A DNA stretch of 64,000 nt from a bacterium. GTDB lineage: Bacteria > Sysuimicrobiota > Sysuimicrobiia > Sysuimicrobiales > Segetimicrobiaceae. Shown here piece after piece: positions 1-64,000 of the stretch (position 1 is the first letter of the stretch; each line of letters starts with the position of its first letter). Below the pieces are notes generated by a model. That model was not told where the DNA came from and ran no database searches. It saw nothing but the letters and a program-made list of their open reading frames with translations. The translations under genes and the position numbers were made by a program. Location: the NCBI GenBank assembly GCA_035307565.1, contig DATGHZ010000031.1, positions 29,061 through 93,060 of the forward strand. The letters are read 5' to 3'.

Positions 1-333
1 CATCCGCCCCAGCAACTGACCGCGGCGGACGACGACGCCGTTGACCTTCAGGCGTTTCTCGCCGGTCGCCCGATCGACGGCCACCTCGAGCACATCGCCC
101 CGCGGCTCGCGGACCTCGGCGCGCACGTACGCGCGGTCCTGACCGAACCGCACCAACTCCACGTCGGCCGAAGCCCGTGGGCTGCGCCCAAGGGACACGG
201 TGTACACGGCTTCGAGCAGATTGCTCTTGCCCTGGGCGTTCGCGCCGACGAGCGCGGTCATGCCCCGGTCGAACGCAAGATCCAGGTGCGCATAGTTCCG
301 GAAATCGCGGAGCCGCAGTTCAGCGAGCCACAA
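1..333 (-). CDS. recF: DNA replication/repair protein RecF, N-terminal part (3' end lies beyond window start)
   Basis: Minus-strand translation from TTG at 333: LWLAELRLRDFRNYAHLDLAFDRGMTALVGANAQGKSNLLEAVYTVSLGRSP..., Walker A GANAQGKSN. First in-frame start after an upstream TGA. Position after dnaN and yaaA is typical. Confidence 0.8.
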   Translation of the reverse strand, partial: MWLAELRLRDFRNYAHLDLAFDRGMTALVGANAQGKSNLLEAVYTVSLGRSPRASADVELVRFGQDRAYVRAEVREPRGDVLEVAVDRATGEKRLKVNGVVVRRGQLLGRM

Positions 334-577
334 TGACGTATTCCCTTCCGGCCGTGCTGACGCGGTCGCCCGGTGCGAGCTGACGCCCGCGCCGGCGTTC
401 CACGGTGCCGTTCACCCTCACGTCGCCGCTTTGGACCATGTGCTTCGCCCGGCCGCCGGTATCGGCGGCCCCGGCCCACTTCAGGAAGTCGCCCAGGGTG
501 ATCGCGGTGGTCTCGATTGCCACCTCACGCGGCGCCGTCCTACGAGTAGACGCGGACAGGCGCGAGGACATAGACAT
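320..577 (-). CDS. S4-domain RNA-binding protein (YaaA/RlbA-like)
   Basis: Track ORF, 85 aa; ...DFLKWAGAADTGGRAKHMVQSGDVRVNGTVERRRGRQLAPGDRV is an S4 fold motif. Sits between dnaN and recF as yaaA does in Bacillus. Confidence 0.7.
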   Translation of the reverse strand: MSMSSRLSASTRRTAPREVAIETTAITLGDFLKWAGAADTGGRAKHMVQSGDVRVNGTVERRRGRQLAPGDRVSTAGREYVIVAR

Positions 578-1652
578 ATTCCGCGCTGTCCGTCGGGTGA
601 AGCGCTCCGGGGCTGAGCGGTCCCGTCAGATCGAAGTGCACGTCCGGCGCATCGATGTTGGAGAGAGCGTCCATGAGGAACTTGGCGTTGAAGGCAACGG
701 GGATCGGATCGCCCTCGACGCGGACTTCGATATCTTCCTGCGCCTTGCCGACGTCGGGGGTGTTTGAGGTAATCGTGAGCGTTCCCTCCGCGGCGTTCAG
801 CCGGACGACATTGGCCGAATCTCTCGCGGTGATACTGGCCCGCCGAACACCCCGCAGCAGCCGCTCCGTTCCTACCGTAATCCGCTGCTTGTACTCCTTG
901 GGGATCACCTGTTCGTAATTTGGGAATTGGCCGGCGATGAGCCGGGAGACGAACCGCATTCCCGGCAGCGTGAAAATCAATTGATTATCATGTGCCGCGA
1001 CGGACACCTCGTCTTCCACAGATCCGAGCACGCGGACCAACTCGGCCATTGTCTTACTCGGCACGATCGCGGTAATCTTGCCGCGCGCCCCGCCGCTGAG
1101 TTTCGCGCGCCGGACCGCGAGGCGGCCGCCGTCGGTCGCCGCCAGGTGGCCCTGTTCCCCGTCGACGACCAGATACACGCCTGTCAGAAACGGGCGAGTT
1201 TCATCGGTGGACACGGCGAAACTCGTCTGGCGAATCATTGTTCGCAGCAGGCCGGCATCCAACTTGACGACGACATTGCCGTCTCCGGACGGCATCAAGG
1301 GAAAATCCGTCGCCGGCAGGCCGAGGATTTCGAATCGGACGTTTTCCGAGGTAATCGCGGCCTTCGACTCCCCTTCCACCACGATAAAGTCGACAGGCGA
1401 CGGAGGCAGGTTGGTCACGATGTCGGTCAGGATTCGCGCGGGCAGCGTGACGGCACCGCCCTCCTGGACGGTGCCGGCGACATGGGCTTCAATACCGAGT
1501 TCAAGATCGGTCGCGGCCAATTTGGCGCCGTTCTTGGTGGTTTCCACCAGAACGTTGCCGAGAATCGGCATGCTGGCCCGAGGTGAAATTGCGCGGCCAA
1601 CCGTCTGTACCGCCCTCAAGAGATGCTCTTGAGAGCACCGTAGGTGCATCAT
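540..1652 (-). CDS. dnaN: DNA polymerase III beta sliding clamp
   Basis: Track ORF, 370 aa, full-length DnaN-like (MMHLRCSQEHLLRAVQTVGRAISPRASMPILGNVLVE...); directly downstream of dnaA. Confidence 0.95.
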   Translation of the reverse strand: MMHLRCSQEHLLRAVQTVGRAISPRASMPILGNVLVETTKNGAKLAATDLELGIEAHVAGTVQEGGAVTLPARILTDIVTNLPPSPVDFIVVEGESKAAITSENVRFEILGLPATDFPLMPSGDGNVVVKLDAGLLRTMIRQTSFAVSTDETRPFLTGVYLVVDGEQGHLAATDGGRLAVRRAKLSGGARGKITAIVPSKTMAELVRVLGSVEDEVSVAAHDNQLIFTLPGMRFVSRLIAGQFPNYEQVIPKEYKQRITVGTERLLRGVRRASITARDSANVVRLNAAEGTLTITSNTPDVGKAQEDIEVRVEGDPIPVAFNAKFLMDALSNIDAPDVHFDLTGPLSPGALHPTDSAEYVYVLAPVRVYS

Positions 1653-1861
1653 GCCCTCCTACGTAAAAACTCTTCTATAAAGATTCGTCGTAATAGTAGT
1701 AGAACCTGTGGATTATGTGAATATCGGTAGGGATGCGCGTAACGGCGCACTTTTCGGCCTGTGGATAACCATGCCGGGCCTGTATCAGGCACTCGGGCTG
1801 TTATCCCGATTGTACACTGCGAGCGGGAGGGGTGGCGTTGAAGCCCTTATCCGTGCACATG
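1653..1861. other. oriC: oriC segment between dnaA and dnaN: AT-rich unwinding element plus DnaA boxes
   Basis: AT-rich tract taaaaactcttctataaagattcgtcgtaatagtagtagaa (about 1661..1702) in a ~70% GC genome. DnaA-box matches: tgtggatta at 1707..1715, perfect tgtggataa (revcomp TTATCCACA) at 1760..1768, weaker ttatcccga at 1801 and ttatccgtg at 1847. Confidence 0.75.
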
Positions 1862-3271
1862 CTATCCCCGCGCTCCCGGGCGTTCGGTCCGGAAACTATC
1901 CACAAGACTTTGAATGCCGGCGTTGAGATGGGCGTCCTCGCCAAGCGCCTGTTTCACTCGATCGCACGCATGCATGACGGTCGTGTGATCACGGCCACCG
2001 AATTCTTCGCCGATTCGGGGCAGCGAGGCATCGGTCAGTTCGCGACACAGGTACATGGCCACCTGACGGGGGAAGGCCACGCCCTTGGTGCGACGCTTGG
2101 CCTTCATCTCTTCGATGCGGAGCCCGAAGAACTCCGATACGGCGCGCTGGATCGCCGGAATCGTCACCGGACGGATCCGTGCCTGCGGAAGCAGCTCTTT
2201 GAGGACGTCGGCCGCGAGGTCGACGGAAATCGGCGTGCGCGCCATTTCGGCGTGGGCCCGGAGGCGGCTCAGCGCCCCTTCCAGTTCCCGGATGTTCGAC
2301 GAGATGCGCTGCGCGATGTACTGTGCCACCTCGTCGGGTACGGCGATGTGGTCCTTTTCCGCTTTCTTGCGGAGGATGGCCACGCGGGTTTCGTAATCCG
2401 GCGGCTGGATGTCGGCGATGAGGCCCCACTCGAACCGTGAGCGCAGCCGGTCCTCGAGGGTCGGGATCTCACGCGGCGCCCGGTCGCTGCTGATGATGAG
2501 CTGCCGGCTGGACTCGTGGAGCGTGTTGAAGGTGTGGAAAAATTCCTCTTGCGTCCGCTCCTTGCCGGCCAGAAATTGGATGTCGTCGATGGCCAGGACG
2601 TCCACATTTCGGTAGCGGTGGCGGAACTCGACCATGCGGTCATCCCGGATCGCGTTGATCAGGTCGTTGGTAAAGCGCTCCGAGGACACGTACATCACCC
2701 GCGCCGCCGGCGAGTGACTGAGCACATTGTGGCCGATGGCCTGCAACAGGTGGGTTTTGCCGAGCCCCACGCCGCCGTAGATGAACAGCGGGTTGTAGGC
2801 GCGGGCCGGGGCCTCCGCAACGGCTTTCGCCGCCGCGTGCGCGAACCGGTTGCCGGCCCCGACGACGAAGGTATCGAACGTGTATTTGCCGGTCAGCGCG
2901 TGGCGTCCGTCGGCCGGGACGCCGTGGACGGCCGCGCCGGGTATCGCCGCCTCGGCGCGCCGCGCCACATCCACGCCGGCGACCACCCCGGCGCCGTGGC
3001 CGTTGCCGTCGCCGTCGGAGACAACAAACCGAATGTCGACGCCGCGGGTCAATACTTCGCGCAGCGTTTCCGCGATCAGCCCGCGGTAGCGGCCTTCCAG
3101 CCACTCTTTGGCGAACATGCTGGGCACGGAAAACACGAAGACGTCCCGGTCCAACGTCAGCGGCCGCATCGCCTTGAGAAAGGCTTCGAAGCTCGGCTTG
3201 CTGAGCTGGCTTTCGATGCGGGCAAGGGCCTCCTGCCAGACCTGACCCGCGGTGATGCTCTGTACGTCCAT
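1862..3271 (-). CDS. dnaA: Chromosomal replication initiator protein DnaA
   Basis: Track ORF, 469 aa: N-terminal domain, AAA+ Walker A GGVGLGKTHLLQAIG, C-terminal DNA-binding domain (...RTKGVAFPRQVAMYLCRELTD...). Confidence 0.97.
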   Translation of the reverse strand: MDVQSITAGQVWQEALARIESQLSKPSFEAFLKAMRPLTLDRDVFVFSVPSMFAKEWLEGRYRGLIAETLREVLTRGVDIRFVVSDGDGNGHGAGVVAGVDVARRAEAAIPGAAVHGVPADGRHALTGKYTFDTFVVGAGNRFAHAAAKAVAEAPARAYNPLFIYGGVGLGKTHLLQAIGHNVLSHSPAARVMYVSSERFTNDLINAIRDDRMVEFRHRYRNVDVLAIDDIQFLAGKERTQEEFFHTFNTLHESSRQLIISSDRAPREIPTLEDRLRSRFEWGLIADIQPPDYETRVAILRKKAEKDHIAVPDEVAQYIAQRISSNIRELEGALSRLRAHAEMARTPISVDLAADVLKELLPQARIRPVTIPAIQRAVSEFFGLRIEEMKAKRRTKGVAFPRQVAMYLCRELTDASLPRIGEEFGGRDHTTVMHACDRVKQALGEDAHLNAGIQSLVDSFRTERPGARG

Positions 3272-3311
3272 CCGACGGCTCCTCCCTCAGGCCCCCGTGC
3301 CGTGGTGTGCG

Positions 3312-4136
3312 CTACGCTTTGAAAACGGTGCCGAGGAACGCGATACCCTCTTCCGTGAGCGTCCGCTTCCCGGGATCGGCCGTCCCGACGGTGAGCAGAC
3401 GCATGCGCTGCAGCGAGGACAGCTCACGGAAGGCCGTGCTCTGGCTCAGGTTGAGCTCCTTGGCGATGGTGGAGGGCCCGGCCGCTCCAATCTCCGCGAT
3501 CAGCAGAAGAATCTTCTTCTGGCGGTCGGACAGCCGCGCGGCCGCCGCCGCGGCGAAAGGCGGTTCGGCGGCGCGCGTTTCGGGCGCCGCCGTGGAAGGC
3601 GCGGGAGCCTGCGCGGGCGGAGGCCCGACGCGGAGCGTCACGACCGTTCCGGTTCTCAGGTTGTTCTCGATCGTGATCGCGCCCCCGAGAAATCTCAACT
3701 GTTCCTGCGCGACCGGCAGGCCGGAGCCGACGCCCTTGATGAACCGCCGCATCTCACGCGTGGCCGTGGTGAATCCCGGCTCGAAGGCGCGCTGCTTGAC
3801 CTCGTCGGGAATGCCCGGCCCCTGGTCCGAGATCCGGATGGTGTTGCCGTCGTCCATGACCGTGACCACGGCGTCCTTGAAGTACGCGTGGATCAAGTTT
3901 TCCACGATCTCCTTGATGACGACGAAGGGAATGCGGCCGCCTCGTTCGCGCGCGTACCCGTGCGTGCGTGCCGACAACTCGCCGATGAGCTGATTGAAGT
4001 CCTCAGAAGAGAGCGAGACGACCTGCGGCGGTGCGAGCGGCGAATCGTAAATCGCGACGCGAACCTCGGGCGCCTGTGCCTCGGCCGGCGTCCCTTCCCC
4101 CTGTTGAGACACGAGTCGCAGGAAGACGTCCTGCAT
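3312..4136 (-). CDS. Uncharacterised GHKL-type (histidine-kinase-like) ATPase fused to a C-terminal winged HTH; sits between the oriC DnaA-box cluster and dnaA
   Basis: Track ORF, 274 aa. N box KEIVENLIHAYF, G1 DQGPGIP, G2 GVGSGLPVAQ, G3 RTGTVVTLR; no DHp/HisKA domain. Ala/Pro linker, then HTH LSDRQKKILLLIAEIGAAGPSTIAKELNLSQSTAFRELSSLQRMRLL. Stop is 40 nt upstream of the dnaA start. Confidence 0.7.
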   Translation of the reverse strand: MQDVFLRLVSQQGEGTPAEAQAPEVRVAIYDSPLAPPQVVSLSSEDFNQLIGELSARTHGYARERGGRIPFVVIKEIVENLIHAYFKDAVVTVMDDGNTIRISDQGPGIPDEVKQRAFEPGFTTATREMRRFIKGVGSGLPVAQEQLRFLGGAITIENNLRTGTVVTLRVGPPPAQAPAPSTAAPETRAAEPPFAAAAAARLSDRQKKILLLIAEIGAAGPSTIAKELNLSQSTAFRELSSLQRMRLLTVGTADPGKRTLTEEGIAFLGTVFKA

Positions 4137-4360
4137 TTACTCGGTTCCCCCGCGTGCGCACGGGTAGATTGGCGGCATGCCAGTGCTCTCCTTTTACTCC
4201 GGCTGTAGGTCGCACGCTTTCCGTACGTGCCGCTGACATGCCGCGATGCAGTTGACTCTGTGGAGAGCGGACCGGTGTGTTTTCGGCGGTTGGGCGCGAT
4301 GCTTGTCGCGGACGCGGTGTACAGCGTGTGTACTATGCGGACAACGGGCGGTGGAGCGCG

Positions 4361-4514
4361 TTGTCCACAGGTGTGGAAAAGATTGTGGATAATGGAAACC
4401 GACTCCTGCCGTCTTGCCGAAAAGTTACGACAACCCATCACGGAATCGTTACGACGCGCATCCCAGGCGATGCCCGGCCGGCGCAACTGTGGATAAGTAC
4501 CCCAACTATCCACA
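4361..4514. promoter_or_regulatory. oriC: DnaA-box cluster (upstream oriC module and dnaA-operon promoter region)
   Basis: ttgtccaca 4361..4369; tgtggaaaa 4372..4380; perfect tgtggataa 4384..4392; perfect tgtggataa 4488..4496; ctatccaca 4506..4514. The perfect boxes are reverse complements of TTATCCACA; the others have 1 mismatch. Confidence 0.8.
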
Positions 4515-4674
4515 GGTTATCAGCAGTTGCGCGAAAGCCTGACTTTCAAGCGCCGGCGGGCGGGTTTAGGGGGTGACAGAATCATTGAGCAATTACACCG
4601 CGGGGCGAGTTCGTGGACGGCCCAGGGCCAGTGTGTTATAGTCATTTGGTCCATAGGAGTGGAGGAGTCGCAGC

Positions 4675-4812
4675 GTGAAGCGGACGTTTCAGCCGAACCG
4701 CCGGCGCCGCGCCCGGACGCATGGGTTCCGGGCGAGGATGCGGACGCCCGGAGGTCGCAATGTGCTCCGCCGGCGCCGCCAGCGCGGCCGGCGCCGTCTC
4801 TCGCCCGCCTAG
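4675..4812 (+). CDS. rpmH: 50S ribosomal protein L34
   Basis: GTG start with RBS ggaggag 8 nt upstream; [45 protein letters not shown]; 45 aa, too short for the ORF track. Confidence 0.93.
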
Positions 4813-4832
4813 GCCGGCGGTCGCGGGCCGCG

Positions 4833-5189
4833 ATGTGCGCTCTTTCCGCGCGTCGCGCCCGGCTTGTGACGAGGGCGGATTTTTCGCGAGTGTACCGTGA
4901 AGGCCGCCGCTACCCTGGGGACATCCTGGTTCTCTACGTCAGACCCACGGAGGGCGGACGCCGCGTCGGGGTGACGGCCGGCCGTCGGCTCGGCGGCGCG
5001 GTTGTGCGGAATCGCGCCAAACGGCGGTTACGCGAGGCCTTTTGGCGTATCGAGCCCCGGCTGCAAGGCCACGGCGACGTCGTACTGGTGGCGCGCACCG
5101 CCGCGGCGGCGGCACCGTTCGAGGACATCATGTGCGAGATGGAAGCGCTCTGCGCGGCAGGGCGGCTGTTGTGCGCGGACGCGACATAG
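4833..5189 (+). CDS. rnpA: Ribonuclease P protein component
   Basis: Internal ATG in track ORF 4527..5189: [70 protein letters not shown]... (RnpA RNR motif); follows rpmH. Confidence 0.88.
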
Positions 5190-5194
5190 GACGC

Positions 5195-5455
5195 ATGGCC
5201 GGGGTCGGGGCGATCCGCTGGTACCAGCGTTGGATCTCGCCGCATCTCGCGCCGTCATGCCGGTTCTTCCCCTCATGCTCTGAATATGCCACCGGGGCGG
5301 TCGAGGGCCACGGCCTCCTGAGGGGCGGGTGGCTCGCCGTGCGCCGCCTTCTGCGCTGCCATCCGTTCCATCCAGGCGGCTACGACCCCGTGCCGCCGCA
5401 CCCGGAGGAGACACCGGAGCGCCGTACCGATCCAGGGAGGCCGAGCGTTGTTTAA
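5195..5455 (+). CDS. yidD: Membrane protein insertion efficiency factor YidD
   Basis: Internal ATG in track ORF 5042..5455: [67 protein letters not shown] (YidD/DUF37 signature). Confidence 0.88.
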
Positions 5456-6251
5456 GTTGCTTGGCCCGATCATCAACGTCCTGGCCGCGGTGCTCGCCGC
5501 GCTCCATGGATTCACGCATGACTACACGCTGTCGATCGTGCTGCTCACGCTGATCGTGAAGGCCGTCATTCATCCGCTCACTCGCGTCCAACTGCGCTCG
5601 ATGAAGGCGATGCAGGTCCTCACGCCTCACATGGAGGTGCTGCGCCGCAAGCATAAAGAGGACCCTAAGACGCTGAACCAAGAGATGATGGCTCTCTACC
5701 GCGCCCACAACGTCAACCCCATGATGGGCTGCCTGCCGATGCTCGTGCAGATGCCGGTGCTGTGGGGCCTGTTCAGCCTGCTCTCGCGCCGCGACTTGTT
5801 CGGGACGGCGACCGTCATCGGCATGCCGTGGCTCGGCATGGCGGAACGGCCGATGGGGCGTGTGCTCCAGGCGCTGCCGCAGCACCATCCGGTCTACCTG
5901 CTCGCGCTCATCTTTCCGCTGCTCGTCGGCCTGACGACCTGGTATCAGCAGAAGATGAGCGTCACCGATCCGACGCAGGCGCGGATGTTCGTCTTCATGC
6001 CGATCATGTTCGGCTACTTCGCGCTCAACTACGCCGTCGGACTCTCCATCTACTGGATCGTCTCGACGGCGGCCTACATCGGCGAGTACTTTCTCGTTGT
6101 GGGCCGGCCGCATCCGATGGTGACGGCGCCGCCGAAATCGCAGACGGTCGCGCAGGCGCGCTCGGCGGCGACGCCGGTTCAGGCGGCCGGCAAAACCAAC
6201 GCCCGCCGCCGCCGCGCGCAGCGAGACCAGAAGGGGGCGAAACAGGCGTGA
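5448..6251 (+). CDS. yidC: Membrane protein insertase YidC/Oxa1 family (short Gram-positive form)
   Basis: Track ORF, 267 aa, TTG start, multi-TM; ...[25 protein letters not shown]...; follows rnpA-yidD. Confidence 0.9.
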
Positions 6252-7081
6252 ACTCAGCGGAGGGCGCGGGACGCACGGTCGAAGAGGCCATCCGCAACGC
6301 GCTGCGCACGCTCGGCGCACGGCGCGAGGACGTGGACCTCATGGTGCTCGATGAGGGCAGCCGGGGCGTGCTCGGGCTGGGCGCCCGGGAGGCGCGCGTC
6401 CGGCTGACACTCCTGTCGGCCATCGAATCCGGCGAAGTCGAGGAGACCGCGCCGGCCCGGCCCGAAACCGGCGACGGCGCCGACGCCGTCGCCGTGGCCC
6501 GGCGGGTGACAGCCTCCCTCGTCGACGCGATGGGCATGGGCGCCTCCGTGGCGGCGCGAGAAGAGGATGGCGGCGTGCGCGTCACCGTGAGCGGCCCGCA
6601 GCTCGCGCCGCTCATCGGCCGCCACGGCCAGACGCTCGAGGCGCTCGATCTCCTGGTCAACCTGATGACGGCGCGGCAGCTCGGCCGCCGCGTCCCGGTC
6701 GCGGTGGATGCCGAGCGGTATCGTGAGCGGCGCCGCGAGGCCCTGGAGGCGCTCACCCTCCGCGTCGCCGGCCGAGTCCGGCGCAGTGGCCGTCCCGCGC
6801 CGCTCGACCCGATGCCCGCCTCAGAGCGGCGCTTTGTCCATACGCTGCTCGCCGACGATTCTCAACTCACGACGTACAGCGAAGGCGACGGTCCCGAACG
6901 GCACATTGTGATCGCGCCGAGAAGCGGCGTCGCGGAGGATGCCGCCGGCCGCGACCCCGCCCGCCGCCCGCAGCGCCGCACACCGGCACGCGCTACCGCG
7001 CGTGTCGCGCCGCCGGTCGAGTCTCCCGCCGCCGCCGGCGCGGACCTGGACGAGGACGCCGCGGAGGACACCGGCCGCTAA
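6248..7081 (+). CDS. jag: Jag/KhpB RNA-binding protein (Jag_N, KH, R3H) with an acidic/Ala-rich C-terminal tail
   Basis: GTG at 6248 overlaps the yidC stop (GTGA). [53 protein letters not shown]..., R3H-like ...FVHTLLADDSQLTTYSEGDGPERHIVIA... Same frame as track ORF 5762..7081. Confidence 0.85.
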   Translation: MNSAEGAGRTVEEAIRNALRTLGARREDVDLMVLDEGSRGVLGLGAREARVRLTLLSAIESGEVEETAPARPETGDGADAVAVARRVTASLVDAMGMGASVAAREEDGGVRVTVSGPQLAPLIGRHGQTLEALDLLVNLMTARQLGRRVPVAVDAERYRERRREALEALTLRVAGRVRRSGRPAPLDPMPASERRFVHTLLADDSQLTTYSEGDGPERHIVIAPRSGVAEDAAGRDPARRPQRRTPARATARVAPPVESPAAAGADLDEDAAEDTGR

Positions 7082-7088
7082 TTCAACC

Positions 7089-7787
7089 ATGGCGCCGTCC
7101 GCGCCGGCGATTCCCGCGGCGGCCGCCGGACTCGGTCTTTCGCTCTCGCAAACCCAGCACGATCTCCTCGATCGGTACCTCGCGCTGGTCGAAGAATGGC
7201 GCCCGCGCCTGCGCCTGACCGGCGTGGCCCGCGATGAGACCGCCGCGGTGCTCGTCGCGGGTGCCCTTTGTGTGCTGCGGTTCCTACCGGAGTCGGGCCA
7301 TCTGGTGGATCTTGGGAGCGGTGCCGGGGTGCCCGGTATCCCGGTCGCCGTGGTTCGTCCCGGGTTGCGTGTTCTGCTGGCCGAGGCGACGCAGAAGAAA
7401 GCCGCGTTCCTCGGTATCGCCGTACGGTCGCTCGGGCTCTCCAGCGTCGCGGTCGCGGCGGCACGCGCCGAGGATCTCGGCCGCGATCTCGCGCACCGCG
7501 CCAGGTATGACGCGGTGACGGCGCGGGCGCTCGCGCCGGTGCGCGTGCTCGTAGAGTACGCGTTGCCCCTGTTGCGCGTGGGTGGTGTGGCGGTGCTGCC
7601 GAAGGGCCGCGGCGCGGAGGGCGAAGTCCGCGCCGCGGCCCGGGCGTTAGACCTGCTCGGCGGCGCGGCCGTCGTGCAGGCCCCGCCCGCCGGATTTTGC
7701 TCCCCGATTGTGGTCGTCCGGAAGATCGCGTCGACGCCCGACGATTACCCGCGCCGTGCCGGGGCACCGGCGCGGCGGCCCTTGTGA
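7089..7787 (+). CDS. rsmG: 16S rRNA (guanine527-N7)-methyltransferase RsmG (GidB)
   Basis: Internal ATG in track ORF 6939..7787: MAPSAPAIPAAAAGLGLSLSQTQHDLLDRYLALVEEWRPRLRLTG...LVDLGSGAGVPGIPVAV (SAM-binding motif). Confidence 0.9.
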   Translation: MAPSAPAIPAAAAGLGLSLSQTQHDLLDRYLALVEEWRPRLRLTGVARDETAAVLVAGALCVLRFLPESGHLVDLGSGAGVPGIPVAVVRPGLRVLLAEATQKKAAFLGIAVRSLGLSSVAVAAARAEDLGRDLAHRARYDAVTARALAPVRVLVEYALPLLRVGGVAVLPKGRGAEGEVRAAARALDLLGGAAVVQAPPAGFCSPIVVVRKIASTPDDYPRRAGAPARRPL

Positions 7788-7839
7788 ATATCTAACAGTA
7801 TCACCATATATACATCTATTTCCAAACGCGCGGCGGCCG

Positions 7840-8826
7840 GTGCCGAAGCCAAACGGATGTCGCGAGGCCGCGACCGGAGGATTTCGCCGCCGGTCTCGGG
7901 AACACGTCCTCGATCGCAGCACCGTCAAATGGCCAGAGATCGCACTTTGCGACGCAGCATACAGGAGCCAGCGTACGGCGCACGCGTTTGCGATCGTGAA
8001 TCAGAAGGGCGGCGTCGGCAAGTCCACCACCGCCGTCAACCTCGGTGCCTCCCTCGCATCCCTCGGGCATCGCGTCCTCATCGTCGACATGGATCCGCAG
8101 GGCAACGCCACGAGCGGCGTCGGGGTGAACAAAGCGGCGCTCGACTCGGGTACGTACGACGCGGTGGTGCTGGACACGCTCATGGCCGGCGTGATCGTGG
8201 CCACCCCAACCGAGCGGCTCGATATTGTCCCCGCGGACGCGCGCCTCGCGGCCGCGGAGGTGGAACTCGTGCCGCGGATCGGTCGTGAGCTGAAGCTCAA
8301 AGCCGCGCTCGCGCCGGTACTGGACCGCTACGACGTCGTTCTGATCGACTGCCCGCCTTCGCTCGGCCTGCTGACCGTGAACGCGCTCGCGGCGGCGGCG
8401 GCCTGTTTGATTCCGGTGCAGTGCGAGTACTACGCGCTCGAGGGTCTGACTCAGCTGCGTGAGACGATCGGGCTCGTGCGGCGCCACCTTAATCCCGGCC
8501 TGCGCGTGGCGGGCGTGCTGCTCACGATGGTGGACCCACGCACGAAGCTTTCGGATCAGGTGGGCGCGGAGGTCCGCCGCCACTTTGGCGATCTGGTATT
8601 CCACACGGAGGTTCCCAGGAGTGTGCGCCTCGCGGAGGCGCCCAGTTTCGGGCAGCCCGTCATCGCGTATGCGCCCGGCTCCCGCGGCGCGGGTGCCTAC
8701 GCGGCACTGGCGCTCGAGGTCGCCGAGCGCCTCGCTCTCGATCGGCGGGACGCTCACGCCGGCGCTGCGCCGTCGCCTGTGCCGGCGATCCACGCATCCG
8801 GTTCGCGGAGGGACGATCATGATTAA
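7840..8826 (+). CDS. parA: Chromosome partitioning ATPase ParA/Soj (start uncertain)
   Basis: Frame of track ORF 7708..8826; deviant Walker A NQKGGVGKSTTAVNLGASLA. No start codon lies between GTG 7840 and the conserved AFAIVNQKGG, so the product has about 50 extra N-terminal residues and a C-terminal tail. The ATG at 7708 would overlap rsmG by 80 nt. Confidence 0.8.
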   Translation: MPKPNGCREAATGGFRRRSREHVLDRSTVKWPEIALCDAAYRSQRTAHAFAIVNQKGGVGKSTTAVNLGASLASLGHRVLIVDMDPQGNATSGVGVNKAALDSGTYDAVVLDTLMAGVIVATPTERLDIVPADARLAAAEVELVPRIGRELKLKAALAPVLDRYDVVLIDCPPSLGLLTVNALAAAAACLIPVQCEYYALEGLTQLRETIGLVRRHLNPGLRVAGVLLTMVDPRTKLSDQVGAEVRRHFGDLVFHTEVPRSVRLAEAPSFGQPVIAYAPGSRGAGAYAALALEVAERLALDRRDAHAGAAPSPVPAIHASGSRRDDHD

Positions 8827-9667
8827 GCGAGGACTCGGACGCGGCCTGGACGCCCTGATCCCCGGTGCGCCCGCCGAAGCCATTGGATCCGCCACCGAAA
8901 TCGACGTCTTCCGCATCGGGCCCAACCCGTTCCAGCCGCGCCGCGAGATAGCCGGGCCCGAGTTCGACGAGTTGGTCGCGTCCGTGCGCCAGCACGGAGT
9001 CCTCCAGCCGGTGATCGTCCGGCCTAAGGATGCCGGGTATGAGCTCGTGGCGGGCGAGCGGCGGTGGCGGGCCGCCCGAGACGCCGGCCTCGTGACGATC
9101 CCGGCGGTCGTCAGGGACGTTGGGGACCGGGAGATGCTGGAGCTGGCGTTGGTCGAGAACCTGCGCCGGGAGAACCTGAATCCGGTCGAGCGCGCGGCCG
9201 CGTACCGGCGGCTCTCCGATGAATTTCAGATGACGCAGGACCAGGTCGCCGAAACGGTCGGCTCGAGCCGGTCCGCCGTCGCGAATACGCTCAGGCTGCT
9301 GGACCTGCCTGCAGAGGTGCAAAGCGCGCTCGCGCAGGGCCGCATCAGCGAGGGGCACGGCCGCGCGCTGCTCATGGCGCCCGACACCCCGACGCTGCTT
9401 GAGATCTGGAAGGCCGTTGAAGAGAAGGCGCTCTCGGTTCGGGACACGGAGGCGATCGTCCACGGACGGCTCCGGCGTGTTTCACGTGAAACATCGGTGC
9501 GGCGGGGCCGGCGGCGTGATCCTCAACTCGCCGACCTCGAGGTTCAACTCAGGGAGCGCTACAGCACAAGCGCGGCGATCCGCGGTAACGGGACGCGCGG
9601 CGCCGTCGAACTGCGTTATTACTCCTCGCAAGACTTGGAGCGATTGATCGACCTGCTTCTCCGCTAG
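8819..9667 (+). CDS. parB: Chromosome partitioning protein ParB/Spo0J
   Basis: Internal ATG in track ORF 8459..9667: MIKRGLGRGLDALIPGAP...; ParB box GERRWRAA; HTH; overlaps the parA stop. Confidence 0.92.
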   Translation: MIKRGLGRGLDALIPGAPAEAIGSATEIDVFRIGPNPFQPRREIAGPEFDELVASVRQHGVLQPVIVRPKDAGYELVAGERRWRAARDAGLVTIPAVVRDVGDREMLELALVENLRRENLNPVERAAAYRRLSDEFQMTQDQVAETVGSSRSAVANTLRLLDLPAEVQSALAQGRISEGHGRALLMAPDTPTLLEIWKAVEEKALSVRDTEAIVHGRLRRVSRETSVRRGRRRDPQLADLEVQLRERYSTSAAIRGNGTRGAVELRYYSSQDLERLIDLLLR

Positions 9668-11196
9668 ACGCTCGTGACGTACTCGGACTGCTCGGCCGGC
9701 TGACCGGAGCGGTTCGAGAGCAGCCGGCGGAGCGCGACCGACAGCCTTCGCACGCCTTCGGCCAGAATATCTTCCGGCTTATCGGCAAACGATAGCCGCA
9801 GTCCCGATGGCGGCGGTGTGTGCGGTAGGAACAGATCGCCGAGGCCGCACGCGACCCCCTCTTTGAGCGCCTCGGTGAAGGCTTCGCGGGCCGGGATCTC
9901 GGGAGGCAGGGTTAGCCAGAGGTTAAATCCGGCCGTCGGCCGCGTCCAACTGACGCCGACCGGCATAGAGGCTTCGAGCATGCGCAGTACCGTGTCCCGG
10001 CGGCGCCGGTAGGTGTCTCGCGCCAGGCGCAAGTCTCTCGCGTACTGCTTCGACGACAGATACCGCCAGAGCGTCCGCTGGATTAACGGTGAAGTGAACC
10101 GGTCCATCACGAGCTTGGCCTCGATGAGCCTGGCGACGATCGGTCCGTGCGCGACAATACAGCCGACGCGAAGACCCGGGATCACCGTCTTCGAGAAACT
10201 CCGGACAAAGACGACATGGCCGCCGGAATCATAGGCCTTGACCGCCGCCGGCGCCTCACCGTCGTAGGAAAACTCACTGCACGTGTCGTCTTCCAGGATA
10301 AGAAGATTGTGCTGCCGGGCAAGCGCGGCGAGCCGCCTCCGCCTGTCATCGCTCATGACGACGCCGGTCGGATTGTGGGCGGTCGGAATGGTATAGATCA
10401 GCCTCGGCCGGTATCGTTCCACGAGAGCTGCCGCCGCGTCGACCCGCATGCCGTCGGCATCGACCGGTATGCCGATCAGTTTCGCCCCGCGGCCTTCAAA
10501 GATGTCGAGCGCGGTCAGGAAAGTCGGGCTCTCCACGAGGACGTGATCTCCGGGCGCCGCGAACGTTCGCGCGATCAGGTCGATCGCCTGTTGAGACCCT
10601 GAGGTGACGAGCACCTCATCCGCCCGGGCGGTGATGCCCGCAGAGGCGCCAAGGCCGGCGATCCAGGCCCGCAGACTCGGATCCCCCTGCGGGGACCCGT
10701 ACTGCAGGAACTTCGGGTCCTCGACAGCGAGAGCACGGTGCCAAAGCCGGCCGAGTGCTCTGACGGGAAACAGCGTGGGGTCGGGGATGCCGCCCGCGAG
10801 CGAGATCACGGCCGATCGGACGGCCGGCCTCAGAAGCGTCTCCATGGCTGTAAGGCGTGGGGCCCGAAGATGCACGGGAAGAGAAGACTGCCATTCGGTA
10901 TCGTTCGTGGCAACGATTGTTTCACGTGAAACAAGGGACTGCGACGGTGCGGCCTGCGGACTGCCGGCGAATGTTCCCCGGCCGACGGCGGCTTGAACGA
11001 GTCCGTCCGCGGCCAAGACCTGGTAGGCCTGCACGACCGTGATGAGGCTGACGTCGAGCTGTCTCGCCAACTCGCGAACCGAGGGCAAACGGTCACCCTG
11101 GGCGATCCGCCCGCTCCGGATCAACGAGGCGATACCGGCGTGCAGTTGCCGGTAGAGAGGGGTATCCGAATTTCGCGTAAGCTGAATCACGTCCAC
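9664..11196 (-). CDS. pdxR: MocR/GntR-family regulator with aminotransferase-like (PLP) domain, PdxR-like
   Basis: Track ORF, 510 aa; N-terminal GntR HTH (MDVIQLTRNSDTPLYRQLHAGIASLIRSGRIAQGDRLPSVRELARQLDVS) plus fold-type I aminotransferase domain. Divergent from the pdxS-pdxT locus, like PdxR. Confidence 0.85.
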   Translation of the reverse strand: MDVIQLTRNSDTPLYRQLHAGIASLIRSGRIAQGDRLPSVRELARQLDVSLITVVQAYQVLAADGLVQAAVGRGTFAGSPQAAPSQSLVSRETIVATNDTEWQSSLPVHLRAPRLTAMETLLRPAVRSAVISLAGGIPDPTLFPVRALGRLWHRALAVEDPKFLQYGSPQGDPSLRAWIAGLGASAGITARADEVLVTSGSQQAIDLIARTFAAPGDHVLVESPTFLTALDIFEGRGAKLIGIPVDADGMRVDAAAALVERYRPRLIYTIPTAHNPTGVVMSDDRRRRLAALARQHNLLILEDDTCSEFSYDGEAPAAVKAYDSGGHVVFVRSFSKTVIPGLRVGCIVAHGPIVARLIEAKLVMDRFTSPLIQRTLWRYLSSKQYARDLRLARDTYRRRRDTVLRMLEASMPVGVSWTRPTAGFNLWLTLPPEIPAREAFTEALKEGVACGLGDLFLPHTPPPSGLRLSFADKPEDILAEGVRRLSVALRRLLSNRSGQPAEQSEYVTSV

Positions 11197-11307
11197 CAGT
11201 TACCACTCCCGCAGAAACACGAGTCACGACTCCCGAAGAAACCCAGCGTTCTCACGACGGGCGCCCCTTCTGCGTCCGCTAAACTCGACCAAATTGGTGC
11301 TGCACGA

Positions 11308-11328
11308 TTGTCAATAATAATATTGACC
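11308..11328. promoter_or_regulatory. Inverted repeat TGTCAATA-N4-TATTGACC in the AT-rich divergent promoter region (candidate PdxR operator)
   Basis: ttgtcaataataatattgacc at 11308..11328, 7/8 palindromic arms. Lies in a markedly AT-rich 270 nt spacer between the divergent MocR regulator and the HD/pdxST genes. Confidence 0.45.
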
Positions 11329-11468
11329 AAATCGTATCTCTAGATTATAAGGGATAGTACCATGTTCAGCAGGTTAGTCAACGTGTGTTACTATATACAC
11401 ATAGGGTCGGTACGAGCGGGTGCTATGCTGGTGCCTGTGAAAGGTCGCGCCGGGAGGGTGGGGACGAC

Positions 11469-12059
11469 GTGACGCGCGAGGAGGCGTGGGCGTTACTGGT
11501 CGCCGAGACGCCGTCGGTCAACCTCCAGAAGCACATGCTCGCCGTCGAGGCCGTGATGCGGGCGTATGCTCACCGCTTCGGCGAAGACGAAGACACATGG
11601 GGCCTTGTGGGGCTGCTCCACGACCTGGATTACGAGAGGCACCCCTCGCAGGAGGCCGGCCACCCGTTTGTGTGCGTGGAACTTCTTCGCCGGCGCGGCG
11701 TGCCGGAGGCGCTGTGCCGCGCCATCCTCTCACATGCCGACTACAGCGGCGTCCCGAGGGAGAGCCGCATGGAGAAGGCGCTCTTCGCGGCCGACGAGCT
11801 GTCCGGATTCGTCATCGCGGTCGCGCTCGTCCGGCCGTCGCGGGCCATCGCCGAAGTCGACGTCCCCGCGGTTTTGAAGAAGATGAAGGACAAAGCGTTT
11901 GCCCGCGCCGTGCGGCGTGAGGACATCGTGCGCGGCGCCGAGGAGCTGGGGTTGCCGCTTGACGAGCATATCGGGGTCGTCATTCAAGCGTTGAAGGGCA
12001 TCGCGCCGGAGTTGGGGTTGAACGGCGCCCGGGCGAGCGCATCGGCCGGGAACACTTAG
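11469..12059 (+). CDS. HD-domain phosphohydrolase (HDIG-like)
   Basis: GTG internal to track ORF 11385..12059; HD motif ...[50 protein letters not shown]...; directly upstream of pdxS, same strand. Confidence 0.75.
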
Positions 12060-12084
12060 CGCGCCACGCCGAGGGAGGCAAACG

Positions 12085-12969
12085 ATGGCAGAGGTCGGAA
12101 CGGTCAAGCTGAAGCGGGGTCTGGCCCAGATGCTGAAGGGCGGCGTCATCATGGACGTGACGACCGCGGATCAGGCGAAGATCGCCGAGGACGCCGGTGC
12201 CTGCGCCGTGATGGCGCTCGAGCGCGTTCCCGCCGACATCCGCAAGGAAGGCGGCGTCGCGCGGATGGCGGACCCGCTCAAGATCAAGGAGATCATGGAA
12301 ATCGTGACCATCCCGGTCATGGCGAAGGCGCGGATCGGGCACTTCGTGGAGGCCCAGGTCCTCGAAGCGCTCGGCGTCGACTACATCGACGAAAGCGAAG
12401 TTCTGACGCCGGCCGACGAGCGGTACCACATCAACAAGCACCTGTTCAAAGTGCCGTTCGTATGCGGCTGCCGCGATCTCGGCGAAGCGCTGCGCCGGAT
12501 CGGCGAGGGCGCCGCGATGATCCGGACGAAGGGTGAAGCCGGCACGGGGAACATCGTGGAGGCCGTGCGCCACATGCGCGCGGTGATGGACGGGATTCGG
12601 ATTCTACAGGCGACGCCGGAAGAGGAGCTCATGACCGCCGCCAAGGAGCTCGGTGCGCCATACGAGCTGGTCGTCGAGGTCCGGACCCTCGGCCGTCTCC
12701 CGGTCGTGAATTTCTCGGCGGGCGGCATTGCCACGCCGGCCGACGCGGCGCTCATGATGCAGCTCGGCTGCGACGGGAACTTCGTCGGCTCCGGCATCTT
12801 CAAGTCGGACGACCCGGCCAAGCGGGCCAAGGCCATCGTCGAGGCGACGACCCACTTCAAGGACCCCGACGTGGTGGCGCGGGTCTCCGAGGGTATCGGC
12901 GAACCGATGAAGGGCCTCGACGTCCGCAAGCTGCCCGAGGGCGAACTCCTGCAGACGCGGGGCTGGTAG
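12085..12969 (+). CDS. pdxS: Pyridoxal 5'-phosphate synthase subunit PdxS
   Basis: Track ORF, 294 aa; [53 protein letters not shown]... is highly conserved PdxS. Confidence 0.97.
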
Positions 12970-12974
12970 TTCTC

Positions 12975-13589
12975 GTGACGGCGCGCGGAGCCACGCACAA
13001 CGGCGCGGCGCCGAGGATCGGCGTCCTCGCCCTTCAGGGCGACGTGATCGAGCACGTCACGATGCTCCGGGGGCTCGGCGTCGAGGCGATCGAGGTCCGC
13101 ACGCCCGAGGATCTCGCGAAGGTCGATGCGCTGATCATTCCCGGCGGCGAATCGACGACGATCGGGAAGCTCGCGGTGGAGTACGGTCTCGACCGCGCGA
13201 TCCCGGCGCGGGTGCGGGAAGGTATGCCGGTCTACGGCACCTGCGCGGGGATGATCGCCCTGTCGAGGGAGGCGCGCGGCGGCGAGCCGCCGCTGCTGCG
13301 GTTGATGAACATCAGGGTCCGGCGCAACGCGTACGGGCGGCAGGTGGACTCGTTCGAAACGGACCTGCAGATCCCGGCGCTCGGCGGACCGCCGCTCCAC
13401 GCCGTCTTCATCCGGGCGCCGGTGATCGAGAGCGTGGGGCCGGACGTCGAGGTGCTCGCGTCGCTCGACGGCAAACCGGTGTTGGCCCGCCAGGGCAACG
13501 TGCTCGTCTCGGCGTTCCATCCCGAACTGACCACCGACTCCCGCGTGCACCGCTATTTCGTCGAGATGTTGAAAAAGAAGAAGAACTAA
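12975..13589 (+). CDS. pdxT: Pyridoxal 5'-phosphate synthase glutaminase subunit PdxT
   Basis: Track ORF, 204 aa; class I glutamine amidotransferase (...IGVLALQGDV...PVYGTCAGMI...FHPE); directly follows pdxS. Confidence 0.93.
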   Translation: MTARGATHNGAAPRIGVLALQGDVIEHVTMLRGLGVEAIEVRTPEDLAKVDALIIPGGESTTIGKLAVEYGLDRAIPARVREGMPVYGTCAGMIALSREARGGEPPLLRLMNIRVRRNAYGRQVDSFETDLQIPALGGPPLHAVFIRAPVIESVGPDVEVLASLDGKPVLARQGNVLVSAFHPELTTDSRVHRYFVEMLKKKKN

Positions 13590-13605
13590 CGCGTCGTCGA
13601 GCGAC

Positions 13606-14907
13606 ATGGTCCGGCCTTTCACCTTTTCCGCCGCCGGCGACGCGCTCATCACGCAGCGCATCGCGTCCCGCGATCCCGGATTTTTGCGCCTGGCCGATGT
13701 GATTCGCGCCGCCGACGCACGCTTCGTCAACCTCGAGGGAACGCTCCACAACTTCGAAGGCCATCCGCAGGCCACAAGCGGCGGGACCTACGTCTGCGGG
13801 TCTCCCGCGATCATCGACGACCTCAAGGCGCTGGGCTTCAATCTCTACTCCGTGGCCAACAACCACATGACCGACTGGGGCGAGGGCGGGATTTTTGGGA
13901 CGCTCGCGACCCTCGAGCGGGCCGGCGTGGTCTACGCCGGACTGGGCCGGCATCTCGCGGAAGCCCGCACGCCGCGCTATCTCGAAACATCCGCCGGACG
14001 CGTCGCGCTGCTGGCGCTCACGAGCACGTTTCCGCCGGGCGCGTACGCCGGCGAGCAGCGGCCCGACTGTCAGGGGCGCCCCGGGATCAATCCGCTACGC
14101 TTCGACACGACGATCGTCGTCGATCGTGCGACGCTCGATGCGGTCGCGGCCGCCGACCGGCGGGTTCACTTCAGCGCGCCGCGGCAGCACTCGATTCAAC
14201 TGGGCTTTCAGCGGCCTGATCCGGACGGCATCACGTCGATCTTCGGGCAGCGCTTCACGGCGGGCGACACCCCGGGGATCCACACCGCGCCGCACGCGGC
14301 CGACCTGGCCGGCAACCTGGCGTGGATTCGCGACGCGCGCCGGCAGGCGGAGTGGGTCGTCGTCAGCGTGCACGCCCACGAGCAGCAGAACGGCGATTAC
14401 GAACGGCCGGCGGAATTTATCCCCGCGTTCTGCCGCGCCGCGGTGGACGCCGGCGCCGACCTCGTAGCCGGCCACGGCCCACACATCCTCCGCGGCATGG
14501 AGGTCTACCGCGGCAGGCCGATCTTCTACAGCCTGGGCAACTTCATCTTTCAGAACGAGACGCTGTGGCGCCAGCCGCAGGACTTCTACGAGCGCCTCGG
14601 GCTGCCGCCCACCGCCACGCCCGCCGACTTGTTCGATGCCCGCTCGGCGAAGGGCGGCTTCGCCGCGGACCCGGCGTACTGGGAGAGTGTCGTGCCGGTC
14701 GTCCGGTTCAGTGACGGGCAAAGCCCGCGCCTCGACGAGATCCGGCTGCATCCCGTCACGCTCGGCCACGGCCTCCCGCGCTGGCAGCGCGGCAGTCCCG
14801 TGCTCGCGTCCGCCGAGTCGGGGCGTGCCATCATCGAACGGGTCGCGCGCCTCTCGCCGTCGTGCCGGATCCGCTGGGACAAGGATGGGTTTGGGATCGT
14901 GAACTGA
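13606..14907 (+). CDS. CapA/PGA_cap family metallophosphoesterase-like protein
   Basis: Track ORF, 433 aa; ...FVNLEGTLHNFEGHPQATSGGTYVCGSPAIIDDLKALGFNLYSVANNHMTDWGEGG... matches the CapA family. Confidence 0.75.
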   Translation: MVRPFTFSAAGDALITQRIASRDPGFLRLADVIRAADARFVNLEGTLHNFEGHPQATSGGTYVCGSPAIIDDLKALGFNLYSVANNHMTDWGEGGIFGTLATLERAGVVYAGLGRHLAEARTPRYLETSAGRVALLALTSTFPPGAYAGEQRPDCQGRPGINPLRFDTTIVVDRATLDAVAAADRRVHFSAPRQHSIQLGFQRPDPDGITSIFGQRFTAGDTPGIHTAPHAADLAGNLAWIRDARRQAEWVVVSVHAHEQQNGDYERPAEFIPAFCRAAVDAGADLVAGHGPHILRGMEVYRGRPIFYSLGNFIFQNETLWRQPQDFYERLGLPPTATPADLFDARSAKGGFAADPAYWESVVPVVRFSDGQSPRLDEIRLHPVTLGHGLPRWQRGSPVLASAESGRAIIERVARLSPSCRIRWDKDGFGIVN

Positions 14908-14954
14908 CCGGCGGCCGCCGGCGCATCGAAACGTCCGACTCTAACGGGCCGGAC

Positions 14955-15878
14955 TTAGCGGAACCAGCCCCGCGCCGCGCCGACCAACAGCAAGACTCCC
15001 AGCAGGACGCGATACCAGGCGAACACCCAGCTCGTGTGGTTTCGCAGGTAGCGGACCAGCGCCCACAGCGCCGCGTACGCGGCCGCCGACCCCGAGACCA
15101 GGCCGAGCAGCAGCAGTTCCCAGCCGTGCGCGTGCAGGCCGGCCTTGCGCAGCTGCCAGAGTTCGAAGAGGCCCGCCAGCACGATCGCCGGTACGCCGAG
15201 CAGGAAGGAGAACCACGCGGCGGTCGCCCGCTCCATGCCGAGCCCGAGCGCGGCCGTCAGTGTCGAGCCGGAACGCGAGACGCCCGGGATCAGGGCGAAA
15301 GCCTGTGCGATCCCGACCCAGATGCCGTCGGAAAAGCGCAGGTCGTTCCATGTGCGGCGGCCGCCCCGGCTGCCCCGCTGGCCCGTCCACTCGGCGAGCG
15401 CGAGCAGCAGGCCCATCACGATGCACGCCCACCCGATGACCGCGATCCCGCGCAGCGGTGAGTCGCACTGGTTGAGCCGCTTCTGCAAAATTAGGCCCGC
15501 GATCCCGATCGGAATGGTGCCGATCAGGATGCTCGCCGCCATGCGCAGCGAGTGGTCGCGCCAATTGTTTCGCGAGAGCGCCGCCGCCGCTTCCCCGGTG
15601 ACGCGCGTGAGGTCGGGCCACAAAAACGTAAGCACCGCCACGAGGCTCGCGAGCTGCATCGCCGCGGAGAACGCGGAGCCGGGGTCGGGCCAGTGGAGCA
15701 GGGCGGGTACGATGCGAAGATGCGCCGTGCTGCTGATCGGAAGCAGCTCGGTGATACCTTGGACGATGCCGAGGACGAAGACCTTCCACGCGCCGAGGTT
15801 GACGAAGTTGATGCTCACTTGGGCCGCCTGTGCGCAGGCGGCGCTGGCGAGCGGTGCCGTGGAGGTCGCCGGTGACAT
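14955..15878 (-). CDS. uppP: Undecaprenyl-diphosphatase UppP/BacA
   Basis: Track ORF; ...WKVFVLGIVQGITELLPISSTAHLRIVPALL... (UppP signature), multi-TM. The true start may be the internal GTG (VSINF...) about 60 nt downstream. Confidence 0.88.
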   Translation of the reverse strand: MSPATSTAPLASAACAQAAQVSINFVNLGAWKVFVLGIVQGITELLPISSTAHLRIVPALLHWPDPGSAFSAAMQLASLVAVLTFLWPDLTRVTGEAAAALSRNNWRDHSLRMAASILIGTIPIGIAGLILQKRLNQCDSPLRGIAVIGWACIVMGLLLALAEWTGQRGSRGGRRTWNDLRFSDGIWVGIAQAFALIPGVSRSGSTLTAALGLGMERATAAWFSFLLGVPAIVLAGLFELWQLRKAGLHAHGWELLLLGLVSGSAAAYAALWALVRYLRNHTSWVFAWYRVLLGVLLLVGAARGWFR

Positions 15879-16004
15879 TGCGCCGAGCAGGACACTTCGT
15901 GCCTGACCGCGGCGTGCCCTTTGCGGGACACACGTGGGATGTCACCGAACTCGTCGCACCGGGCGCCGATACGGCGCGCGCAGATCGCTCCTGGGAGGAC
16001 ACGA

Positions 16005-16856
16005 ATGGCGGAGTTCGTCGCATCGCGTCGAATCGGCGAGGCCGTCGTAACCGTCATCTCGGACGGCACACTGCGGTGGGCGCCGAAGTTCCAGATCTCG
16101 GAGGGCGAACGTCGCCGCGCGATGCCGGATGCCGATGAAAGCGGCACACTCACGCTTGGACTCAACCTGGCGCACGTCCGCCTCGGCGACGCGTCGATCG
16201 TCATCGATCCGGGCCTGGACGAGCCGTCGTCGGCGTGGGCCGGGGAGTTTGCCGCCAAGTGGCCGGGCCTGACGCGCACGCCGGGCCTCGGGGCCGCGCT
16301 GCGGCGGATCGGGGCGGCGCCCGGCGACGTGACGCACGTGCTGATCACCCACGCCCACGAAGACCACCTGGCCGGGGTCGCCGCGGGACAGGGGCCGAAC
16401 CTCACGCTCCGGTTTCCCAACGCCCGGCACGTCATCGGCCGGCGCGATTGGGAAGAACATCCCGCGCGCGGCAACCCCGACAGCGCGCTCGTCCGCCGCC
16501 TCGGGCTGGCGGCACAGCGAGGTCTGCTCGAGACGGTGGATGAGGCGCGGGAGGTCGCGCCGGGGGTGACCGTGATCCCCGCGCCCGGCGAAACGGCCGG
16601 GCACTGCATCGTCCGCGTCGTGTCGGGCGGCCGGCGGTTTTACTATCTCGGCGACCTCTTCCACCTGTCGTGCGAAGTGGAGCACGTGGAGTGGGCGCCG
16701 CCGAACCGCGATGTCGCCGCGCTCGCGTTCTCCCGGCGGGCATTACTCGCCGAAGCGGCCGCGCACGACAGCCTGCTCGTGTTCTCGCACGACCGGTTCC
16801 CGGCCTGGGGCCGGATTACGGGGTCGGGCGACGGCTATGGCTGGCGGCGGGATTGA
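16005..16856 (+). CDS. MBL-fold metallo-hydrolase
   Basis: ATG with RBS gggagga internal to track ORF 15921..16856; HxHxDH motif VLITHAHEDHLAGV. Confidence 0.8.
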   Translation: MAEFVASRRIGEAVVTVISDGTLRWAPKFQISEGERRRAMPDADESGTLTLGLNLAHVRLGDASIVIDPGLDEPSSAWAGEFAAKWPGLTRTPGLGAALRRIGAAPGDVTHVLITHAHEDHLAGVAAGQGPNLTLRFPNARHVIGRRDWEEHPARGNPDSALVRRLGLAAQRGLLETVDEAREVAPGVTVIPAPGETAGHCIVRVVSGGRRFYYLGDLFHLSCEVEHVEWAPPNRDVAALAFSRRALLAEAAAHDSLLVFSHDRFPAWGRITGSGDGYGWRRD

Positions 16857-16877
16857 ACGAGCGTCTCCGCGTCCCGG

Positions 16878-18152
16878 TCAGCGCAGGTCCCTGAGGCGGA
16901 AGTAGGCCCCGACGAACGGAAGGAACCACGCGGTTCCGGAATACGTGGGGAACGCCCGGGCCTTCAGGCGCCGCCACGGGTTGGCCTCTGGATGCCCGTT
17001 CATCACCTCCGCCATCCGGGCGCCCATGAGCGAGGCCATTTGCACGCCGTGGCCGGAGTACCCCATCGAATAATACAGCCCGCCCAGTTGCCCGGCGTGC
17101 GGCATCCGGTCCCAGCTGATGCCCACGTGGCCGCCCCAGGCGTAGTCGATGCGCGTCCCGGCGAGCTGCGGGAAGATCTTCAGCATGTCGCGGTGGAGAA
17201 TGCCCGCGCTCTTGCGGTCGGACGCGGGATTGGAGAGCGCGAACCGCGCCCGGCCGCCGAACAGAAGCCGGTGATCGGGCGTCAGCCGGTAGTAGTGGCT
17301 GACGTGCTTCGTGTCCACGACCATCCGGCCGTGGGGGATGAGGTTGCGCGCACGCTCTTCTCCCAGCGGCCCGGTCACGATGATGAAACTACCCACCGTC
17401 ACCATCCGCCTCCGGAGCCCCCGAAACACACCGTCCGTGTAGGCGTCTGTGGCGAGCAGCACCTGCCGAGCGGACAATGGGCCTCGCGACGTAGAGACGC
17501 GGTAGCCGCCGTCTGGCTGCCGTCTGACGGCGGTGACCCGGGCCCTCTCGTGGAGGCCCGCGCCCGCGCGCTCCGCGACCTCAGCCAGCCCGCGCACATA
17601 CCCTCCGGCGTGCAGTCCGGCGCTGAGCGGGTCGAGCAGGGCACCGTAGTAATAGTCCGACCCGATCTCACCGCGAAGTTCCGCCGGGCCGATCAGCACG
17701 GTCTTGTGGCCGAACGCGTCGGCCAGGAGGCGCTGCGCCGCCTTCTGGTGCTCGTGATGCGCCGGCCGGGACGCCACCCCCAGCCGTCCCGCGCGCCGGA
17801 AGTCGCAGTCGATGCCTTCGTCGCGCACGAGGCGTTCGACGAAATCGACCGCGTCGAGATAGGCACGGTGGTATTCGCGCGCCGCGTCGAGTCCGTAACG
17901 CGCGACCGCGGCGCCGGCCCCGACCGCCACACCGGTGGTGCACATGCCGCCGTTTCGGCCTGAAGCGCCCGATCCGAACCGGTCCTGCTCGAGGACCGCG
18001 ACGGCGGCGCCCTTGCGCGCCAGCCGGATCGCGGCGTTCAGCCCGGTAATCCCGCCGCCGACGACGGCCACGTCGACGCGGTCCGGCACCGGCCGCCCGG
18101 ACCGGTCGGGAAACTCAGGCGCCGTGTCGAGCCAGTAGGGCGTCTCCTTCAC
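16878..18152 (-). CDS. FAD-dependent oxidoreductase (DAO/glycine-oxidase-like)
   Basis: GTG internal to track ORF 16878..18545 gives VKETPYW...VDVAVVGGGITGLNAAIRLARKGAAVAVLEQDRFGSGASGRNGGM (Rossmann GxGxxG). The first 131 aa of the track ORF are a GC-rich extension. Confidence 0.8.
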   Translation of the reverse strand: MKETPYWLDTAPEFPDRSGRPVPDRVDVAVVGGGITGLNAAIRLARKGAAVAVLEQDRFGSGASGRNGGMCTTGVAVGAGAAVARYGLDAAREYHRAYLDAVDFVERLVRDEGIDCDFRRAGRLGVASRPAHHEHQKAAQRLLADAFGHKTVLIGPAELRGEIGSDYYYGALLDPLSAGLHAGGYVRGLAEVAERAGAGLHERARVTAVRRQPDGGYRVSTSRGPLSARQVLLATDAYTDGVFRGLRRRMVTVGSFIIVTGPLGEERARNLIPHGRMVVDTKHVSHYYRLTPDHRLLFGGRARFALSNPASDRKSAGILHRDMLKIFPQLAGTRIDYAWGGHVGISWDRMPHAGQLGGLYYSMGYSGHGVQMASLMGARMAEVMNGHPEANPWRRLKARAFPTYSGTAWFLPFVGAYFRLRDLR

Positions 18153-18159
18153 CGGACGG

Positions 18160-18861
18160 TCAGAGGTCGAGGAGCGCGGGAAGCCGCGCGAGATCCGGAA
18201 GCTCCTCGTACGGCAGGTAGGCACTGCTGCCGCGCCGGCCGCTGCGGTTGATCCAGACGCGGCGCATACCGAGTCCGTGCGTGGGAATGATGTCGTATTC
18301 AAAGCCCTGCGCGACGTGGATGACCTGATCGGGTGTCCGGCCGGTGACCCGCAGCGCATAGTCAAACGCCGCCCGCGATGGTTTGTAGGCCCGAGCCTGC
18401 TCCGCGGTGATGACGTAATCGAAGTGTACGCCGATCCGTTCGACGTTGCCGCGAATGAGATCGTCATCCGTATTGGAGATGATCGCGATCCGGTACCTTT
18501 CCTTGAGGCGGGCAAGCGCGGGCGGCACGTCCGGAAACGGTCCAAACGCCGGGACCGCGGCGACGAGCGCGTCTCCGTCCTCGCGGCGGTAGGGGAGACC
18601 GTGCAGGCGCATCGCGTGCTCCAGGCTCGCGCGGAGGACGTCCTTGTACGGCCGGTACGCTTCCAGCACCGCCTGAAAGCGCATCACGCGAAAGTCGCGC
18701 AGGAATTCCACCTCGTCGACACCGTCCATGCGGAGCCGTTCGTTGAGACTCGCACGCACGACGCGATCCAGATCGAAGGCGACGAGCGTGCCGTAGCAAT
18801 CGAACGTCACGAGGTTGGTCACGTCGCACCGGCGCTCCGCGCGTCGCGGATCGCCCGCCAC
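18160..18861 (-). CDS. HAD-superfamily hydrolase (haloacid dehalogenase type II-like)
   Basis: Track ORF; motif I LVTFDCYGTLV; start may be the internal GTG at 18822 (VTNLVTFD...). Confidence 0.75.
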   Translation of the reverse strand: MAGDPRRAERRCDVTNLVTFDCYGTLVAFDLDRVVRASLNERLRMDGVDEVEFLRDFRVMRFQAVLEAYRPYKDVLRASLEHAMRLHGLPYRREDGDALVAAVPAFGPFPDVPPALARLKERYRIAIISNTDDDLIRGNVERIGVHFDYVITAEQARAYKPSRAAFDYALRVTGRTPDQVIHVAQGFEYDIIPTHGLGMRRVWINRSGRRGSSAYLPYEELPDLARLPALLDL

Positions 18862-21095
18862 ACACGGTCCGGGGTCAGCGGCATGTCGAGGCGCCCGACC
18901 CCGAGCGGACGCAGCGCGTCGTGCACCGCGTTGACGAGCGCGGGCGGGGCGCCGATCGTGCCGGACTCGCCGATCCCCTTCGCGCCGAGGGGATTGAGGG
19001 GCGACGGTGTTTCCTGCATCGCCGAGACGACCGGCGGGAGGTCGGCCGCGGTCGGCGCCGCGTAGTCCAGGAGCGAGGCCGTGAGCGGCTGGCCGTCGTC
19101 GCCGTAGACGACCTGCTCGAGCAGCGCCTGCGCGAACCCCTGCGCCAGGCTGCCGTGGACCTGGCCTTCGACGAGCAGCGGATTCACGACCCGGCCGCAG
19201 TCGCTCACCGCCACGTACGCGAGAACGTGGATCCCGCCGGTCTCCGGGTCCACTTCGACGACGGCGACGTGCGCGCCCGAGGGCGTCATCACCCCTTCGG
19301 ATTCGAACCGCGCGCTCGCCGCCAGCGGTTCCCCGGCCTGCGCGGCGATCTCCCGCAAGGTCAGCGACCGGTTCGGCACGCCGCGCACCCCGGCCCGCCC
19401 GCGCTCGAGGACGATGTCGCGCGGCGCGGCTTCCAAGAGGCGCGCCGCCGCGGCGACGATGCGCTCCCGCACCTCCGCGCCCGCCCGCGTCATCGCGGAG
19501 CCGCCGAGCGAAAGCGACCGGCTCGCAAATGTGCCGACACCCTCCGCGATCGCGTCCGTGTCGCCGTGGCGCACCGTGATGTCGTCCGGCGTCAGCCCGA
19601 GCGCGTCGGCGAGGATCTGGCTGAGCGCGGTGGCCAGGCCCTGGCCGTGCGGCGACGATCCCGTCACGGCGGTGACGTGGCCGGACGGCTCGACCCGCAC
19701 GCTCGCGGTTTCCCAGGTCTCGCCGCCGCCCGCGGTTTCAATCCACGTGCTGAGGCCGATGCCGAGCGGCGCGCCGCCGCCCCGCCGGCGGCGCGCCTGC
19801 TCGCGGCGCCACCGATCGTACTCCGACAAGCGCAAGGCCCGGTCCAGCAGCGCCGGATAATCTCCGGAATCGTAGACGAGCCCGGTCGCGCCCTCGTATG
19901 GGAACGTCTGAATGAAATTGCGCCGGCGGGTCTCCGCGGGGTCGAGGCCGAGGCGGGCCGCGACGAGATCCATCAGCCGCTCAATATAGTAAGCTCCTTC
20001 CGGACGGCCGGCGCCCCGGTACGGTCCGCTCGGCGCCTTTGTCGTCGCGACGCCGCGGAGCCGCAGCCGTACGTTGCGGATCCGGTAGGCGCCGCAGCCG
20101 ACGAGCGTCGTGAGCGTCGGGATGATGGCGGTCACGGAATAGCAGTAGGCGCCCAGGTCCGCGAGGATGTCACCGTCGATTGCCGTGACGGTCCCGTCGG
20201 CGGAAGCCGCCGCACGCAGTCGCGCGCGCTGTCCCCGGCCGTGAATCGTCGTCTTCAGGTTCTCGACGCGGTCTTCGGCCCAGGCGACTGGACGCCGCAG
20301 GCCGCGGGCGAGATAAGCGGCCAGGGCCTCTTCCGGGTAATCGATCCCCTTGACGCCGAACCCGCCGCCGACGTCGGGCACGATCACGCGGACTTGTTCC
20401 GGCCCGACGCCGAGCACCTCGGCCAGCGTCTCCCGGGCGCCGTGCGGCGCCTGGGTGGACAGCGTGACCTCGAACCGGCCCGAGCCCGCGTCATACCGGG
20501 CGACCACGCCGCGGCACTCGAGCGGCATCCCGGCGAGCCGCGGCTGCTCGAAGGTCGCCTCCACCACCACAGCCGCGTCGCGAAACGCCGCCTCCGGCCG
20601 GCCCGCGCGAACGTCCTGGGTAAAGACGACGTTGCCGCCGAGCCGCGCGTGTAAGACCGGCGCGCCCGGCGCAAGCGCGGCATCGACGTCCACGACGGCC
20701 GGCAGCGGTTCGTAGTCGACCTGAACCGCCTCGGCCGCGTCCTCGGCCGCGTACCGCGACTCCGCGACAACGACCGCCACGGGCTGTCCCACGTACCGGA
20801 CGACGGCGGCGGCGAGCAGTGGATGCGTCGCGGCGGCGATGCCCGGAAACATCGGGGGCGCGGGAATCCGCGGGACCGGCGACGGCAGGTCCCGCGCGGT
20901 CAGCACCGCGGCGACGCCACGCATGGCGCGCGCGGCCGCGGCATCGATCCGGAGAATACGGGCGTGCGCGTGCGGGGACCGGACGACCGCGGCGTGGACC
21001 ATCCCGGGGAGGCGGATGTCGTCCAGAAATCGCGAGCCGCCGGTGAGCAGGCGGCGGTCCTCCCGCCGCCGGAGCGGCGCGCCCACGTAGGCCAT
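18819..21095 (-). CDS. Molybdopterin-binding subunit of the xanthine dehydrogenase / CO dehydrogenase (CoxL) / aldehyde oxidase family; no medium or small subunit genes adjacent
   Basis: ATG internal to track ORF 18819..21242: MAYVGAPLRRREDRRLLTGGSRFLDDIRLPGMVHAAVVRSPHAHARI..., about 760 aa typical large subunit. Neighbours are HAD and GNAT genes rather than FAD or 2Fe-2S subunits. Confidence 0.85.
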   Translation of the reverse strand: MAYVGAPLRRREDRRLLTGGSRFLDDIRLPGMVHAAVVRSPHAHARILRIDAAAARAMRGVAAVLTARDLPSPVPRIPAPPMFPGIAAATHPLLAAAVVRYVGQPVAVVVAESRYAAEDAAEAVQVDYEPLPAVVDVDAALAPGAPVLHARLGGNVVFTQDVRAGRPEAAFRDAAVVVEATFEQPRLAGMPLECRGVVARYDAGSGRFEVTLSTQAPHGARETLAEVLGVGPEQVRVIVPDVGGGFGVKGIDYPEEALAAYLARGLRRPVAWAEDRVENLKTTIHGRGQRARLRAAASADGTVTAIDGDILADLGAYCYSVTAIIPTLTTLVGCGAYRIRNVRLRLRGVATTKAPSGPYRGAGRPEGAYYIERLMDLVAARLGLDPAETRRRNFIQTFPYEGATGLVYDSGDYPALLDRALRLSEYDRWRREQARRRRGGGAPLGIGLSTWIETAGGGETWETASVRVEPSGHVTAVTGSSPHGQGLATALSQILADALGLTPDDITVRHGDTDAIAEGVGTFASRSLSLGGSAMTRAGAEVRERIVAAAARLLEAAPRDIVLERGRAGVRGVPNRSLTLREIAAQAGEPLAASARFESEGVMTPSGAHVAVVEVDPETGGIHVLAYVAVSDCGRVVNPLLVEGQVHGSLAQGFAQALLEQVVYGDDGQPLTASLLDYAAPTAADLPPVVSAMQETPSPLNPLGAKGIGESGTIGAPPALVNAVHDALRPLGVGRLDMPLTPDRVWRAIRDARSAGAT

Positions 21096-21135
21096 GCGGG
21101 GGGGGTCGTTCGCCGGGTCGTCGAAGCCTCCGCGT

Positions 21136-21669
21136 CTACTTCGCGATGGCATAGCAGTAGCAATCCCGCGGCGCGCCGTCGATGTTTGGGTGAATAATCC
21201 ACCGTCTGAGGACGCCCTCACGGCGCATCCCGATCTTTTCAAGCACTCTCGCCGAGGCCGTGTTCTCCACGTCGCACACGGCCCACACCCGGTACACGTG
21301 CGGTCGGCTCAGCGCCCATTCGACCACCGCACGCGCGGCCTCGGTCACGTAGCCCCTCCTCCAGAAGGTTCGCGCGAGGACGTATCCGATCTCCGCTCTT
21401 TCGCCTTGAGGCCGGAGGTCGATCATGCCGATCGGCAGCGTCTCGCCTTTCTGAACAATGGCCCAGGCGAATCCCTCGTGCCCGTCCCACAGCGCGCCGC
21501 AGCCGCGCAGAAAGTCGAGAGTCCGCGCGATGTTCTGATGCGGCCGCCAGGTGAGATAGCGTGTCACGTCGGGGTCGTGTGCATAGCGTTCGAAGATCGC
21601 GGCAGCGTCCTCCAGAACCGGACGGCGGAGGATTAACCTTGCTGTTTCGATTCTTTCGGGCGGTATCAT
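21136..21669 (-). CDS. GNAT-family N-acetyltransferase
   Basis: ATG internal to track ORF 21136..22110: MIPPERIETARLILRRPVLEDAAAIFERYAHDPDVTRYLTW...GYVTEAARAVVEWAL... (RimJ/RimL-like fold), 177 aa. Confidence 0.8.
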   Translation of the reverse strand: MIPPERIETARLILRRPVLEDAAAIFERYAHDPDVTRYLTWRPHQNIARTLDFLRGCGALWDGHEGFAWAIVQKGETLPIGMIDLRPQGERAEIGYVLARTFWRRGYVTEAARAVVEWALSRPHVYRVWAVCDVENTASARVLEKIGMRREGVLRRWIIHPNIDGAPRDCYCYAIAK

Positions 21670-21683
21670 GCCGGCGCGCTCCG

Positions 21684-22391
21684 TCAGCGTGCGGTGCCCA
21701 TCGATGCCGCGGCCAGGAGCGCGCGGATCTCGGACGCGGCCCGTTCGACGGCGCTCCCCAGCGCGTCCCGATCTCCCCGCGGCACCGAAAACGGCTCGCC
21801 GAAATAGACCGTGATCGGCCGCGGCCGCGGAATCACACGGCCGAGCGGCAGCGCATCCGCCGTGCCGGCGATGGCGACCGGTACCATCGGCGCGCCGGCT
21901 TTGGCCGCGAGCATCGCCGCACCGCGATGGAACGGGCGGACTTCGCCGGTCTGCGGAATCCCGCCCTCGGGAAACACGATCAGCCAGGCGCCGTCCTTGA
22001 GGGCCTCGACGGCCCGGCGCAGCGCCGTGGTATCCACCGCCTGCCGCCGAAGCGGGATGGCCAGCGGCCCGTAGGACCGCATCACGATCGAGACGCCCGG
22101 CATCCGCCACAACTCTTCCATGGCGAGCACAGCCGGCTTCCGCCGCAGGACGAGCGGAAGAATGATGGGGTCGAGCCAGCTGACGTGGTTGGCGACGAGG
22201 ACCGCGGGCCCGAGCGTGTCCAGCCGTTCCATGCCGACGGTCCGAAGCCGGAACAGTGCGCGCGCCACACCGCGCACAGCCCCCCGCAGCAGCCGATACA
22301 CCGGTCCGCCCAAACCGAGATCAGCATACGCGCCGCGGTCCCGGGCCGCAAGACCACGGAGGGCGCGGTACGCCCGCAGCGAACAAAACAC
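21684..22391 (-). CDS. plsC: 1-acyl-sn-glycerol-3-phosphate acyltransferase (PlsC/LPLAT family)
   Basis: Track ORF; HX4D motif VANHVSWLDP and FPEGG motif. Confidence 0.8.
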   Translation of the reverse strand: MFCSLRAYRALRGLAARDRGAYADLGLGGPVYRLLRGAVRGVARALFRLRTVGMERLDTLGPAVLVANHVSWLDPIILPLVLRRKPAVLAMEELWRMPGVSIVMRSYGPLAIPLRRQAVDTTALRRAVEALKDGAWLIVFPEGGIPQTGEVRPFHRGAAMLAAKAGAPMVPVAIAGTADALPLGRVIPRPRPITVYFGEPFSVPRGDRDALGSAVERAASEIRALLAAASMGTAR

Positions 22392-22454
22392 TCCCCCGCG
22401 GGATCCCGGCGCACACGGCCGCGTGCGGACCCGAGGGGCAGGAGGTGGCGTTCA

Positions 22455-23462
22455 ATGACTCCCGAGCTCGACTTGGCGCCGGGCCGTCCTCCGTTCAACA
22501 TCACCCGCGCCGCCCACGTCGAGTTTCGCGTGACCGACCTCGGACGCGCCCGTGAGTTCTACGTAGACCTCCTCGGATTCGTCGAGTCCGCGCGCGATCG
22601 CGACCGGCTCTACCTGCGGGGCTACGAGGAACGCGACCACCACAGCCTGGTGCTGCGGCGCGCCGCGTCGCCGGGCGCCGCGCATCTTGCGTACCGGGTC
22701 GCCGCCGACGAGGACCTGGTCCGCCTCGAGCATCTGGCCGGCCGGCACGATCTGCCCGTCCGCTGGGTGGAGGAAGCGCATGTGGGCCGCACGCTACGCT
22801 TTCAGGATCCGTTCGGGCTGCCCGTCGAGTTCGTGTATCACATCGAGCAGGTCGAGCGGCTGCTGCAGCGCTTCGATCTGTACCGCGGCGTGTTCGCGAT
22901 GCGCTTGGACCATTTCAACTGCCAGATGCCCGATGTCGCGGCGGCGGCGCACTGGTACCTGCGCGAACTGGGATTCGGCTGCTCGGAGTACGCGACCGCC
23001 GAGGATCCGTCGCAGCTGACGGCGATCTGGCTGCGCCGGAAGCCCAACGTCCACGATCTGGCCCTGATGACCGGCGTCGGCCCGCGCCTGCACCACGCGG
23101 CGTATTGGGTGCCGGACCAGCAGAGCGTTCTTCGCGCGTGCGACATTCTGGCCGCCGCCGGCTTCCCGCGGCAGATCGAGCGGGGCCCGGGCCGCCACGG
23201 ACTCGGCAACGGCTTTTTCCTGTACCTCCGCGACCCGGACGGCAACCGGATCGAACTCTATACCGGCGACTACATGATCGCGGACCCGGACTGGAAGCCG
23301 ATCCACTGGGCGTTCGACGATCCGCGGCGCGCCACATTCTGGGGAATACCCGCACCCGCCTCGTGGTTTGACGAAGCGTCGCCGGTGGAGTCCGTCGTCG
23401 ACGGCTCGTTTGTCGAGACGCGGGCGCCGCTGCTTCGCGACAGACCGGTCCTGGCCACTTAG
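22455..23462 (+). CDS. Type I extradiol ring-cleavage dioxygenase (VOC superfamily, two-domain; catechol/3,4-dihydroxyphenylacetate 2,3-dioxygenase-like)
   Basis: ATG with RBS ggaggtgg internal to track ORF 21561..23462: MTPELDLAPGRPPFNITRAAHVEFRVTDLGRAREFYVDLLGF...; a second VOC module ...LHHAAYWVPD...; 335 aa. Confidence 0.8.
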   Translation: MTPELDLAPGRPPFNITRAAHVEFRVTDLGRAREFYVDLLGFVESARDRDRLYLRGYEERDHHSLVLRRAASPGAAHLAYRVAADEDLVRLEHLAGRHDLPVRWVEEAHVGRTLRFQDPFGLPVEFVYHIEQVERLLQRFDLYRGVFAMRLDHFNCQMPDVAAAAHWYLRELGFGCSEYATAEDPSQLTAIWLRRKPNVHDLALMTGVGPRLHHAAYWVPDQQSVLRACDILAAAGFPRQIERGPGRHGLGNGFFLYLRDPDGNRIELYTGDYMIADPDWKPIHWAFDDPRRATFWGIPAPASWFDEASPVESVVDGSFVETRAPLLRDRPVLAT

Positions 23463-23473
23463 CACGTAAAGGG

Positions 23474-24277
23474 GTGACGGTCGTGCCGGCGTGGGATCTC
23501 AGTGTGGCGGGCAAGGCGGCCGTCGTCACCGGCGCCGGCAGCGGAATCGGCCGCGCGACGGCTCTCGCCCTAGCCGCCGGCGGCGCCTCCGTCTGCATCG
23601 CGGACCTCCGGCCCGACGCGGCACGCGCGGTCGCCTCGGAAGTCGAGCGCGCCGGCGGGCGCGCGGTGGCCCTCGCCGCGGACGTGAGCCGCTCCGACGA
23701 CGTGCGCCGGTTCATCGGGGAGGCGGTGCGCGCGCTGGGCCGGCTCGACATCCTCGTCAACAACGCCGGTCTGCAGTACATCGCGCCGATTCACGAATAC
23801 CCGGAGGACAAGTGGCAGCTGCTGATCGGCGTCATGCTGACCGGCACGTTTCTCTGCACGAAGTACGCGCTGCCGCACATGATCGCCAACCGGTGGGGGC
23901 GGATCGTCAACCTGGCCTCGATCCACGGGCTCGTGGCCTCGCCTTTCAAGAGCGCGTACACCGCGGCCAAGCACGGCATTGTGGGCTTCACGCGGGTGCT
24001 GGCGCTCGAAGTCGCCGAGTACGGCATCACCGCGAACGCCGTTTGTCCCGGATACGTCCGCACCCCGCTCGTGGAAGGCCAGATCGCCGATCAGGCGAAG
24101 GTGCACGGGATTCCGGTCCAGGACGTGGTGGAGAAGGTCATGCTGGAGCCGGCCGCGATCAAGCGGCTTCTCGAGCCCGACGAGATCGCCGGCGCCATCC
24201 GCTATCTGTGCAGCGACCTCGCCGGCGGGATCACGGGCACCACGCTGGCCGTCGATCAGGGGTGGACCGCGCGCTAG
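23474..24277 (+). CDS. Short-chain dehydrogenase, 3-hydroxybutyrate dehydrogenase-like
   Basis: Track ORF; TGAGSGIG, NNAG, catalytic YxxxK (SAYTAAKHG). Strong similarity to BdhA-type SDRs. An alternative GTG at 23504 gives the typical short N-terminus. Confidence 0.85.
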   Translation: MTVVPAWDLSVAGKAAVVTGAGSGIGRATALALAAGGASVCIADLRPDAARAVASEVERAGGRAVALAADVSRSDDVRRFIGEAVRALGRLDILVNNAGLQYIAPIHEYPEDKWQLLIGVMLTGTFLCTKYALPHMIANRWGRIVNLASIHGLVASPFKSAYTAAKHGIVGFTRVLALEVAEYGITANAVCPGYVRTPLVEGQIADQAKVHGIPVQDVVEKVMLEPAAIKRLLEPDEIAGAIRYLCSDLAGGITGTTLAVDQGWTAR

Positions 24278-24340
24278 CCGCGCGGCGGCCGCGATGGACA
24301 TCCGCCGGTCGGCGTTCTGGGGTCCCGCCCCCCCACGGCC

Positions 24341-25381
24341 GTGACCAAAATCGCGTTCCGCGATGTGACCAAAACGTACCCCGGCGCCCACCGCCCGGTG
24401 GTGGACGGGGTGACGTTCGATGTGCCCGAGGGCGTGATCTGTATGCTGCTCGGGACGTCCGGGGCCGGCAAGACCACGCTGCTGCGGATGGTCAACCGGC
24501 TGGTCGATCCGAGCTCCGGGTCGATCACCGTCGACGGCCGCGACGTGCTCTATGAAGACCAGGTCGCGCTGCGCCGCCGCATCGGCTACGTCATCCAGCA
24601 GATCGGCCTGTTCCCGCACATGACGGCGGCGGAGAACGTTCGCGTCACCGGCGAAGTCGCGGGCCGGTCTCGAGCCGAGATGACGCGCCGCGCGGACGAG
24701 TTGCTGACGCTGGTCGGCCTGGATCCGGCCGAATACCGTTCGCGGTACCCGCGCCAGCTGTCGGGGGGCGAGCAGCAGCGCGTCGGGCTCGCGCGCGCCC
24801 TCGCCACCGACCCGGGCATCCTGTTGATGGACGAGCCGTTCGGCGCCCTGGACGCCATCACGCGAAGCCGGATGCAGGCCGAGTTGCTCAGGATCCAGCG
24901 GGGCGTGCGCAAGACGATCCTCTTCGTGAGCCACGACGTGGACGAAGCCTTCCGGCTTGGTTCGCTCATCGCCGTGTTGTCGGAAGGCCGCCTGCTCCAG
25001 GCCGGGACGCCGGCCGACCTCCTGCTGCGCCCGGCGAACGACTTCGTGCGGCGCCTCGTCGGCGCGGACGCCGTCCTGCGTCAGCTGGAGTACGTGCCGG
25101 TCTCGGCCGCCATGACGGCCGGCGGAAGCGGCCCGGCGCCGCGCGACGGCGACGACGATGCGCGCTTGCAGCCGCCTGGCGCGGCCGGGGGACCGCGGCG
25201 GTTCCTGGCCAACGCTCCGCTGATGGAGGCGCTGCTCGCGCTGCTCGAGACGGGCGCGTCGGCCCTCCCGGTTGTCGCCGAGGGCACCGGGGAACCGGTC
25301 GGCTACATCACGCTCGCCGGCATCGGCCGCGAAATCGCCCACGCGCGCGGGGCGCCACACCCGGCGCCGCTTCGGCGCTGA
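24341..25381 (+). CDS. Osmoprotectant (glycine betaine/choline, OpuC/ProV-type) ABC transporter ATP-binding protein with C-terminal CBS-like domain
   Basis: Track ORF; Walker A GTSGAGKTT, signature LSGGEQQRV, Walker B ILLMDEP; C-terminal extension. Confidence 0.85.
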   Translation: MTKIAFRDVTKTYPGAHRPVVDGVTFDVPEGVICMLLGTSGAGKTTLLRMVNRLVDPSSGSITVDGRDVLYEDQVALRRRIGYVIQQIGLFPHMTAAENVRVTGEVAGRSRAEMTRRADELLTLVGLDPAEYRSRYPRQLSGGEQQRVGLARALATDPGILLMDEPFGALDAITRSRMQAELLRIQRGVRKTILFVSHDVDEAFRLGSLIAVLSEGRLLQAGTPADLLLRPANDFVRRLVGADAVLRQLEYVPVSAAMTAGGSGPAPRDGDDDARLQPPGAAGGPRRFLANAPLMEALLALLETGASALPVVAEGTGEPVGYITLAGIGREIAHARGAPHPAPLRR

Positions 25382-25389
25382 GGACGCCC

Positions 25390-26046
25390 GTGCGGTTTCT
25401 GCTGAATCCTTCGAACTATACGCTGAGCGATCCGTCGAGCGTCCCGAACCTCCTGGTGCAGCACCTGGCGATTGTGGGGACCGCCATGGGCATCGCGGTG
25501 CTCGTGGCGCTTCCGCTCGGCGCGTTTGTCGCGCGACGGCGCCGTCTGTACCTGCCGGTGGTCGGGGTCGCCGGCTTCTTGTACACGATCCCGGGCCTTG
25601 CGCTGCTGGCCGTGCTGGTGCCGATCACGGGTCTCGGTACCACGACCATTGTGGTGCCGCTCGTTCTCTACGCGCAGTTGGTGCTGATCCGTAACACCGC
25701 GGCCGCGATTCAGGCCATCGATCCCCTCGTGCTCGATGTCGGCCGCGCCGTGGGCATGACGAAGGGGCAACTGCTGCGGCGGGTCGTGGCGCCGCTCGCG
25801 CTGCCGCTCGTGATCGCCGGCATCCGCGTCGCGACGGTGACGACGATCGGCATCGCGTCGCTGGCGTCGCTCGTCGGCGCCGGCGGCCTCGGCGACCTCA
25901 TCTTCAGCAGCATCGAAAACGCGAACTACGACGAGGTGTTCGCCGGCGGCCTCGTGGTCGCGGCGCTCGCCGTCGTCGCCGACCTGCTGCTCCTGGCCGT
26001 CGAGACCGCGGCCGGGCGGTGGCGCGCCGCCGCGGTGAGCCGCTGA
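25390..26046 (+). CDS. ABC transporter permease (OpuCB-like)
   Basis: Track ORF, 218 aa, multi-TM, BPD_transp_1-like. Confidence 0.8.
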   Translation: MRFLLNPSNYTLSDPSSVPNLLVQHLAIVGTAMGIAVLVALPLGAFVARRRRLYLPVVGVAGFLYTIPGLALLAVLVPITGLGTTTIVVPLVLYAQLVLIRNTAAAIQAIDPLVLDVGRAVGMTKGQLLRRVVAPLALPLVIAGIRVATVTTIGIASLASLVGAGGLGDLIFSSIENANYDEVFAGGLVVAALAVVADLLLLAVETAAGRWRAAAVSR

Positions 26047-26696
26047 TGCCCGCGCTGCTGCGCTTTGTCCTGAGCCCCGGCGCCGACTACGCGGGGCATA
26101 CCGCCCAGTACCTCACGCTGTGCGCGGCCTCGTTCGCCGCGGCGGTCGTGCTCGGGGTGGCCGCGGGCGGGGCCGCCGCCCGGCGGCCGGTGCTGGCGTT
26201 TCTGGCGATCAACGTGAGCGGGATGGCGCGCGCGGTGCCGGTCATCGCGTTTCTGGCGTTCGCGATTCCCTACCTGGGCCTGGGCTTTGCCCCCGCGTTC
26301 GTGGCGCTCACCGTTCTAGGAATCCCGCCCGTGTTGTTGAATACCTGGGCTGGTCTCCGGGGCGTCGATCCCTCCGTCGTCGACGCGGCCCGTGGCATGG
26401 GCATGACGGGCCGGCAGATCGCCCTCCGCATCCAGGCGCCGCTTGTACTCCCCGTCGTCGCGTCGGGCGCGCGGACGTCCGCGGTCCAGATCATCGCGAC
26501 GGCCACCCTCGCCGCCATCATCGGCGCCGGCGGCTACGGAGACTACATCCTGTCCGGGCTCTACCAGGTCGATATGACCCAGATCCTGGCCGGCACGGTG
26601 CCCGTGTCGGGACTGGCGCTGCTCGCGGAACTCGGCCTGGGCGCGGTCGAGCGGGCGCTGACCTCGCCCGGAATGCGCGCGATCGGAACGGCGTAG
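26046..26696 (+). CDS. ABC transporter permease (OpuCD-like)
   Basis: Start MPALLRF... overlaps the previous stop (ATGA); multi-TM permease. Confidence 0.8.
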   Translation: MPALLRFVLSPGADYAGHTAQYLTLCAASFAAAVVLGVAAGGAAARRPVLAFLAINVSGMARAVPVIAFLAFAIPYLGLGFAPAFVALTVLGIPPVLLNTWAGLRGVDPSVVDAARGMGMTGRQIALRIQAPLVLPVVASGARTSAVQIIATATLAAIIGAGGYGDYILSGLYQVDMTQILAGTVPVSGLALLAELGLGAVERALTSPGMRAIGTA

Positions 26697-26746
26697 GGAG
26701 TGTTTGCAGCACGACGGTGGTTCGTGAAGGAGTCGGAAGGAGGAGG

Positions 26747-27667
26747 ATGACGGTGGGAAAGCGGCGAGGCGTGTTTCAAGGACAGCTGCTGGCGGTGCTC
26801 GTGGTCGGCGCGCTCGTGAGCGCGATCGTGCCGGGCTCGAGCCCCGGTGGTGCGGCCGCGGCCGCCCGGGGTCACCTGACCGTGGGCGGCAAGCTCGATA
26901 CGGAAGCGCAGTTGCTCACCAAGCTGTATGCGCTCGTGCTCCGTAACGCCGGGTTCGACGTCACCGAGAAGGCCAAGCTCGGCACCAACGATATCGTCCA
27001 CAACGCCATCACGAGCGGCCAGATCGACCTGTACCCCGAGTTCACGGCCACCGGGCTGGCGCGGCTGAAGCTCAAGACCACCCACAACGACCAGCGTGAC
27101 TATGCGCTCGTCCGGGCCGGCTACGAGAAGCAATTTCACATCACGTGGCTCGCCATGTCCCCGCTCAACGACACCTACGGCATCTGCACGACGCAGGCCG
27201 GGGCGGGCAAACTAGGGACGAAGGTCAGCGCCCTCGCGGAGGCGGCGCCCCGGCTCACCGTGGCGTCCCCGCCGGACGGCACGAGCGACCCCAACGTGCT
27301 GCCCGGCATGAAGGCCGCGTACGGCTTCGCCTTCGGAAAGGTCACGGTCCTCGACGAGGCCCTGACGTTCCCGGCGGTTCAGCAGGGCAAGGCCGACGTC
27401 AACGTGTGTTACACCACGAGCGCGCTGATCGCCAAGAACCACTTCGTCTTGCTGGACGACGACCATCACCTGTTCCCGATCTATCATCCGGCGCCGATCG
27501 TCCGCGACGGGACCCTCGCCAAGTGGCCCGATCTTGCCGCCGCGCTCAACCGGCTCGCGCCCAAACTGACGAGCGAAGTGAGCCGGCAGCTGCAGCTGCG
27601 GGTCGTGAGCGGCGCCACCGTCACGACCGCGGCGACGACCTGGCTCAAGAGCGCGGGGCTGCTGTAG
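26747..27667 (+). CDS. Glycine betaine/choline-type ABC substrate-binding protein (OpuAC/OpuCC fold), secreted
   Basis: ATG with RBS ggaggagga internal to track ORF 26120..27667: MTVGKRRGVFQGQLLAVLVVGALVSA... signal peptide; completes the 4-gene transporter. Confidence 0.82.
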   Translation: MTVGKRRGVFQGQLLAVLVVGALVSAIVPGSSPGGAAAAARGHLTVGGKLDTEAQLLTKLYALVLRNAGFDVTEKAKLGTNDIVHNAITSGQIDLYPEFTATGLARLKLKTTHNDQRDYALVRAGYEKQFHITWLAMSPLNDTYGICTTQAGAGKLGTKVSALAEAAPRLTVASPPDGTSDPNVLPGMKAAYGFAFGKVTVLDEALTFPAVQQGKADVNVCYTTSALIAKNHFVLLDDDHHLFPIYHPAPIVRDGTLAKWPDLAAALNRLAPKLTSEVSRQLQLRVVSGATVTTAATTWLKSAGLL

Positions 27668-27683
27668 GGCCGCCCGGGCGAGA

Positions 27684-28451
27684 GTGCGCCTCGCCGACAA
27701 GATCTGCCTCATCACGGGCGCCGGCTCGGGAATCGGCCGCGCCAGCGCGCTGGCGTTCGCACGCGAGGGCGGGACCGTCGTCGTGGCCGATGTGGATGGA
27801 CAGACCGGAGAGCGGGTAGCCGCCGACATCGCCGGTGCCGGCGGCCGGGCCGTCGCGGTGCGCACCGACGTCACGGATCCCGCGGCGTGCGGGCGCGCGG
27901 TGGCCGCGGCGCTCGACCGCTGGGGCCGCCTGGACGTGCTGTTCAACAACGCCGGCATCGGCGCCGTCGGCACGGTGGACGACGAGCCGCTCGATCAAGT
28001 GGACCGCGTCTGGGCCGTGAACGTCCGCGGGGTCTTTCTCATGTGCCGGGCGGCGCTGCCCCCGATGATGGCCCGGCGCAGCGGCTCCATCATCAACATG
28101 GCATCGGCGATCGCGGCGGCGGGGCTGGCCCGGCGCGCCTCGTACTCCGCGTCCAAAGGCGCGGTGCTGGCGCTCACGCGATCGATGCAGGTCGACTACG
28201 CGCCCTACAACATCCGTGTCAACGCGCTCCTGCCGGGGACGATCCACACGCCGCTCGTGGAGCGATATCTCCGCGACCACTATCCGGACTACGAGCAGGG
28301 ACTTGCCGGCATCCGCGCGCGGCAGCTCACGGGCGAGCTCGGACGGCCCGAGGACGTCGCCGCCGCGGCGTTGTTCCTGGCGAGCGACGAATCGCGGTTT
28401 GTGATGGGGTCCGGCCTCGTCGTCGACGGCGGCCTCACCGCCGGACGCTGA
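27684..28451 (+). CDS. Short-chain dehydrogenase/reductase (SDR)
   Basis: Track ORF; ITGAGSGIGRA, NNAG, YSASKGA. Confidence 0.85.
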   Translation: MRLADKICLITGAGSGIGRASALAFAREGGTVVVADVDGQTGERVAADIAGAGGRAVAVRTDVTDPAACGRAVAAALDRWGRLDVLFNNAGIGAVGTVDDEPLDQVDRVWAVNVRGVFLMCRAALPPMMARRSGSIINMASAIAAAGLARRASYSASKGAVLALTRSMQVDYAPYNIRVNALLPGTIHTPLVERYLRDHYPDYEQGLAGIRARQLTGELGRPEDVAAAALFLASDESRFVMGSGLVVDGGLTAGR

Positions 28452-28617
28452 GCGCCGCTGCCGGCGCCGGGTCACGCGCCGGCATGAATCGGCCGCGGCG
28501 GGCGCGAAGCGCATCCCGGGCGCGTAAGCACGCCGCACCGCGGCGTGGCGGCCGTTGAACGGCGCGCCGGCCGGAGGGACGGTGCGCTCATTTTTCCCGC
28601 GGGGGGGTGTCCCGGTC

Positions 28618-29427
28618 ATGCGCAAGTACAGGCTGCAGGACATGTCGTGGATGGAGGCGCAGGAGGCGTTCCGCCGCTCCGACACCGTCATCATGCCCGT
28701 GGGGACGCTGCACGGGCACGGGCCGAGCCCGATCGGCATCGATGCCATCTCGGTCGACGCGATCGCGGAGCGGGTGGGCCGGCAGACCGGGATGATGATC
28801 CTGCCGACACTCACCTACGGCGAAGACGACAAGATGCGGGACTATCCCGGCTCGCTCGCGATCAGCCAGAGCACGATGGAGGCGTTCTGCACGGACATCT
28901 GCCGCAGCCTCCGCCACAACGGTACGCGCAAGGTCATCATGCTGAACGGCCACGGCGGCAACCGCGAGCCGCTGACCCGTACCGGCCGCAACGTCCGCGA
29001 TCTGGGGATGCTCGTCGCAATCGTCGAGTGGTGGAACATCACGAAGCGCCTGCAGCCCGAGCTCTGCACGGACGGCACCCACATCGTCGAGCTCGCGGTC
29101 GCGCTCGCGGCGGGCGGAACGGAGATCGCCGACCTCCGGGGCGGGGGCTACAAGGGCGAGTGGGGGACACAGCCCCCGCTGCGAAAGCTGTTCGGCGAGG
29201 CCATCAAGCCCCTCGGGTTCAACAACTTCGAGTTCGGCGGCGCGCCGGTCATCATTCCGGTGGACGCGTGGGACATCGACGTCGCGAGCCCGCCGGAGGT
29301 CGACAAGCGCGACCTCGAGGCGCTGCGGCGGCGGGGCGAGCAGATCATCGATCGCGCCGCCGAGTACGTGATCGCGTTCGCCGCGGAGTTGCAGAAGGTC
29401 GACCCGGCGAGGGCGCTGGCGCAGTAA
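28618..29427 (+). CDS. Creatininase-family amidohydrolase (creatinine amidohydrolase / MftE-like)
   Basis: ATG internal to track ORF 28555..29427; family motifs ...IMPVGTLHGHGP..., ...ISQSTMEAF..., ...MLNGHGGN... Confidence 0.75.
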   Translation: MRKYRLQDMSWMEAQEAFRRSDTVIMPVGTLHGHGPSPIGIDAISVDAIAERVGRQTGMMILPTLTYGEDDKMRDYPGSLAISQSTMEAFCTDICRSLRHNGTRKVIMLNGHGGNREPLTRTGRNVRDLGMLVAIVEWWNITKRLQPELCTDGTHIVELAVALAAGGTEIADLRGGGYKGEWGTQPPLRKLFGEAIKPLGFNNFEFGGAPVIIPVDAWDIDVASPPEVDKRDLEALRRRGEQIIDRAAEYVIAFAAELQKVDPARALAQ

Positions 29428-29553
29428 TCTCGCCTAATTGCCCAAACCGAACAGACTTTCGCCAGGATCGCGGGGCGCGAATACGAAGTCACCAGGTTAC
29501 ATTCGCCGGGCGCGGCCGCGGGTCGCGGCTCAACGCGATGAGGGGGTGTGAGG

Positions 29554-30156
29554 ATGGGCTATAGCGTGGAGGGGCGTTTGCTTGAAGCGTGCTCATGTGC
29601 CGGGCCGTGTCCGTGCTGGGTCGGCGACGATCCGGACGGCGGCACCTGCGATACGGTGGTGTGCTACCACTACGACAAGGGCGAGATCAACGGCGTCAGC
29701 GTGGCGGGTCTCACACTGGCGCTCGTGGCCCACATCCCCGGCAACATCTTGAAGGGCAACTGGAAAGTCGCGGCCCACGTGGACAGCAAGGCGACGCCGC
29801 AGCAGAAAGACGCGATTCTCGCGGCCCATACGGGCAAGCTCGGCGGACCGCTGGGAGACCTCGCGCCGTTGATCGGCGAGGTTGTCGGGGTGTACGACGT
29901 GCCGATCGACTTCAACATCGTCGAGGGCAAGGGGACGCTCCGGATCGGCGATATCGTCTCCGCCGAGATGCAGCCATACACCGACGCGCAGGGCCGGCCG
30001 ACCAAACTCGTCGACTCCATCTTCAGCACCATCCCGGGATCGCCGGCCTACGTCGGCAAGGCGATGAACTTCCGGGTGAATCTACCGAAGCATGACATGA
30101 CATGGGAGTTCAACGGACGCAACGCGGTGCTCGGGCCCTTCAAGTTTGAGGTGTAA
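29554..30156 (+). CDS. DUF1326-family protein (Cys-rich N-terminus)
   Basis: ATG after RBS agggggtg; MGYSVEGRLLEACSCAGPCPCWVGDD... carries the conserved DUF1326 CxC..CPC motif. Confidence 0.7.
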   Translation: MGYSVEGRLLEACSCAGPCPCWVGDDPDGGTCDTVVCYHYDKGEINGVSVAGLTLALVAHIPGNILKGNWKVAAHVDSKATPQQKDAILAAHTGKLGGPLGDLAPLIGEVVGVYDVPIDFNIVEGKGTLRIGDIVSAEMQPYTDAQGRPTKLVDSIFSTIPGSPAYVGKAMNFRVNLPKHDMTWEFNGRNAVLGPFKFEV

Positions 30157-30207
30157 CGGCGCGCCTCGCACGAGGCGGGAGACGTCCGGGCTAGGGCACC
30201 CGCGGCC

Positions 30208-30999
30208 ATGATCGGCGTGGTCCGCACGGCCGACGACCAGCGGTGGTACCGTCTGGCCGTGGGGACGCTGGTGCTGCTGGCGTGGGCCGTGCTCGCCGCC
30301 TGGGGCGCATCGCCGTTCGCCGGACTACTCGACCACCGGGGGATCGGAGGGGGATCGCTCTCCGTCTCCCGGGTGGTCGTGTTCGTGGCCGGGTGGACCC
30401 TCATGGTGATCGCCATGATGCTGCCCGGCAGCCTGCCGCTGATCAACCTCTTCTCCCGGATGGCCGCCGCGCGCTCCGGTGGGCCGTCGCTGGTGGCGCG
30501 GCTCGTCCTCGGCTATCTCGGTGTGTGGGCCGCCTTCGGCGCGGCCGCGTTCCGGGCCGACGCGTACGTGCACGCCGCGGTCGCGCGCACCCCGGCGGTG
30601 GCCCAGGCATCGGAGTGGATCGGCGTCGCGGTTCTGCTGGTAGCCGGTGTCTACCAAGTGACGCCCCTCAAGGACATGTGCCTCACCAAGTGCCGGTCGC
30701 CCTACTTATTTCTCGCCGAACACTGGCGAGGCCACACGCCCGCCCGGGACGCGCTGGCGTTGGGCGCGCGGCACGGGCTCTTTTGCGTCGGCTGCTGCTG
30801 GACGCTCATGCTGCTCATGTTCGCCGTGGGCGGCGTGAACTTGGGCTGGATGCTGGCGCTCGGCGCGCTGATGGCGGCCGAACGGTCGTTCCGCTGGGGC
30901 CGCCACCTCACGGTGCCCGTGGGCGCGGCGTGTCTGCTCGCCGCGATCGGTCTCGTCTACCGCGTGCCGTTGATCGCCGGGGTGTTTCGCGGCTCGTAG
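30208..30999 (+). CDS. DUF2182-family integral membrane protein (predicted metal-binding)
   Basis: Track ORF, 263 aa, about 6 TM; conserved ...LKDMCLTKCRSP... and ...FCVGCCW... motifs. Typically partners DUF1326. Confidence 0.7.
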   Translation: MIGVVRTADDQRWYRLAVGTLVLLAWAVLAAWGASPFAGLLDHRGIGGGSLSVSRVVVFVAGWTLMVIAMMLPGSLPLINLFSRMAAARSGGPSLVARLVLGYLGVWAAFGAAAFRADAYVHAAVARTPAVAQASEWIGVAVLLVAGVYQVTPLKDMCLTKCRSPYLFLAEHWRGHTPARDALALGARHGLFCVGCCWTLMLLMFAVGGVNLGWMLALGALMAAERSFRWGRHLTVPVGAACLLAAIGLVYRVPLIAGVFRGS

Positions 31000-31029
31000 G
31001 AATTTTGGGCCCGGCGGGGCGGCCGGCGA

Positions 31030-31578
31030 TCAGCCGGCCTGGTCGAGCTTTTTGCCGATCCGCTTCACGCTGCCGTTTCTCCCGAACACCAGCAGCTGCG
31101 TGCCCCGCATGGCGCCGAAGATCACGTTCATCCATCCCTTGTCGAGATGCGGGATCATCGCCTCGTCGACGATGACCATGTCGGCGTCCCGGCAGCCGGC
31201 GGTCAGCGCCGCGTGCTGTCCTTCGAACACGATCACGTTGTGGCCGACGTAGCCGAGGCCCATGACATAGCCGAGGAAGGGAATCGCCTTCGACATACTG
31301 GCCATCGTCGGCTCGAACCGCGTGAAGGCGATCACGGCGATGTTGGACGGGCTGTGCGGAGGCGCGATTCTCTGGATCGCCTGGACGGAATTCGGGTCCA
31401 TCGAGCCGGGCCGCGGGCAGGGTTGGATGAACGTGGCGCGGCCTGGCGTGACCACGACGATGTAGCGCTGGCCGGCCGGCGCGGCGGTCAGCGTGGCGAT
31501 GTCCGGCCCTTCCGACGCGAGGCGCCAGGCTTTCTTGAGCCGCTCCTCGATGTCGGCAGGGCTGTCGACCTGCGGCAT
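31030..31578 (-). CDS. Hypothetical protein (182 aa), co-oriented immediately downstream of the large secreted protein
   Basis: Track ORF; no recognisable motif. 133 nt downstream of 31713..34076 on the same strand. Confidence 0.5.
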   Translation of the reverse strand: MPQVDSPADIEERLKKAWRLASEGPDIATLTAAPAGQRYIVVVTPGRATFIQPCPRPGSMDPNSVQAIQRIAPPHSPSNIAVIAFTRFEPTMASMSKAIPFLGYVMGLGYVGHNVIVFEGQHAALTAGCRDADMVIVDEAMIPHLDKGWMNVIFGAMRGTQLLVFGRNGSVKRIGKKLDQAG

Positions 31579-31712
31579 GGCCCCCGTACCGTCAGGTTGT
31601 ATGCGCCTCGCCTCCTCATGCGCAAAATGCCCAATGCGGAGTCTTCCCGGACATTCGGCGGGCGTCGCGGCCTAATCGGTTTCAAGATGGCGCGTGGGAA
31701 CGCGCGAAGACG

Positions 31713-34076
31713 TTACTTGTGGTACGCGATGATTTTCACATCCGGGGTCATGTAATTAGCGCCGAGGAAGACGGCCAGCAGCACCGTATAGTCCCCGCGG
31801 CGGAGTCCCTCCGCGGGGTCGAAGGAATAGACGCCGTCCCGGGGCCCCGGCGCCGTTCCGGCCCTGACGACGCTGCCGTCCCGCGCCACGACGATGTAGC
31901 GGCAGACCGGATTCACATCGTCGTACGCGCCTGACGTGTTGCTGCCGAGCGCCTCCGTGACGATCTTGTAGTACCGGTCGTACTTAAACAATCGTTCCAC
32001 GTCAGGCCGGAACTCGATCCGGCCGCCGCGGATCAGCACCGTCCGGATGAACGCGCGCCGCGGATAGACTTGTTTGTCGAACGAACCGACCCCCAGCGGA
32101 TAACTGAGGTCGCGGAAGACGCCCAGGACGGCGCCCGTGCGCGACCACGACTGGAGCCGGTAGGGGCCGTTCGTGACCAGAAAATGGTGGCGGTCCCGGT
32201 AGAAGGCCCCGAGGGCCCGCCACCGTTTCCGTGCCTCGCCGGCCGTCACCCAGCCACGGAGGGCTTCGGGGACGTAGCCGCTCGCCGCGAACTGGTCGAC
32301 GAGGCGCGCCAGTTCGGCCGCCTGCGCGGGCGCACGGACGAGATCGAGGACGGGTACGCCGAGGCGCCCGGCCGCGCCGGATGAAAGCGCACCGATGCCC
32401 CGGCGGGCGGCTTCGTCCATCAGCGCGAGCACGTGCCAGGGCACCGTGCTCCACGGCATCGCCACGAGCGGCGTGTATGGACCGGCCGTTCCGTAGGCGA
32501 GGTACACTTGCACGATCGGCACGTCGTAGCGCAGCTGCAGGTCGGCGCCGAGGTTCAGCACGGCCTTGTCGACGCGGACGACTTTGATGCCGCGGAGAAA
32601 TCTTCGGACGAGCGCGCTGTCCCGTCCGACGGCCGGGTCGTATGCTCTCGCCTTCTGGTCCGCGGTCTCCCCCCATCGATACGCGAAGGCGAACGGATAG
32701 AGGACATCCGCGGTCGTCATCGTCGTGCCGTCGTGAAAGGCCGACGCGAGGACCCGGTATTCGACCATGTCGGCGGCCCGCCGGCCCGCGCCTACCCGAT
32801 CAAAGGCACCCGTGCCCGGATGCGGCAGCAGCGCGTCGGCGGGAATGTCGATCTCATGCCGCGACCCGCCGGGAGCGGGGACGCCCCCAAACACCCGCTG
32901 GAACTTCACGCTCCAGGTCTGCCAGGTCCCGATGCGATTGGCGATCCACCCGCCCCCGTAGGGCGCGGGCAGCATCGCCGGATCTCCCACGGCCGCCCAG
33001 AGCAGCTGTCCGAATGAATCCGTGAAGCCGGCCACCGGGTTCCACGGCGCGGCCGCGGAACCGGCCACGCCCAACCGCAGCACGCCGTTCCACGGAAAGT
33101 CTTTCAGCTTGGCCGTGCGGACGAAGATCCCGGAGTCGAACCCGTCGTAGGCATCGAAGCCGATGTTCTCCACGCCCGGCGAATACGCGCTGCTGTAGTA
33201 TTCGCGCCGCGTCGTGTACCCGACGACGGCGCGTTCGCAGCCGCTTTGGAGCAGGGACACGAGCCGGCGCTGCAGCCCGACGGTGTCGGCCTCGCTCTGC
33301 CCGGACCCGCCGTCCGTCAGCCGGCCGTAGATGCGCTCGACCTCCGAGCGGGTCCCTCGATCGGTCACGCCGGCCGACATCAGCAAATACGCGTCGAACC
33401 ACCCTTCCTCGAGCCACGGCGGGCCGATCCACCCCACAAACCCCGTCGTGTGCGGGCCCAACAGATCGCGCACCGGGACTGTCTCGACGCGGACGTCCCA
33501 CGCCGCCGCGCCGCCCGTTGGGTCGGCCGCCCTTCCGAGCAGCGCGGCCGCCGTGGTTCCACTCACCGCGACCGGCAGCCCCTCGAGGCCCGCGCCGGCC
33601 GGCACGGAGAATTGGCGCCGCGCCGCGGCCGCCAGATCGGCGTGCGCCAGATAGTCGGCATGGTACGGTGTCACCGGGTATGGGGCAAAGACGAACGCGC
33701 CGGGGCGCGCCTTCCGCGCCATTTGCGATTCGATCGCGGCCGCCACACGCCGGGTTGCGGCGCAGCGCGCGTCGCGATCCTTGAGCCGCTTCGGATTGGC
33801 GGTCAGGACGACGTAGGCGTCGAGCGATTCGACGGGTGTGACGTTGGCGGGCACGGGACCGTCGGCGTAGGGATCGCCGCCGACGAAGGCCTGGATCGAC
33901 GCGTGGGCAAGCGGGCCCGCCGCCGCGGCCGGCGTCATCGTTTCGATCCTGATTTCGTGCGGGTAATACGACGGGTCAAACGGCGACTCGTGCCCCGCCT
34001 GTGCCGGCACGGCGACGGCCAACACGAGCAGCGCCGCGCGGGCCCACCACGTGGGATGGTTATGCGCGCGGCGCAC
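31713..34076 (-). CDS. Large secreted protein, distantly SBP_bac_5 (peptide/nickel-type substrate-binding) -like; no linked permease
   Basis: Track ORF, 787 aa; signal peptide MRRAHNHPTWWARAALLVLAVAVPAQA; ...NGPYRLQSW... resembles the family-5 SBP GPY motif. Confidence 0.55.
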   Translation of the reverse strand: MRRAHNHPTWWARAALLVLAVAVPAQAGHESPFDPSYYPHEIRIETMTPAAAAGPLAHASIQAFVGGDPYADGPVPANVTPVESLDAYVVLTANPKRLKDRDARCAATRRVAAAIESQMARKARPGAFVFAPYPVTPYHADYLAHADLAAAARRQFSVPAGAGLEGLPVAVSGTTAAALLGRAADPTGGAAAWDVRVETVPVRDLLGPHTTGFVGWIGPPWLEEGWFDAYLLMSAGVTDRGTRSEVERIYGRLTDGGSGQSEADTVGLQRRLVSLLQSGCERAVVGYTTRREYYSSAYSPGVENIGFDAYDGFDSGIFVRTAKLKDFPWNGVLRLGVAGSAAAPWNPVAGFTDSFGQLLWAAVGDPAMLPAPYGGGWIANRIGTWQTWSVKFQRVFGGVPAPGGSRHEIDIPADALLPHPGTGAFDRVGAGRRAADMVEYRVLASAFHDGTTMTTADVLYPFAFAYRWGETADQKARAYDPAVGRDSALVRRFLRGIKVVRVDKAVLNLGADLQLRYDVPIVQVYLAYGTAGPYTPLVAMPWSTVPWHVLALMDEAARRGIGALSSGAAGRLGVPVLDLVRAPAQAAELARLVDQFAASGYVPEALRGWVTAGEARKRWRALGAFYRDRHHFLVTNGPYRLQSWSRTGAVLGVFRDLSYPLGVGSFDKQVYPRRAFIRTVLIRGGRIEFRPDVERLFKYDRYYKIVTEALGSNTSGAYDDVNPVCRYIVVARDGSVVRAGTAPGPRDGVYSFDPAEGLRRGDYTVLLAVFLGANYMTPDVKIIAYHK

Positions 34077-34147
34077 GGTTCATCGGGTGAAGAAAACAGC
34101 GGGAGCCGCGAGGATGCCGCGGCCCCCGCCAGGGAAGCGTTCGATCG

Positions 34148-35521
34148 CTAGCCCGTAACCTTCGGCCAGGTCTTGTTGATCCAGTCCGACGTCCGCGTGT
34201 CGTCGCCCTTGGGCGCGGGCCAACCAGGCGGCGCGGTGATGCCGCGGATCGGGATCGTGATGACGCGGCTCGTGTCCATCGTCTGGAACGGATAGTTCGG
34301 GTAGTTCTTGGTGAACCCGGTCATCGCGTCCTTGTAGCCCTGGTGATTATCGGGACGGATGTACACGTACCCGCCGGGTCCGCTGTAGCCGAGGCCCTCG
34401 AGCTGGCCGATGATTGCCTCATCCTCCGGCCAGCCGCCGGTCAACTTGTTGGCCTTCTCAATCGCCGTCCTGAGCACGTTCATGGCGGTGTACGCGCCCT
34501 CGGCCTGGAAGTTCGGGTATTCCTTCCAGCGCGCGTAGTAGGCCCTGACGAACGTGTTGTTGAGCGGCCAGCGGTTTCCGGCAGGGAACGTGAAGTAGTA
34601 GTTCGCGTGGCAGCCGCCGATCACGCCCTCGGGGTGATCCTTGCCGATCGCCTGCGGGGCGACGCCGAGCGCGAGCGTGGTGGCGTACTTCATCTTCTTG
34701 TACAGGCCGTATCCCAGCGCCTGCTTGTAGAACGCGATGTAGTCGCCGCCCCAGACCGACGTGAACAGGATGTCCGGTTTCGCCGAGATGGCCTTGGTGA
34801 TGTGCGCGGCGAAGTCCGTGGTCCCCAGTTTGGGCCATCCCTCCATCACGACCTGGGACCCGGGCAGCAGCTTTTCGCTCACGATCCGCACATGCTGGAA
34901 GGCGTTCCGGCCGTACGCGTAGTCGGGGTGGATGTGCGCGATCCGGCGGACCTCGGGATACGTCTGCACCATCGCGAGCGCCGCGGTCACGCCGTCGGCC
35001 GACTGGATGTTGGTGATCCGGAAGATGTACTTCGGTTCGGGCACGGCCTTGTCGAACAGAAAGTCCGTGCAACCGTCGACGAAAATCGTGAGCACCTTGA
35101 GTTCTTCGGCGACGGGACCGAGCGCCGGCGTGTTGCCGCTGGACGTGATCCCCGTGAAGAAATCGATCTTCTCCGAGACCTTCAGCCGCCGGAGTTCTTT
35201 GACGTTCGCGTCCGTGCCGGCGTTTTCGTCGGCCTTGATGATGTCGATCTTGCGCTTGCCGAGGAGGCCGCCCTTTGCGTTGATCTCATCCGCGGCGAGG
35301 ACGGTGCCCTTGTACATCGGTTCGCCGAGGACCGCGGCGGGGCCCGAGAAGAACGTCATCTGGCCGACCTTGTAGGGCGTGTCGGGAATCTTGCCGGCCG
35401 GGGTCTGCGCTTCCGCGGCTCCCGGCGCTGTCAGTCCGGCTGCGCCGCCCAGTGCCGCCGCCCCGATGGCCGCGGCGCCGACCGTGATCCCCATTTGTTC
35501 GAAGAATTCTCGACGACTCAC
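34148..35521 (-). CDS. Branched-chain amino acid ABC transporter substrate-binding protein (LivJ/LivK family), Tat signal
   Basis: GTG with RBS aaggaag internal to track ORF 34148..35581: VSRREFFEQMGITVGAAAIGAAALG... twin-arginine signal; periplasmic-binding type I fold. Confidence 0.85.
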   Translation of the reverse strand: MSRREFFEQMGITVGAAAIGAAALGGAAGLTAPGAAEAQTPAGKIPDTPYKVGQMTFFSGPAAVLGEPMYKGTVLAADEINAKGGLLGKRKIDIIKADENAGTDANVKELRRLKVSEKIDFFTGITSSGNTPALGPVAEELKVLTIFVDGCTDFLFDKAVPEPKYIFRITNIQSADGVTAALAMVQTYPEVRRIAHIHPDYAYGRNAFQHVRIVSEKLLPGSQVVMEGWPKLGTTDFAAHITKAISAKPDILFTSVWGGDYIAFYKQALGYGLYKKMKYATTLALGVAPQAIGKDHPEGVIGGCHANYYFTFPAGNRWPLNNTFVRAYYARWKEYPNFQAEGAYTAMNVLRTAIEKANKLTGGWPEDEAIIGQLEGLGYSGPGGYVYIRPDNHQGYKDAMTGFTKNYPNYPFQTMDTSRVITIPIRGITAPPGWPAPKGDDTRTSDWINKTWPKVTG

Positions 35522-35644
35522 TTCCTTCTTATTAATGTCCGCCAAGCTTCCCCACCCCCTAATGTGCCGCGCCGATCCCATGTGGAAATCCGAACATTAA
35601 TCAGCCGCAACCGTCTATGTTAGCCGCGTTCACAAGGGGTTCCT

Positions 35645-36379
35645 TTATGCCGGCGCGGTTCCGGGGCGCGCGCGACTCACGGCCGGCGTGCCGGCCGGGC
35701 CGGCGGTCTCCGCCCGATTGATCAACCACGCGAGCGCCAGGACGGCCAGCGTTATCCCGATCAGCACGGCGAGGCTCGCCACGTGCGAGATGGTGGCTAA
35801 GAGCGCGAGCGTACCGCTGGTCAAGCCTTGGAAGGCGAGCCCGAGGACCGGGAGGATCGGCGCGCCACACCCCGCGACCCCGCAGGGAGACGTAAACAGC
35901 CCCAGCGTGCTGAGCACCGCGCCGGCGGCCCCGCCGCGTCCGCCCTGCGCGGCCGTCCAGCCTCGGCCCTCGAACACACGCCGGCGGCGGGCGTAGAACC
36001 AGAGCGCGAAATAGGCGCCGAACACGGCGCCCATATAGAGCCACCGGACGACGTCGGGCGGACTCGCCGAGAAGCCCCACTCGGGCTCATCGTACGGACT
36101 GCTGGCGATGAACCAAAAGAGCGCGACGTTGGTCAGGAACTCGATCTTGCGTGCGAACGGCACGGCCGGGGACATCGCCCACGCCGGGGCGTGCTTCAGC
36201 CACGGGTTGAAGGAGAAATGGTCGAACGGCTTGCGGAAGACGGTCAACACCACGACGGGCAGGAAGAGGTCCAGCGCGACGACGGCCAGCGCGACGCCGG
36301 CGAAGAGAAGCGGGCGCGCCCCGATGGCACGTCCGATCGTCACCAGGGTCCCCGAGAGGCCGCGCACGACGCCCAGCAT
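35645..36379 (-). CDS. Unknown integral membrane protein embedded in the liv operon
   Basis: Track ORF, 244 aa, 5-6 hydrophobic segments; CGVAGC (CxxxxC) motif; no family assigned. Lies between livF and the SBP gene. Confidence 0.55.
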   Translation of the reverse strand: MLGVVRGLSGTLVTIGRAIGARPLLFAGVALAVVALDLFLPVVVLTVFRKPFDHFSFNPWLKHAPAWAMSPAVPFARKIEFLTNVALFWFIASSPYDEPEWGFSASPPDVVRWLYMGAVFGAYFALWFYARRRRVFEGRGWTAAQGGRGGAAGAVLSTLGLFTSPCGVAGCGAPILPVLGLAFQGLTSGTLALLATISHVASLAVLIGITLAVLALAWLINRAETAGPAGTPAVSRARPGTAPA

Positions 36380-36391
36380 GGCTCCCCCCTG

Positions 36392-37126
36392 TCAGCCGCG
36401 GATCATCTGCATGACGGACTCGTTCGCGAACACGTCCGCGGGAGCGCCCTGAAAGACGATCTCCCCGCGGTCGATGACGTAGAGGCGGTCCGCGACTTTG
36501 GCCGCGCTCGCGACGTTGGATTCGGCGATCAGCATAGAAATGCCCATGTCCTTGATCTTGCGGACCGCGTCGGCGAATCTGTTTACCACGACGGGCGCCA
36601 GGCCCTCGAAGGCCTCGTCGAGCAGCAGCACCGAGGGCAGCAGCGACATCGAGCGCGCGATCGCGACCATCTTCTTCTCACCGCCGCTGAGGTGCAGCCC
36701 CTTGCGGGGCAGGAGGCGGCGCAGTTCGGGGAAGAGCTCGTCGATCGCGTCGCTGTGCCGCGTGGCGGCGCCGTTTGCGGCGCGCGCGGCCGCGGTCCCC
36801 GCGAGCCAGGTTCCGAGGCGGAGATGCTCCGCCACGGTGAGGTCCGGAAAGATCCCGCAGTCGTCCGGCGCGTACCCGATGCCCAGGCGGGCGCGCACGT
36901 GCGGCGGGGTAGCCGTGATCTCACGCCCGTGATACCTGACCTCGCCCGAGCGGACCGGGAGCAGCCCCATGAGGCTCTCCATCGTCGTCGTCTTGCCGGC
37001 GCCGTTCCGTCCCACGAGACACACGGTTTCGCCGCTGTGCACCGCCAGCGACAGGTTGCGCAGCACGTGCGCCGGCCCGCGGTAGGTGTTGACGTTGTGG
37101 AGCGCGAGGACCGTGCCCTCCGTCAT
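36392..37126 (-). CDS. livF: Branched-chain amino acid ABC transporter ATP-binding protein LivF
   Basis: ATG internal to track ORF 36392..37456: MTEGTVLALHNVNTYRGPAHVLRNLSLAVHSGETVCLVGRNGAGKTT...; overlaps livG (ATGA). Confidence 0.88.
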   Translation of the reverse strand: MTEGTVLALHNVNTYRGPAHVLRNLSLAVHSGETVCLVGRNGAGKTTTMESLMGLLPVRSGEVRYHGREITATPPHVRARLGIGYAPDDCGIFPDLTVAEHLRLGTWLAGTAAARAANGAATRHSDAIDELFPELRRLLPRKGLHLSGGEKKMVAIARSMSLLPSVLLLDEAFEGLAPVVVNRFADAVRKIKDMGISMLIAESNVASAAKVADRLYVIDRGEIVFQGAPADVFANESVMQMIRG

Positions 37127-37875
37127 ACGGCCGTCCTGCCCAGCATCGTCGCGACCCGTTCGTCCCGCACGATCTCGCCGGGCGCGCCGGCAGCAAAGAC
37201 GCGTCCCTCGTGCATCATGACGATGCTGTCCGAGTATTTGAAGACGATGTCCATGTCGTGCTCCACGATGACCGCGCTGAGCCCGCGCGACCGGACGACG
37301 GACGCGATCCGGTCCATGATCCGGCCCTTCTCGCGCGTGCCGACGCCGCTGGTGGGCTCGTCGAGGAGGATGAGCCTCGGTCGCAGCGCGTATGCCAGCG
37401 CCACGTCGAGCAGCTTGCGCTCCCCCTGGGCAAGTCCGCCGGCCGCCACGTTCCATTTGTCCGCGAGGCCGAAGTCGGCGAGCACGCCCCGGGCCTCCTC
37501 CTCGGCCTCCCGGTCGCTATCGGCGAGGCGCAGCGCCCGGTGCGTCTTGTTCTCGCGTGTAAACACCGCGAGACGCACGTTGTCCAGCACCGTCATGAGG
37601 TCGAACAGGTTCACGAGCTGGAAACTGCGCGCGATGCCGGCCTTGATCCGGCCGAAGACCGGCAGCGTGGTCACGTCGCGCCCGGCGAAGACAATCGTGC
37701 CCTCGTCCGGCGTGAGCAGACCCGTGATGAGATTCACGAGCGTGGTCTTGCCGGCGCCGTTCGAGCCGACGATCGCCACGAGGCGTTCCGGCTCCACAAA
37801 AAAGTCCACACCGTCGACGGCCCGGTTGTCGCCGAACGATTTGCGGAGTCCCTGTGCGGCGAGGAGTGGGGGCAC
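37123..37875 (-). CDS. livG: Branched-chain amino acid ABC transporter ATP-binding protein LivG
   Basis: Track ORF, 250 aa; Walker A GSNGAGKTT. Confidence 0.9.
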   Translation of the reverse strand: MPPLLAAQGLRKSFGDNRAVDGVDFFVEPERLVAIVGSNGAGKTTLVNLITGLLTPDEGTIVFAGRDVTTLPVFGRIKAGIARSFQLVNLFDLMTVLDNVRLAVFTRENKTHRALRLADSDREAEEEARGVLADFGLADKWNVAAGGLAQGERKLLDVALAYALRPRLILLDEPTSGVGTREKGRIMDRIASVVRSRGLSAVIVEHDMDIVFKYSDSIVMMHEGRVFAAGAPGEIVRDERVATMLGRTAV

Positions 37876-37876
37876 G

Positions 37877-38875
37877 TCAGGCCTCGTCAGGCAGCCGCGG
37901 CGCGGCGCTCCCCGTGCCGCCGTACGCCAGGACGCGGCGGCCGACCCGGGCCAGCGTGCCGATGATGCCCTCCGGCATCGCCAGGACCAGGATCACCAGA
38001 ACCACGCCGATGAGCAGCTGCCAGTATTCCGTCCGGCCGACGGCGTACGCCTTCAGGTAATTGAAGACGACGGCGCCCACGATCGGCCCGGAGAAGCTCC
38101 GAAATCCGCCGAGGACGGCCATGAAGACGATTTCGCCCGAGAACGGCCAGTAGAGCGCCTCGGGCGTCGCGAGGCCGTTGAGTGGGCCCCACAGTGTGCC
38201 GGCCACACCGGTGAACATGCCGGACAGGACGAACGCGATCCAGCGGTACCGGCGCACCCGGATGCCGACGAACTCGGCGCGGACCTCATTGTCCCGGATG
38301 GCCTGGAGCGCCTGGCCGAACGGCGAGTGCACGATGAGCCACATCAGCCCGGCGCAGACCGCAAAGATCACGAGTGTGTAGTAATAGTACTGATGTGAGA
38401 GGAAGGTCACCTTGTCATCGGCCGCGCCGAGCACGCCGCCGAGCAGCGTCGGCGTCGGCACCCGCAGGCCGTCGCTCCCGCCGGTGACCCAGTACAGCTT
38501 GAAGGCGAGGCTCCAGAGCACCTGTGAGAGGGCGAGCGCCAGAATGGAAAAGAAGATCCGGGTATAGCGCACGCACACAATGCCAAACAGGGAGGCGATG
38601 ACCGCGCCCGACAGCGCCCCGGCCGCGAGAAATGCTTCCATGGACGTGACGCCGAGGTACTTGACCATGAAGCCGGCCGCGTACGCGCCGGCGCCGAAGA
38701 ACGCCGCATGCCCAAAGGACAAGAGACCCGTGTACCCGAGGAGCAGATTGAGGGCGAGCGCGGCGATGGCAAAGGCGAGCCCATAGGCCAAGAGAATCGT
38801 CTGGTACGCCGGCGCGATGTACGGAAAGACGAGCAGCAGCAGGGCGAGCGGCGCAAGGTACGCGGCGGCGCGCAT
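37877..38875 (-). CDS. livM: Branched-chain amino acid ABC transporter permease LivM
   Basis: ATG internal to the 660-aa track ORF: MRAAAYLAPLALLLLVFPYIAPAYQTILLAYGLAFAIAALALNLLLGYTGLLSFGHAAFFG...; the upstream 328 aa are an out-of-context read-through over livH. Confidence 0.85.
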   Translation of the reverse strand: MRAAAYLAPLALLLLVFPYIAPAYQTILLAYGLAFAIAALALNLLLGYTGLLSFGHAAFFGAGAYAAGFMVKYLGVTSMEAFLAAGALSGAVIASLFGIVCVRYTRIFFSILALALSQVLWSLAFKLYWVTGGSDGLRVPTPTLLGGVLGAADDKVTFLSHQYYYYTLVIFAVCAGLMWLIVHSPFGQALQAIRDNEVRAEFVGIRVRRYRWIAFVLSGMFTGVAGTLWGPLNGLATPEALYWPFSGEIVFMAVLGGFRSFSGPIVGAVVFNYLKAYAVGRTEYWQLLIGVVLVILVLAMPEGIIGTLARVGRRVLAYGGTGSAAPRLPDEA

Positions 38876-38916
38876 GGGGGCCCGGGCCGGCCGCGCGACG
38901 GTCGCGGCGGTATCGC

Positions 38917-39798
38917 TCACGACGACGACCGGCTGAAGAGGCCCGCGGGCCGAGTGACGAGCACCGCGGCCGCCATGAGATACAGGACGGCCAATTCGAG
39001 TTCCGGGAAGAACGTGATGGCGAGCGTGCGTACCACCGCCACGATGAACGCGCCGGCCAATGCGCCTTCGAGGCTTCCGAGGCCGCCGATCACCACGACC
39101 ACGAACGAAAGGACGAGCGCGTCCACCCCCATGCCGAGGACCGCGCCCTGGATCGGCACGATGACCGCGCCGGCGATCCCGGCCATGAGGCACCCGACCG
39201 CGAAGGCCAGCACATAGAGCGCCCGCACGTTGATGCCGAGCGATACCGCCATCTTGCGATTCTGCGACGTCGCGCGCAGCATGACGCCGAACTTGGTGCG
39301 ATAGACGAACGCCCAGAGCAGCACCGCGCTGACGAGGCCGACCACGATCACGAGCAGATTGTAGTTCGGGTAGTCTGACCCGAGCACGGTGGAGCTTCCG
39401 AACGCCGACCACAGGGTGCTGGCGGACAGCGGCGTGGGCCCAAACACGAACTTCGTCAGGTCCTCGAGGATGAGCAAGAGGCCGAACGTCATGAGCAGCT
39501 GGTACTCTTCGGCGCGATTGTACAGCGGCCGCAGCAGCATCGGCTCGATGACGGCTCCGACGAGCGCGACGATGATGCCGGCGACCGGCAGCAGGAGGAG
39601 CAGCAGCGGCGGCGCCACACCCGCGGCCGCGCCGGCGGCGGCCCAGGCCATCACGAATGCGCCGAGCATGTACAGGTTGCCGTGGGCCAGGTTGACGACG
39701 CGCATCACGCCGTAGACGAGGCTTAAACCCCCCGCAATAAGAAAAAGCACGGCGGTGTAGACCGCCGTGTTGAGGGCTTGGACGACCAGGGTCGCCAT
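38917..39798 (-). CDS. livH: Branched-chain amino acid ABC transporter permease LivH
   Basis: Track ORF, 293 aa; MATLVVQALNTAVYTAVLFLIAGGLSLVYGVMRVVNLAHGN... Confidence 0.9.
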   Translation of the reverse strand: MATLVVQALNTAVYTAVLFLIAGGLSLVYGVMRVVNLAHGNLYMLGAFVMAWAAAGAAAGVAPPLLLLLLPVAGIIVALVGAVIEPMLLRPLYNRAEEYQLLMTFGLLLILEDLTKFVFGPTPLSASTLWSAFGSSTVLGSDYPNYNLLVIVVGLVSAVLLWAFVYRTKFGVMLRATSQNRKMAVSLGINVRALYVLAFAVGCLMAGIAGAVIVPIQGAVLGMGVDALVLSFVVVVIGGLGSLEGALAGAFIVAVVRTLAITFFPELELAVLYLMAAAVLVTRPAGLFSRSSS

Positions 39799-40530
39799 GA
39801 GGCTCTGTGATTCCGCAAGGTGCCGGGTCTTCCTGCCGCACGGGATCCGCGGGCGGCACAGCCGAGACGCGCCGGCGCCGCTGCCCGGCTATGCGGCATG
39901 GCCGGATGGAGGCTGCGCGAGTCCCTTACCCGCGGGCGCTTACGCGATCAAGCGGTTTTGGCCTCGTCCTCGCTGGTGAATCGCGTCCATCCTTCCGCGC
40001 GCTTGTCGTAACGGCGGGCGTCGTGGGCGCCGGCGCGCCGCAGCGTGCGGGCGATCTCGTTCCCACGCCTATCCGGCGTCCGCGCGGCCACCAATGTCTC
40101 GCCGCTCTCGATCCGATCTTCGTACCAGTTTCGGGGCTCGTCGGCGGCCCTTCACCGGTTCTTCACCTGAGGGTGGTACGGTGCGATAGCTACACTGAAC
40201 GGGCTATCAAGAGCTGCCGGGCGCCCGGTTGTAACGATCTACCCCCTTCCCGGCAACACAGACCCAATAGGACAAGGCCGGCGGTGGGCTCTCGCCATCG
40301 ACGGCCGGCTGGCCACCGGGCGCCCGGTCAGCAATCTTTGACCGCTTCCCGCGATTCTGCAAGGTTTTTGCATCCGACCTTCATTATTTATTCATCAGTT
40401 TTTCAACGCCGGTTCCTATTCTTTTAGGTACAACAGAGCGCGGGCAGCTTCGCAAGGGGACCCGACCAGCGCTGGAGCCGGGCATCCCCGCCCCGCCGGG
40501 AAGCGCGCGCGACTCGGATGGGAGGGGTGA

Positions 40531-41541
40531 ATGCGGAAGTCGGTCGCACTCGTACTCGGGGTGCTGGTACCGCTCCTGAGCCTCGCCGGCGTGGGAAATG
40601 CGCAGTCCACCGTGCAGGTTCAAGGGACGATCCAGGCCGTCGATTGCCAGGCGCAGACGCTCGTCGTGGCGACCCGGAACGGCGTCAATACGATCGCGGT
40701 AGCCCCATACACCGCGGTGCTGGTCGATTCCCAGGCTGTGTCTCTCTGCGACCTGCAGAGCTATGTAGGCAGCCCCGCGACGGTTTGGCTCGTCGCGAAC
40801 GGCAATGAATTCGTCGCCACCCGCATCGATACCACGGTGCAGGGCACCGTGGCGCCCGTGACGGTGGCGTCGCCCGTGCAGGCGAGCGTCTCGCCGCTTC
40901 CCATCGTCGGGGTGGTGCTCGGCACGATCGCCCTCGCCGGTCTTATCTACCTTCTAGTACGCGACCACGACAGATACTACCGGTACCCGTATTACGGCGA
41001 TTACTACACGTACTACTACAACCCGGTCTACCGGCCATACTACGGGTCGTATCCGGCGATATGCCCGATCGTGTTTGCTCCGGCGCCGATCACCGGCTTT
41101 GTGCTAGGCGTCTCGGTGTTCGACGGCTATGACTACTTGATCGTGCGTGACCACGACGGCCGTTTCGCGCGGTACCCGTACTTTGGGCCTTATCGTGAGC
41201 ACTACTACCGGCCGGAGTACCGCGCGTATGCGGGACCATATCGCGACGCACCGGTGCGCTACGGTGAATGGCGTCGTGACGGCGGAGCACCCGGTCAGCG
41301 GCCATACTACAACAACAATTACAATCGGGGGCCGCAACAGTACCAGCAGCCGCAGCGGCCGAGCTACAACAACAACTACAACTACAATCGCGGACCGGCG
41401 CAGTACCAGCAGCCACAGCGGCCGAGCTACAACTACAATCAGGGGAACGGATACAATCGCGGAGGCAGCTACAGCGGCGGCCGGGGTCAGGACACCCGGC
41501 GCACGTGCAATTCGCGCGGCGATTCCTGCTCCAACCGCTGA
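40531..41541 (+). CDS. Tyr/Asn/Gln/Arg-rich low-complexity secreted or membrane protein with internal duplication and tandem repeats
   Basis: Track ORF, 336 aa. Signal peptide MRKSVALVLGVLVPLLSLAGVGNA. Two copies of a (hydrophobic helix + LxVRDHD..YPYY) module. C-terminus repeats YNNNYNRGPQQYQQPQRPS. Confidence 0.7.
   Translation: MRKSVALVLGVLVPLLSLAGVGNAQSTVQVQGTIQAVDCQAQTLVVATRNGVNTIAVAPYTAVLVDSQAVSLCDLQSYVGSPATVWLVANGNEFVATRIDTTVQGTVAPVTVASPVQASVSPLPIVGVVLGTIALAGLIYLLVRDHDRYYRYPYYGDYYTYYYNPVYRPYYGSYPAICPIVFAPAPITGFVLGVSVFDGYDYLIVRDHDGRFARYPYFGPYREHYYRPEYRAYAGPYRDAPVRYGEWRRDGGAPGQRPYYNNNYNRGPQQYQQPQRPSYNNNYNYNRGPAQYQQPQRPSYNYNQGNGYNRGGSYSGGRGQDTRRTCNSRGDSCSNR
41306..41443 (+). repeat. Imperfect tandem repeat (about 57-63 nt x 2.3) inside the Tyr-rich gene
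   Basis: tacaacaacaattacaatcgggggccgcaacagtaccagcagccgcagcggccgagc, then tacaacaacaactacaactacaatcgcggaccggcgcagtaccagcagccacagcggccgagc, then a partial third copy. Confidence 0.7.
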
Positions 41542-41629
41542 CGCATCGGTAAGCGAGTAAGACGCACCACGACGATGGCCGCGGCCCCCCGGGCCGCGGC
41601 CATCGTCTCGTCATCCGCGGGAACGCGAC

Positions 41630-42844
41630 TCAGCCGGCAGGCGGTGCGGCCTCGGGGCTCTGCACCCGCGGGCGGCGGATGCCGAGGGCCACCAGCCGCG
41701 GGATCAATGTACGCACGCCCGGGGTCCGCATCAACAGCCGGAACGCGGGCGGGATCACGGGCCGGTCTCCCGAGACCGAGAGGTTGCGGCGAACCAACTG
41801 CCGCTGCACAAAGTCCTGCATCGCCTGCGTCACCCGCACCGCCGGCTCGCGACGGCGCTGCACCGCGGCGAGATCGTTGATCGCCACGCGGCCGTCGCGC
41901 AGCGGCCGCCACAGCACATTTGCCGCTTCCACCGCATCCTGAATCGCCACGTTGATGCCGACGCCCGCGACCGGGGACATCGCGTGGGCCGCGTCGCCGA
42001 TGGCGAGGAAGCCGGGTGCGTACCAGCGGGTCAACCGATCGGCCCGGACGCTGAGGAGCTTGATTTGGTCCCAGCTGCGCAGAGCGTCGACCCGATCCGC
42101 GAACCGCGGCACAAGCGACGCCAAGGACTGCCGAAACGACCCGAGGCCGCGCGCACGCACCGCGTCGGCTTTCCCCTTGCCGATCGTGTAGCCGACCTGC
42201 CAATAGGCGCCCCTGTCGAGCATGGCGATGAAATGCCCAGGGCCGATCAGAGCCTGCGCGCCCGCGGGCTCCTCCGGCCGCCGCGCCAGCCGAAACCAGA
42301 AGACGTCCATCGGGGGAGACGCACTAACCCGCGGCAAGGCCAGGGCGTCGCGGGTGCGTGAGTTGCGGCCGTCCGCGCCCACGGTGAGCATGGCGGCGAT
42401 TTCGTGCTCGCCGCCGCCCACGCGGCAGCGCACGCCGTGGACGCCGCCCCCGGCGCGGACGAGGTCGGTGACTTCCGCGTTCATCACCAGGTGGAACGTC
42501 GGGTACCGCTTGGCCTCCGTCGTGATGAAGTCCAGAAAGTCCCACTGCGGCACGAACGCGATGAACGGGTAGCGGGTCGGCACGCCTTCGAAGCTCAGGC
42601 GGATCGTCTCGCCGACGCTGGTGCGGAGGCTGAAGTCGGCGGACCGGCTGTGCGGTAGCGCCAGGAAGCGCTCCGCGAGCCCTACGTCGTGAAGGATCTC
42701 GAGGGTGGACGGATGGATCGTGTCGCCCCGGAAGTCACGGAGAAAGTCGCCGTGCTTCTCCAAGACCAGCACGTCCACACTCGCGCGCGCGAGGAGATAG
42801 CCGAGAACCGCCCCCGCGGGGCCGCACCCGGCGATGCAGCAGCG
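41630..42844 (-). CDS. FAD-dependent monooxygenase (UbiH/COQ6-like); Rossmann motif lies upstream of the first canonical start
   Basis: Track ORF 41630..42778 (GTG) begins at VDVLVLEKHGDF. Eight in-frame codons further upstream read CCIAGCGPAGAVLGYLLARAS, the essential GxGxxG FAD motif, reaching back to the TGA stop of the preceding M20 gene with no ATG/GTG/TTG. Confidence 0.6.
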   Translation of the reverse strand, partial: RCCIAGCGPAGAVLGYLLARASVDVLVLEKHGDFLRDFRGDTIHPSTLEILHDVGLAERFLALPHSRSADFSLRTSVGETIRLSFEGVPTRYPFIAFVPQWDFLDFITTEAKRYPTFHLVMNAEVTDLVRAGGGVHGVRCRVGGGEHEIAAMLTVGADGRNSRTRDALALPRVSASPPMDVFWFRLARRPEEPAGAQALIGPGHFIAMLDRGAYWQVGYTIGKGKADAVRARGLGSFRQSLASLVPRFADRVDALRSWDQIKLLSVRADRLTRWYAPGFLAIGDAAHAMSPVAGVGINVAIQDAVEAANVLWRPLRDGRVAINDLAAVQRRREPAVRVTQAMQDFVQRQLVRRNLSVSGDRPVIPPAFRLLMRTPGVRTLIPRLVALGIRRPRVQSPEAAPPAG

Positions 42845-42862
42845 GGCCTCTGTAGGGTTTCG

Positions 42863-44281
42863 TCAGGCCCTGAGAGCCGCGGGGTCGGCGCCGCCGAGCG
42901 CGTCGAAGAACCGCACGTAGGCGCGCGTGCCACGATCGAACGTCTGCAGCCGGAGAAATTCGTTGGGCGCGTGCACGAGATTGTCCGGCTCTCCGAAGGC
43001 GAAGAACACAAGCCACGTCCCAAGCGTGCGCTTGACAAGATCGGCGACGGGCAGCGTGCCGCCGACGCGCACCCGCACCGGCTCTCTCCCGTACGCGGCG
43101 CGGAGCGCCGCCGCGGCGGCCGCGAGCGCCGGATGCTGCCCCGGCATGAGGTAGGGTCGCGACTTGCCTTTGGATCGAGTGACCGTGAGCGTGACGCCCG
43201 CCGGCGCGTGCCGGCGCAGGTGCCGCTCGACCGCGTCGGCGATGCGGTCTGGATCTTGATCCGGCACCAGCCGGCACGTGATCTTCGCGTGCGCCTCATT
43301 GGGCAGCACGGTCTTGGTGCCGTCTCCCTGGAAGCCTCCCCACACCCCGTTGACCTCGAGGGTGGGCCGGATCCACGTCCGCTCGAGCGGCGTGTACTCT
43401 CGTTCACCCACGAGTTCGGCAACGCCGACGCTGCGCCGGAATGCCGCCTCGTCGAACGGCACGCGGGCGAGCTCCTGCCGTTCCGCCGGGGTCGGCGTCC
43501 GGACCGCGTCGTAGAATCCGTCGATCGTCACCCGTCCTTCCGCATCGTGCATGCCCGCCACCAGCGCGGCGAGCGCGTGGATCGGATTGGCGACCGCGCC
43601 GCCGTAGGTGCCCGAATGCAGGTCCGTGGCGGCGCCGCGAAGGTCGATCTGCAGCCCCGTCAAGCCGCGGTTGCCGAGCGCAAGCGACGGCGTGTCGGCG
43701 TCCCACTGTCCGCCGTCCGCGCTGACCGTCACATCGGCCTTCAAGAGGTCGCGGTTCTTGTCCAGGAACGGCGCGAGATTCGGGCTGCCGGTTTCTTCTT
43801 CGCCTTCGAAGAGAAACTTCAGATTGAGCGGCGGACCGCCGGCGATGCTGCGGAGCGCTTCGAGCGCGACAAGCGGGATGAACAGGCTGCCTTTATCGTC
43901 GCTGGCGCCGCGCGCCACGAGCCGGCCGTCGCGCACCGCCGGCTCAAACGGCGGCGTCTGCCACAGCGCCATCGGGTCGACCGGCTGCACGTCGTAGTGG
44001 CCGTAGAGTAGAATCGTCGGGGCGCCCGGCCGCCCCCCCTGCCGGGGACCTTCGGCCGGCCACGCCCCGTAGACCACTGGGTTGCCGTCGGTGGGCATGA
44101 TGCGGACCTCGGGCGCTCCGGTGGTGCGCAGCCGCTCCGCGAGCCACTCCGCGGCGCGCGCCACGTCCGGGCGGTGCGCCGGAAGCGCGCTGACGCTCGG
44201 AATCCGCAGGAAATCCTGGAGTTCGGCGAGGTGTCGCTCCCGATGTTTCGCGAGATACGCATCGGCCGCCGCATAGTTCAT
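42863..44281 (-). CDS. M20-family metallopeptidase (dipeptidase/ArgE-like)
   Basis: ATG internal to track ORF 42863..44539: MNYAAADAYLAKHRERHLAELQDFLRIPSVSA...LLYGHYDVQP...GASDDKGSL...; 473 aa. Confidence 0.85.
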   Translation of the reverse strand: MNYAAADAYLAKHRERHLAELQDFLRIPSVSALPAHRPDVARAAEWLAERLRTTGAPEVRIMPTDGNPVVYGAWPAEGPRQGGRPGAPTILLYGHYDVQPVDPMALWQTPPFEPAVRDGRLVARGASDDKGSLFIPLVALEALRSIAGGPPLNLKFLFEGEEETGSPNLAPFLDKNRDLLKADVTVSADGGQWDADTPSLALGNRGLTGLQIDLRGAATDLHSGTYGGAVANPIHALAALVAGMHDAEGRVTIDGFYDAVRTPTPAERQELARVPFDEAAFRRSVGVAELVGEREYTPLERTWIRPTLEVNGVWGGFQGDGTKTVLPNEAHAKITCRLVPDQDPDRIADAVERHLRRHAPAGVTLTVTRSKGKSRPYLMPGQHPALAAAAAALRAAYGREPVRVRVGGTLPVADLVKRTLGTWLVFFAFGEPDNLVHAPNEFLRLQTFDRGTRAYVRFFDALGGADPAALRA

Positions 44282-44286
44282 GCCGC

Positions 44287-46416
44287 TCACCTCGGTATCC
44301 CGGGTGCGGTGCCGTCCGTCGACGGCGCCGGTGAGCCGGCCGCCGGAGGCACACGCGTTCCGGCCGCGCCGAGATATGTCTTGAACCAGCCGAGCATGTG
44401 GCGCATTTCTTCCGTGCGGTGGCGCGGTTGACCGGATGACGACATGCTGTGGCTTTCTCCCGGGAATCGCACAAACAGCGTCGGCGTGCCCTGGCGCTTC
44501 AGGGCGACGAACAACTGCTCCGCCTGCTCGATCGAACACCGCAGGTCATTTTCGCCGTGCATGATCAGAAGCGGCGTCCGCATGCCGCGGACGTAGGTAA
44601 TGGGCGACCTCTCGAGATAGAACTCTGGCGATTCCCACGGCGCGCCCGGCCACTCCCACCGCGCCTGGCGGTGTGCGATGTCCCCCGTTCCCCAGTGACT
44701 GTAGCGATTGCAGGTGCTGCGCAGCGTGACCGCGGCGCGGAACCGCTGCGTGTGGCCGACGATCCAGTTGGTCATGTAGCCGCCGTAACTGCCACCGCAC
44801 ACGCCGAGCCGGCCGGGGTCGATCCACGCGTGGATCGCGAGCGCGCGGTCGAGGGCGCCCATCAGGTCCGCGTAGTCGCCGCCGCCCCAATCATGGCGGG
44901 TCGCGGCCAGCAAGGCCTGGCCGCCGCCGTGACTGCCCCGCGGGTTCGTGTACACGACGCCGTAGCCCGCCGCGCACAGCAGCTGAAACTGATTCGAGAA
45001 CGCGTAGCCGTACGCGCCGTGCGGGCCGCCGTGGATCTCGAGCACCCCGGGCACACGCGCACCACCCGGCCCGGCACCCGGCGGCTTCATGACCCAGCCG
45101 TCGACGGCGAAGCGTCCGTCGGGCGTGGTGTACTCAAACGGCTCCGGACGAGCGAGCGCGAGCGCCTCGGCCAGTGTGCTGTTCCACGCCGACAGCCGCC
45201 GCAACGTGACCGGCTCCCCGCCCTCGCGGAGTTCGGCCACCGCGACCTCACCCGGCGTGAGCGGATCGCTCTCCACGCACACCACGCGCCGCGCCGCCGC
45301 GTCCAACGAACAGCCGATCAAATCGTGGTCGCCGCGTGTTTCCAGGCGAACGGCGCCCTCCGCAAGCGCCGCGGAGGCGACCTGACAGCGGCCCCGGTCC
45401 GTAGTGAGGAAGTAGATCCGGCCGCCGTCCGGCGCCCAGGCGACGCCGGATGATCCGGACTGTGGCCGGGCGTCGGTCCCGATGTGGTGGCCGACGCTGC
45501 CGTCGTAGCCGCGCGTGAGACAGACCGGTTCACCGCCCTCGACCGGCGCGACCCACACGCGCGGCAGCGTAGCTTCTCCGGCATGCTCGTTGTCGTGGCC
45601 CACGTAGGCGATCCGGGCGCCGTCGGGCGACCAGGCCGGCGTCTCCACGCGGCCGATCGTGCGCGTCAGCCGGCGCGCCGCGCCGGTTCCATCCGCGCGG
45701 ATGACCCACAGGTCCGCGGCATCGTCGAGATCCGCATCCGGCGAGGCGTTCGCGCAGTACGCAAGCCGGGCGCCGTCGGGCGACCACGCCGGCGCGGTAT
45801 GATCGTAGTCGCCGTCGGTCACCCGCCGGACATCGCCGCCGGCCGCCGGCACGACGAGGATCTGCTTCCACCGGCCGTCCCAGAAGCCTTCGCCGTCCTG
45901 CTTGTAGTACAGGCGCGAGATCACGCGTACGTCGCTTTGCTCCCGCGCCTCGAGCCGGCCGGCCGCCGGCGCGGTCACGTCGAGTTTGCCGGTGAACGCG
46001 ATCCATTTGCCGTCGGGCGACCAGGCGAGGTCCGCCGGCGCATGCGATCCCGCCGTGAGCAGGCGTGCCTCGCCGCCGTCCGCGGGGATGACCCACACCT
46101 GTTTCGTTCCGCCGCGATCCGAGACAAACGCGATGCGCCGTCCGTCCGGCGACCAGCGCGGACCGGTGTCGCGGGCGCGCGCGGTGGTGAGGGGCTGCGG
46201 CCCGCCGTCGGCGGTCAGACCGGGGGCCGGCGGCACCGGCACGATCCACAGGTGCGTCTGATAGCCGTTGGCCTGTTCGTCGACGATCGTGACCGCACAG
46301 ACGATGCGCGTGCCGTCCGGCGAGATAACGGGCGAACCGGCGATCTTCCAGCGCAACAGGTCCTCGACGGCCATCGGTCGGCGGACCCCGACTGCGGGAC
46401 GGACGGATGACGCCAC
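44287..46416 (-). CDS. S9-family serine peptidase (acylaminoacyl-peptidase / prolyl oligopeptidase-like) with N-terminal PD40 beta-propeller
   Basis: Track ORF, 709 aa; repeated WSPDG propeller motifs; C-terminal alpha/beta hydrolase (...GGSYGGYMTNW...). The true start is probably MAVEDLL at 46377. Confidence 0.85.
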   Translation of the reverse strand: MASSVRPAVGVRRPMAVEDLLRWKIAGSPVISPDGTRIVCAVTIVDEQANGYQTHLWIVPVPPAPGLTADGGPQPLTTARARDTGPRWSPDGRRIAFVSDRGGTKQVWVIPADGGEARLLTAGSHAPADLAWSPDGKWIAFTGKLDVTAPAAGRLEAREQSDVRVISRLYYKQDGEGFWDGRWKQILVVPAAGGDVRRVTDGDYDHTAPAWSPDGARLAYCANASPDADLDDAADLWVIRADGTGAARRLTRTIGRVETPAWSPDGARIAYVGHDNEHAGEATLPRVWVAPVEGGEPVCLTRGYDGSVGHHIGTDARPQSGSSGVAWAPDGGRIYFLTTDRGRCQVASAALAEGAVRLETRGDHDLIGCSLDAAARRVVCVESDPLTPGEVAVAELREGGEPVTLRRLSAWNSTLAEALALARPEPFEYTTPDGRFAVDGWVMKPPGAGPGGARVPGVLEIHGGPHGAYGYAFSNQFQLLCAAGYGVVYTNPRGSHGGGQALLAATRHDWGGGDYADLMGALDRALAIHAWIDPGRLGVCGGSYGGYMTNWIVGHTQRFRAAVTLRSTCNRYSHWGTGDIAHRQARWEWPGAPWESPEFYLERSPITYVRGMRTPLLIMHGENDLRCSIEQAEQLFVALKRQGTPTLFVRFPGESHSMSSSGQPRHRTEEMRHMLGWFKTYLGAAGTRVPPAAGSPAPSTDGTAPGIPR

Positions 46417-46427
46417 GGTACCCTCCT

Positions 46428-46459
46428 CTCCCGGGCCGGCACAGAGCCGGCCCGGGGAG
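46428..46459. other. Perfect 13-bp stem-loop between the YceI-like gene and the S9 peptidase gene
   Basis: ctcccgggccggc-acaga-gccggcccgg(g)gag; no adjacent U-tract on either strand. Confidence 0.4.
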
Positions 46460-46509
46460 ATGAGGATACGTTCAACGGGATCGGTCCGGGCGCCCTGCCC
46501 GGCTATCCG

Positions 46510-47193
46510 CTACTCGGTGGCCGGCCGCGCGGTGAACTGAAAATCCAGCGTAGCTTTGTTCTCCGTTTTGAGCATCATGATGCTCGGCGGATCAAATCCG
46601 AAGTCCGTCATCAGCACCGTGGTTTCCACGTTCCCGGTGAGTGTGTCGCCGCTGAGCCGCAGCGTGCCGCTGAACACGACCGGCTTCGTGACGTCGTGCA
46701 CCCTGAGGGCTCCGCCGATCTTGACCGGGACGGTTTGGCCGGCGGCATAAGTCTTCGGCAGTCCTTCGATTGAGGACGGCGTGAACACGGCCATCGGGTA
46801 CCGATTCGATTCCAGCCACCGCTGCCGGATTGCGTTGTCCCGCCGCCGGCTGTCCGAGGTGAACTGGTTCACGTTGACCGTGATCGGTCCCACGCGGCTG
46901 AGATCCGGATGCACGCGGTTGACATACACGTCGCCCTGAATACCGTGCGTCACGCCGACCGCCACCTTGAATTCGTTGTTCTCAAAGAACGTCTCGCCGA
47001 CGTGATACGCTGCTTCGGATGCCTGCGGGTCGATCGCAAACCGCTGCGTGCCCGCGGGGGCGTTCGCAGGAGCGGCGGCGGCGGTCGCCGTCCGCGCCAC
47101 CGCGTCGCCGCCGGGCACGACCTGCCAGACCGTCGCCGATGCCGCGGCGATCGCCAGCAGACCGGCGGTCATGAGGGCCAGGCGTTTCTTCAT
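46510..47193 (-). CDS. YceI-like periplasmic protein
   Basis: ATG with RBS aaggagg internal to track ORF 46510..47268: MKKRLALMTAGLLAIAAASA... signal peptide, then YceI-like domain. Confidence 0.75.
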   Translation of the reverse strand: MKKRLALMTAGLLAIAAASATVWQVVPGGDAVARTATAAAAPANAPAGTQRFAIDPQASEAAYHVGETFFENNEFKVAVGVTHGIQGDVYVNRVHPDLSRVGPITVNVNQFTSDSRRRDNAIRQRWLESNRYPMAVFTPSSIEGLPKTYAAGQTVPVKIGGALRVHDVTKPVVFSGTLRLSGDTLTGNVETTVLMTDFGFDPPSIMMLKTENKATLDFQFTARPATE

Positions 47194-47385
47194 TCCAGAA
47201 CCTCCTTGGTCGGGCGTGCCTCCCGCCGCGCCGCCGGGCCCGGGGCGGGCGGGGCACAGCGGCGGCACGGCGGGGTGTCACCCATTGTGCAAACGCCGCG
47301 GACGCGCCCGCCGGTTCCGGCGCGGCGGCCATATGAAAGACTATTCACCGAATCGATAGACTACGATCACAATTTGTTTGGCGTA

Positions 47386-48267
47386 CTAGTGTTTCACCGC
47401 CCCGAGCGTGAGACCGGAGACGATATGCCGCTGGACAATGAGGGTCAGGACGATGACCGGGATTGTGATCATCGTGGCGGCCGCCGCCAGCGGCCCCCAA
47501 CTGATTTCTTCGTAGTTGATCATGTTGAAGACGGCGATCGGCAGCGTGCGCGTGTGCCGCCCCGCGAGGATCACCGAGAACAAGAAGTTGTTCCACGAGA
47601 AGATAAAGCTGAGAATGGCCGCCGCCACGATCCCCGGCCGTACGAGCGGCAGCGCGACCCGCCAGAACGCGCCGTAGTGCGAGCACCCGTCGATCAACGC
47701 GGCCTCCGTCAGGTCGGGCGGAACGTCTTCGAAAAAGCCGGCCATGACCCAGATGATCAGAGGGAGCCCGACGACGAGATGGGTCAGGATGAGGGCCTCG
47801 TAGGTGTCGACGAGATGGGCGCGCCGGAACAACACGTACCATGGGATCAGATAGCTGATGCCGGGGATGATGCGCGCCACCAGGACGGTGAGGGCGAGTC
47901 CGTGTTGGCGCCAACGGGCAATGCTGAACGCCGCGGGGAGGCCGGCTGCCAGACCGAGGAGCGTACTGCCGGCCGCGACGACAAAGCTGTTCCAGACGTA
48001 CTGGGGAAAGGGGTTCTTCCGGAACACTTCGGCGTAGTTGGTGAGCGTCACCGCGAAATGGAAGAAGTGTGGCGGGTACCCCGCGGCCTCCACCTGTGTC
48101 TTCAGGGACAGCGTGATCATCCAATAAAAGACAAACACCGTCGGCAGCATGACGATGCCGACGACAGCGTAGTACCCGGCCGTCCGGAGGGCGCCGAGGG
48201 CGCGGGGTCTCCGGCGCCGCGCGAACGCCTCCCGCCCCACCGCTCCGGCCGCCGCCGCAGTTACCAC
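47386..48267 (-). CDS. Carbohydrate ABC transporter permease (MalG/CUT1-like)
   Basis: GTG overlaps the upstream permease stop (GTGGTAA); EAA-like loop ...EAALIDGCSHYGAFWRVALPLV... Confidence 0.85.
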   Translation of the reverse strand: MVTAAAAGAVGREAFARRRRPRALGALRTAGYYAVVGIVMLPTVFVFYWMITLSLKTQVEAAGYPPHFFHFAVTLTNYAEVFRKNPFPQYVWNSFVVAAGSTLLGLAAGLPAAFSIARWRQHGLALTVLVARIIPGISYLIPWYVLFRRAHLVDTYEALILTHLVVGLPLIIWVMAGFFEDVPPDLTEAALIDGCSHYGAFWRVALPLVRPGIVAAAILSFIFSWNNFLFSVILAGRHTRTLPIAVFNMINYEEISWGPLAAAATMITIPVIVLTLIVQRHIVSGLTLGAVKH

Positions 48268-49199
48268 GCCGTGCGGCGCACTTTGATCAAGATCAGCGAT
48301 ACGCCCATGACGATGGCAAACAGCGCGACCGCCATCGACGACGCGTACCCGATGTTGAAGTATGCGAAGGCCTGGTTGAACAAGAGGAGGTTGATGGTCT
48401 CGGACGCGTTCGACGGCCCGCCCTGCGTCATGACGAATATGATGTCGAACGTCTTTATGGCGTCGATCGCGCGGAACAGCACGGCCACGATCAGGACCGG
48501 TCGCAGGAGCGGCAGCGTGATGTGCCAGAGCGTGCGCACTCCCGTGGCCCCGTCGATGAGGGCGGCCTCGTAGGGCTCGCGCGGCAGCGCGGCGAGGCCG
48601 GCGAGGGCGATCAGCATCACGAGCGGGGTCCACTCCCACACGTCGACGAGCGCGAGCGCGTAGAGCGCGGTCCGGCTACTGTACGTCCATGTGAGCGGGC
48701 CGAAGCCGGCGTGGGTAACGAGGTAGTTCATCACCCCGAGTGTCGGATGGAACATCATGACGAAAATCAAGGCAATCGCCGTCGGCGTCGCCACCATCGG
48801 GAGGATTGAGAGCGTCCGCACGAGGCCGCGGCCCCAAAATTCGCGGTTGAAGAGCAGGGCCATCGCCAGTCCGAGCGCTGTTTCGGCGGCCACGACGAGC
48901 GCCGCGAAGTAGAGCGTCCGGAAGAAGGCCTCGTGGAACCGGACGTCGCCGGTCAGGAGCCGCTGATAATTGGCCAGGCCGACGAACTTCGGCGGACTGA
49001 GCGTGGACGCGAACCAGCCGTGCAGGCTCATCCAGCCCGTATACACCACGGGATACACGATGATCAGCGCCACGATCGCGACGGCCGGCGCGGGAAAGAT
49101 CAGCGGCGCGTGCCGGTGCGCCAGCCGCGCGCAGCGCCCCCGAAAGCCGCGTGTCCCGGCCGGCGCGGCCGCCGCGATGACGGCGGGGTTCCTAGCCGC
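48261..49199 (-). CDS. Carbohydrate ABC transporter permease (MalF/CUT1-like); start codon not identifiable
   Basis: Track ORF 48261..49880; conserved core ...YEAALIDGATGVRTLWHITLPLLRPV... No ATG/GTG/TTG lies in frame between the SBP stop (49202) and the first TM segment (LIFPAPAVAIVALIIVYPV). Confidence 0.7.
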   Translation of the reverse strand, partial: AARNPAVIAAAAPAGTRGFRGRCARLAHRHAPLIFPAPAVAIVALIIVYPVVYTGWMSLHGWFASTLSPPKFVGLANYQRLLTGDVRFHEAFFRTLYFAALVVAAETALGLAMALLFNREFWGRGLVRTLSILPMVATPTAIALIFVMMFHPTLGVMNYLVTHAGFGPLTWTYSSRTALYALALVDVWEWTPLVMLIALAGLAALPREPYEAALIDGATGVRTLWHITLPLLRPVLIVAVLFRAIDAIKTFDIIFVMTQGGPSNASETINLLLFNQAFAYFNIGYASSMAVALFAIVMGVSLILIKVRRTAW

Positions 49200-49201
49200 G
49201 C

Positions 49202-50557
49202 CTATCGCTCCGTTTCGTTGAGCATCTCCTGAAACTGCTTGTGCGCTTCGGCGATGACGTCCGCCGACCGGGCGCCTTCGATGGCCTTCTGGATGGCCAC
49301 GCCAATGATGTCTCGGTATTGGGTCACGTCGACGATTTCGGGAAGCCCCGGGCGGCTGATCTTTAGGCTCTCCTGATAGGCCTGGTACCACGCGAGCGGC
49401 ATCTTGGGCTTCGCCTTGATATCCGGCAGCCCCCAGGTCGATGCACGGGCGACGCCCACCCCGCCCAGCAGTTCCCGGACGCAGCTGCGCTTGCTGGTCG
49501 CCCATTGATTGAACAGGTAGGCCGCCTCTTTGTGCCGGCTCTGTCCGCTGACGGCCATCGCGTTGGTGAAGGTCGGCGCGAACCGCCCCGCGGGCCCGGC
49601 CGGCAGCGGCGCGTAGCCCACCCTGCCGACAATTTTGGACTTGGCCGGATCCTCGAATTGATTCGCGAAGTTGACGCCGTCGACGTAGAGGCCGACCTGC
49701 CCTTGAATGAACGCGGCGCTGCATTCGTACCAGTTGAAGTTCACGACCCCGGGAGGGGCGTACTTCCGCAGCATCCCGGCGTACCAGTCCATCGTTTTGA
49801 TCCACTCGGGCGAATTCATGGCCGACTTCCGGTCCGGGGTCAGGTACGTGCCGCCCATGGCGAAAAGGACGAACGCCCACGGAGTGGCGTTCGCGTTCTT
49901 GAGTCCGCGCATCACAAACCCGTACATGTTGGGCGGGTTGTGCAGCGCCTTTGCCCGGGCCTCCAGCTCATCGAGGGTCTTGGGCGGGCCCCAGCCCCTC
50001 TGATCGAAGAGGTCCTTACGGTAGAACAGGACAAACGGATCCGGGAACGTCGGTAGCGCGCTGAGGGTCTTGTCGGGCTGGGTGACGGCCTCGACCGCGC
50101 CCTTGGTGACGTCGTTCCACGCGTAGTCCTCGGCGGTCAGGCTTTTGTCGGTAAGGTAGCCGTTGACCGGCTGGAACCAGCCTGCCTTCCAGAACCGCCG
50201 CTTCTCGACGTGCATGCTCGCGTGCCACGCGTCGATGTCGCCCGAACCGGCGGTCATCTGCACGACGAGCTTTTCGCGGCCCTGAACCTCCGGAATGACT
50301 TCGGCCTGCAGACGCATACCCGTGAGCGATTCGAACTCCGGGAAATACTTTTGGATTTCGTCGACCCATGGGTGCTTGTAGAACAAGAGCGAGAGCGTCG
50401 TGCCCTTGTACTTCTGCCAGTTGACGCTCTCGGCGAGGGCCGGCTCCGTCGTGAGCGGGGCCATCGCAGCGCCGGCAGCGGCTCCGGCGCCGAGCCGCAG
50501 CGCTTCCCGCCGGGTGATGACCGGATCCTCGGAGCCTCGGTGCCGCTTCGGTGCCAT
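49202..50557 (-). CDS. Sugar ABC transporter substrate-binding protein (family 1), Tat signal
   Basis: ATG internal to track ORF 49202..50647: MAPKRHRGSEDPVITRREALRLGAGAAAGAAMAPL... Confidence 0.85.
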   Translation of the reverse strand: MAPKRHRGSEDPVITRREALRLGAGAAAGAAMAPLTTEPALAESVNWQKYKGTTLSLLFYKHPWVDEIQKYFPEFESLTGMRLQAEVIPEVQGREKLVVQMTAGSGDIDAWHASMHVEKRRFWKAGWFQPVNGYLTDKSLTAEDYAWNDVTKGAVEAVTQPDKTLSALPTFPDPFVLFYRKDLFDQRGWGPPKTLDELEARAKALHNPPNMYGFVMRGLKNANATPWAFVLFAMGGTYLTPDRKSAMNSPEWIKTMDWYAGMLRKYAPPGVVNFNWYECSAAFIQGQVGLYVDGVNFANQFEDPAKSKIVGRVGYAPLPAGPAGRFAPTFTNAMAVSGQSRHKEAAYLFNQWATSKRSCVRELLGGVGVARASTWGLPDIKAKPKMPLAWYQAYQESLKISRPGLPEIVDVTQYRDIIGVAIQKAIEGARSADVIAEAHKQFQEMLNETER

Positions 50558-50656
50558 GCGTTCCACCCCCGTGGTCGCGCGGATGACGGCTGGCGCGGGT
50601 CCTGCTTCCATCCAGCGCGCGGAACACCCTCCGGCGCGTGCCCTCACAGTTGTGTC

Positions 50657-51448
50657 TCAGACGTCCACGCCGAGGCGCCGGGCCAGTTCATCAACGTCCG
50701 CGCGCGTTGGGAACGACGATCGCGTGCCGGCTTTCGTGACCGACAATGCCGCCGCGACATTGGCGCGGCGCGCCGCGCGGAGCAGAGGCTCTCCGCGTCC
50801 GAGAAAGTAGGCGAGCGTTCCGATGAAGGCGTCACCGGCGCCCGCCGAGTCGGCCGCCGTTACCGGGACGCCGGCGACGTGCGCCGTCCCATCCCGATCC
50901 ACTAGCAATGTGCCGCGGGCGCCCAACGTTACCACGGCCGCGGGCGCCGGATTAAGGATGGTCACCGCTCGCCCGCCCGATTTCGCGGTGCGGAGCGCTT
51001 CGGCCGTGGCATCGAGCGGGACCTCAAGTTGGCAGACAACGACGTCGGCCGTCTCGATCGCACTCCGCGCGGCGCGAATGTCGGCGGGTGTGAGACCGAA
51101 GTTCGCGCCGGGGCTGTAGACGATCGCGTTGCGGCCTTCCGCGTCGACCAGGATGGACGCGACGCCCGACGACCGTTCCTCGTCCCAGGAGACGCACGAC
51201 GTGTCGATTCCGTGCTGCCCGTAGTTCGTAAACACCCGTTCGCCGAAGATGTCGCGTCCGAGCTTCGCCACCATCGTGACGCGGCCCCCGAGCGTGCGGG
51301 CCATCATCGCCTGGTTGGAGCCCTTCCCCCCGCAGTCGGTTTGAAAAGAGTCCGCATACACCGTCTCGCCCAGCACCGGGAGGCGGCGTACGTTGGCGAT
51401 CAGGTCGATGTTCGCCGCCCCGACCACACAGATGCGCGGCTCCGGCAT
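50657..51448 (-). CDS. rbsK: Ribokinase/PfkB-family sugar kinase
   Basis: Track ORF, 263 aa; ...DCGGKGSNQAMMARTLGG... and C-terminal GAGDAF motif. Confidence 0.8.
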   Translation of the reverse strand: MPEPRICVVGAANIDLIANVRRLPVLGETVYADSFQTDCGGKGSNQAMMARTLGGRVTMVAKLGRDIFGERVFTNYGQHGIDTSCVSWDEERSSGVASILVDAEGRNAIVYSPGANFGLTPADIRAARSAIETADVVVCQLEVPLDATAEALRTAKSGGRAVTILNPAPAAVVTLGARGTLLVDRDGTAHVAGVPVTAADSAGAGDAFIGTLAYFLGRGEPLLRAARRANVAAALSVTKAGTRSSFPTRADVDELARRLGVDV

Positions 51449-51449
51449 C

Positions 51450-51836
51450 TCAATAACTGGACACTTCGACGAGGTTACCGTCGGGGGCGCGGCAGTAAAC
51501 GGACGTCAACATACCGGCCGCGCCTCCTTTGGGCACCGGCCCCAGGATGACTTGAACGCCGCACGAGCGCAGATGCGCGGCGACCGCCTCCATCGGCGTA
51601 GAGGTAATGAGGCAGAAATCGGCGGATCCGGGTGCGGGCACGGCCGCTTTTGGCTCGAATTCCCGGCCCGCGTGGTGCAGGTTGATCTTGGTCTGGCCGA
51701 AGTGCAGGGCGGTCCGGCCGCCGGCGCCGAACCGCACCGCGCGCATCCCGAGCGCGCGCTCGTAGAAGTCGCACGTTTTCGCGATGTCGCGCGCGGTCAG
51801 GACGATATGATCGATCCGGTCGATCCGGATGCTCAT
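51450..51836 (-). CDS. VOC/glyoxalase-family protein
   Basis: ATG internal to track ORF 51450..52007: MSIRIDRIDHIVLTARDIAKTCDFYERALGMRAV...; 128 aa. Confidence 0.75.
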   Translation of the reverse strand: MSIRIDRIDHIVLTARDIAKTCDFYERALGMRAVRFGAGGRTALHFGQTKINLHHAGREFEPKAAVPAPGSADFCLITSTPMEAVAAHLRSCGVQVILGPVPKGGAAGMLTSVYCRAPDGNLVEVSSY

Positions 51837-51855
51837 GAGGCCCCCCGTTGGAGCC

Positions 51856-52821
51856 CTATTGGTGGAGCGCGAATCGATCGGTGGCGCGGACCAATTCCCG
51901 TGCAATGCCGGGGTGATCGCCGGCGTGCCCGGCATCGTCCACGACCACCAGCTCGGCGCGCGGCCAGGCCTCTTTGAGATCCCAGGTCCACGCGATGGGC
52001 GCCCCAAGGTCGAGGCGTCCCTGCACCAGGATTCCGGGGATGCCGGCGAGCGCGGCCGCGCCGCGCAGGAGGACGCCGTCCTCCAGCCAGGCGTTGTGCC
52101 GGACGTAGTGCGTCACGAGCCTTGCGAAGGCCATCGCGTACGCCGGATCGCTGAACCGCGGGGACAGCCGCGGCTCGGGCGGCCAGGCGAGGGAAGCGGA
52201 TTCCCACGTACACCATTCCGCCGCGGCCCGCCGCCGCACCGCGGGATCGTGATCGTGCAGCAGCCGGTGATACGCTTCGACGATGTCCCCGTCGCGGTCC
52301 GGCGGCGGCAGCGCCGCGCGCAGCCGTGCCCACTGGGCCGGGAAGAGCACCGCGGCGCCGCCCCGAAACCACCAATCGAATTCCTTGCGCCGGCCCGTCG
52401 TGACACCGAACAAGATGATTGCGCTGACGTGGTCCGGATGGCGCTCCGCGTACGCGAGCGCCAGCGTGCTGCCCCACGAGCCCCCGAGCACCAGCCAGCG
52501 GTCGATCTCGAGGCGCCGCCGGAGCCGCTCGATGTCCGCGATCAAGGCCGGCGTCGTGTTGGTCGTGAGGTCCGTACGGATATCGCCCGCATGCGGGGTG
52601 CTCCGTCCGCAGCCTCGTTGGTCAAACAGGACGGCGCGATAGGCGCGCGGATTGAAGAGCCGGCGATGCCAGGGTGTGCATCCGGACCCGGGGCCCCCGT
52701 GCAGGACGACGGCCGCTCTGCCGCGCGGCGCTCCGCAGACTTCCCAATGCACCTTGTTGCCGTCACCGGGCTCCAGCATGCCGCGGTCGTATGGTTCGAT
52801 TTCGGGATAGAGATCGGTCAT
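51856..52821 (-). CDS. pip: Prolyl aminopeptidase (proline iminopeptidase, alpha/beta hydrolase)
   Basis: ATG internal to track ORF 51856..52971: MTDLYPEIEPYDRGMLEPGDGNKVHWEVCGAPRGRAAVVLHGGPGSG...GGSWGSTLALAYA... Confidence 0.85.
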   Translation of the reverse strand: MTDLYPEIEPYDRGMLEPGDGNKVHWEVCGAPRGRAAVVLHGGPGSGCTPWHRRLFNPRAYRAVLFDQRGCGRSTPHAGDIRTDLTTNTTPALIADIERLRRRLEIDRWLVLGGSWGSTLALAYAERHPDHVSAIILFGVTTGRRKEFDWWFRGGAAVLFPAQWARLRAALPPPDRDGDIVEAYHRLLHDHDPAVRRRAAAEWCTWESASLAWPPEPRLSPRFSDPAYAMAFARLVTHYVRHNAWLEDGVLLRGAAALAGIPGILVQGRLDLGAPIAWTWDLKEAWPRAELVVVDDAGHAGDHPGIARELVRATDRFALHQ

Positions 52822-52861
52822 GGCCGGTCCTGAGGCCGGGCGCCGATGGGCCGCATGCCGC

Positions 52862-53197
52862 TCAGAACACCCGCCCGCCGGGCGGGACGGTGCGCTCGGC
52901 CGACAGCAGCACGACGCGGCCGCGTTCGTCCGGCACGCCGAGGACCAGCACCTCTGAAGCGAATCCGGCAATGCGCCGGACGCCGAGGTTGACCGCGGCG
53001 ATGACCAAGCGGCCGACGAGATCCTCGGGCCGGTACAGGCCGGTAAGTTGCGCGCTCGAACCGCGGAGACCCAGCGGTCCGAAGTCGACGGTGAGCTTGT
53101 AGGCCGGCTTCTGCGCGCCGGCGAGGGGCTCGGCCGCCGTCACGCGGCCGACCCTGAGGTCCAGCGTCTGAAACGCCTCAAGCGGGTCCATCGACAC
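52862..53197 (-). CDS. tRNA-binding domain protein (CsaA/EMAP-like)
   Basis: Track ORF, 111 aa; ...LDLRVGRVTAAEPLAGAQKPAYKLTVDFGPLG... Confidence 0.75.
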   Translation of the reverse strand: MSMDPLEAFQTLDLRVGRVTAAEPLAGAQKPAYKLTVDFGPLGLRGSSAQLTGLYRPEDLVGRLVIAAVNLGVRRIAGFASEVLVLGVPDERGRVVLLSAERTVPPGGRVF

Positions 53198-53301
53198 CGG
53201 CGTCTCCTCCTGTGGTCGGCGTCGGATGCAAACGCGTAAGGGTGCGGCCGCGGCCGCACCCTCACGATAGTACTGAAGAAACGAGCGGCGGTCTCTATGG
53301 C

Positions 53302-53598
53302 CTACCGCTCACGCTGCCCCGCCGATCGAGATGGAAACGGCGGACCGTAATAGTAAGTGTACGGCGTGGAATAGGGGCTGTTGTAGTACGTATACGGCTG
53401 GGCGGGGCAATTGTTATAGACGATCCCGCCGATCGAGTATGTCTGGCAGGCCGACCCGTAATAGGGCGAGTACGGGTACATGTAGTATCCCTGCGCCTGG
53501 GCGGGCAAGCCGCTCAACGCGACGAGCGCGTCGGCGGCCAGCGTTAGCACCGCCACGCGTGCGACGATGTGTCGGTAGTGACGAAGACGAGCCACCAT
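53302..53598 (-). CDS. Small tyrosine-rich secreted protein (98 aa)
   Basis: ATG with RBS aggaggtgaa internal to track ORF 53302..53667: MVARLRHYRHIVARVAVLTLAADALVALSGLPAQA signal peptide, then GYYMYPYSPYYGSACQTYSIGGIVYNNCPAQPYTYYNSPYSTPYTYYYGPPF. Confidence 0.65.
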   Translation of the reverse strand: MVARLRHYRHIVARVAVLTLAADALVALSGLPAQAQGYYMYPYSPYYGSACQTYSIGGIVYNNCPAQPYTYYNSPYSTPYTYYYGPPFPSRSAGQRER

Positions 53599-53758
53599 GG
53601 AGTTCACCTCCTTACGGCCTCCTATGTACGTTTTTATCACGGGACCACCCGATGGAAAACCCCTCAATTATGCGATTGTTGTGAAGCGGCCGCCGGCCTT
53701 GACGCGGGGCTCGTTGTAATTCGAAAATAATGGAAACATTCCGGGAGGGCCCGGTACG

Positions 53759-54130
53759 GTGATGCCGTCGAAAACGCGCGCCGATGTAGAGGACGTTGCC
53801 CGCTACGCCGACATGTTCGCCGCAATCGGTACGGAGGCGCGGCTCCGCATCGTGCGTCTGCTGCTGGCGGCGCACCCGCACGGGCTTGTGGCCGGCGAGG
53901 TGCAGGCGGAGCTGGACATGCCCGCGTCGACCCTGTCGCATCATCTCGAAAAGCTGCGCCATGAAGGCCTCGTGACGGTGCAGCGGGAGGGCACGTTCCT
54001 CCGGTACGCTGCGAACGCGGACGCGCTTCGCGACCTGCTCGGCTTCCTCTATGCCGAGTGCTGCACCCGCAGCCGCGCGGTCAGTCCGAAAGCCGTCGCG
54101 TGGACCGGCCGCCGCACGCCGAGCCGCTGA
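53759..54130 (+). CDS. ArsR/SmtB-family metalloregulator
   Basis: Track ORF, 123 aa; HTH ...LSHHLEKLRHEGLV... Confidence 0.85.
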   Translation: MMPSKTRADVEDVARYADMFAAIGTEARLRIVRLLLAAHPHGLVAGEVQAELDMPASTLSHHLEKLRHEGLVTVQREGTFLRYAANADALRDLLGFLYAECCTRSRAVSPKAVAWTGRRTPSR

Positions 54131-54213
54131 GCCGGCTGGGGCGGCCCGCGCGTCTCCGGCGGAGCCATGCGATGAAGGCTGTGTGATTTCGCCCGTGGAG
54201 AACCGGTGAATTT

Positions 54214-54425
54214 CCGCTGAATTTCCCGCGCATCTCATTGATCCCGATGGCGATGGGACTCGGCGACGGCAGCGAAGCGAACATGCCGTTGGCCCGCGCC
54301 GTCATCGGGGGCTCGTGGTCTCGACCGCGCTGACGCTGCTGCTGATCCCGGTGTTGTACGTGCTGGCGGAACAGTGGTTCCCGCGGCGGAAGACGCCGGA
54401 CTCAACCGAGGGCGCCGCGGCATAG
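54214..54425 (+). pseudogene. C-terminal remnant of an RND (CzcA/CusA-type heavy-metal efflux) transporter, frameshifted
   Basis: Frame 1 reads ...RISLIPMAMGLGDGSEANMPLARAVIGG, then hits a stop. A -1 shift near 54310 continues LVVSTALTLLLIPVLYVLAEQWFPRRKTPDSTEGAAA*. Together these match the conserved C-terminus of HME-RND pumps. Nothing upstream of about 54190 belongs to the gene. Confidence 0.65.
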
Positions 54426-54430
54426 TTCGC

Positions 54431-55420
54431 TCAACGCCCCGCATACCGGGAGACGATGCGCGGGGCCAGTTCTACGGGCCGCGGCGCTCTCCCCTCGCGG
54501 GGGCCTTCGGCCTGGGACCGTCTTGCCAGTGCGAGCCCTGCCAGCACCAGCGCCGCGCCGGTGACCTTAAGAAGGCCGAAGGCTTCCCCGAAGACGATCC
54601 ACGACGTGATGCCCCCGGCGACGGGAACCAGGTACATGAACACGGAGGCCCGCGCGACGCCGAGGCGGCCGATCGTCCAATTCCATAACGACCACGCGAC
54701 GTAGACCGGCACGATGACCGTCCACGCGAACGCGGCCCACCCTTCCACCGTAACGTGATACCGCCACGGCGCCGCGAGCGATGGGAGCAGCGCGAGTACC
54801 ACGGGCACGGTGCCCACCGTCAGTGTATAGGCCATCATCGCAGGGAGCGAGTAGCGGGCGAGGAGCGGCTTGCTCGCCACGGTGTAGCCGGCGAAGAACG
54901 CGGCGCCCGCGAGACTCAACAGGTCGCCCACGCCGGCCGAGCCGGCACTCCGCCGGAGTGCCGGCAGCACAAAGACCGCCACACCGATAAGGGCGACGAG
55001 CATGCCGGCGTATTGGCCGCCCGTGATCGTCTCGAGCCGCAGGATCCGCAGGAGCGCCGCCGCAAACAGCGGCGCGAGGCCGATCAACAGGGCGTTCGAG
55101 AACGGCGTTGTGTAACTCAGGCCGAAGGTGCTGAGCGGGATATACAGCGTGTATCCCGCCACGCCGGCGAGCGCCAGCGCGGGCAGATCGCCTCGGCGGG
55201 CGCCGAGCGGCTCGCCGGTCCGCCGGCTGTGGTGCAGCAGCACGCCCCAACTCAGCGCGAGCATGCCGAGATAGCGCAGAGCCATAAACACCGTCGCGCC
55301 GAACTGCTCCAGCGCGACCTTCTGGAAGGCGAAACTCATTCCCCAAATCGAGACCACGAGCAGCGCGACGAGCTCGGCCTTGATGTGCGCATCCGTCTTG
55401 TGTGGCGTTGGTAGGTCCAT
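54431..55420 (-). CDS. DMT-superfamily (EamA) transporter
   Basis: Track ORF, 329 aa; 10 TM; two EamA-like halves. Confidence 0.8.
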   Translation of the reverse strand: MDLPTPHKTDAHIKAELVALLVVSIWGMSFAFQKVALEQFGATVFMALRYLGMLALSWGVLLHHSRRTGEPLGARRGDLPALALAGVAGYTLYIPLSTFGLSYTTPFSNALLIGLAPLFAAALLRILRLETITGGQYAGMLVALIGVAVFVLPALRRSAGSAGVGDLLSLAGAAFFAGYTVASKPLLARYSLPAMMAYTLTVGTVPVVLALLPSLAAPWRYHVTVEGWAAFAWTVIVPVYVAWSLWNWTIGRLGVARASVFMYLVPVAGGITSWIVFGEAFGLLKVTGAALVLAGLALARRSQAEGPREGRAPRPVELAPRIVSRYAGR

Positions 55421-55643
55421 CGGCTGGCCTCTCGGTGTTGGGGTGGGTGCCGCCGGGCTTGACGGGGACGCCGGGCCGCGATACAGGAAGCGTAGCCGGA
55501 ACCCGGTGCGAGGACTATCCGATTCGTGCAGACAAACTTAGCCGCGGGGCAGGAACGGCGCCCGGACGTTTGAGAACACTTCAACGAGCCGAGCCGGATT
55601 CATGAGCGGGCTCGCGCATCTCGGACAACAGAGGACCCTCCGC

Positions 55644-55931
55644 ATGTGCAGGAACATCAAGATCCTGTTCAATTACGCGCCGCCGGCCACAGCCGAGGAG
55701 GTGCGCGGCGCGTCGCTCCAATTCGTGCGGAAGATCAGCGGGTTCGCGAAGCCGTCGAAGGCGAACGAAGCCGCCTTCTTCGCGGCGGTGGATGACATTG
55801 CGGGCATCTCCGCCCGTTTGCTGCGCTCGCTTGAAACCAGCGCGCGGCCGAAGCGTCGCGAAGAGGAGGCTGCCAAGGCGAAGGCGCGGGCCGCCGTGCG
55901 ATTCGGGACCGCTCCGGCGCCCAGGCACTGA
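55644..55931 (+). CDS. DUF2277-family protein
   Basis: Internal ATG: MCRNIKILFNYAPPATAEEVRGASLQFVRKISGFAKPSKANEAAF... (conserved MCRNIK N-terminus). Confidence 0.65.
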   Translation: MCRNIKILFNYAPPATAEEVRGASLQFVRKISGFAKPSKANEAAFFAAVDDIAGISARLLRSLETSARPKRREEEAAKAKARAAVRFGTAPAPRH

Positions 55932-55977
55932 GCTCGAGTCCCGCGTCGTCTGGGTCCGCAAGCGGCGCGCCGTTCCG

Positions 55978-56826
55978 ATGATCGTGGACCTCCTCGACGG
56001 CACCTATGAACTCTTCCGGCACTTTTACGGACTCCGCCGCTTCAACGACGGCGCCGACGAGCCACTCGGCGCGGTGGCCGCCGTCCTGCATACCGTGCTG
56101 CAGATGATCGAGAGCGGAACCACCCACCTCGGCGTCGCCACTGATCACGTCATCGAGTCGTTCCGCAACACAGTGTGGCCGGGCTATAAGACAGCAGACG
56201 GCGTTGAGCCCGTGTTGCTCGCGCAGTTTCATCCGCTCGAAGAGGCGCTCACGGCCATGGGCGTGGCCGTCTGGCCAATGACCGACCTCGAGGCCGATGA
56301 CGGACTCGCCTCCGCGGCGCGCATCGCCGCCGAAGACACGCAGGTCAAGCAAATCCGCATCTGCACGCCCGACAAAGATCTCGCGCAGTGCGTCCGCGCC
56401 CGCCGGATCGTCCAGGTGGACCGCCGGGCGCGAAAGACGCTCGATGAGGATGGCGTACGGGCGAAGTTCGGCGTGGATCCCGTGGTGATTCCTGATTTTC
56501 TCGCGCTCGTTGGCGACGCGGCCGACGGATATCCCGGTATTCCCGGCATCGGCCCGGTGAAGGCGGCGCGCCTCGTCAATCGCTACGGCATCATCGAAGA
56601 CTTTCCGCCCGCGATCCTCCAAGGTGAGGCTCGCGAGCGGGCGCTGCTCTTCAAGGATCTCGCGACGCTTCGGACCGGCGCGCCGCTCTTCGGCGGCGCC
56701 GACGCGTTGCGGTGGCACGGCCCCACCGCGACCTTTGAGTCGTGGGCGGAGCGTCTCGGCGATGTGCGCGTCCTCAAGCGTGCGCGCAAGGCGGCGGCCG
56801 GTGCTGCGCGCGCACCTCTGGGATAG
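55978..56826 (+). CDS. 5'-3' exonuclease (FEN/Pol I N-terminal domain homolog)
   Basis: ATG internal to track ORF 55792..56826: MIVDLLDGTYELFRHFYG...LEADDGLAS...GIPGIGPVKAARL (H3TH motif). Confidence 0.85.
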   Translation: MIVDLLDGTYELFRHFYGLRRFNDGADEPLGAVAAVLHTVLQMIESGTTHLGVATDHVIESFRNTVWPGYKTADGVEPVLLAQFHPLEEALTAMGVAVWPMTDLEADDGLASAARIAAEDTQVKQIRICTPDKDLAQCVRARRIVQVDRRARKTLDEDGVRAKFGVDPVVIPDFLALVGDAADGYPGIPGIGPVKAARLVNRYGIIEDFPPAILQGEARERALLFKDLATLRTGAPLFGGADALRWHGPTATFESWAERLGDVRVLKRARKAAAGAARAPLG

Positions 56827-56906
56827 AGCTGATCGCCGAACCGTCGCCCGTCCGCGATCGGCCGCGGTCTCGCGCGGTCGCGCTCGCCCTAGGCGGCCTG
56901 GTCGCC

Positions 56907-58007
56907 ATGGCGGCCGCGATGGGCATCGGGCGCTTCGTGTACACTCCGATCCTGCCCCGCATGACCGAAGATCTCGGGATGACGAAGAGCGCCGCGGGCC
57001 TCATCGCGTCGGCAAATTTCGCGGGGTATCTGGCCGGCGCCGTGGCCGCCGCCACACCGGTCCTGCGGGGCTCCCGGCGGCGATGGCTGCTGATGGGGCT
57101 GGCGGTCAGCGCGGCGACCACCGGTGCCATGGCGTTCGTCTCGTCGATTCCCGCGTTCGTCGTGCTGCGCTTTGCAGGCGGCGTCGGAAGCGCCTTCGTG
57201 CTCGTCTTCGCGTCCGCGCTCGTTCTCGACCGGCTCAAAGCCGCCGGGCGCGGCGACCTGGCCGCCGTCCACTTTGCCGGTGTCGGGACCGGCATCGCGT
57301 TTTCGGCGATTCTTGTCTCCGCTCTCGCCGCGCGGGGCGCCGGCTGGCGCATGCTTTGGCTCGCAAGCGGGGCCGTGTCCGCGCTCGCCCTCGCCGCCGC
57401 GGCCGGCCTCATCCCCGACCGGACGGACAAGGCGCCCGCCGCCCAGGCACCCGCGGCGCGGGCAGGCCGGCGGTTGACCGCGTTTGCCGCGGCGTACGGT
57501 CTTTTCGGCTTTGGCTACGTCATCACGGCGACGTTTCTCGTGGCCATCGTCCGTGGTTCGCCTGAGGTGCGTTCGCTGGAACCGTTGGTGTGGGCCGTGG
57601 TCGGTCTCGCCGCGATCCCATCGGTCGCCCTCTGGACCGCGATCGGCGAGCGGACCGGCATCGGCCGCGCATTCGCTCTCGCCAGCGTCACTCAGGCGGC
57701 CGGTGTCGCCGCAAGCGTGCTGTGGATCGCGCCCGCCGGGGTGTTCTTCGCGGCGCTGCTGCTCGGCGGGACGATCATGGGACTCACCGCGCTCGGCCTC
57801 ATCGCCGGCCAGCGGCTCTCGGCAGGTGATCCGCGGGCGACGCTGGCCGTGATGACGGCGTGCTTCGGCGTCGGCCAAATGGTCGGCCCCGCGTTCGCCG
57901 GTGTGCTTCACGATGCGACCGGAAGCTTTCTGCTGCCGTCGATGGCGGCCGCCGCGGCGCTGCTCTTGGGAGCGATCTTCGCCATCTCGGCCGGGCCTGG
58001 GGGCTGA
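56907..58007 (+). CDS. MFS transporter (YbfB-like)
   Basis: ATG internal to track ORF 56742..58007; 12 hydrophobic segments. Earlier in-frame codons overlap the exonuclease gene. Confidence 0.75.
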   Translation: MAAAMGIGRFVYTPILPRMTEDLGMTKSAAGLIASANFAGYLAGAVAAATPVLRGSRRRWLLMGLAVSAATTGAMAFVSSIPAFVVLRFAGGVGSAFVLVFASALVLDRLKAAGRGDLAAVHFAGVGTGIAFSAILVSALAARGAGWRMLWLASGAVSALALAAAAGLIPDRTDKAPAAQAPAARAGRRLTAFAAAYGLFGFGYVITATFLVAIVRGSPEVRSLEPLVWAVVGLAAIPSVALWTAIGERTGIGRAFALASVTQAAGVAASVLWIAPAGVFFAALLLGGTIMGLTALGLIAGQRLSAGDPRATLAVMTACFGVGQMVGPAFAGVLHDATGSFLLPSMAAAAALLLGAIFAISAGPGG

Positions 58008-58151
58008 CCGGCACCTCCTGCTCGCAGAGTGTCGAAATTCCCCCCTCGGTTCGTTGTGATAGCTGGATCGACCATTCGCGCATCTTGCCGGCCGGCAAGG
58101 TGATGGAGGCCGCAGGTCGACGAGCCACGGGACGGGAAGATCGCCGCCGCT

Positions 58152-59087
58152 GTGAGACGTGGCCGGAACGAAATTGTGTTTCTGCAAGCGCGGTGGCCGA
58201 GCGCCAACTCGTATCTCGTCACGAGTGATCCGCCCGTCCTGATTGATACCGGTTATTGCACCGAGGTGCCCCGGCTCGAAGCCGCCCTCGCCGCCTGCGG
58301 GGTCGCGCTTCAGGACATTGGTCTCATCGTCAACACCCATTCCCACAGCGACCATATCGGCGGGAACAGCGCCGTACAGGCCCGGTCGGGCGCGCCGATC
58401 GCCATGCACCCATATGAGGGCCGCCCGATCAATCAAGGGGACTGGTGGAGCGCGGGCCTTCGTTATCTGAACCAGGAGGCGTCGCCGTTTCGCGTGGCGC
58501 GGTACCTTGAGGAGGGACAGGAACTGCGGTTCGGCGGCGTTTGCCTTGAAGTGATCCACGTCCCAGGGCACTCGTCGGGAAGCATCGCGTTTTACGAACG
58601 CTCGCGGGAGACGCTGATCGTTGGCGACGTGTTCCACGCCGACGACGTCGGCTGGATCAACGCGCCGATCGAGGGCGCGATCGCCGTCCACAACGCCAGG
58701 CAGTCGATCGAACGGCTTGCGCGTCTGCCGATCCAACGCGCTTACAGCGGGCACGGCCCAGCGATCGGGGATGCGGCCGCGAGCGCACAGGCGGCGCTCC
58801 GGCGGATCGAATCGTTCATCGCAGAGCCCCGGCGGATGGCCCTTCATGGAATGAAGCGGGTGTTTGTTTTTGCGCTGATGATCGGCGGCGGAATCGCGGA
58901 ACGCGAGGTCGTTCAACATCTCCGGCAGACGCTGTGGTTTCCTGAGTTCTGTGTCCGCTACTTCGATGGCGAATCACAGGAGGCCGTTGCCGGCCGCCTG
59001 CTCGACGAGTTGTTGTCTGCCGGTGCCATCGCGCTGCGGGACGGGCGCCTCATGAGTACGGCGATGGGTTCGACGCAGCCTGTGTGA
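58152..59087 (+). CDS. MBL-fold metallo-hydrolase
   Basis: Track ORF; HSHSDH motif (VNTHSHSDHIGGN). Confidence 0.8.
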   Translation: MRRGRNEIVFLQARWPSANSYLVTSDPPVLIDTGYCTEVPRLEAALAACGVALQDIGLIVNTHSHSDHIGGNSAVQARSGAPIAMHPYEGRPINQGDWWSAGLRYLNQEASPFRVARYLEEGQELRFGGVCLEVIHVPGHSSGSIAFYERSRETLIVGDVFHADDVGWINAPIEGAIAVHNARQSIERLARLPIQRAYSGHGPAIGDAAASAQAALRRIESFIAEPRRMALHGMKRVFVFALMIGGGIAEREVVQHLRQTLWFPEFCVRYFDGESQEAVAGRLLDELLSAGAIALRDGRLMSTAMGSTQPV

Positions 59088-59095
59088 ACACCGCA

Positions 59096-59563
59096 ATGAA
59101 ACGCAATGCTCGCTGCGCGCGACTGCGCTATCGGTGGCTCTTGGGGGCAGTTCTTATACTGGTCGTCTCTTTCGGGCGCGCGTCGGCCGCGCCTGCGACG
59201 CCGGCCCCCGACGGTATTGCCGGGAGTTGGCGAGGAACGTGGAAGAGCACCCAGTCGCCGGCCAAAGGAAGTTTCTCGGCTGCTCTCTCGCTCAAACCGG
59301 CATGGTGGGGAGACGTGGAGATCGTCGGAACCCTGAGGTTTGGCGGAATGCCGTGCGCCGGCCTACTGCGCGTGTCGGGAAGTTACTATCGTGATCACGA
59401 GTATCTTCTCACGGCGAAGGGTGCCGACGGGACGGTCCGCGCGACATCTGCCGTCACCATCATGAATGGTCCGCCACGGTCTCTGTCCGGTCATTATGAA
59501 GTGGTGCCCAGCGGGACGGCGTGCGGCTCGGATTCGGGAAGAGTCGACGCGACTGCCCGGTGA
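59096..59563 (+). CDS. Secreted hypothetical protein
   Basis: ATG internal to track ORF 59084..59563: MKRNARCARLRYRWLLGAVLILVVSFGRASAAPA signal peptide; no family assigned. Confidence 0.55.
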   Translation: MKRNARCARLRYRWLLGAVLILVVSFGRASAAPATPAPDGIAGSWRGTWKSTQSPAKGSFSAALSLKPAWWGDVEIVGTLRFGGMPCAGLLRVSGSYYRDHEYLLTAKGADGTVRATSAVTIMNGPPRSLSGHYEVVPSGTACGSDSGRVDATAR

Positions 59564-60070
59564 GATGATCGCCGCGGGGTGCTGGTATTGGCGCTGACAT
59601 AAGTCTAGGCACAGATCTCCGATGGGAACGGGGCGCAGAAGCACACCCATTGATGACGCAGCCAGTCGATTCGGAAACGCGGCAGCTGCTGGAAACGTGG
59701 TGGGTTCGGCTACGGTAGCAAGCCTTGGTTCGTCTTAATGTTTCCCACGCCACCGATTGCGACGAGGAGTAGCGCGGGGGACCGCAAGCCTGATCAAAAT
59801 CTCGCGAATCGTCATGGGCGGTCCCTTCAGAGGGTCAGCTTGACCAGCCGAGTCTCACCATATTGTCCGAGGTCGGGGCCTGGCGCTCTCGTGGCGGTGC
59901 GTGGGACCGATCACACGAACCTGGCGCAGATCATGCGGCGCGGCACCGCTGCGCAGTTTGCCGTACGATCGGCCTGGCTCTGGCCCGCACGTACTCGTCG
60001 AAAGAAACGTCGGGATAGTCGCCACGCGCGGCATCCTCGACATCGCTTACGAACGAACCTCGATGGGCGA

Positions 60071-60637
60071 CTACCGCGTAATGCGCGTAATCTTGGCTCC
60101 CTGTAGCGAGACGTCGAACATCAGGCCCTTCTGGCCCACCACGAAAGCCACAACGGGCTGGTTGATCTGCATCGTGCTGAGATCGGCGCCGACCCCCACG
60201 TTCACCAGCGTGACGGCGCCGTTGACGCCGACCTGCCAGCCCGACGCCTGCTCGAAGCTCCTGAGCGCCGCCCTGTCCCGGAACACAAGAAGAAGGTCCT
60301 TCGACTGGATGCCGAACGACGCGCCCCAAGATCCGCCCGCGATGCTATAGTAGCCGTGCGGCTGACCGCCCTCCCTCAGGGCTCCCTCGCCGTACTGTCC
60401 CCCGATGACGAATGCGACCTTGACGACACCCGGGAACACGAGCACGCCTTTCGACGACGCAAGGAACTTGGCGCCGCCCTTGACGGTCTCGTCGAAACGC
60501 GCGATCGCGGCATCGACACCGGCGTTGATTTCGGCGGCCGTCTTGGCCTGTGAGACGCTCGGCGCAGCCAAGCTGCCGAGCCACAACACGCAGATTGCGA
60601 CGACCGCTACGGTCCTGCGGGCACGCATGTGCATCAT
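60071..60637 (-). CDS. Secreted Ysc84/SYLF (DUF500) lipid-binding domain protein
   Basis: Track ORF, 188 aa; signal peptide; ...SWGASFGIQSKDLLLVF... is typical of the SYLF domain. Confidence 0.65.
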   Translation of the reverse strand: MMHMRARRTVAVVAICVLWLGSLAAPSVSQAKTAAEINAGVDAAIARFDETVKGGAKFLASSKGVLVFPGVVKVAFVIGGQYGEGALREGGQPHGYYSIAGGSWGASFGIQSKDLLLVFRDRAALRSFEQASGWQVGVNGAVTLVNVGVGADLSTMQINQPVVAFVVGQKGLMFDVSLQGAKITRITR

Positions 60638-60895
60638 TTCGAGGTCACCTCAGGGTCAATCGGATGGTGAAGGGGATAATTCGACCTAATTGAGAGTGTC
60701 ATGGGAACCCTAATTGTCCGTGCCGTTCGATTTACGCTCGATTTTCCCCTGCTGCTTGGTATGAAGACAAGGGTTCCTTCGCGATAATGACCGACGGAAT
60801 CAATCTCGTGGAGGGGCAAAAATCCAGGCTAACGGCGCCGCAAACGTCGGTTGCTTATCTGGAAATTGCTAGGGCGAAATTGAATCCTCCAACGT

Positions 60896-63800
60896 CTATT
60901 GGCGCCGTTTCTCTAAGTTGGCGAAGCGGCTGTATTCTTTGTGAAAGTACAGTTCTACGGTGCCAATGGGTCCGTTGCGATGCTTGGCGATGATGAGCTC
61001 GCAGATATTTTCTTTGTTCTCTTTCTGAGCTCTTTCCTGATCGTAGTAGTCTTCACGGTAAAGAAAGACAACAAGGTCGGATACTTGCTCAATCTCGCCC
61101 GAATTATGCGCGGCTAAACCGTGGGCGATGAAGTTGTGAGTTGCCGGCATCACAAGATCGTACACGAGAGAAATGCCCCTCGGTGCGATGCTCACGACTC
61201 GATCCCACAGTATGTCGCTGGTTGCCATCTCTTTAACATCTGGTGCACCAAGACGCTCGGCGAGTGCAAGAGCGGTAGAACGATCGAGTGTCTTGCCGGT
61301 TTGCAGCCGGAAGCCAAGTTGCCGCCAACTAACGCCGGCTTCTTTCTTGAGCGCCCAGAGCCTCGCTGTCACCGCGTAGGGTAGTCTATCGACCCAGGGC
61401 TTGATGCGAGGATGATACGCGAGTTCGGCTCGACATCTCGCTATCAACTCGTCTTTCCTGCCTTCAATTCCGACCTGTTCACAAAAGGCGTAGAGATGTC
61501 GGACATCTTCAATGGTGACCCGGTAAAGGGGTACAGTCGCCACCTTACTCTTGTAACCGGCGCTTATCTGCGACACGATGTCAAACCGCAACAGTAGATC
61601 TCGTACGTCTTCTGCGAGTCCGAGAGAGCTGGTGTCGTAATGCAGGGACCAAAGTGTGCCGCCCGTTCGCGTGTATCGCCGGCGTGTGAGGCAGCCGTCA
61701 GTGGAGTACAGTGCCCTGAGGAGATTGCGAAGACCGTTGCGGTCGGCTTCACAGAAGACCCGTTGGGGAACGCGCTTGGTATTGTATCTTTGTCCTTCAA
61801 TACCAATCTCTCGCAGCCAATTTCGCAGGCCGTTTCCGCCACGTCTTCCGGAAAGTTGACCGTTTCCGTTCGGTTTGGGATACAGTGAAACCAACTTCAC
61901 GTATGGAACACCACGAATCCGGCCCCGTCGTCCAATTACGTTGAACTCGCGTTGGGCTATAGAAATGCAGTCCTCAAATGTGTGGGCGTCCTTGCTAATG
62001 AACGTTAAGGTCCTTCTGCACTGATAACTTCCGTCGCCAATCATGTAACCAATCAAGCGTAGACGCTCGGGCGTGAGACTCGGCGGCTTCGGCGAGAACA
62101 CCGGCAAAGACCGCGCCGCCGCCACTAGCGATCCCTCGTTGAGCTGGCCAAGAGGCTTCCAGCCCTCAGGTGTGAGGATAGGATGATTTGCGGTCGCGGA
62201 CAGCCGGCGCCCGGTGCTCGTTCGGATCTCGAACACTTCATTCTCGCCCTTTTCGAACACGGCGGCCGGCCGCACCGGGACGAGCCGTCCCCTTTTGTCC
62301 AAAGACAGCAGTCTGGGCCATTCGCTGAGTGCTGCCAACTCCGCTATGGTGTGACGCCGTCCACTGTCCGCATCCCACACCACCGTGTCGCCGGTAACGC
62401 ATTCTCTCAGGTGACTGAGCATCGGCCGCTTTTGCCCTAAGGCTTCCACCGCGCGGCTCAACTGCGAGACCGCGATGATCGGAACGTCGAGCTCCTTGGC
62501 CAGCGACTTGATCCCGCGGGCGATCTCGCTGAGTTCCTGCGTCCGGTTCTCGGAGCGCTTGTACGACTGAATCATCTGAATGTAGTCGACCACGATCAGG
62601 CCGAGGCCGTGCTCGGCTTTCAACTTGCGCGCCTTGGCGCGCATCTCGATGATTGACAGTGTGGCGGAGTCGTCGATAAAGATGGGGGCCTCGCTGAGAC
62701 CGCCCATGGCGCGCGCCAGTTTCCGCCAGTCTTCGTCGGCGAGGAAGCCGGTCCGGAGTTTGCTGTTGTCGACCTGCGCCTCCGAACAGAGAATGCGCTG
62801 GACGAGCTGCTCCTTGCTGGTTTCGAGGCTGAAGATCGCCACCGGGATCTTGTTGGCCAGCGCCGCGTGCTGCGCGATATTGAGGGACAGCGTCGTGTTG
62901 TGGACGCACACGTCGTTCGCGACGAAGTTGTGCGTCACCGGAATCGTGAGGTCGTACACGTGTTTGAGCCCGAGCGGCTCGATCGAGACGATCTCGTCCC
63001 AGCAGACGTCGTGGTCCACATCGGGGGCCGCCGGAAGTTCCGCGGCAAGCGTCGCCGTCCCGGCCGGCGGGCGCCGGCGTGCGAGCGCGCGGGTTCCGGC
63101 CGAAGCCGCGTGCCGGGTCGGATACGCGCTCGACACCTTGGCGCGCCCGGGTGCCCCGGCAACGACCGGTTCCGCCGCCGTTTCCGTGGTGAACGTCACG
63201 ATCTCCGATGCGAACGTCCGGAGCGACGCGGGGTCCGTGATCTCAACCTGCCAGCCGCCGCTCCAAGCGTAGCCGCGCGGATCTCTCGACCGGCCGAGCG
63301 ACGCCACAATGCCGAACCGCAGGAGCAGGTGCTGGACCTGGTGGGCCGGGCGTTCCCGCGCCACCGCGTACCCGGCGTAGACGAGGACGCCCGCGGCGTC
63401 GGTGCTGGCAGCTCCCGTGGCGGCGAAAAGCCGAGTGAGCAGCAACGCAAGCTGCGAACGGCGCAACGTGAACGCCGCCACGGGGATCTCATCACGCACA
63501 GACTCCGCGCCGACGACTGACTTCGCGAGCCGGTTGAGCTCGCAGTCGGACATCGCTGCGGCGCCGAACACGGGCAGCCGGCGCGGGACGGCGACGCGGT
63601 CTCCGGCGCGCAGCGCGGCCAGCGGAAGCCACCCCTCGCGCGTGAGAAACGGGTGGCACCCGGTGGTCTCGACACTCCGGCCGAGCCGCGTCGTCACGCG
63701 GAACACCGGCTTGTGTCCGTCATCGACAAACGCGGACGGCGCGGTGAACCCAAGGCGCCGGCCGGCGTCGAGCGTCATAAGGCGCGCCCGCCGCCGGCGG

Positions 63801-64000
63801 TAGACCTCCTCGATCGTCGCGACGCTCCCGTCGTCGAGCAGGATCTCGCTGTCCGCGCTCACGCACTTGCCGACCGACGGCCGGGCCGCCACAACCACCA
63901 TGTCGGCGGCCTGGAGTCCCGAAGTCAGCATGTCGAAGTCGGAGAAGCCGGTGGCCACGCCGGTGATTGTCCCCTTTTCCTGGTAGCGGCGGTCGATCTT
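60896..64000 (-). CDS. dnaB: Replicative DNA helicase DnaB interrupted by two inteins (5' end beyond window end)
   Basis: Track ORF 60896..63958 is in frame to the window edge (...KIDRRYQEKGTITGVATGFSDFDMLTSGLQAADMVVVAARPSVGK). Spliced exteins read GK|TTLSLNIAQHAALANK...LIVVDYIQMIQ...RPMLSHLRE|SGEIEQVSDLVVFLYREDYYDQ..., classical DnaB Walker A, H4 and C-terminus. Confidence 0.93.
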   Translation of the reverse strand, partial: KIDRRYQEKGTITGVATGFSDFDMLTSGLQAADMVVVAARPSVGKCVSADSEILLDDGSVATIEEVYRRRRARLMTLDAGRRLGFTAPSAFVDDGHKPVFRVTTRLGRSVETTGCHPFLTREGWLPLAALRAGDRVAVPRRLPVFGAAAMSDCELNRLAKSVVGAESVRDEIPVAAFTLRRSQLALLLTRLFAATGAASTDAAGVLVYAGYAVARERPAHQVQHLLLRFGIVASLGRSRDPRGYAWSGGWQVEITDPASLRTFASEIVTFTTETAAEPVVAGAPGRAKVSSAYPTRHAASAGTRALARRRPPAGTATLAAELPAAPDVDHDVCWDEIVSIEPLGLKHVYDLTIPVTHNFVANDVCVHNTTLSLNIAQHAALANKIPVAIFSLETSKEQLVQRILCSEAQVDNSKLRTGFLADEDWRKLARAMGGLSEAPIFIDDSATLSIIEMRAKARKLKAEHGLGLIVVDYIQMIQSYKRSENRTQELSEIARGIKSLAKELDVPIIAVSQLSRAVEALGQKRPMLSHLRECVTGDTVVWDADSGRRHTIAELAALSEWPRLLSLDKRGRLVPVRPAAVFEKGENEVFEIRTSTGRRLSATANHPILTPEGWKPLGQLNEGSLVAAARSLPVFSPKPPSLTPERLRLIGYMIGDGSYQCRRTLTFISKDAHTFEDCISIAQREFNVIGRRGRIRGVPYVKLVSLYPKPNGNGQLSGRRGGNGLRNWLREIGIEGQRYNTKRVPQRVFCEADRNGLRNLLRALYSTDGCLTRRRYTRTGGTLWSLHYDTSSLGLAEDVRDLLLRFDIVSQISAGYKSKVATVPLYRVTIEDVRHLYAFCEQVGIEGRKDELIARCRAELAYHPRIKPWVDRLPYAVTARLWALKKEAGVSWRQLGFRLQTGKTLDRSTALALAERLGAPDVKEMATSDILWDRVVSIAPRGISLVYDLVMPATHNFIAHGLAAHNSGEIEQVSDLVVFLYREDYYDQERAQKENKENICELIIAKHRNGPIGTVELYFHKEYSRFANLEKRRQ
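61103..62401 (-). mobile_element. Intein 2 (433 aa) at the second DnaB site (dnaB-b), with a LAGLIDADG homing-endonuclease domain
   Basis: Begins CVTGDTVVWDAD after ...LSHLRE and ends ...NFIAHGLAAHN before SGEIEQ (S = +1). Two LAGLIDADG motifs: LIGYMIGDGSY and LRALYSTDGCL. Noticeably lower GC than the host. Confidence 0.88.
62897..63865 (-). mobile_element. Intein 1 (323 aa) in the DnaB P-loop (GK^T; dnaB-a site)
   Basis: Begins CVSADSEILLDDG right after ARPSVGK and ends ...FVANDVCVHN before TTLSL (T = +1 nucleophile). Contains degenerate dodecapeptide-like LLLTRLFAATGAAS. GC is host-like. Confidence 0.85.

What the first reader, a model, noticed from the sequence alone, without database searches (positions are those of the whole stretch)
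3312..4675. A GHKL-ATPase/winged-HTH gene is wedged between the origin's DnaA-box cluster and dnaA
In the canonical Gram-positive origin, rpmH and dnaA are divergent and the DnaA-box module abuts dnaA. Here an 825-nt gene (3312..4136, minus) sits between the boxes (4361..4514) and dnaA, and stops only 40 nt before the dnaA start. It is therefore most likely the first gene of the dnaA-dnaN operon, transcribed from the DnaA-box region. Its product has a complete histidine-kinase-like ATPase catalytic core (N, G1, G2 and G3 boxes) but no DHp/phosphoacceptor domain, like the anti-sigma-factor kinases RsbW and SpoIIAB. This is fused through an Ala/Pro linker to a C-terminal winged HTH. An ATP-binding DNA-binding protein encoded inside oriC and co-expressed with the initiator is a plausible, undescribed regulator of replication initiation or of the dnaA promoter.
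Basis: partly seen in the sequence, partly recalled or inferred. Interest (0 to 1): 0.78.

Follow-up and report, generated by a model that had tools for sequence, protein, structure and literature searches.

The report
ATPase–DNA-binding gene heading the dnaA operon
A previously undescribed protein (an ATP-binding module fused to a DNA-binding module) sits between the replication initiator gene dnaA and its usual control sites in bacteria of at least three phyla, which makes it a strong but untested candidate regulator of chromosome replication.

Summary
ORF 3312-4136(-) encodes a 274-aa protein. It has a family-specific N-terminal module, an intact histidine-kinase-type ATP-binding domain with no phospho-acceptor His domain, a disordered Ala/Pro linker and a C-terminal winged helix. 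It ends 40 nt before dnaA. All nine DnaA boxes in the 64-kb window lie at 1707-4514, and five of them are upstream of this gene. The gene belongs to a sharply bounded family: about 364 clusters at 50% identity, annotated only as "ATP-binding protein". In every one of 80 genome loci with enough flank the order is rpmH<- X-> dnaA-> dnaN->. These come from Sysuimicrobiota/CSP1-3, Actinomycetota (including Atopobiaceae) and Bacillota/Clostridia MAGs. The X-dnaA gap is short (median 39 nt, sometimes overlapping). X is about as conserved as DnaA. The unwinding module (paired boxes, TAG trios, AT-rich tract) lies in the dnaA-dnaN spacer, so the origin is bipartite as in B. subtilis, and X and dnaA both sit between the two box clusters. 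In genomes without X, the same box palindrome lies about 49 nt from dnaA. X is therefore inserted between dnaA and its operator. Co-transcription and a role in initiation or dnaA expression are strong inferences, not demonstrated facts. No literature on the family was found.

The parts
3312..4136 (-). Gene X: 274-aa GHKL-ATPase/winged-helix protein, including its TAG stop at 3312-3314
   Evidence: ORF listed. HATPase_c E = 4e-15. 1523 homologues; 364 clusters at 50% identity with E <= 1e-30. AF2 model with mean pLDDT 89.7.
3927..4136 (-). N-terminal family-specific module (aa 1-70): helix 2-12, beta-hairpin 24-43, helix 47-64
   Evidence: Secondary structure from the AF2 model. A28, Y30, P37, G66 and P70 are conserved in at least 90% of 115 members. 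No Pfam model matches this part. No conserved His.
3627..3926 (-). Histidine-kinase-type ATP-binding (Bergerat fold) domain, aa 71-170: N box E76/N80/H83, G1 D104-G106-G108, G2 G135-G137-G139, G3 G163
3537..3626 (-). Ala/Pro-rich disordered linker, aa 171-200; its length varies across the family
   Evidence: pLDDT below 50 for residues 187-198. Family members range from about 205 to about 490 aa, and many of the longer ones match the profile in two separate stretches, i.e. the extra length lies between the domains. Unaligned region.
3315..3536 (-). C-terminal winged helix-turn-helix, aa 201-274. Recognition helix 232-244 (S231, S233, T234, A235, R237); wing G256-K257-R258-T259-L260-T261
3272..3311 (-). 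40-nt X-dnaA spacer carrying the dnaA Shine-Dalgarno sequence (GGGAGGAG); no terminator-like site
   Evidence: Sequence; terminator scan. Across 74 loci the gap has a median of 39 nt and ranges from -7 to 98.
1862..3271 (-). dnaA (469 aa)
   Evidence: Pfam Bac_DnaA 7e-76, Bac_DnaA_C, DnaA_N.
1660..1768 (-). Unwinding module of B. subtilis BUS type in the dnaA-dnaN spacer: box 1760-1768; co-oriented box pair 1707-1715 and 1716-1724; spacer AACC; TAA/TAG trios 1691-1702 (read on the + strand); AT-rich tract 1660-1690
   Evidence: Sequence; boxes. Conserved across related loci. Lowest GC in this part of the window, 51-53%. BUS definition from PMC10721633.
540..1652 (-). dnaN (370 aa)
   Evidence: Three DNA_pol3_beta domains.
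4361..4514 (.). Upstream DnaA-box cluster: boxes at 4361-4369, 4372-4380, 4384-4392, 4488-4496 and 4506-4514. The first two form a head-to-head palindrome at 4361-4380
   Evidence: An exact TCCACA-N2-TGTGGA pair is present in 39 of 78 loci, about 240 nt upstream of the X start in Sysuimicrobiota-type loci.
4137..4360 (-). Leader or promoter region of X. Features: a degenerate box CTCTCCACA (4259-4267); a clade-conserved element CGGCATGTCAGCGGCAC (about 4227-4243); an SD-like AAGGAG; a 13-codon uORF (4137-4178) whose TAA stop abuts the X ATG
   Evidence: Phylogenetic footprints. uORF analysis. No consensus RNA fold. No Rfam hit. No sigma-70 consensus site on this strand.
4614..4812 (+). Divergent rpmH: promoter-like site 4614-4642 (TGGACG-17-TG-TATAGT) and CDS 4675-4812
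   Evidence: Promoter scan; Ribosomal_L34 5.6e-20. The -10 region is conserved in relatives.

Best explanation
Gene X encodes a member of an uncharacterised, chromosomally encoded protein family. The family is vertically inherited with the origin region.

The protein is built from four parts:
- a small family-specific N-terminal module;
- a histidine-kinase-type ATP-binding domain that has every ATP/Mg-binding motif but no phospho-acceptor domain;
- a flexible linker;
- a winged-helix DNA-binding domain.

Shown:
- The gene lies between the autoregulatory DnaA-box cluster and dnaA in a bipartite, B. subtilis-type origin.
- This position is kept in every sampled genome that has the gene, across three phyla.

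Inferred, strongly:
- X is the first cistron of an X-dnaA-dnaN operon driven from the DnaA-box-controlled promoter. It would therefore be made in step with DnaA and DnaN and be under DnaA autoregulation.

Inferred, mechanism:
- X works as a one-component, nucleotide-gated DNA-binding regulator. ATP binding or hydrolysis in the GHKL domain would change its oligomeric or conformational state. That change would alter how the tethered winged helices bind DNA in the origin/dnaA-promoter region.
- In this way X would tune dnaA-operon transcription and/or DnaA assembly on the upstream box cluster according to the cell's nucleotide or energy state.
For: Anatomy:
- HATPase_c E = 4e-15, matched by 115 of 115 members.
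- Invariant N80, D104, G106, G108, G135, G137, G139 and G163; E76 in at least 90% of 115 diverse members.
- AF2 model with mean pLDDT 89.7.
- The recognition helix and wing are among the most conserved segments, which suggests a conserved nucleic-acid target.

Context:
- All nine DnaA boxes of the window lie in 1707-4514.
- All 80 genome loci with enough flank show rpmH<- X-> dnaA-> dnaN->. The same order is seen in an Atopobiaceae contig and a Clostridia contig.
- Boxes lie upstream of X (median 4 per spacer) and almost none lie within X. The X-dnaA gap has a median of 39 nt and overlaps dnaA in some lineages.
- There is no terminator between X and dnaA.

Control:
- The head-to-head box palindrome lies a median of about 49 nt upstream of dnaA in 71 metagenomic loci without X. 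In X genomes it lies about 240 nt upstream of X. X is therefore inserted between dnaA and its operator.

Selection:
- Mean identity to the window proteins is X 58%, DnaA 62.5%, DnaN 54%, YidC 47% and RnpA 47%.
- In the other phyla it is X 47%, DnaA 45% and DnaN 33%.
- X identity tracks DnaA identity (Spearman rho 0.83).

Other:
- No full-length relatives were found on plasmids or phages.
- The family is sharply bounded: 364 clusters at E <= 1e-30 and 499 at E <= 1e-10.
Against: - There are no transcript data, so a dnaA-specific promoter inside the 3' end of X cannot be excluded.
- No sigma-70-like promoter was found upstream of X.
- No conserved candidate operator other than DnaA boxes was found upstream. 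The one palindrome is a general dnaA feature, not specific to X.
- Histidine-kinase CA domains on their own are poor ATPases and normally act as kinases. A pure ATP-switch role is therefore an analogy (SpoIIAB nucleotide-dependent partner binding; sensor-plus-wHTH proteins such as Csa3), not a tested property.
- Dimerisation could not be modelled.
- Conserved position next to dnaA shows linkage, not function.
Confidence: 0.5

Rival explanations
1. X is a protein kinase or partner-switching factor rather than a simple ATP-gated DNA binder. Its DHp-less kinase-type domain would phosphorylate, or bind in a nucleotide-dependent way, a protein partner. The most attractive partner is DnaA itself, or another origin-bound protein. 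The winged helix would merely tether X at the origin. This would resemble how SpoIIAB/RsbW and the mitochondrial PDK/BCKDK kinases use the same fold.
For: - The catalytic domain is of kinase type, not MutL/GyrB type: PF02518 matches 115 of 115 members and HATPase_c_3 matches 1 of 115.
- The best sequence and fold matches include KinB, CheA, BCKDK/PDK, HK853 and SpoIIAB.
- E76 and the full ATP-lid/G2 motifs are conserved.
- The conserved N-terminal module (A28, Y30, P37, G66, P70) could be a partner-binding surface.
- Production in step with DnaA, implied by the operon position, is what a stoichiometric partner would need.
Against: - No substrate-like gene (STAS protein, response regulator) is conserved next to X; the neighbours are only rpmH, dnaA and dnaN.
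- The anti-sigma kinase model PF13581 matches 1 of 115 members.
- There is no conserved His, and no obviously invariant Ser or Thr acceptor family-wide, in the N-terminal module.
- No interaction evidence of any kind is available.
Confidence: 0.2
2. X is a housekeeping transcription factor or nucleoid/segregation factor whose targets lie elsewhere in the genome. Its place at the head of the dnaA operon would only secure growth-coupled, origin-proximal expression. It would have no direct role in initiation or dnaA control.
For: - No X-specific motif was detected in the origin spacers.
- The only conserved palindrome is a general DnaA feature.
- The winged helix resembles generic MarR, ArsR, IclR and Csa3 regulators.
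- Other non-replication genes (rnpA, yidC, jag, rsmG, the S4-domain yaaA-like gene) are also stably linked to the origin region.
Against: - Placement is strict: between operator and dnaA rather than merely nearby. It is kept in three phyla with gaps as small as -7 to 40 nt.
- X is conserved at the level of DnaA and co-varies with it. This is stronger linkage than for the other origin-proximal genes.
- No copy was found away from dnaA among the 80 loci.
Confidence: 0.2
3. The ORF is not a functional gene. It would be a chance ORF in GC-rich DNA or a decaying remnant.
For: GC-rich DNA produces many long spurious ORFs; many overlapping ORFs are listed.
Against: - 1523 homologues, at 60-100% identity among the top 120.
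- ATP-binding motifs invariant in 115 diverse members.
- A confident fold.
- Conservation equal to that of DnaA.
Confidence: 0.01

Closest known systems
Catalytic (CA, HATPase_c) domain of two-component sensor histidine kinases, e.g. ThkA, HK853, CpxA, KinB, CheA P4
   Different: There is no DHp/HisKA domain, no conserved phospho-acceptor His, no sensor or transmembrane part and no adjacent response regulator. Instead the domain is fused to a winged helix and preceded by a hairpin-plus-helix module specific to this family.
Anti-sigma-factor Ser kinases SpoIIAB / RsbW (PF13581)
   Different: The PF13581 model matches 1 of 115 members. No STAS or sigma-factor genes lie nearby. X carries a DNA-binding domain that these kinases lack.
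DIP2311 of Corynebacterium diphtheriae (PDB 3lmm; an uncharacterised protein in the PDB)
   Different: About 17% identity. DIP2311 is about 490-555 aa, so it has large additional parts that X lacks. No Pfam model other than HATPase_c and wHTH families matched X at E <= 1. X keeps canonical kinase-type ATP motifs. DIP2311 has no known function and no known link to dnaA.
Sensor-plus-winged-helix one-component regulators, e.g. Csa3/CasR (CARF + wHTH) and MarR/IclR/ArsR families
   Different: The sensor here is a GHKL ATP-binding domain, joined through a long disordered linker. No member of those families is known to occupy the dnaA operon.
Known regulators of DnaA/oriC (YabA, SirA, Soj, DnaD, Spo0A in Bacillus; Hda, DiaA, SeqA in E. 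coli; HobA; MtrA; CtrA) and DnaA autoregulation of the B. subtilis dnaA-dnaN operon
   Same: The genomic logic is similar: the upstream incAB-like box cluster with the promoter, dnaA between two box clusters, and the unwinding module in the dnaA-dnaN spacer (PMC10721633). A further replication factor encoded in the same gene cluster has a precedent in Rv0004 (PMC5720831, by its title and abstract as listed).
   Different: X shows no sequence or fold similarity to any of these. As far as I know, none of them is a GHKL protein and none is encoded between the DnaA boxes and dnaA.

Membership tests
Two-component sensor histidine kinase | HATPase_c catalytic domain with N, G1, G2 (and G3) boxes | tested here: met
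   PF02518 E = 4e-15. Motif residues are invariant in 115 members.
Two-component sensor histidine kinase | DHp/HisKA dimerisation domain with a conserved phospho-acceptor His | tested here: not met
   No HisKA-type Pfam hit at E <= 1. Only about 70 residues precede the CA domain. H59 is replaced by Tyr in relatives. No His in that part is conserved in A2.
Two-component sensor histidine kinase | Cognate response regulator, usually adjacent | tested here: not met
   The neighbours are rpmH and dnaA in all loci.
Anti-sigma-factor Ser kinases (SpoIIAB/RsbW) | Match to the HATPase_c_2 model (PF13581) | tested here: not met
   Absent at E <= 1 for the window protein. It matches 1 of 115 members.
Anti-sigma-factor Ser kinases (SpoIIAB/RsbW) | Operon with an anti-anti-sigma (STAS) protein and a sigma factor | tested here: not met
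   No such genes flank X.
Anti-sigma-factor Ser kinases (SpoIIAB/RsbW) | Stand-alone GHKL fold of about 145 aa without DHp | tested here: inconclusive
Anti-sigma-factor Ser kinases (SpoIIAB/RsbW) | Ser-kinase activity on a partner and nucleotide-dependent partner binding | not testable with these tools
   Needs biochemistry.
DIP2311-like proteins (PDB 3lmm) | Full-length correspondence to the 490-555 aa protein, including its parts outside the GHKL-like and wHTH domains | tested here: not met
DIP2311-like proteins (PDB 3lmm) | GHKL-like domain followed by a C-terminal winged helix | tested here: met
MutL/GyrB/Hsp90/MORC-type GHKL ATPases | HATPase_c_3-type domain plus a transducer (S5-fold) domain carrying the catalytic Lys | tested here: not met
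   HATPase_c_3 scores only E = 0.13 and matches 1 of 115 members. No second domain lies between the ATPase and the linker. The ExxxN...A spacing of the N box is similar, by direct reading of the sequence.
Winged-helix (MarR/IclR/ArsR-like) DNA-binding domains | Three-helix bundle with recognition helix and beta-wing | tested here: met
Bipartite B. subtilis-type oriC (the context) | DnaA-box cluster upstream of the dnaA transcription unit, divergent from rpmH | tested here: met
   Five boxes at 4361-4514. Conserved in relatives.
Bipartite B. subtilis-type oriC (the context) | BUS in the dnaA-dnaN spacer: co-oriented box pair, DnaA-trios (5'-TAG), AT-rich tract | tested here: met
   Positions 1660-1724. 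Conserved across about 55 loci. Definition from PMC10721633. Function was not tested.
Operon X-dnaA-dnaN | Single transcript from a promoter in or next to the box cluster | not testable with these tools
   Indirect support only: gaps of median 39 nt, with overlaps in some loci; no terminator; operator displaced upstream of X.

The most novel reading that the evidence does not exclude
X is a new class of replication-initiation regulator. In this reading it is an ATP-gated, origin-tethered GHKL protein that acts directly on DnaA, either by phosphorylation or by nucleotide-dependent binding that controls DnaA oligomerisation on the upstream box cluster. It would couple origin firing and dnaA autoregulation to cellular energy state. 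It would be conserved from the uncultivated phylum Sysuimicrobiota to gut Atopobiaceae and Clostridia.
Probability: 0.25. Interest if true: 0.88.

Novelty: new variant of a known kind. Interest (0 to 1): 0.7.

Why it matters
Outside E. coli, Bacillus and Caulobacter, the factors that control DnaA are largely unknown. The known regulators are lineage-specific and unrelated to one another.

This gene is as conserved as DnaA itself. It is locked between dnaA and its operator in at least three phyla, and it combines an ATP sensor or kinase module with a DNA-binding module. That gives a concrete, testable candidate for how these lineages regulate initiation or dnaA expression. The lineages include an entirely uncultivated phylum and human-gut Atopobiaceae.

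It also has practical consequences. In these genomes the DnaA-box cluster does not abut dnaA, so origin-prediction and annotation pipelines should treat rpmH-X-dnaA as a variant origin layout. At present the protein is annotated only as "ATP-binding protein".

Tried and rejected
1. The head-to-head DnaA-box palindrome (4361-4380) as an operator specific to X. Rejected. A metagenome scan found it next to dnaA in 71 loci without X, and with X in only 2 of 120 loci.
2. A conserved RNA structure or riboswitch in the X leader. RNAalifold gave no consensus pairs on 30 leaders. Rfam gave nothing.
3. A conserved leader peptide. The 13-codon uORF is limited to the window's clade. Elsewhere the frame and peptide differ or no start codon exists.
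4. A sigma-54-like reading of CGGCAYGTCAGCGGCA. The GG is not invariant and one locus has an indel in the spacer, so this was dropped.
5. A sigma-70 promoter upstream of X. No consensus match on the minus strand.
6. K-mer motif discovery with boxes masked. Only the rpmH -10 region and a GTGAAA motif rose above the GC-rich background. No candidate palindromic operator appeared.
7. Extra N-terminal domains in longer family members. None found; these are probably mis-called starts or low-complexity sequence.
8. Anti-sigma kinase membership. Not supported.
9. Defence-system or mobile-element origin. PADLOC hits cover only the wHTH. There are no full-length relatives on plasmids or phages.
10. AFDB fold search. 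The library was unavailable.
11. GC skew. Too weak in this window to locate the origin.
12. Literature. Six searches aimed at this gene found nothing on the family.
Full report

Yes. The ORF at 3312-4136 on the minus strand encodes 274 aa from an ATG start. Its TAG stop lies 40 nt before the dnaA ATG at 3271. That spacer holds only a GGGAGGAG ribosome-binding site and no terminator-like site.

Pfam confirms the neighbours: dnaA (1862-3271), dnaN (540-1652) and the divergent rpmH (4675-4812).

TTATCCACA with up to one mismatch occurs nine times in the 64-kb window, against a mean of 2.9 in shuffles (0 of 100 shuffles reach nine). All nine lie in 1707-4514.

**2. What is the protein?**

- **ATP-binding domain.** HATPase_c (PF02518) matches residues 73-170 at E = 4e-15. 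In an alignment of 115 diverse members, N80, H83, D104, G106, G108, G135, G137, G139, N159 and G163 are invariant. E76 is present in at least 90% of them. The ATP/Mg site is therefore intact family-wide. The alignment to KinB and CheA catalytic domains shows the G1, F-like, G2 and G3 correspondences.
- **No phospho-acceptor.** No HisKA/DHp model matches. The only His upstream of the domain (H59) is Tyr in relatives.
- **Predicted structure.** An AlphaFold2 model built on the 115-sequence alignment is confident, with mean pLDDT 89.7. It shows helix 2-12, a beta-hairpin 24-43 and helix 47-64, which together form a module specific to this family. Then come the Bergerat fold (71-170), a disordered Ala/Pro linker (about 171-200) and a winged helix (204-273).
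- **Family-wide domain scan.** All 115 members match PF02518 and most match wHTH models. Only one member matches the anti-sigma kinase model PF13581, and one matches HATPase_c_3. By sequence, the ATPase is of histidine-kinase type rather than RsbW/SpoIIAB type.
- **No specific family model.** NCBIfam has none. Public annotations read "ATP-binding protein" or generic regulator names.

**3. How widespread is it, and how constant is the context?**

- **Size of the family.** The word-indexed search found 1523 homologues; the top 120 are 60-100% identical and about 265 aa long. A profile search of 1.84 billion cluster representatives found 364 clusters at E <= 1e-30 and 499 at E <= 1e-10. Beyond that come generic kinase domains, giving 3881 clusters at E <= 1e-3. 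The family is therefore well delimited. Members range from about 205 to about 490 aa, and many of the longer ones match the profile in two separate stretches.
- **Genome scan.** Of 163 confirmed hits, the best 80 were kept. Their record titles name Sysuimicrobiota/CSP1-3 genera, 'ANGP1', MAGs labelled Armatimonadota, Actinomycetota, Coriobacteriia, and Clostridia/Bacillota.
- **Gene order.** Every locus with enough flank shows rpmH<- X-> dnaA-> dnaN->. An Atopobiaceae contig and a Clostridia contig show the same order.
- **Spacing across 74 loci.** The rpmH-X spacer has a median length of 505 nt and a median of four DnaA boxes. X itself has essentially none. The X-dnaA gap has a median of 39 nt and ranges from -7 to 98.
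- **Conservation.** Mean identity to the window proteins is X 58%, DnaA 62.5%, DnaN 54%, YidC 47% and RnpA 47%. In the loci from other phyla it is X 47%, DnaA 45% and DnaN 33%. X identity tracks DnaA identity (rho 0.83). This indicates strong purifying selection and co-inheritance with the origin.
- **Not mobile.** No full-length relatives exist in the plasmid or phage collections.

**4. What kind of origin is this?**

The dnaA-dnaN spacer carries, on the dnaA-coding strand, two abutting co-oriented boxes (1716-1724 and 1707-1715). These are followed by a short GC spacer, CTA/TAG trinucleotide repeats (1691-1702) and an AT-rich tract (1660-1690). This arrangement is conserved across about 55 related loci. 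It is also the GC minimum of this part of the window.

It matches the basal unwinding system described for B. subtilis, where the layout is rpmH-incAB-dnaA-incC-dnaN (PMC10721633). The origin is therefore bipartite. X is not inside the unwinding element. Like dnaA, it lies between the two box clusters.

**5. Is X really wedged between dnaA and its control region?**

The upstream cluster contains a head-to-head box palindrome, TTGTCCACA-GG-TGTGGAAAA, at 4361-4380. An exact TCCACA-N2-TGTGGA pair occurs in 39 of 78 rpmH-X spacers, and only with a 2-bp spacing. In the Sysuimicrobiota-type loci it lies 237-251 nt upstream of the X start.

I tested whether this palindrome could be an operator specific to X by scanning metagenomes for TTWTCCACANNTGTGGAWAA. 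The scan stopped at 120 loci:

- 71 have dnaA starting a median of about 49 nt downstream and no X.
- Only 2 have X.
- 47 have neither gene in the sequence held; in 23 of these the palindrome lies within 600 nt of a contig end.

The palindrome is thus a widespread dnaA operator, not a site for X. The control also gives a positive result. In the usual layout the operator abuts dnaA, and in X genomes the same operator precedes X. Together with the very short or overlapping X-dnaA gaps, this is the best available evidence that X heads the dnaA-dnaN transcription unit. It remains an inference, because no transcript data are available.

**6. The leader of X**

Footprinting shows several conserved elements: a degenerate box (CTCTCCACA, 4259-4267), a clade-conserved element CGGCAYGTCAGCGGCA (about 4227-4243), and an SD-like AAGGAG. 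Across the phylum, the motifs GTGAAA, GGTAGGAGT and GCGGCCAAC recur at about -95, -57 and -40.

In the window, a 13-codon uORF (4137-4178, MPPIYPCARGGTE) ends with a TAA stop that abuts the X ATG. Close relatives have similar uORFs. Elsewhere the frame and peptide are not conserved, or no start codon exists.

RNAalifold found no consensus structure and Rfam found nothing. No sigma-70 consensus promoter was found on this strand. These features remain unexplained.

**7. How does it most likely work?**

- **Shown.** The protein has an intact ATP-binding kinase-type domain, a canonical winged helix whose recognition helix and wing are highly conserved, and a flexible tether. Its position at the head of dnaA is obligatory in the genomes sampled.
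- **Inferred.** X is co-expressed with DnaA and DnaN under DnaA autoregulation. It acts as a nucleotide-gated DNA-binding regulator of the dnaA promoter or the upstream box cluster.
- **Main rival.** X is a kinase or partner-switch protein acting on DnaA or another origin protein. This rival uses the same facts and differs only in the output step.
- **Weaker rival.** X is a generic regulator that uses this position only for growth-coupled expression.
- **Limits.** I could not find a candidate operator specific to X. Dimerisation and X-DnaA interfaces could not be modelled with the tools available.

**8. Comparison with known families, and novelty**

X fails the defining tests for several families:

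- Sensor histidine kinases: no DHp/His domain and no response regulator.
- Anti-sigma kinases: no PF13581 match and no STAS or sigma-factor partners.
- MutL/GyrB-type GHKL ATPases: no transducer domain.
- DIP2311-like proteins: X is far shorter, and only 173 residues align at 17% identity.

It shares only the fold and the GHKL-then-wHTH order with DIP2311, which is itself uncharacterised. It resembles none of the known DnaA regulators.

Six full-text literature searches aimed at this gene found no description of the family or of a gene between the boxes and dnaA. A seventh search showed that the main host phylum, Sysuimicrobiota/CSP1-3, is reported as uncultivated (PMC11604079).

I class X as a new variant of a known kind: a one-component regulator assembled from known domains, in an unprecedented and strictly conserved origin context. 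There is a substantial chance that it represents a new class of initiation regulator.

**9. Verdict**

Interest is 0.70.

Noticed in passing
window 4361-4380; loci L084-L203: The head-to-head DnaA-box palindrome TTWTCCACA-NN-TGTGGAWAA is a widespread element immediately upstream of dnaA. The distance to the dnaA start has a median of about 49 nt in 71 metagenomic loci that lack gene X. Within the rpmH-X spacers of X genomes, only the 2-bp spacing occurs (39 of 78 loci); no other spacing from 0 to 7 bp and no tail-to-tail pair was found.
   Followed up: yes
window 4137-4178 (-): A 13-codon upstream ORF (MPPIYPCARGGTE) has a strong AAGGAG Shine-Dalgarno sequence, and its TAA stop directly abuts the ATG of gene X. 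Similar uORFs occur in L001 and L003-L005. In roughly 20 loci, short ORFs end 0-19 nt past the X start. The peptide and frame are not conserved, and many loci lack a start codon. This may reflect translational coupling or regulation.
   Followed up: partly
window about 4180-4270 (-); loci L001-L061, -100 to -35 relative to the X start: Linear motifs are conserved in the X leader across Sysuimicrobiota-type loci: a DnaA box at about -130, then GTGAAA(T/A), GGTAGGAGT and GCGGCCAAC. The window's clade has CGGCAYGTCAGCGGCA instead of the short hairpin-like segment. RNAalifold finds no consensus fold and Rfam has no match. Their function (promoter, operator or standby site) is unknown.
   Followed up: partly
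window 1660-1768 (dnaA-dnaN spacer): A complete unwinding module of B. subtilis BUS type: box 1760-1768; abutting co-oriented boxes 1707-1715 and 1716-1724; spacer AACC; TAA/TAG trios 1691-1702; AT-rich tract 1660-1690. It is conserved in about 55 related loci. The actual site of DNA opening is therefore downstream of dnaA, not in the box cluster next to gene X.
   Followed up: yes
window 2728-2779 (+), inside dnaA: A weak, sub-threshold Rfam match to AsdA, the antisense RNA of Salmonella dnaA mRNA (30.4 bits against a gathering score of 52; E = 0.004). It most likely reflects conservation of the dnaA coding sequence rather than a real antisense RNA.
   Followed up: no
window 320-577 (-): An 85-aa ORF downstream of dnaN overlaps the dnaN 3' end (540-577). 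It looks like the S4-domain YaaA/RlbA-type protein. An S4_2 gene follows dnaN in the Clostridia locus L082. This adds to the Bacillus-like layout of the origin region.
   Followed up: no
loci L085, L114 and others among L084-L203: Some metagenomic dnaA loci without gene X have DnaA 50-56% identical to the window's DnaA. That is close to the DnaA identity of the more distant X-carrying Sysuimicrobiota loci (56-69%). X may therefore have been gained or lost among fairly close lineages. The taxonomy of these contigs is unknown.
   Followed up: no

Follow-up and report, generated by a model that had tools for sequence, protein, structure and literature searches.

Two adjacent genes, coding for a DUF1326 protein and a DUF2182 membrane protein, may form a Cu(I) relay in which the membrane protein passes the ion to a cytoplasmic five-cysteine acceptor; we give this reading a probability of roughly 45%. 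The genes lie on the plus strand of a 64-kb stretch of DNA (the window) from an uncultured lineage, as co-oriented ORFs with 51 nt between them, and are an ordinary, typical copy of an already described pair. The first-pass annotation had proposed a metal or redox handling module, which is still the best reading. It had also stated that the pair has no experimentally assigned function, which is out of date: PF09948 is named after PpoB2, and the pair has been named DmdE/DmdF, with peroxidase activity for DmdF (PMC2855505, PMC12992908). The following features were identified.

29540..29546, plus strand: Shine-Dalgarno-like GAGGGGG, 7 nt before the DUF1326 ATG, read directly from the sequence
29554..30156, plus strand: DUF1326 gene, 200 aa, full-length match to PF07040 (E 9.3e-53)
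29590..29649, plus strand: five-cysteine cluster C13-x-C15-x3-C19-P-C21-W22 ... C32, invariant in homologues
30208..30999, plus strand: gene for a DUF2182/PF09948 ('PpoB2') polytopic membrane protein, 263 aa (Pfam E 1.1e-58)
30403..30426, plus strand: M66-x3-M70-M71-L-P73 in TM2, 100% conserved among distant members as well as in 66 partner proteins
30679..30693, plus strand: C158-LTK-C162 (residues 158-162), both cysteines 100% conserved in DUF1326-partnered proteins
30772..30801, plus strand: H189-G-L-F-C193-V-G-C196-C197-W198 at the start of TM5, with C193, C196, and C197 100% conserved in partnered proteins
31027..31055, plus strand: GC-rich hairpin with T-run resembling a terminator, weakly supported by a match in a consensus scan, overlapping the 3' end of a convergent gene (31030-31578)

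The pair is the last unit of a plus-strand run that codes for a VOC-family protein, an SDR, an OpuA-type ABC transporter, a second SDR (27684-28451), and a creatininase-family hydrolase (28618-29427), the last separated from the DUF1326 gene by 126 nt (29428-29553). ORF coordinates and Pfam agree with the earlier observation that the SDR and creatininase-family genes precede the pair on the same strand. As a clue to function this context is uninformative: the linkage is kept in the closest relative (L003) only, where a 1.5-kb insertion with an opposite-strand gene intervenes, and the next seven relatives have the pair alone in common with the window. It is hardly credible, then, that the pair is a pathway-specific accessory of this catabolic and transport run, even though all genes of the run share a strand, the pair ends it, and the OpuAC-type betaine/sulfonium binding protein recalls the link between DmdEF and DMSP. 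Neighbours also differ across the 78 loci described below.

The DUF1326 protein matches PF07040 over profile positions 1-177 of 177, with 179.4 bits against a cut-off of 25. A GTG occurs at 29548, two codons upstream of the ATG at 29554; the ATG was taken as the start because homologues are 200 aa long and begin with MGY or MAY. The motif CSCAGPCPCW occupies residues 13-22 (nt 29590-29619), the N-terminal position given in the earlier annotation, and the five cysteines of the cluster are shared without exception by 31 close homologues and by 8 very distant ones, among them those of Bacillus and Haloferax at 23-26% identity. Across the family a median of about 13 residues precedes the cluster, and a signal peptide is absent. 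The protein is soluble, and an AlphaFold model (pLDDT 86, pTM 0.85) predicts a beta-rich barrel. Confidence in the model is lowest at the cysteine cluster (pLDDT 56-79), which would be normal for a metal site, since no metal was included. A profile search of PDB sequences returned no solved-structure relative. The best Foldseek match, acetoacetate decarboxylase, had an E value of 1e-4 but a TM-score of only 0.38 and was followed by noise, and it was rejected as a basis for function. The family is abundant: at 50% identity, public data contain about 2,300 clusters. It includes proteins that join a Big_3_5 domain to DUF1326, and orphan DUF1326 genes occur on S. meliloti pSymA and in S. clavuligerus.

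Downstream, the DUF2182 protein is 100% identical to a deposited protein of the metagenome-assembled genome (P0121) and matches PF09948 over profile positions 1-186 of 188 (198.8 bits, cut-off 28.7), in agreement with the earlier assignment. Hydropathy, AlphaFold helices (an all-helical model, pLDDT 78), and a family-wide positive-inside count predict seven transmembrane helices, with the N-terminus inside and the C-terminus outside. The six helices first described are thus one too few, the sole correction to what had been observed. Mean K+R per loop across the family is 2.4, 1.2, 3.3, 0.7, 6.8, 1.85, and 0.24, and by the positive-inside rule these values make the loop with CxxxC and the beginning of TM5 cytoplasmic. 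The K/R-rich loop with the average of 6.8 spans residues 152-188 and holds C158 and C162. CLTKC and CVGCC (residues 193-197, nt 30784-30798) are where the first-pass annotation placed them. In TM2, the 100% conserved positions are M66, M70, M71, and P73. Invariant residues elsewhere comprise the five cysteines, E225, and further methionines in TM5 and TM6, giving seven invariant methionines in all (M66, M70, M71, M201, M204, M215, and M222). H43, D118, and H122 are conserved in loops predicted to be periplasmic. No solved-structure relative was found in a profile search of PDB sequences, and a Foldseek search of the PDB with the model gave a best E value of only 0.3 and no function based on fold.

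A genome scan for the pair, run with an alignment of closer homologues, was used to determine how often the two genes occur together. ORFs were called with a GC3-based scorer after its validation on the window's deposited gene calls. DUF2182 adjoins DUF1326 in all 78 informative loci, from more than 10 phyla; two further loci, of 80 in total, are cut by a contig end. The earlier claim that the pair recurs across genomes therefore stands, and the pairing is essentially obligatory. The intergenic gap has a median of 36 nt, and the more one protein diverges, the more the other does (Mantel r 0.77, 0/999 permutations). Gene order is clade-specific: DUF1326 comes first in 76 close relatives and second in 2, versus 24 and 26, respectively, in a broader metagenome sample. 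The pair is also found in Bacillus cereus and Haloferax, at 24-26% identity, and in Rhodococcus, Acaryochloris, Ralstonia, and Nocardioides. In P0287, an apparent natural fusion, DUF1326 is joined to the first 65 PpoB2 positions; it looks like a frameshift merge and was set aside as a Rosetta stone.

All ORFs of the 80 loci were clustered, and Pfam was run on the neighbours. Flanking genes of these loci include neither a universal third partner nor a recurrent copper gene. The commonest neighbours are LuxR/AAA/TPR regulators (8/53), alpha/beta hydrolases (5-7), and MFS transporters, and some are lineage restricted, such as an MFS transporter with an Orn/Lys/Arg decarboxylase in Casimicrobiaceae-type Betaproteobacteria. 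Because the neighbouring genes vary, the pair itself appears to be the functional unit, a self-contained cassette that is vertically and horizontally mobile, from bacteria to archaea.

The membrane family switches among three kinds of soluble partner: tyrosinase, DUF899, and DUF1326. A signature of five cysteines (C158, C162, C193, C196, and C197) occurs in 119/119 DUF1326-partnered DUF2182 proteins (66 + 53, with related sequences counted as independent) and in 0/13 with another partner or none (tyrosinase, DUF899, copper-ATPase locus), from which it follows that the extra cysteines go with the DUF1326 partner. The window protein has the full CCCCC. Genes for DUF2182 directly follow a tyrosinase gene in Rhizobium phaseoli and in five metagenome loci, where the signatures are CCCAC, CCCGC, or ACCNC; the Rhizobium protein (L093) has ACCSC, without C158 and C196. 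Incomplete signatures such as CCCSS, FCCSS, and HCCGC occur in proteins linked to DUF899 (a thioredoxin/AhpC-like protein with CxxC) or to a copper ATPase, or lacking a partner. C196 is absent from the tyrosinase-, DUF899-, and copper-ATPase-linked groups alike. In Mycobacterium avium the DUF2182 gene lies after a MerR-type heavy-metal regulator and beside a copper P-type ATPase, and in Caballeronia a tyrosinase-family gene lies 2.3 kb from the pair.

These observations suggest that the pair handles a thiophilic metal, most likely Cu(I). The ion would be taken up by DUF2182 at H43, D118, and H122 of the periplasmic loops, move along the seven intramembrane methionines to the cysteines of the signature at the cytoplasmic face, and be handed to C13, C15, C19, C21, and C32 of the DUF1326 barrel. 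DUF1326 would then be a dedicated acceptor, in the place that tyrosinase occupies next to PpoB2, and once loaded with metal it could serve as a chaperone or store or act as an enzyme, such as the peroxidase reported. The placement of the invariant methionines, cysteines, and E225, the cytoplasmic CxxxC loop and TM5 start, and the lack of a signal peptide in DUF1326 fit a relay. Copper is favoured because the membrane protein belongs to PF09948, which Pfam names 'PpoB2, copper chaperone' (DUF2182/COG5486), because PpoB2 is needed for tyrosinase copper, and because other members of the family occupy copper contexts (tyrosinase, MerR/copper ATPase). Cu(I) is classically bound by CxC and CxxxC thiolate motifs and by methionine ladders, examples being CTR1, CCS, Ace1/Mac1, CusF/CusA, and CopA. 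Family membership, the tight pairing, the topology, the sites and invariance of the ligand-type residues, and the partner-specific signature are observations. Which metal is carried, which way it moves, and contact between the two proteins are inferred; proximity of the two cysteine clusters and docking of the proteins are proposals drawn from sequence.

Several results count against copper. A recurrent copper gene is absent beside the pair among about 130 DUF1326-partnered loci, and Pfam recognized no copper enzyme or client enzyme in the 64-kb window (about 50 genes). Neither protein has a solved-structure relative in the PDB profile or Foldseek searches described above. The DUF899 partner fits a thiol-redox function and a Sco-like copper site equally well. 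Finally, the only experimental work on the pair concerns H2O2 consumption by DmdF and is silent on copper (PMC12992908).

That work underlies an alternative that we consider unlikely, in which the pair serves against oxidative stress, as proposed for DmdEF: DUF1326 would be a peroxidase- or catalase-like protein that removes H2O2, and DUF2182 would anchor it, re-reduce it, or sense the stress, with metal trafficking beside the point. Purified DmdF consumed H2O2 and gave an in-gel peroxidase signal, and ROS rose in a dmdF mutant; each lane of the assay held 440 ug of protein, with no kinetic constants quoted (PMC12992908). Adventitious consumption of H2O2 is possible for a protein rich in cysteine or metal. 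Some pairs do have redox genes in their surroundings: in Ralstonia a cytochrome-c peroxidase lies at a distance of about 4 kb, and Bradyrhizobium has OsmC. DUF2182 also partners the AhpC/TSA-like DUF899. Foldseek gave faint matches between the DUF1326 model and catalase beta-barrels (E 0.2-0.9), but with TM-scores of about 0.2, and the proteins of the pair match no peroxidase-type family in Pfam or NCBIfam. Peroxide removal also leaves unexplained why a membrane protein studded with Met, Cys, and His is obligatorily co-inherited, and why its family serves a tyrosinase and a copper-ATPase locus.

A relay of the same design could carry another thiophilic species, either in detoxification of Hg(II), Ag(I), Cd(II), Zn(II), or As(III) or in delivery of iron or sulfide for an Fe-S cluster on DUF1326, whose five invariant cysteines could ligate one; we think this improbable. 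The passage of Hg from MerT/MerC to NmerA/MerA resembles such a membrane-to-cytoplasm relay between cysteine pairs, the surroundings of the M. avium gene hold heavy-metal and arsenic genes (arsM, ArsR) along with the copper ATPase, and VIT1 and cation-efflux genes were each seen once next to a pair. Yet mer, ars, czc, and suf/isc genes do not recur beside the pair in the Pfam survey of flanking genes, invariant intramembrane methionines favour Cu(I) or Ag(I) over Zn or Fe, and the sole tested member of PF09948, PpoB2, acts on copper (PMC2855505).

The dominance of invariant cysteines in both proteins and the thioredoxin-like fold with CxxC of the alternative partner DUF899 also fit a metal-free relay of thiol-disulfide or sulfane-sulfur equivalents to the DUF1326 cluster, in the manner of DsbD/CcdA or of YeeE with the TusA-like YeeD. 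Organosulfur contexts are compatible with it: DMSP demethylation in Roseobacters (PMC12992908), and sulfonate-type ABC transporter and luciferase-like monooxygenase genes near cyanobacterial pairs. This explanation is improbable, as Pfam and Foldseek reveal no similarity in sequence or fold to either DsbD/CcdA or YeeE, disulfide exchange gives no task to the seven invariant methionines or to the conserved His/Asp of the periplasmic loops, and the tyrosinase partner and PpoB2 phenotype concern copper (PMC2855505).

A wider interpretation is conceivable, though we lean against it. PF09948 would comprise widespread, structurally unprecedented membrane Cu(I) 'insertases', each for one adjacent client, and the five-cysteine subfamily with DUF1326 would be a new cytoplasmic copper route, with a polynuclear Cu(I)-thiolate site built on a new beta-barrel protein in bacteria and archaea. 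The peroxidase activity of DmdF would be a property of the DUF1326 copper site, and the dmdE/dmdF phenotype on DMSP could reflect copper-dependent chemistry, possibly the supply of Cu to methanethiol oxidase, a Cu-dependent enzyme downstream of DMSP demethylation (PMC5739008).

The biochemical role of this cassette is contested between copper transfer (PpoB2) and peroxide removal (DmdF), and the cassette is common and present in tractable organisms, including Ralstonia solanacearum (megaplasmid), Cupriavidus necator, Bacillus cereus (plasmids), and Haloferax mediterranei. On the megaplasmid of Ralstonia pseudosolanacearum GMI1000 it lies near 900.6-902.0 kb. The relay model based on topology, the partner-specific cysteine signature, and the switching of the membrane family among three partners are new here, and they make what was an annotation label specific enough for mutagenesis and metal analysis. 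Should the copper model be true, it would represent a new prokaryotic way of delivering copper to cytoplasmic proteins, and a step in marine DMSP catabolism would be reinterpreted.

Among known systems, CTR1 has a methionine selectivity filter and a cytosolic Cys/His exit, and MerT/MerC with MerA form a cysteine relay for Hg(II). The likeness of both to the proposed relay is in manner of working only (external His/Met entry, intramembrane ligands, cytoplasmic cysteine pair, soluble partner), with no relationship in sequence or fold. DUF2182 proteins linked to DUF899 or a copper ATPase belong to the same membrane family and show the same tight, often overlapping coupling to a cysteine-containing soluble partner, but they differ in that the partner is DUF899 (CxxC) or missing and the cysteine signature is incomplete.

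PpoB2 of Marinomonas mediterranea is a membrane protein that transfers copper specifically to the tyrosinase PpoB1 (PMC2855505, a 2010 review). The window protein resembles it in belonging to the same Pfam family over the full model, in being polytopic, and in having one soluble client encoded next door; transfer of copper to that client is proposed here by analogy. M66xxxMMLP, C162, C193, C197, and E225 are kept even in tyrosinase-linked DUF2182 members. The client of PpoB2 is a tyrosinase, whereas that of the window protein is DUF1326: a Tyrosinase domain was absent among the window genes scanned with Pfam, and neither the window nor any of the 80 related loci gave a tblastn match to a tyrosinase query. 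The tyrosinase-linked members (Rhizobium and the five metagenome loci) are shorter, at about 200-260 aa, and lack C196 and often C158. The window protein shares neither the tyrosinase operon nor the pattern without cysteine at position 196, a comparison made with these members.

In Ruegeria lacuscaerulensis and other Roseobacters, the described counterpart of the pair is DmdE (DUF2182) with DmdF (DUF1326; EMBO J 2026, PMC12992908). Compared by family, the two pairs have the same two Pfam families, are always adjacent, and are read as acting together. Knock-outs of dmdE and dmdF do not grow on DMSP, and purified DmdF has peroxidase activity (PMC12992908); both properties were reported for R. 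lacuscaerulensis only, and the window pair is likened to it by its genes. DUF1326 comes first in the window, whereas in Roseobacters dmdE precedes dmdF, and the window host is a soil or groundwater-type MAG rather than a marine member of the Rhodobacterales. The linkage to the DMSP regulon seen in Rhodobacterales (dmdR, dmdA/acuI, dinB) does not extend to the window, where dmdR (GntR), dmdA (GCV_T), acuI, and dinB were absent among the genes scanned. Beta- and Gammaproteobacteria and Actinomycetes have pairs resembling dmdEF that are distinct in phylogeny and do not adjoin DMSP genes (PMC12992908), and it is to this non-DMSP group that the window pair belongs.

Pfam searches recovered both gene families named by the first-pass annotation, with each protein matching its model end to end. 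The pair consists of two adjacent genes:

29554-30156, forward strand: DUF1326 gene, 200 aa, full-length PF07040 match (E 9.3e-53)
30208-30999, forward strand: DUF2182 gene, 263 aa, full-length PF09948 match (E 1.1e-58)

The open reading frames are 51 nt apart, and NCBIfam has no model for either protein. The cysteine motifs quoted earlier are in place, with CSCAGPCPCW at DUF1326 residues 13–22 and CLTKC and CVGCC at DUF2182 residues 158–162 and 193–197. The DUF1326 start was placed at the ATG at 29554, which GAGGGGG precedes, because homologues are 200 aa long and begin with MGY or MAY. The locus is present in two public assemblies. A protein deposited from a MAG (P0121) matches its DUF2182 protein at 100% identity. 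The named relatives nearest to its DUF1326 protein come from MAGs labelled Armatimonadetes, at 84% identity, and from Candidatus Geohabitans in phylum Sysuimicrobiota, at 70%. Each of the two genes belongs to its Pfam family; the lineage is uncultured, and this copy of the pair is ordinary.

A DUF1326 alignment was searched against one genome per GTDB species, and the best 80 loci (52–89% identity) were kept. These span Chloroflexota, Cyanobacteria, Acidobacteriota, Actinomycetota, Armatimonadota, Methylomirabilota, Nitrospinota, Gemmatimonadota, and proteobacteria of four classes, and they also include two bins with the label archaeon. In 78 of these loci, a DUF2182 gene identified by profile directly adjoins DUF1326 in the same orientation, and in the other two the contig stops less than 50 nt past DUF1326. 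This bears out the earlier claim that the pair recurs across genomes. DUF1326 comes first in 76 loci and second in two, and the gap has a median of 36 nt (≤100 nt in 56 of 61). One locus is an array in which three DUF1326 genes are flanked by two DUF2182 genes, the tandem order seen at L082:5830-9492 in an Actinobacteria genome, where the DUF1326 copies are paralogues. Divergences of the two proteins correlate pairwise (Mantel r 0.77, 0/999 permutations). The pair is kept on annotated plasmids or chromids of Ralstonia solanacearum (~130 records), Cupriavidus, Burkholderia, Caballeronia, Paraburkholderia, Bradyrhizobium, Nocardioides, Rhodococcus, and Acaryochloris, and at 24–26% identity both Bacillus cereus and Haloferax mediterranei, an archaeon, still show the arrangement.

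The functional unit is the pair, and its surroundings are not conserved. Other features of the window are as follows:

540-1571, reverse strand: dnaN
1862-3271, reverse strand: dnaA
5448-6251, forward strand: yidC
6248-7081, forward strand: jag/khpB
8669-9667, forward strand: parB
16878-21095, reverse strand, upstream of the transporter island: FAD-dependent oxidoreductase (DAO family), HAD hydrolase, molybdopterin aldehyde/xanthine-oxidase-type large subunit
22455-29427, forward strand, same-strand run: VOC/glyoxalase protein, SDR, OpuA-type ABC transporter (ATPase, two permeases, OpuAC binding protein), second SDR, creatininase-family protein
31030-31578, reverse strand: 182-aa protein, no Pfam or NCBIfam match
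31713-34076, reverse strand: 787-aa protein with a signal-peptide-like N-terminus, no Pfam or NCBIfam match
35645-36379, reverse strand: 244-aa hydrophobic protein, no Pfam or NCBIfam match
60896-64000, reverse strand, continuing past the window end: DnaB helicase gene split by intein splicing domains and a LAGLIDADG homing endonuclease

The chromosomal replication-origin neighbourhood occupies 540-10845 and includes a 1.3-kb gap at 4137-5447; GC content falls locally to 0.565 at 60001-62000. The run at 22455-29427 may form a catabolic island whose substrate is a quaternary amine or a cyclic amide; its creatininase-family protein matches the family profile over 144 of 238 positions, at the N-terminal end only. 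That the pair is an accessory of this upstream operon is very improbable. The run, from VOC protein to creatininase-family gene, is common only to the window and its closest relative (L003), where a 1.5 kb insert with an opposite-strand gene separates it from the pair; the next seven relatives have only the pair in common with the window. The 182-, 787-, and 244-aa genes sit within an operon for a Liv-type ABC transporter, whose binding protein is at 34148-35581 and whose ATPases and permeases extend to 39798, and L003 retains the 787-aa gene beside the pair, not the 182-aa gene. Pfam searches of genes flanking the 78 loci found no universal neighbour; LuxR/AAA/TPR regulators (8 of 53), alpha/beta hydrolases (5–7), and MFS transporters occur there.

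The earlier statement that the pair has no experimentally assigned function is outdated, given the copper role of PpoB2 (PMC2855505) and, for DmdE/DmdF, the knock-out phenotypes and the H2O2 consumption by DmdF (PMC12992908). PF09948 is now named "PpoB2, copper chaperone" in Pfam. In Marinomonas mediterranea, the PpoB2 gene lies downstream of that for tyrosinase PpoB1; copper transfer to PpoB1 needs PpoB2, transfer to the laccase PpoA does not, and PpoB2 was the first COG5486 protein with an assigned role (PMC2855505). Rhizobium phaseoli has this PpoB arrangement, a tyrosinase gene with a short DUF2182 gene directly behind it and without DUF1326 (plasmid pRphaN841d, L093:2181-4600), as do L097, L098 (whose tyrosinase also has a DUF7868 domain), L099, L100, and L109. 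On Mycobacterium avium plasmid pP4-4a (L094:531-4579), a MerR-type heavy-metal regulator comes directly before DUF2182; the genes for a copper-translocating P-type ATPase and DUF1490 run divergently from DUF2182, and arsM/ArsR are close by. On Caballeronia grimmiae plasmid p1 (L084:1374-2873), a normal DUF1326-DUF2182 pair has a tyrosinase-family gene 2.3 kb upstream of it, on the opposite strand. A metagenome scan seeded with the R. phaseoli and M. avium DUF2182 proteins gave 80 loci, which were classified by neighbour.

Metagenome DUF2182 loci by neighbour, with the number carrying all five signature cysteines (C158, C162, C193, C196, C197)
DUF1326 adjacent: 53 loci (same strand, 26 with DUF2182 first and 24 with DUF1326 first; opposite strands, 3); five cysteines in 53
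Tyrosinase adjacent: 5 loci; five cysteines in 0
Neither partner, ≥700 nt of flanking sequence on each side: 6 loci; five cysteines in 0
Cut by contig ends: 16 loci; five cysteines in 11

The full signature is present in 119 of 119 DUF1326-partnered DUF2182 proteins (66 genome-derived, 53 metagenome), the window protein also carrying it, and in 0 of 13 with another or no partner, including the two plasmid cases; C196 is missing from these 13, and often C158 or C197 as well. Across these sequences the signature appears to go with a DUF1326 partner, a strong association rather than a formal probability because the sequences are not phylogenetically independent. Five of the six loci with neither partner have an adjacent or overlapping gene for DUF899 (PF05988), which is thioredoxin/AhpC-like and whose CxxC is invariant. 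The coupled DUF2182 genes (L122:3133-3861, L143:2853-3602, L144:3090-3830, L152:2302-3039 and 3796-4494, L149:4518-5276) often overlap it at stop and start codons and encode an incomplete signature. Beside DUF1326 and tyrosinase, DUF899 appears to be a third type of soluble partner that DUF2182 membrane proteins can take.

Conservation was assessed in 66 partnered DUF2182 sequences, 28–80% identical to the window protein. M66, M70, M71, C158, C162, H189, C193, C196, C197, M201, M215, and M222 are invariant, all but one sequence (65 of 66) has E225, and H43, D118, H122, and M204 are conserved at ~85–93%. Six transmembrane helices had been proposed; family means of K+R per loop are 2.4 (N-terminus), 1.2, 3.3, 0.7, 6.8 (loop 152-188), 1.85, and 0.24 (C-terminus), and the prediction is therefore seven helices with the N-terminus inside. 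The predicted topology would place H43, D118, and H122 in the periplasm, the methionines within TM2, TM5, and TM6, and the five cysteines at the cytoplasmic surface, where a signal-less DUF1326 could reach them. The AlphaFold model is all-helical (pLDDT 78), with no fold relative found in the PDB.

Close homologues of DUF1326 share C13, C15, C19, C21, W22, and C32 without exception. The five cysteines stay invariant in homologues as distant as 23% identity, and the orphan copies that have no DUF2182 beside them, L091:3833-4621 (S. meliloti pSymA) and L092:3986-4627 (S. clavuligerus), keep them too; Sinorhizobium plasmids have 52 DUF1326 records versus 5 for DUF2182. DUF1326 has no signal peptide; across the family, a median of 13 residues precedes the cysteine cluster. 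In P0341 (660 aa) and P0314 (358 aa), a complete DUF1326 domain is linked to a bacterial Ig-like domain (Big_3_5), which would suggest that some members are extracytoplasmic unless these are gene-call merges. The AlphaFold model is beta-rich and confident (pLDDT 86, pTM 0.85), least so in the cysteine loop; the best PDB match was acetoacetate decarboxylase at TM 0.38, and there is therefore no informative structural relative.

We tentatively favour a Cu(I) relay from DUF2182 to the five-Cys site of cytoplasmic DUF1326 (probability about 0.45), because PpoB2, the one PF09948 protein tested by experiment, handles copper, because two independent contexts (tyrosinase; copper ATPase with metal regulator) also point that way, and because the conserved residues are classical soft ligands ordered from outside to inside. 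Comparable copper ligands occur in CTR1, CusF/CusA, CopA, CCS, and Ace1/Mac1. DUF2182 would hand Cu(I) to DUF1326 at the cytoplasmic face, DUF1326 being the client in the position that tyrosinase holds beside PpoB2; copper-loaded DUF1326 could be an enzyme, buffer, or chaperone. Against this relay, Pfam found no copper gene in the flanks of the 78 loci. The same relay carrying another soft metal or serving Fe-S assembly is unlikely beside the copper role of PpoB2. The thioredoxin-like DUF899 partner also counts against the Cu(I) relay; a metal-free thiol or sulfur relay, which that partner would fit, is if anything slightly less probable again, set beside the invariant methionines of DUF2182. 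Family-level leads possibly worth pursuing are the predicted relay topology, the partner-specific cysteine signature, and partner switching.

In the literature searched, a single paper mentions both families. The Roseobacter pair, named DmdE (DUF2182) and DmdF (DUF1326) in EMBO J 2026, is described as "always adjacent"; neither dmdE nor dmdF knock-outs grow on DMSP, dmdA deletion gives partial rescue, and DmdE does not transport DMSP (PMC12992908). Purified DmdF consumed H2O2, and its reported peroxidase activity was assayed with 440 ug protein per lane (PMC12992908). A true peroxide-defence pair, which this activity would fit, is doubtful; the activity is weakly documented and is compatible with a Cu(I) relay. 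The same paper is silent on copper, which counts against that relay. Pairs resembling dmdEF outside Rhodobacterales are phylogenetically distinct and unlinked to DMSP genes (PMC12992908), and the window pair is one of these; Pfam found no dmdR, dmdA, acuI, or dinB among the scanned window genes. The window pair is a DUF2182+DUF1326 cassette of the DmdEF-like kind but is not in a DMSP regulon, and it is not of the PpoB2 type because no tyrosinase was found in the window and its cysteine pattern is different.

Follow-up and report, generated by a model that had tools for sequence, protein, structure and literature searches.

A phylum-restricted family of tyrosine-rich proteins from Sysuimicrobiota, tentatively assigned to the cell envelope

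The window, a 64,000-nt stretch of a Sysuimicrobiota contig, contains a gene at 40531..41541 whose product belongs to a previously undescribed protein family. We propose, tentatively and with a probability of about 0.45, that this is a Sec-exported cell-envelope protein, confined to one phylum, which works as a surface 'sticker' and stands under the control of a response regulator. The head and the duplicated module of the protein would be displayed outside the cytoplasmic membrane, and the unusually apolar first module copy would keep it cell-bound by lying either within the membrane or hidden in an interface of self-assembly. Multivalent stickers would be formed by its aromatic modules and Arg/Tyr-rich tail, to which anionic polymers of the envelope or the environment, or further copies of the protein, would bind, while gain and loss of repeats would tune the length of the tail between strains. 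Transcription would be activated by a regulator of the OmpR/PhoB family through three TTCAY repeats. The layout recognised in the initial annotation, i.e., a signal peptide, an N-terminal domain of ordinary composition, a duplicated module and a low-complexity repeat tail, is borne out; the reading of the protein as a spore component that accompanied it is not.

A conserved gene in an uncultured phylum

40520..40527, + strand: Shine-Dalgarno sequence GGGAGGGG, read directly from the sequence, with the ATG 3 nt downstream
40531..41541, + strand: coding sequence, ATG start, 336 amino acids

The predicted protein is identical (100%) to NCBI HLW48086.1, a 'hypothetical protein' of a metagenome-assembled genome (MAG) labelled 'bacterium'. 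We count the gene as real because it has 142 homologues, a dN/dS of 0.13-0.22 against four orthologues and a GC3 of 0.79, and by these measures it is under purifying selection; the initial annotation had allowed that the frame might lack conservation, which is evidently not the case. A GGAGG motif precedes the start codon in orthologues too. The composition of the protein is unusual, with 11.9% Y, 10.7% V, 9.8% G, 8.3% R, 6.5% Q and 6.2% N, and its single lysine (0.3%) lies within the signal peptide.

All 142 homologues are unannotated, and the family amounts to 45 clusters at 50% identity among 1.84 billion representative sequences. Its members sit in MAGs that carry the labels ANGP1, Bacillota or 'bacterium', and ANGP1 NP_3 is classified as p__CSP1-3; judged by these assignments, the family is restricted to MAGs of CSP1-3/Sysuimicrobiota. 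There is no further copy of the gene within the 64-kb window, and several genomes carry 2-4 paralogues. To our knowledge this phylum has no cultured member. In soils its relative abundance can be as high as 22.6% (PMC11604079).

The gene has no conserved neighbours beyond close orthologues. A copper-chaperone pair, DUF1326-PpoB2, which might have hinted at a tyrosinase, was considered and rejected as a coincidence, since it lies near the gene in two contexts only (the window with contig L001, and L030/L031), and no tyrosinase was found linked to the gene. On present evidence the family has no bearing on any long-standing open question. It is nevertheless a good candidate marker and entry point for work on the envelope, and on surface or nutrient responses, in CSP1-3, because it is phylum-specific, multi-copy in several genomes and under purifying selection, because its module is unmatched in Pfam and the PDB, and because its tail varies in length between near-identical strains.

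A signal peptide and a predicted barrel-like head

40531..40602, + strand: Sec-type signal peptide, residues 1-24, MRKSVALVLGVLVPLLSLAGVGNA followed by QS (from hydropathy and conservation)
40603..40842, + strand: OB-fold-like beta-barrel head, residues 25-104 (AlphaFold2, Foldseek)

The signal peptide is built of MRK, a hydrophobic core of 17 residues (Kyte-Doolittle peak 2.26) and a GNA end followed by QS, and 30 homologues all retain G22, A24 and Q25. It contains no twin-arginine motif, and its conservation points to export of the protein by the Sec route.

This bears directly on the reading advanced in the initial annotation, that of a structural protein of the spore coat or exosporium cross-linked through dityrosine, which we now consider highly improbable. 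In endospore formers, coat and exosporium proteins lack signal peptides and are synthesised in the cytoplasm of the mother cell from sigmaE or sigmaK promoters, so that 'secreted' is at odds with 'spore coat'. Bacillus subtilis CotC, CotU and CotG are Tyr-rich and tandemly repeated; these two traits, and possible oxidative cross-links between tyrosines, are common to the window protein and to the Bacillus coat and exosporium proteins, and a match to the Pfam family Spore_YtrH in two of 30 members might be thought to point the same way, although at a best E of 0.29 it is at chance level. Unlike CotC, CotU and CotG, however, the window protein has a conserved Sec-type signal peptide and a promoter of the response-regulator type, a direct-repeat activator site conserved across the family; it has no homology to them, and no coat family was matched at significance in Pfam or NCBIfam, or in Pfam searches with 30 homologues. 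A look upstream of the gene for a promoter of a sporulation sigma factor had been proposed, and none of the -10 patterns of Bacillus subtilis sigmaE, F, G and K, which may not be the consensus in this phylum, occurs in 40300-40530. Sporulation genes were not seen among the annotated neighbours. Nor is the phylum reported to sporulate: two papers devoted to CSP1-3 are silent on sporulation, and 'sporul', 'endospore' and 'spo0A' are absent from the supplements of one of them. A role in the spore coat is thus not supported.

Behind the signal peptide, AlphaFold2 predicts the head with a pLDDT of 92-97 at residues ~31-100, and Foldseek aligns residues ~28-101 with CusF in the PDB (E 1.2e-4, target TM-score 0.68-0.72), while neither the window protein nor 30 homologues yielded a Pfam match for this region. 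The small periplasmic OB-fold domains CusF and SilF have the same five-stranded barrel and likewise follow a signal peptide, but identity between CusF and the head is 11-13%, that is, without sequence similarity. The Cu(I)/Ag(I) site of CusF consists of His, Met, Met and Trp. This site is missing from the window head, since residues 25-104 include neither Met nor His; two invariant cysteines are present instead. These, C39 and C73, belong to the invariant head residues together with D38, T54, L75, Y78 and G80, and they probably form a disulfide. The linker that follows the head is short and composed of Pro, Ala and Val; in some homologues it is long and Pro/Tyr-rich.

The duplicated module and the question of topology

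40894..41070, + strand: module 1, residues 122-180, PLPIVGVVLGTIALAGLIYLLV (a fully apolar 20-mer) then RDHDRYYRYPYYGDYYTYYYNPVYRPYYGSYPA
41077..41259, + strand: module 2, residues 183-243, APITGFVLGVSVFDGYDYLIV then RDHDGRFARYPYFGPYREHYYRPEYRAYAGPYRDAPV

The two modules (residues ~122-180 and ~183-243) share 53% consensus identity over 59 columns, and hhalign relates them with a probability of 99.9% (E = 1.2e-32). No relative could be found outside the family: the window protein has no Pfam or NCBIfam match at E <= 1, the best hits of PDB sequences against the family profile (E 1.1) and of the two-module model against the PDB by Foldseek (E 0.59) are not significant, and a literature search on the RYPYYG motif brought up nothing relevant.

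Each module had initially been described as opening with a hydrophobic helix. For module 2 this does not hold, as a beta-hairpin is predicted in both AlphaFold2 runs, with a pLDDT of mostly ~90, and is followed by a third strand and a short helix. For module 1 the description stands in one model and falls in the other, its segment being a beta-hairpin (pLDDT >90) in the full-length model and a helix (pLDDT 93) when residues 118-251 are modelled alone. The turn dipeptide of module 2 is rich in G, N, D or S family-wide, and this, with the hairpin predicted there, suggests that the module is a beta unit. The 20-residue segment of module 1 is nearly devoid of polar residues in ~100 sequences, and the rare polar substitutions gather at the predicted turn, residues 135-137.

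The two copies differ markedly in their affinity for membranes. Module 1 has a Kyte-Doolittle hydropathy of 2.62 and, on the translocon scale of Hessa et al. 2005, an energy sum of about -2 kcal/mol in the window protein; across homologues the sums average -1.25 kcal/mol for module 1, where 83% fall below zero, and +3.05 kcal/mol for module 2, where 8% do. Module 2 is not membrane-like, because its sum is positive, and it tolerates the polar residues that module 1 shuns.

These figures are the chief ground for an alternative topology, which we regard as possible, with the odds somewhat against it. The protein would be a type I (bitopic) membrane protein with a cleaved signal peptide and an external OB head on a Pro-rich stalk; the 20-mer of module 1 would be its transmembrane helix, and the Tyr-rich stretch, module 2, the basic tail and the terminal cysteine pair would all be cytoplasmic, perhaps as a membrane-tethered scaffold that binds nucleic acid or polyphosphate or forms an Arg-Tyr condensate, possibly coupled to sensing by the head outside. 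During Sec export, an apolar segment of this kind would be expected to behave as a stop-transfer signal. PLP precedes the segment and Y-L-L-V-R/H follows it, the next 15 residues containing three Arg, in agreement with the positive-inside rule; single-module homologues have long Pro/Tyr-rich stalks immediately before it; and two degenerate homologues (P0120, P0158) have lost the Tyr motif and retain the apolar segment. The helix in the truncated model points in the same direction. With a membrane helix in module 1, the Tyr-rich parts would lie in the cytoplasm together with the tail, and the proposed role as a surface sticker would fall; secretion of the tail is in doubt because the segment may be such a stop-transfer anchor.

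Several observations are nevertheless awkward for a bitopic protein. Module 1 aligns position by position with its homologue module 2, a predicted beta-hairpin, and is itself a hairpin in the full-length model. The Asp, Arg and Ser substitutions found in the segment fall at its centre, the worst place for a transmembrane helix, and homologues that lack the OB head would be left with an ectodomain of ~9 residues behind the signal peptide. In two further homologues (P0150, P0151) a polar version of the hairpin module follows a predicted N-terminal signal and an exported domain, in P0150 with a weak T2SSC-like match, and no hydrophobic segment intervenes, so that the context is wholly exported; a distant single-module homologue (P0153) has a polar hairpin too. 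Judging by these polar single-module proteins, the module can sit outside the membrane. The cysteine pair at the C-terminus, discussed below, also fits an oxidising compartment better than the cytoplasm. A separate model, in which both segments form a two-transmembrane hairpin, was rejected because the second segment, which has a positive energy sum, contains three prolines as well as Q, E and R variants, and because single- and double-module proteins share one C-terminal Cys motif.

The exported envelope protein that we favour has structural analogues elsewhere. The order of a functional head, a Pro-rich linker and an apolar segment is shared with Gram-positive surface proteins, where the linker is a wall-spanning stalk, and the long chaplins of Streptomyces likewise carry an apolar, beta-prone module once or twice in an exported protein with a Cys pair. 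There is no sequence similarity to either group, however; the window protein is without LPXTG or any other known sorting signal, and its Tyr-rich RYPYYG part and basic repeat tail have no counterpart in them.

The low-complexity tail and the cysteine end

41260..41505, + strand: net-positive low-complexity tail, predicted to be disordered, residues 244-325, with two repeats of 19/21 aa
41309..41438, + strand: tandem DNA repeat of 63 nt (57/63), 2.1 copies (TRF)
41506..41541, + strand: cysteine loop C326-x6-C333, then SNR and the stop codon

Six residue types make up 80% of the 91 residues from 246 to 336 (N15, R13, G13, Q12, Y12 and P8), and the pLDDT lies below 50 from residue 251 on. The tandem DNA repeat (86% matches, score 197 by TRF) encodes RPYYNNNYNRGPQQYQQPQRPS / SYNNNYNYNRGPAQYQQPQRPS. 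Such a repeat had been predicted to produce length polymorphism, and this holds unless it is an artefact of assembly: repeat number is essentially all that distinguishes related proteins of 336, 355 and 395 aa, which have 2, 3 and 5 copies among strains of 99.9% identity, the counts being taken from short-read assemblies, in which repeats of 57-63 nt can be collapsed or expanded. The window and contig L001, for example, are 99.9% identical at the nucleotide level over 21 kb, yet they differ in the repeat.

Across the family it is the composition of the tail that is conserved and not its sequence. Among 82 family tails the median length is 125 aa, 98% are net positive and 55 contain tandem repeats, which turn over rapidly, are lineage-specific and have periods of 10-43 aa; the pooled composition is 19.6% P, 15.6% Q, 10.6% R, 9.5% G, 8.4% N and 0.1% K. 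Prion-like domains are stretches of 60 aa or more that are high in N+Q and poor in hydrophobic and charged residues. The term 'prion-like', applied to the tail in the initial annotation, therefore fits only the composition of the tail in the window strain, with 33% N+Q over 76 aa (net charge +7), and does not extend to the family, where tails are P/Q/R-rich and net positive.

Composition of this kind raises the prospect of a self-assembling extracellular matrix or functional amyloid, in which fibres would arise by stacking of the apolar hairpins and the Q/N/Y repeats, comparable to a chaplin, curli or a prion-like domain and possibly hardened by oxidative Tyr cross-links. The AlphaFold2 model of an exported protein exposing an apolar beta-hairpin would suit this role, as would the 12% Tyr and the expansion of paralogues within genomes. 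The oligopeptide repeat of yeast Sup35 is PQGGYQQYN, and the window repeats resemble it in composition; the N-domain of Sup35 and the prion domain of Clostridium botulinum Rho likewise have short Q/N/Y/G-rich repeats (here YNNNYNRGPQQYQQPQRPS), predicted disorder and variable copy number. With 13 Arg among 91 residues, however, the window tail is highly basic; tails are Pro-rich family-wide, this one is attached to an exported or membrane protein, and tails so rich in P and R disfavour amyloid cores. With tails conserved in composition alone, no oxidase, laccase or peroxidase as a conserved neighbour and no likeness in sequence or fold found to known amyloid proteins, we think a fibrous matrix quite unlikely.

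An analogy for an envelope sticker may be found in mussel foot proteins. Mfp-3 and Mfp-5 are exported, disordered proteins dominated by Y, N, R and G, although they are eukaryotic and DOPA-dependent. They share with the window protein a Y/N/R/G-rich disorder and motifs such as NYNR and GYNRGG; there is no homology, and the comparison is one of analogy alone, which suggests adhesion by cation-pi interactions and hydrogen bonding.

The tail is followed by a cysteine pair, C326 and C333, each conserved at >= 90%, within a family consensus of approximately C-x(4-10)-C and a short, usually basic end. The same motif terminates single-module and short-tailed homologues, and one tail (P0132) contains three further Cys-pair mini-domains. 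Cysteine pairs at both ends of the protein, together with these mini-domains, suggest an oxidising compartment.

A putative response-regulator-type promoter and a strong terminal hairpin

40380..40412, + strand: three direct repeats in 11-bp phase, TTCATTATTTA TTCATCAGTTT TTCAACGCCGG, a putative site for an OmpR/PhoB-family response regulator
40417..40422, + strand: -10-like hexamer TATTCT (TANNNT), exactly 10 nt after the TTCAA core of the third repeat
41571..41607, strand not assigned: perfect 17-bp GC-rich hairpin with a 3-nt loop between convergent genes, a putative terminator without a U-tract

The upstream repeats are detected by TRF as a period of 11 with 2.4 copies at 40380-40405. Sixteen related loci have the exact pattern TTCAY-N6-TTCAY-N6-TTCRA upstream of their family genes, and it is absent from the rest of 466 kb. 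TATTCT is the sole TANNNT hexamer in 40300-40530, and its 10-nt distance from the repeat core recurs in related loci, which would place the start of transcription near 40429 and give a leader of ~100 nt. No sigma-70 pair of -35 and -10 elements was found, and the direct repeats putatively stand in for the -35 element. Compared with shuffled sequences, the leader has no excess of structure (z +0.94), and no riboswitch or structured leader was matched in Rfam even at E <= 1.

Many OmpR-family regulators use 11-bp direct repeats. In Streptomyces coelicolor, PHO boxes consist of direct repeats of 11 nt whose core is GTTCACC (PMC4415409), and the window promoter resembles these PhoP sites in its head-to-tail 11-nt repeats, its TTCAC/T core and its overlap with the -35 position; the architecture described for PHO boxes in that work, at least two 11-nt direct-repeat units over the -35 position, is present at 40380-40412. 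The window promoter has three units, and similar sites are used by other OmpR-family regulators. Its closest known counterpart is the PHO box of high-GC Gram-positive bacteria, and its function is putative. Among the metagenome matches to the motif that were listed, most are low-GC chance matches; 15 high-GC loci have the repeat pattern, and of these three have a pstS-type gene downstream (L035, L143/L147) and one (L091) has the pattern before a gene for an OmpR-type regulator. Neither the window nor any of 31 related loci contains a pstS, and support for a Pho link is indirect and cross-lineage. The architecture is that of an activator site, and therefore expression probably rises in response to a nutrient or an envelope signal, perhaps phosphate limitation.

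A more specific version of the sticker proposal follows from the last of these signals, and we consider it unlikely: a polycationic Tyr/Arg surface sticker of Sysuimicrobiota, induced by phosphate starvation through PhoP-type activation at the triple PHO-box-like repeat. The Arg/Tyr-rich modules and the tail would capture anionic polymers that contain phosphorus (extracellular DNA, phytate, polyphosphate, teichoic acids), or alternatively would fasten the cell to phosphorus-bearing mineral surfaces, with avidity set by repeat number. If true, this reading would add a new class of Pho-regulon effector with a new protein fold, in a phylum that ranks among the most abundant uncultured ones of soil. 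The conserved promoter motif in any case offers a cheap and concrete handle for defining a response-regulator regulon, possibly Pho, in an uncultured phylum.

At the other end of the gene, the hairpin after the stop codon folds with -51.6 kcal/mol (z -4.59), and none of 200 shuffled sequences folds as well. Given this strong hairpin and neighbours that are not conserved across distant orthologues, the gene is most simply taken as a monocistronic, stand-alone unit.

Gene identity and lineage

The gene studied here, its ribosome-binding region and its promoter repeats lie as follows:
40380-40412 (+): triple direct repeat in 11-bp phase, TTCATTATTTA, TTCATCAGTTT, TTCAACGCCGG
directly preceding the ORF (+): Shine-Dalgarno region, GGGAGGGG
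40531-41541 (+): family gene, ORF of 336 aa with ATG start

Judged by its sequence, the ORF is a real gene under purifying selection, because dN/dS is 0.13-0.22 (first 245 codons, window gene against four orthologues), GC3 is 0.79, and 142 homologues, none of them named, were retrieved from 5.8 billion clustered proteins; conservation, which the initial annotation had made a test of the ORF, is thus evident. The window protein is 100% identical to HLW48086.1 at NCBI, annotated as 'hypothetical protein' in a MAG that bears just the label 'bacterium'. Searches of Pfam, NCBIfam and PDB sequences gave no significant family match for the window protein, nor did Pfam for its homologues, and a two-module profile matched only 45 of 1.84 billion cluster representatives, so the family is narrow. 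Repeat-tailed exported envelope proteins are familiar as a general kind; the Tyr-rich module, the protein family and the promoter motif are undescribed.

MAGs with family members carry the labels bacterium, Bacillota, Firmicutes, Bacillati bacterium ANGP1, Armatimonadota or Chloroflexota. Among these MAGs, ANGP1 NP_3 (locus L013) is assigned to p__CSP1-3, f__NP-7; it serves as type genome for Ca. Segetimicrobium genomatis and has a GC content of 68.9% (Sysuimicrobiota paper supplement, PMC11604079); that of the window is 67.8%. The gene is single-copy in the window, and several genomes hold 2-4 paralogues. The window also carries dnaA and a YidC-type insertase gene (1865-3286, -, and 5322-6248, +), and therefore adjoins the chromosomal replication origin region.

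Domain architecture and topology

The N-terminus (MRK, a 17-residue apolar core, then GNA|QS, with G22, A24 and Q25 invariant among the homologues aligned) looks like a Sec signal peptide, as originally claimed. Tyrosine makes up 11.9% of the window protein, and N, R, G, Q, Y and P together 80% of its C-terminal 91 residues. Lysine is nearly avoided family-wide (K 0.4% against R 7.4% in the window protein and homologues P0001-P0161) and absent from the mature window protein, an avoidance beyond what high GC content alone would explain.

AlphaFold2, applied to the full length with 95 aligned sequences, gave pLDDT >90 at residues ~31-100 and ~121-245, and <50 from residue 251. The head (residues 28-101), with invariant C39 and C73, is modelled as an all-beta barrel that comes closest in the PDB to CusF and SilF (E 1e-4, target TM-score 0.68-0.72); the barrel fold is the same, but the head domain has no Met or His, and the CusF metal site is consequently missing.

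The internal duplication reported by the initial annotation joins true homologues: module profiles built from 95 family members align (residues 120-180 against 183-243) at E = 1.2e-32 (probability 99.9%), their consensus sequences being 53% identical. Each module of the full-length model comprises a beta-hairpin (128-135/138-145 in module 1, 190-197/200-206 in module 2), a third strand formed by YYRYPY, and a short helix, and comparison of the two-module model with PDB folds gave nothing significant (best E 0.59). When residues 118-251 were run, module 2 stayed beta (pLDDT mostly ~90) and the apolar segment of module 1 became a helix, so that the hydrophobic helix once assigned to each module fails for module 2 in both runs and holds for module 1 in the shorter one only.

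That segment, PLPIVGVVLGTIALAGLIYLLV, is also where the topology turns, for it might be the membrane anchor of a type I membrane protein. Its Kyte-Doolittle value is 2.6, polar residues are almost absent from it in ~100 sequences but tolerated in module 2, some homologues have Pro-rich 'stalks' ahead of it, and the shorter AlphaFold2 run makes it helical; translocon-scale energies (a simple sum on the scale of Hessa et al. 2005) average -1.25 kcal/mol and are negative in 83% of homologues, compared with a module 2 average of +3.05 kcal/mol, negative in 8%. Yet it matches the hairpin of module 2, with its G/N/D/S-rich turn, residue for residue, is itself a hairpin at pLDDT >90 in the full-length model, and admits its rare polar substitutions (D135, S/R137, 'DSG', 'DAG') at the predicted turn, which would be the centre of a helix. 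Two homologues, P0150 and P0151, have a polar version of the module and no other apolar segment after the signal, which makes the module there a soluble exported unit; moreover, the Cys pairs conserved at the far C-terminus and in the mini-domains of P0132 (below) fit an oxidising compartment. We place the exported tail slightly ahead of the membrane anchor. A two-helix hairpin is unlikely, given that the second segment is Pro-rich, has Q/E/R variants and a positive energy sum, and that the C-terminal motif is common to single- and double-module proteins.

Among 82 two-module homologues the tail has a median length of 125 aa (range 49-251), is net positive in 98%, and contains tandem repeats in 55, with lineage-specific units of 10-43 aa; its pooled composition is P 19.6, Q 15.6, R 10.6, G 9.5, N 8.4, Y 6.4 and K 0.1%. 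The repeat units being lineage-specific and the composition shared, it is composition that is conserved and not sequence, and the term 'prion-like' suits the composition of this strain's tail but not that of the family, which is rich in P, Q and R. Nearly all members close with a Cys-x(4-10)-Cys loop and a short, usually basic end. Some have a single module, lack the OB head or gain a Cu_amine_oxidN1 domain, and the P0150/P0151 subgroup has a different exported N-domain. The C-terminal 250 residues of the homologue P0132 (666 aa) hold three ~40-aa Cys-pair mini-domains, KPAYFVFSNNKPGPxFKTLxEC-x12-C, without a Pfam match, which may be a further undescribed extracytoplasmic module.

Repeat copy number

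Tandem Repeats Finder places a 63-nt period at 41309-41438 (2.1 copies, 86% matches, score 197), coding for ...YNNNYNRGPQQYQQPQRPS / YNNNYNYNRGPAQYQQPQRPS, and the DNA repeat does mirror the protein repeat as had been noticed. The near-identical contig L001 aligns at 99.9% identity over 21 kb, interrupted only at this repeat. The predicted length polymorphism is borne out by 2 repeats in the window, 3 in the L001 protein (P0002, 355 aa) and 5 in two SRR5579864 sequences (395 aa), all from short-read assemblies, which can miscount 57-63-nt repeats; another homologue cluster has lengths of 408 and 421 aa.

Promoter and transcription unit

The flanking genes vary between distant orthologues and are always divergent or convergent. 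A perfect, GC-rich 17-bp hairpin with a 3-nt loop and no U-tract (41571-41607, z -4.6) begins 30 nt after the stop, between the family gene and a convergent FAD-monooxygenase gene, and is probably a bidirectional terminator. Given these flanks and the strong hairpin, the gene is probably transcribed alone.

Upstream of it we found no sigma-70-like -35/-10 pair, and the sporulation-sigma promoter sought there did not appear either, at least as a Bacillus-type -10 pattern, whose consensus may not be the host's; direct repeats stand there instead. TATTCT, the only TANNNT hexamer among the 232 nt upstream, lies exactly 10 nt past the TTCAA core of the third repeat (whole element 40380-40422). The exact motif TTCAY-N6-TTCAY-N6-TTCRA precedes the family gene in 16 related loci, with constant orientation and 10-nt spacing to TANNNT, and has no other occurrence across 466 kb of related DNA; it stands upstream of every family gene examined (window, L002-L013 and L027-L029). 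On sequence grounds, three 11-bp repeats and a -10 have the architecture of an OmpR/PhoB-family activator site, PHO-box-like; PHO boxes likewise consist of 11-nt direct repeat units, whose core in Streptomyces coelicolor is GTTCACC (PMC4415409).

A metagenome scan with a degenerate repeat pattern plus the -10 hexamer listed mostly low-GC, chance matches. Among the matches listed, 15 loci had GC of at least 0.58, and in three of these (L035, and L143 and L147, which are orthologous to each other) the next gene downstream encodes a PstS-type phosphate-binding protein (PBP_like_2); they represent two independent high-GC lineages. In another of the 15 (L091), from a third lineage, an OmpR-type receiver/response-regulator gene follows. 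The PstS-type enrichment among listed high-GC matches supports a PHO-box-type identity of the pattern in high-GC bacteria; Pho control of the family itself, argued from pstS promoters outside this phylum, has roughly even odds.

Function

Most likely, then, the family consists of phylum-specific, Sec-exported envelope proteins. Their parts (a small OB head, one or two aromatic beta-modules and a polycationic, disordered repeat tail) suggest, from sequence, display and multivalent binding rather than catalysis. The length of the tail would drift between strains, and the gene would be switched on upon demand via a response regulator. The spore-coat role first envisaged is disfavoured by the signal peptide, a promoter of another type and the lack of homology. 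A phosphate-starvation link would, if true, raise the interest of the family, as would a membrane-tethered cytoplasmic low-complexity tail.

Neighbouring loci

A DUF1326 and PpoB2 (copper-chaperone-like membrane protein) pair lies 10 kb from the family gene (29542-30996, +) and, in contig L030 (4504-5938, -), 1 kb from a 42%-identical member; the pair is absent from other contexts, and the link is probably coincidence. A 206-aa Arg-rich ORF (39807-40427, +), called as a gene in L001 and overlapping the promoter region, is probably a false prediction of the sort common in high-GC DNA; its counterpart region in L029 has a different ORF call on the opposite strand. Upstream of a divergent Liv-type ABC transporter operon, the intergenic block 39950-40129 shares 78% identity over 180 nt with its orthologous counterpart in L029. 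It contains neither a conserved ORF nor any Rfam match, even with the threshold relaxed to E <= 1, and may serve the operon as a leader or regulatory element. In contig L022 a 2-mismatch copy of the repeat motif (8809-8835) follows closely on a family paralogue (7797-8705); the gene after this copy (8899-9513) encodes 204 aa including a signal peptide and is possibly a second regulon member.
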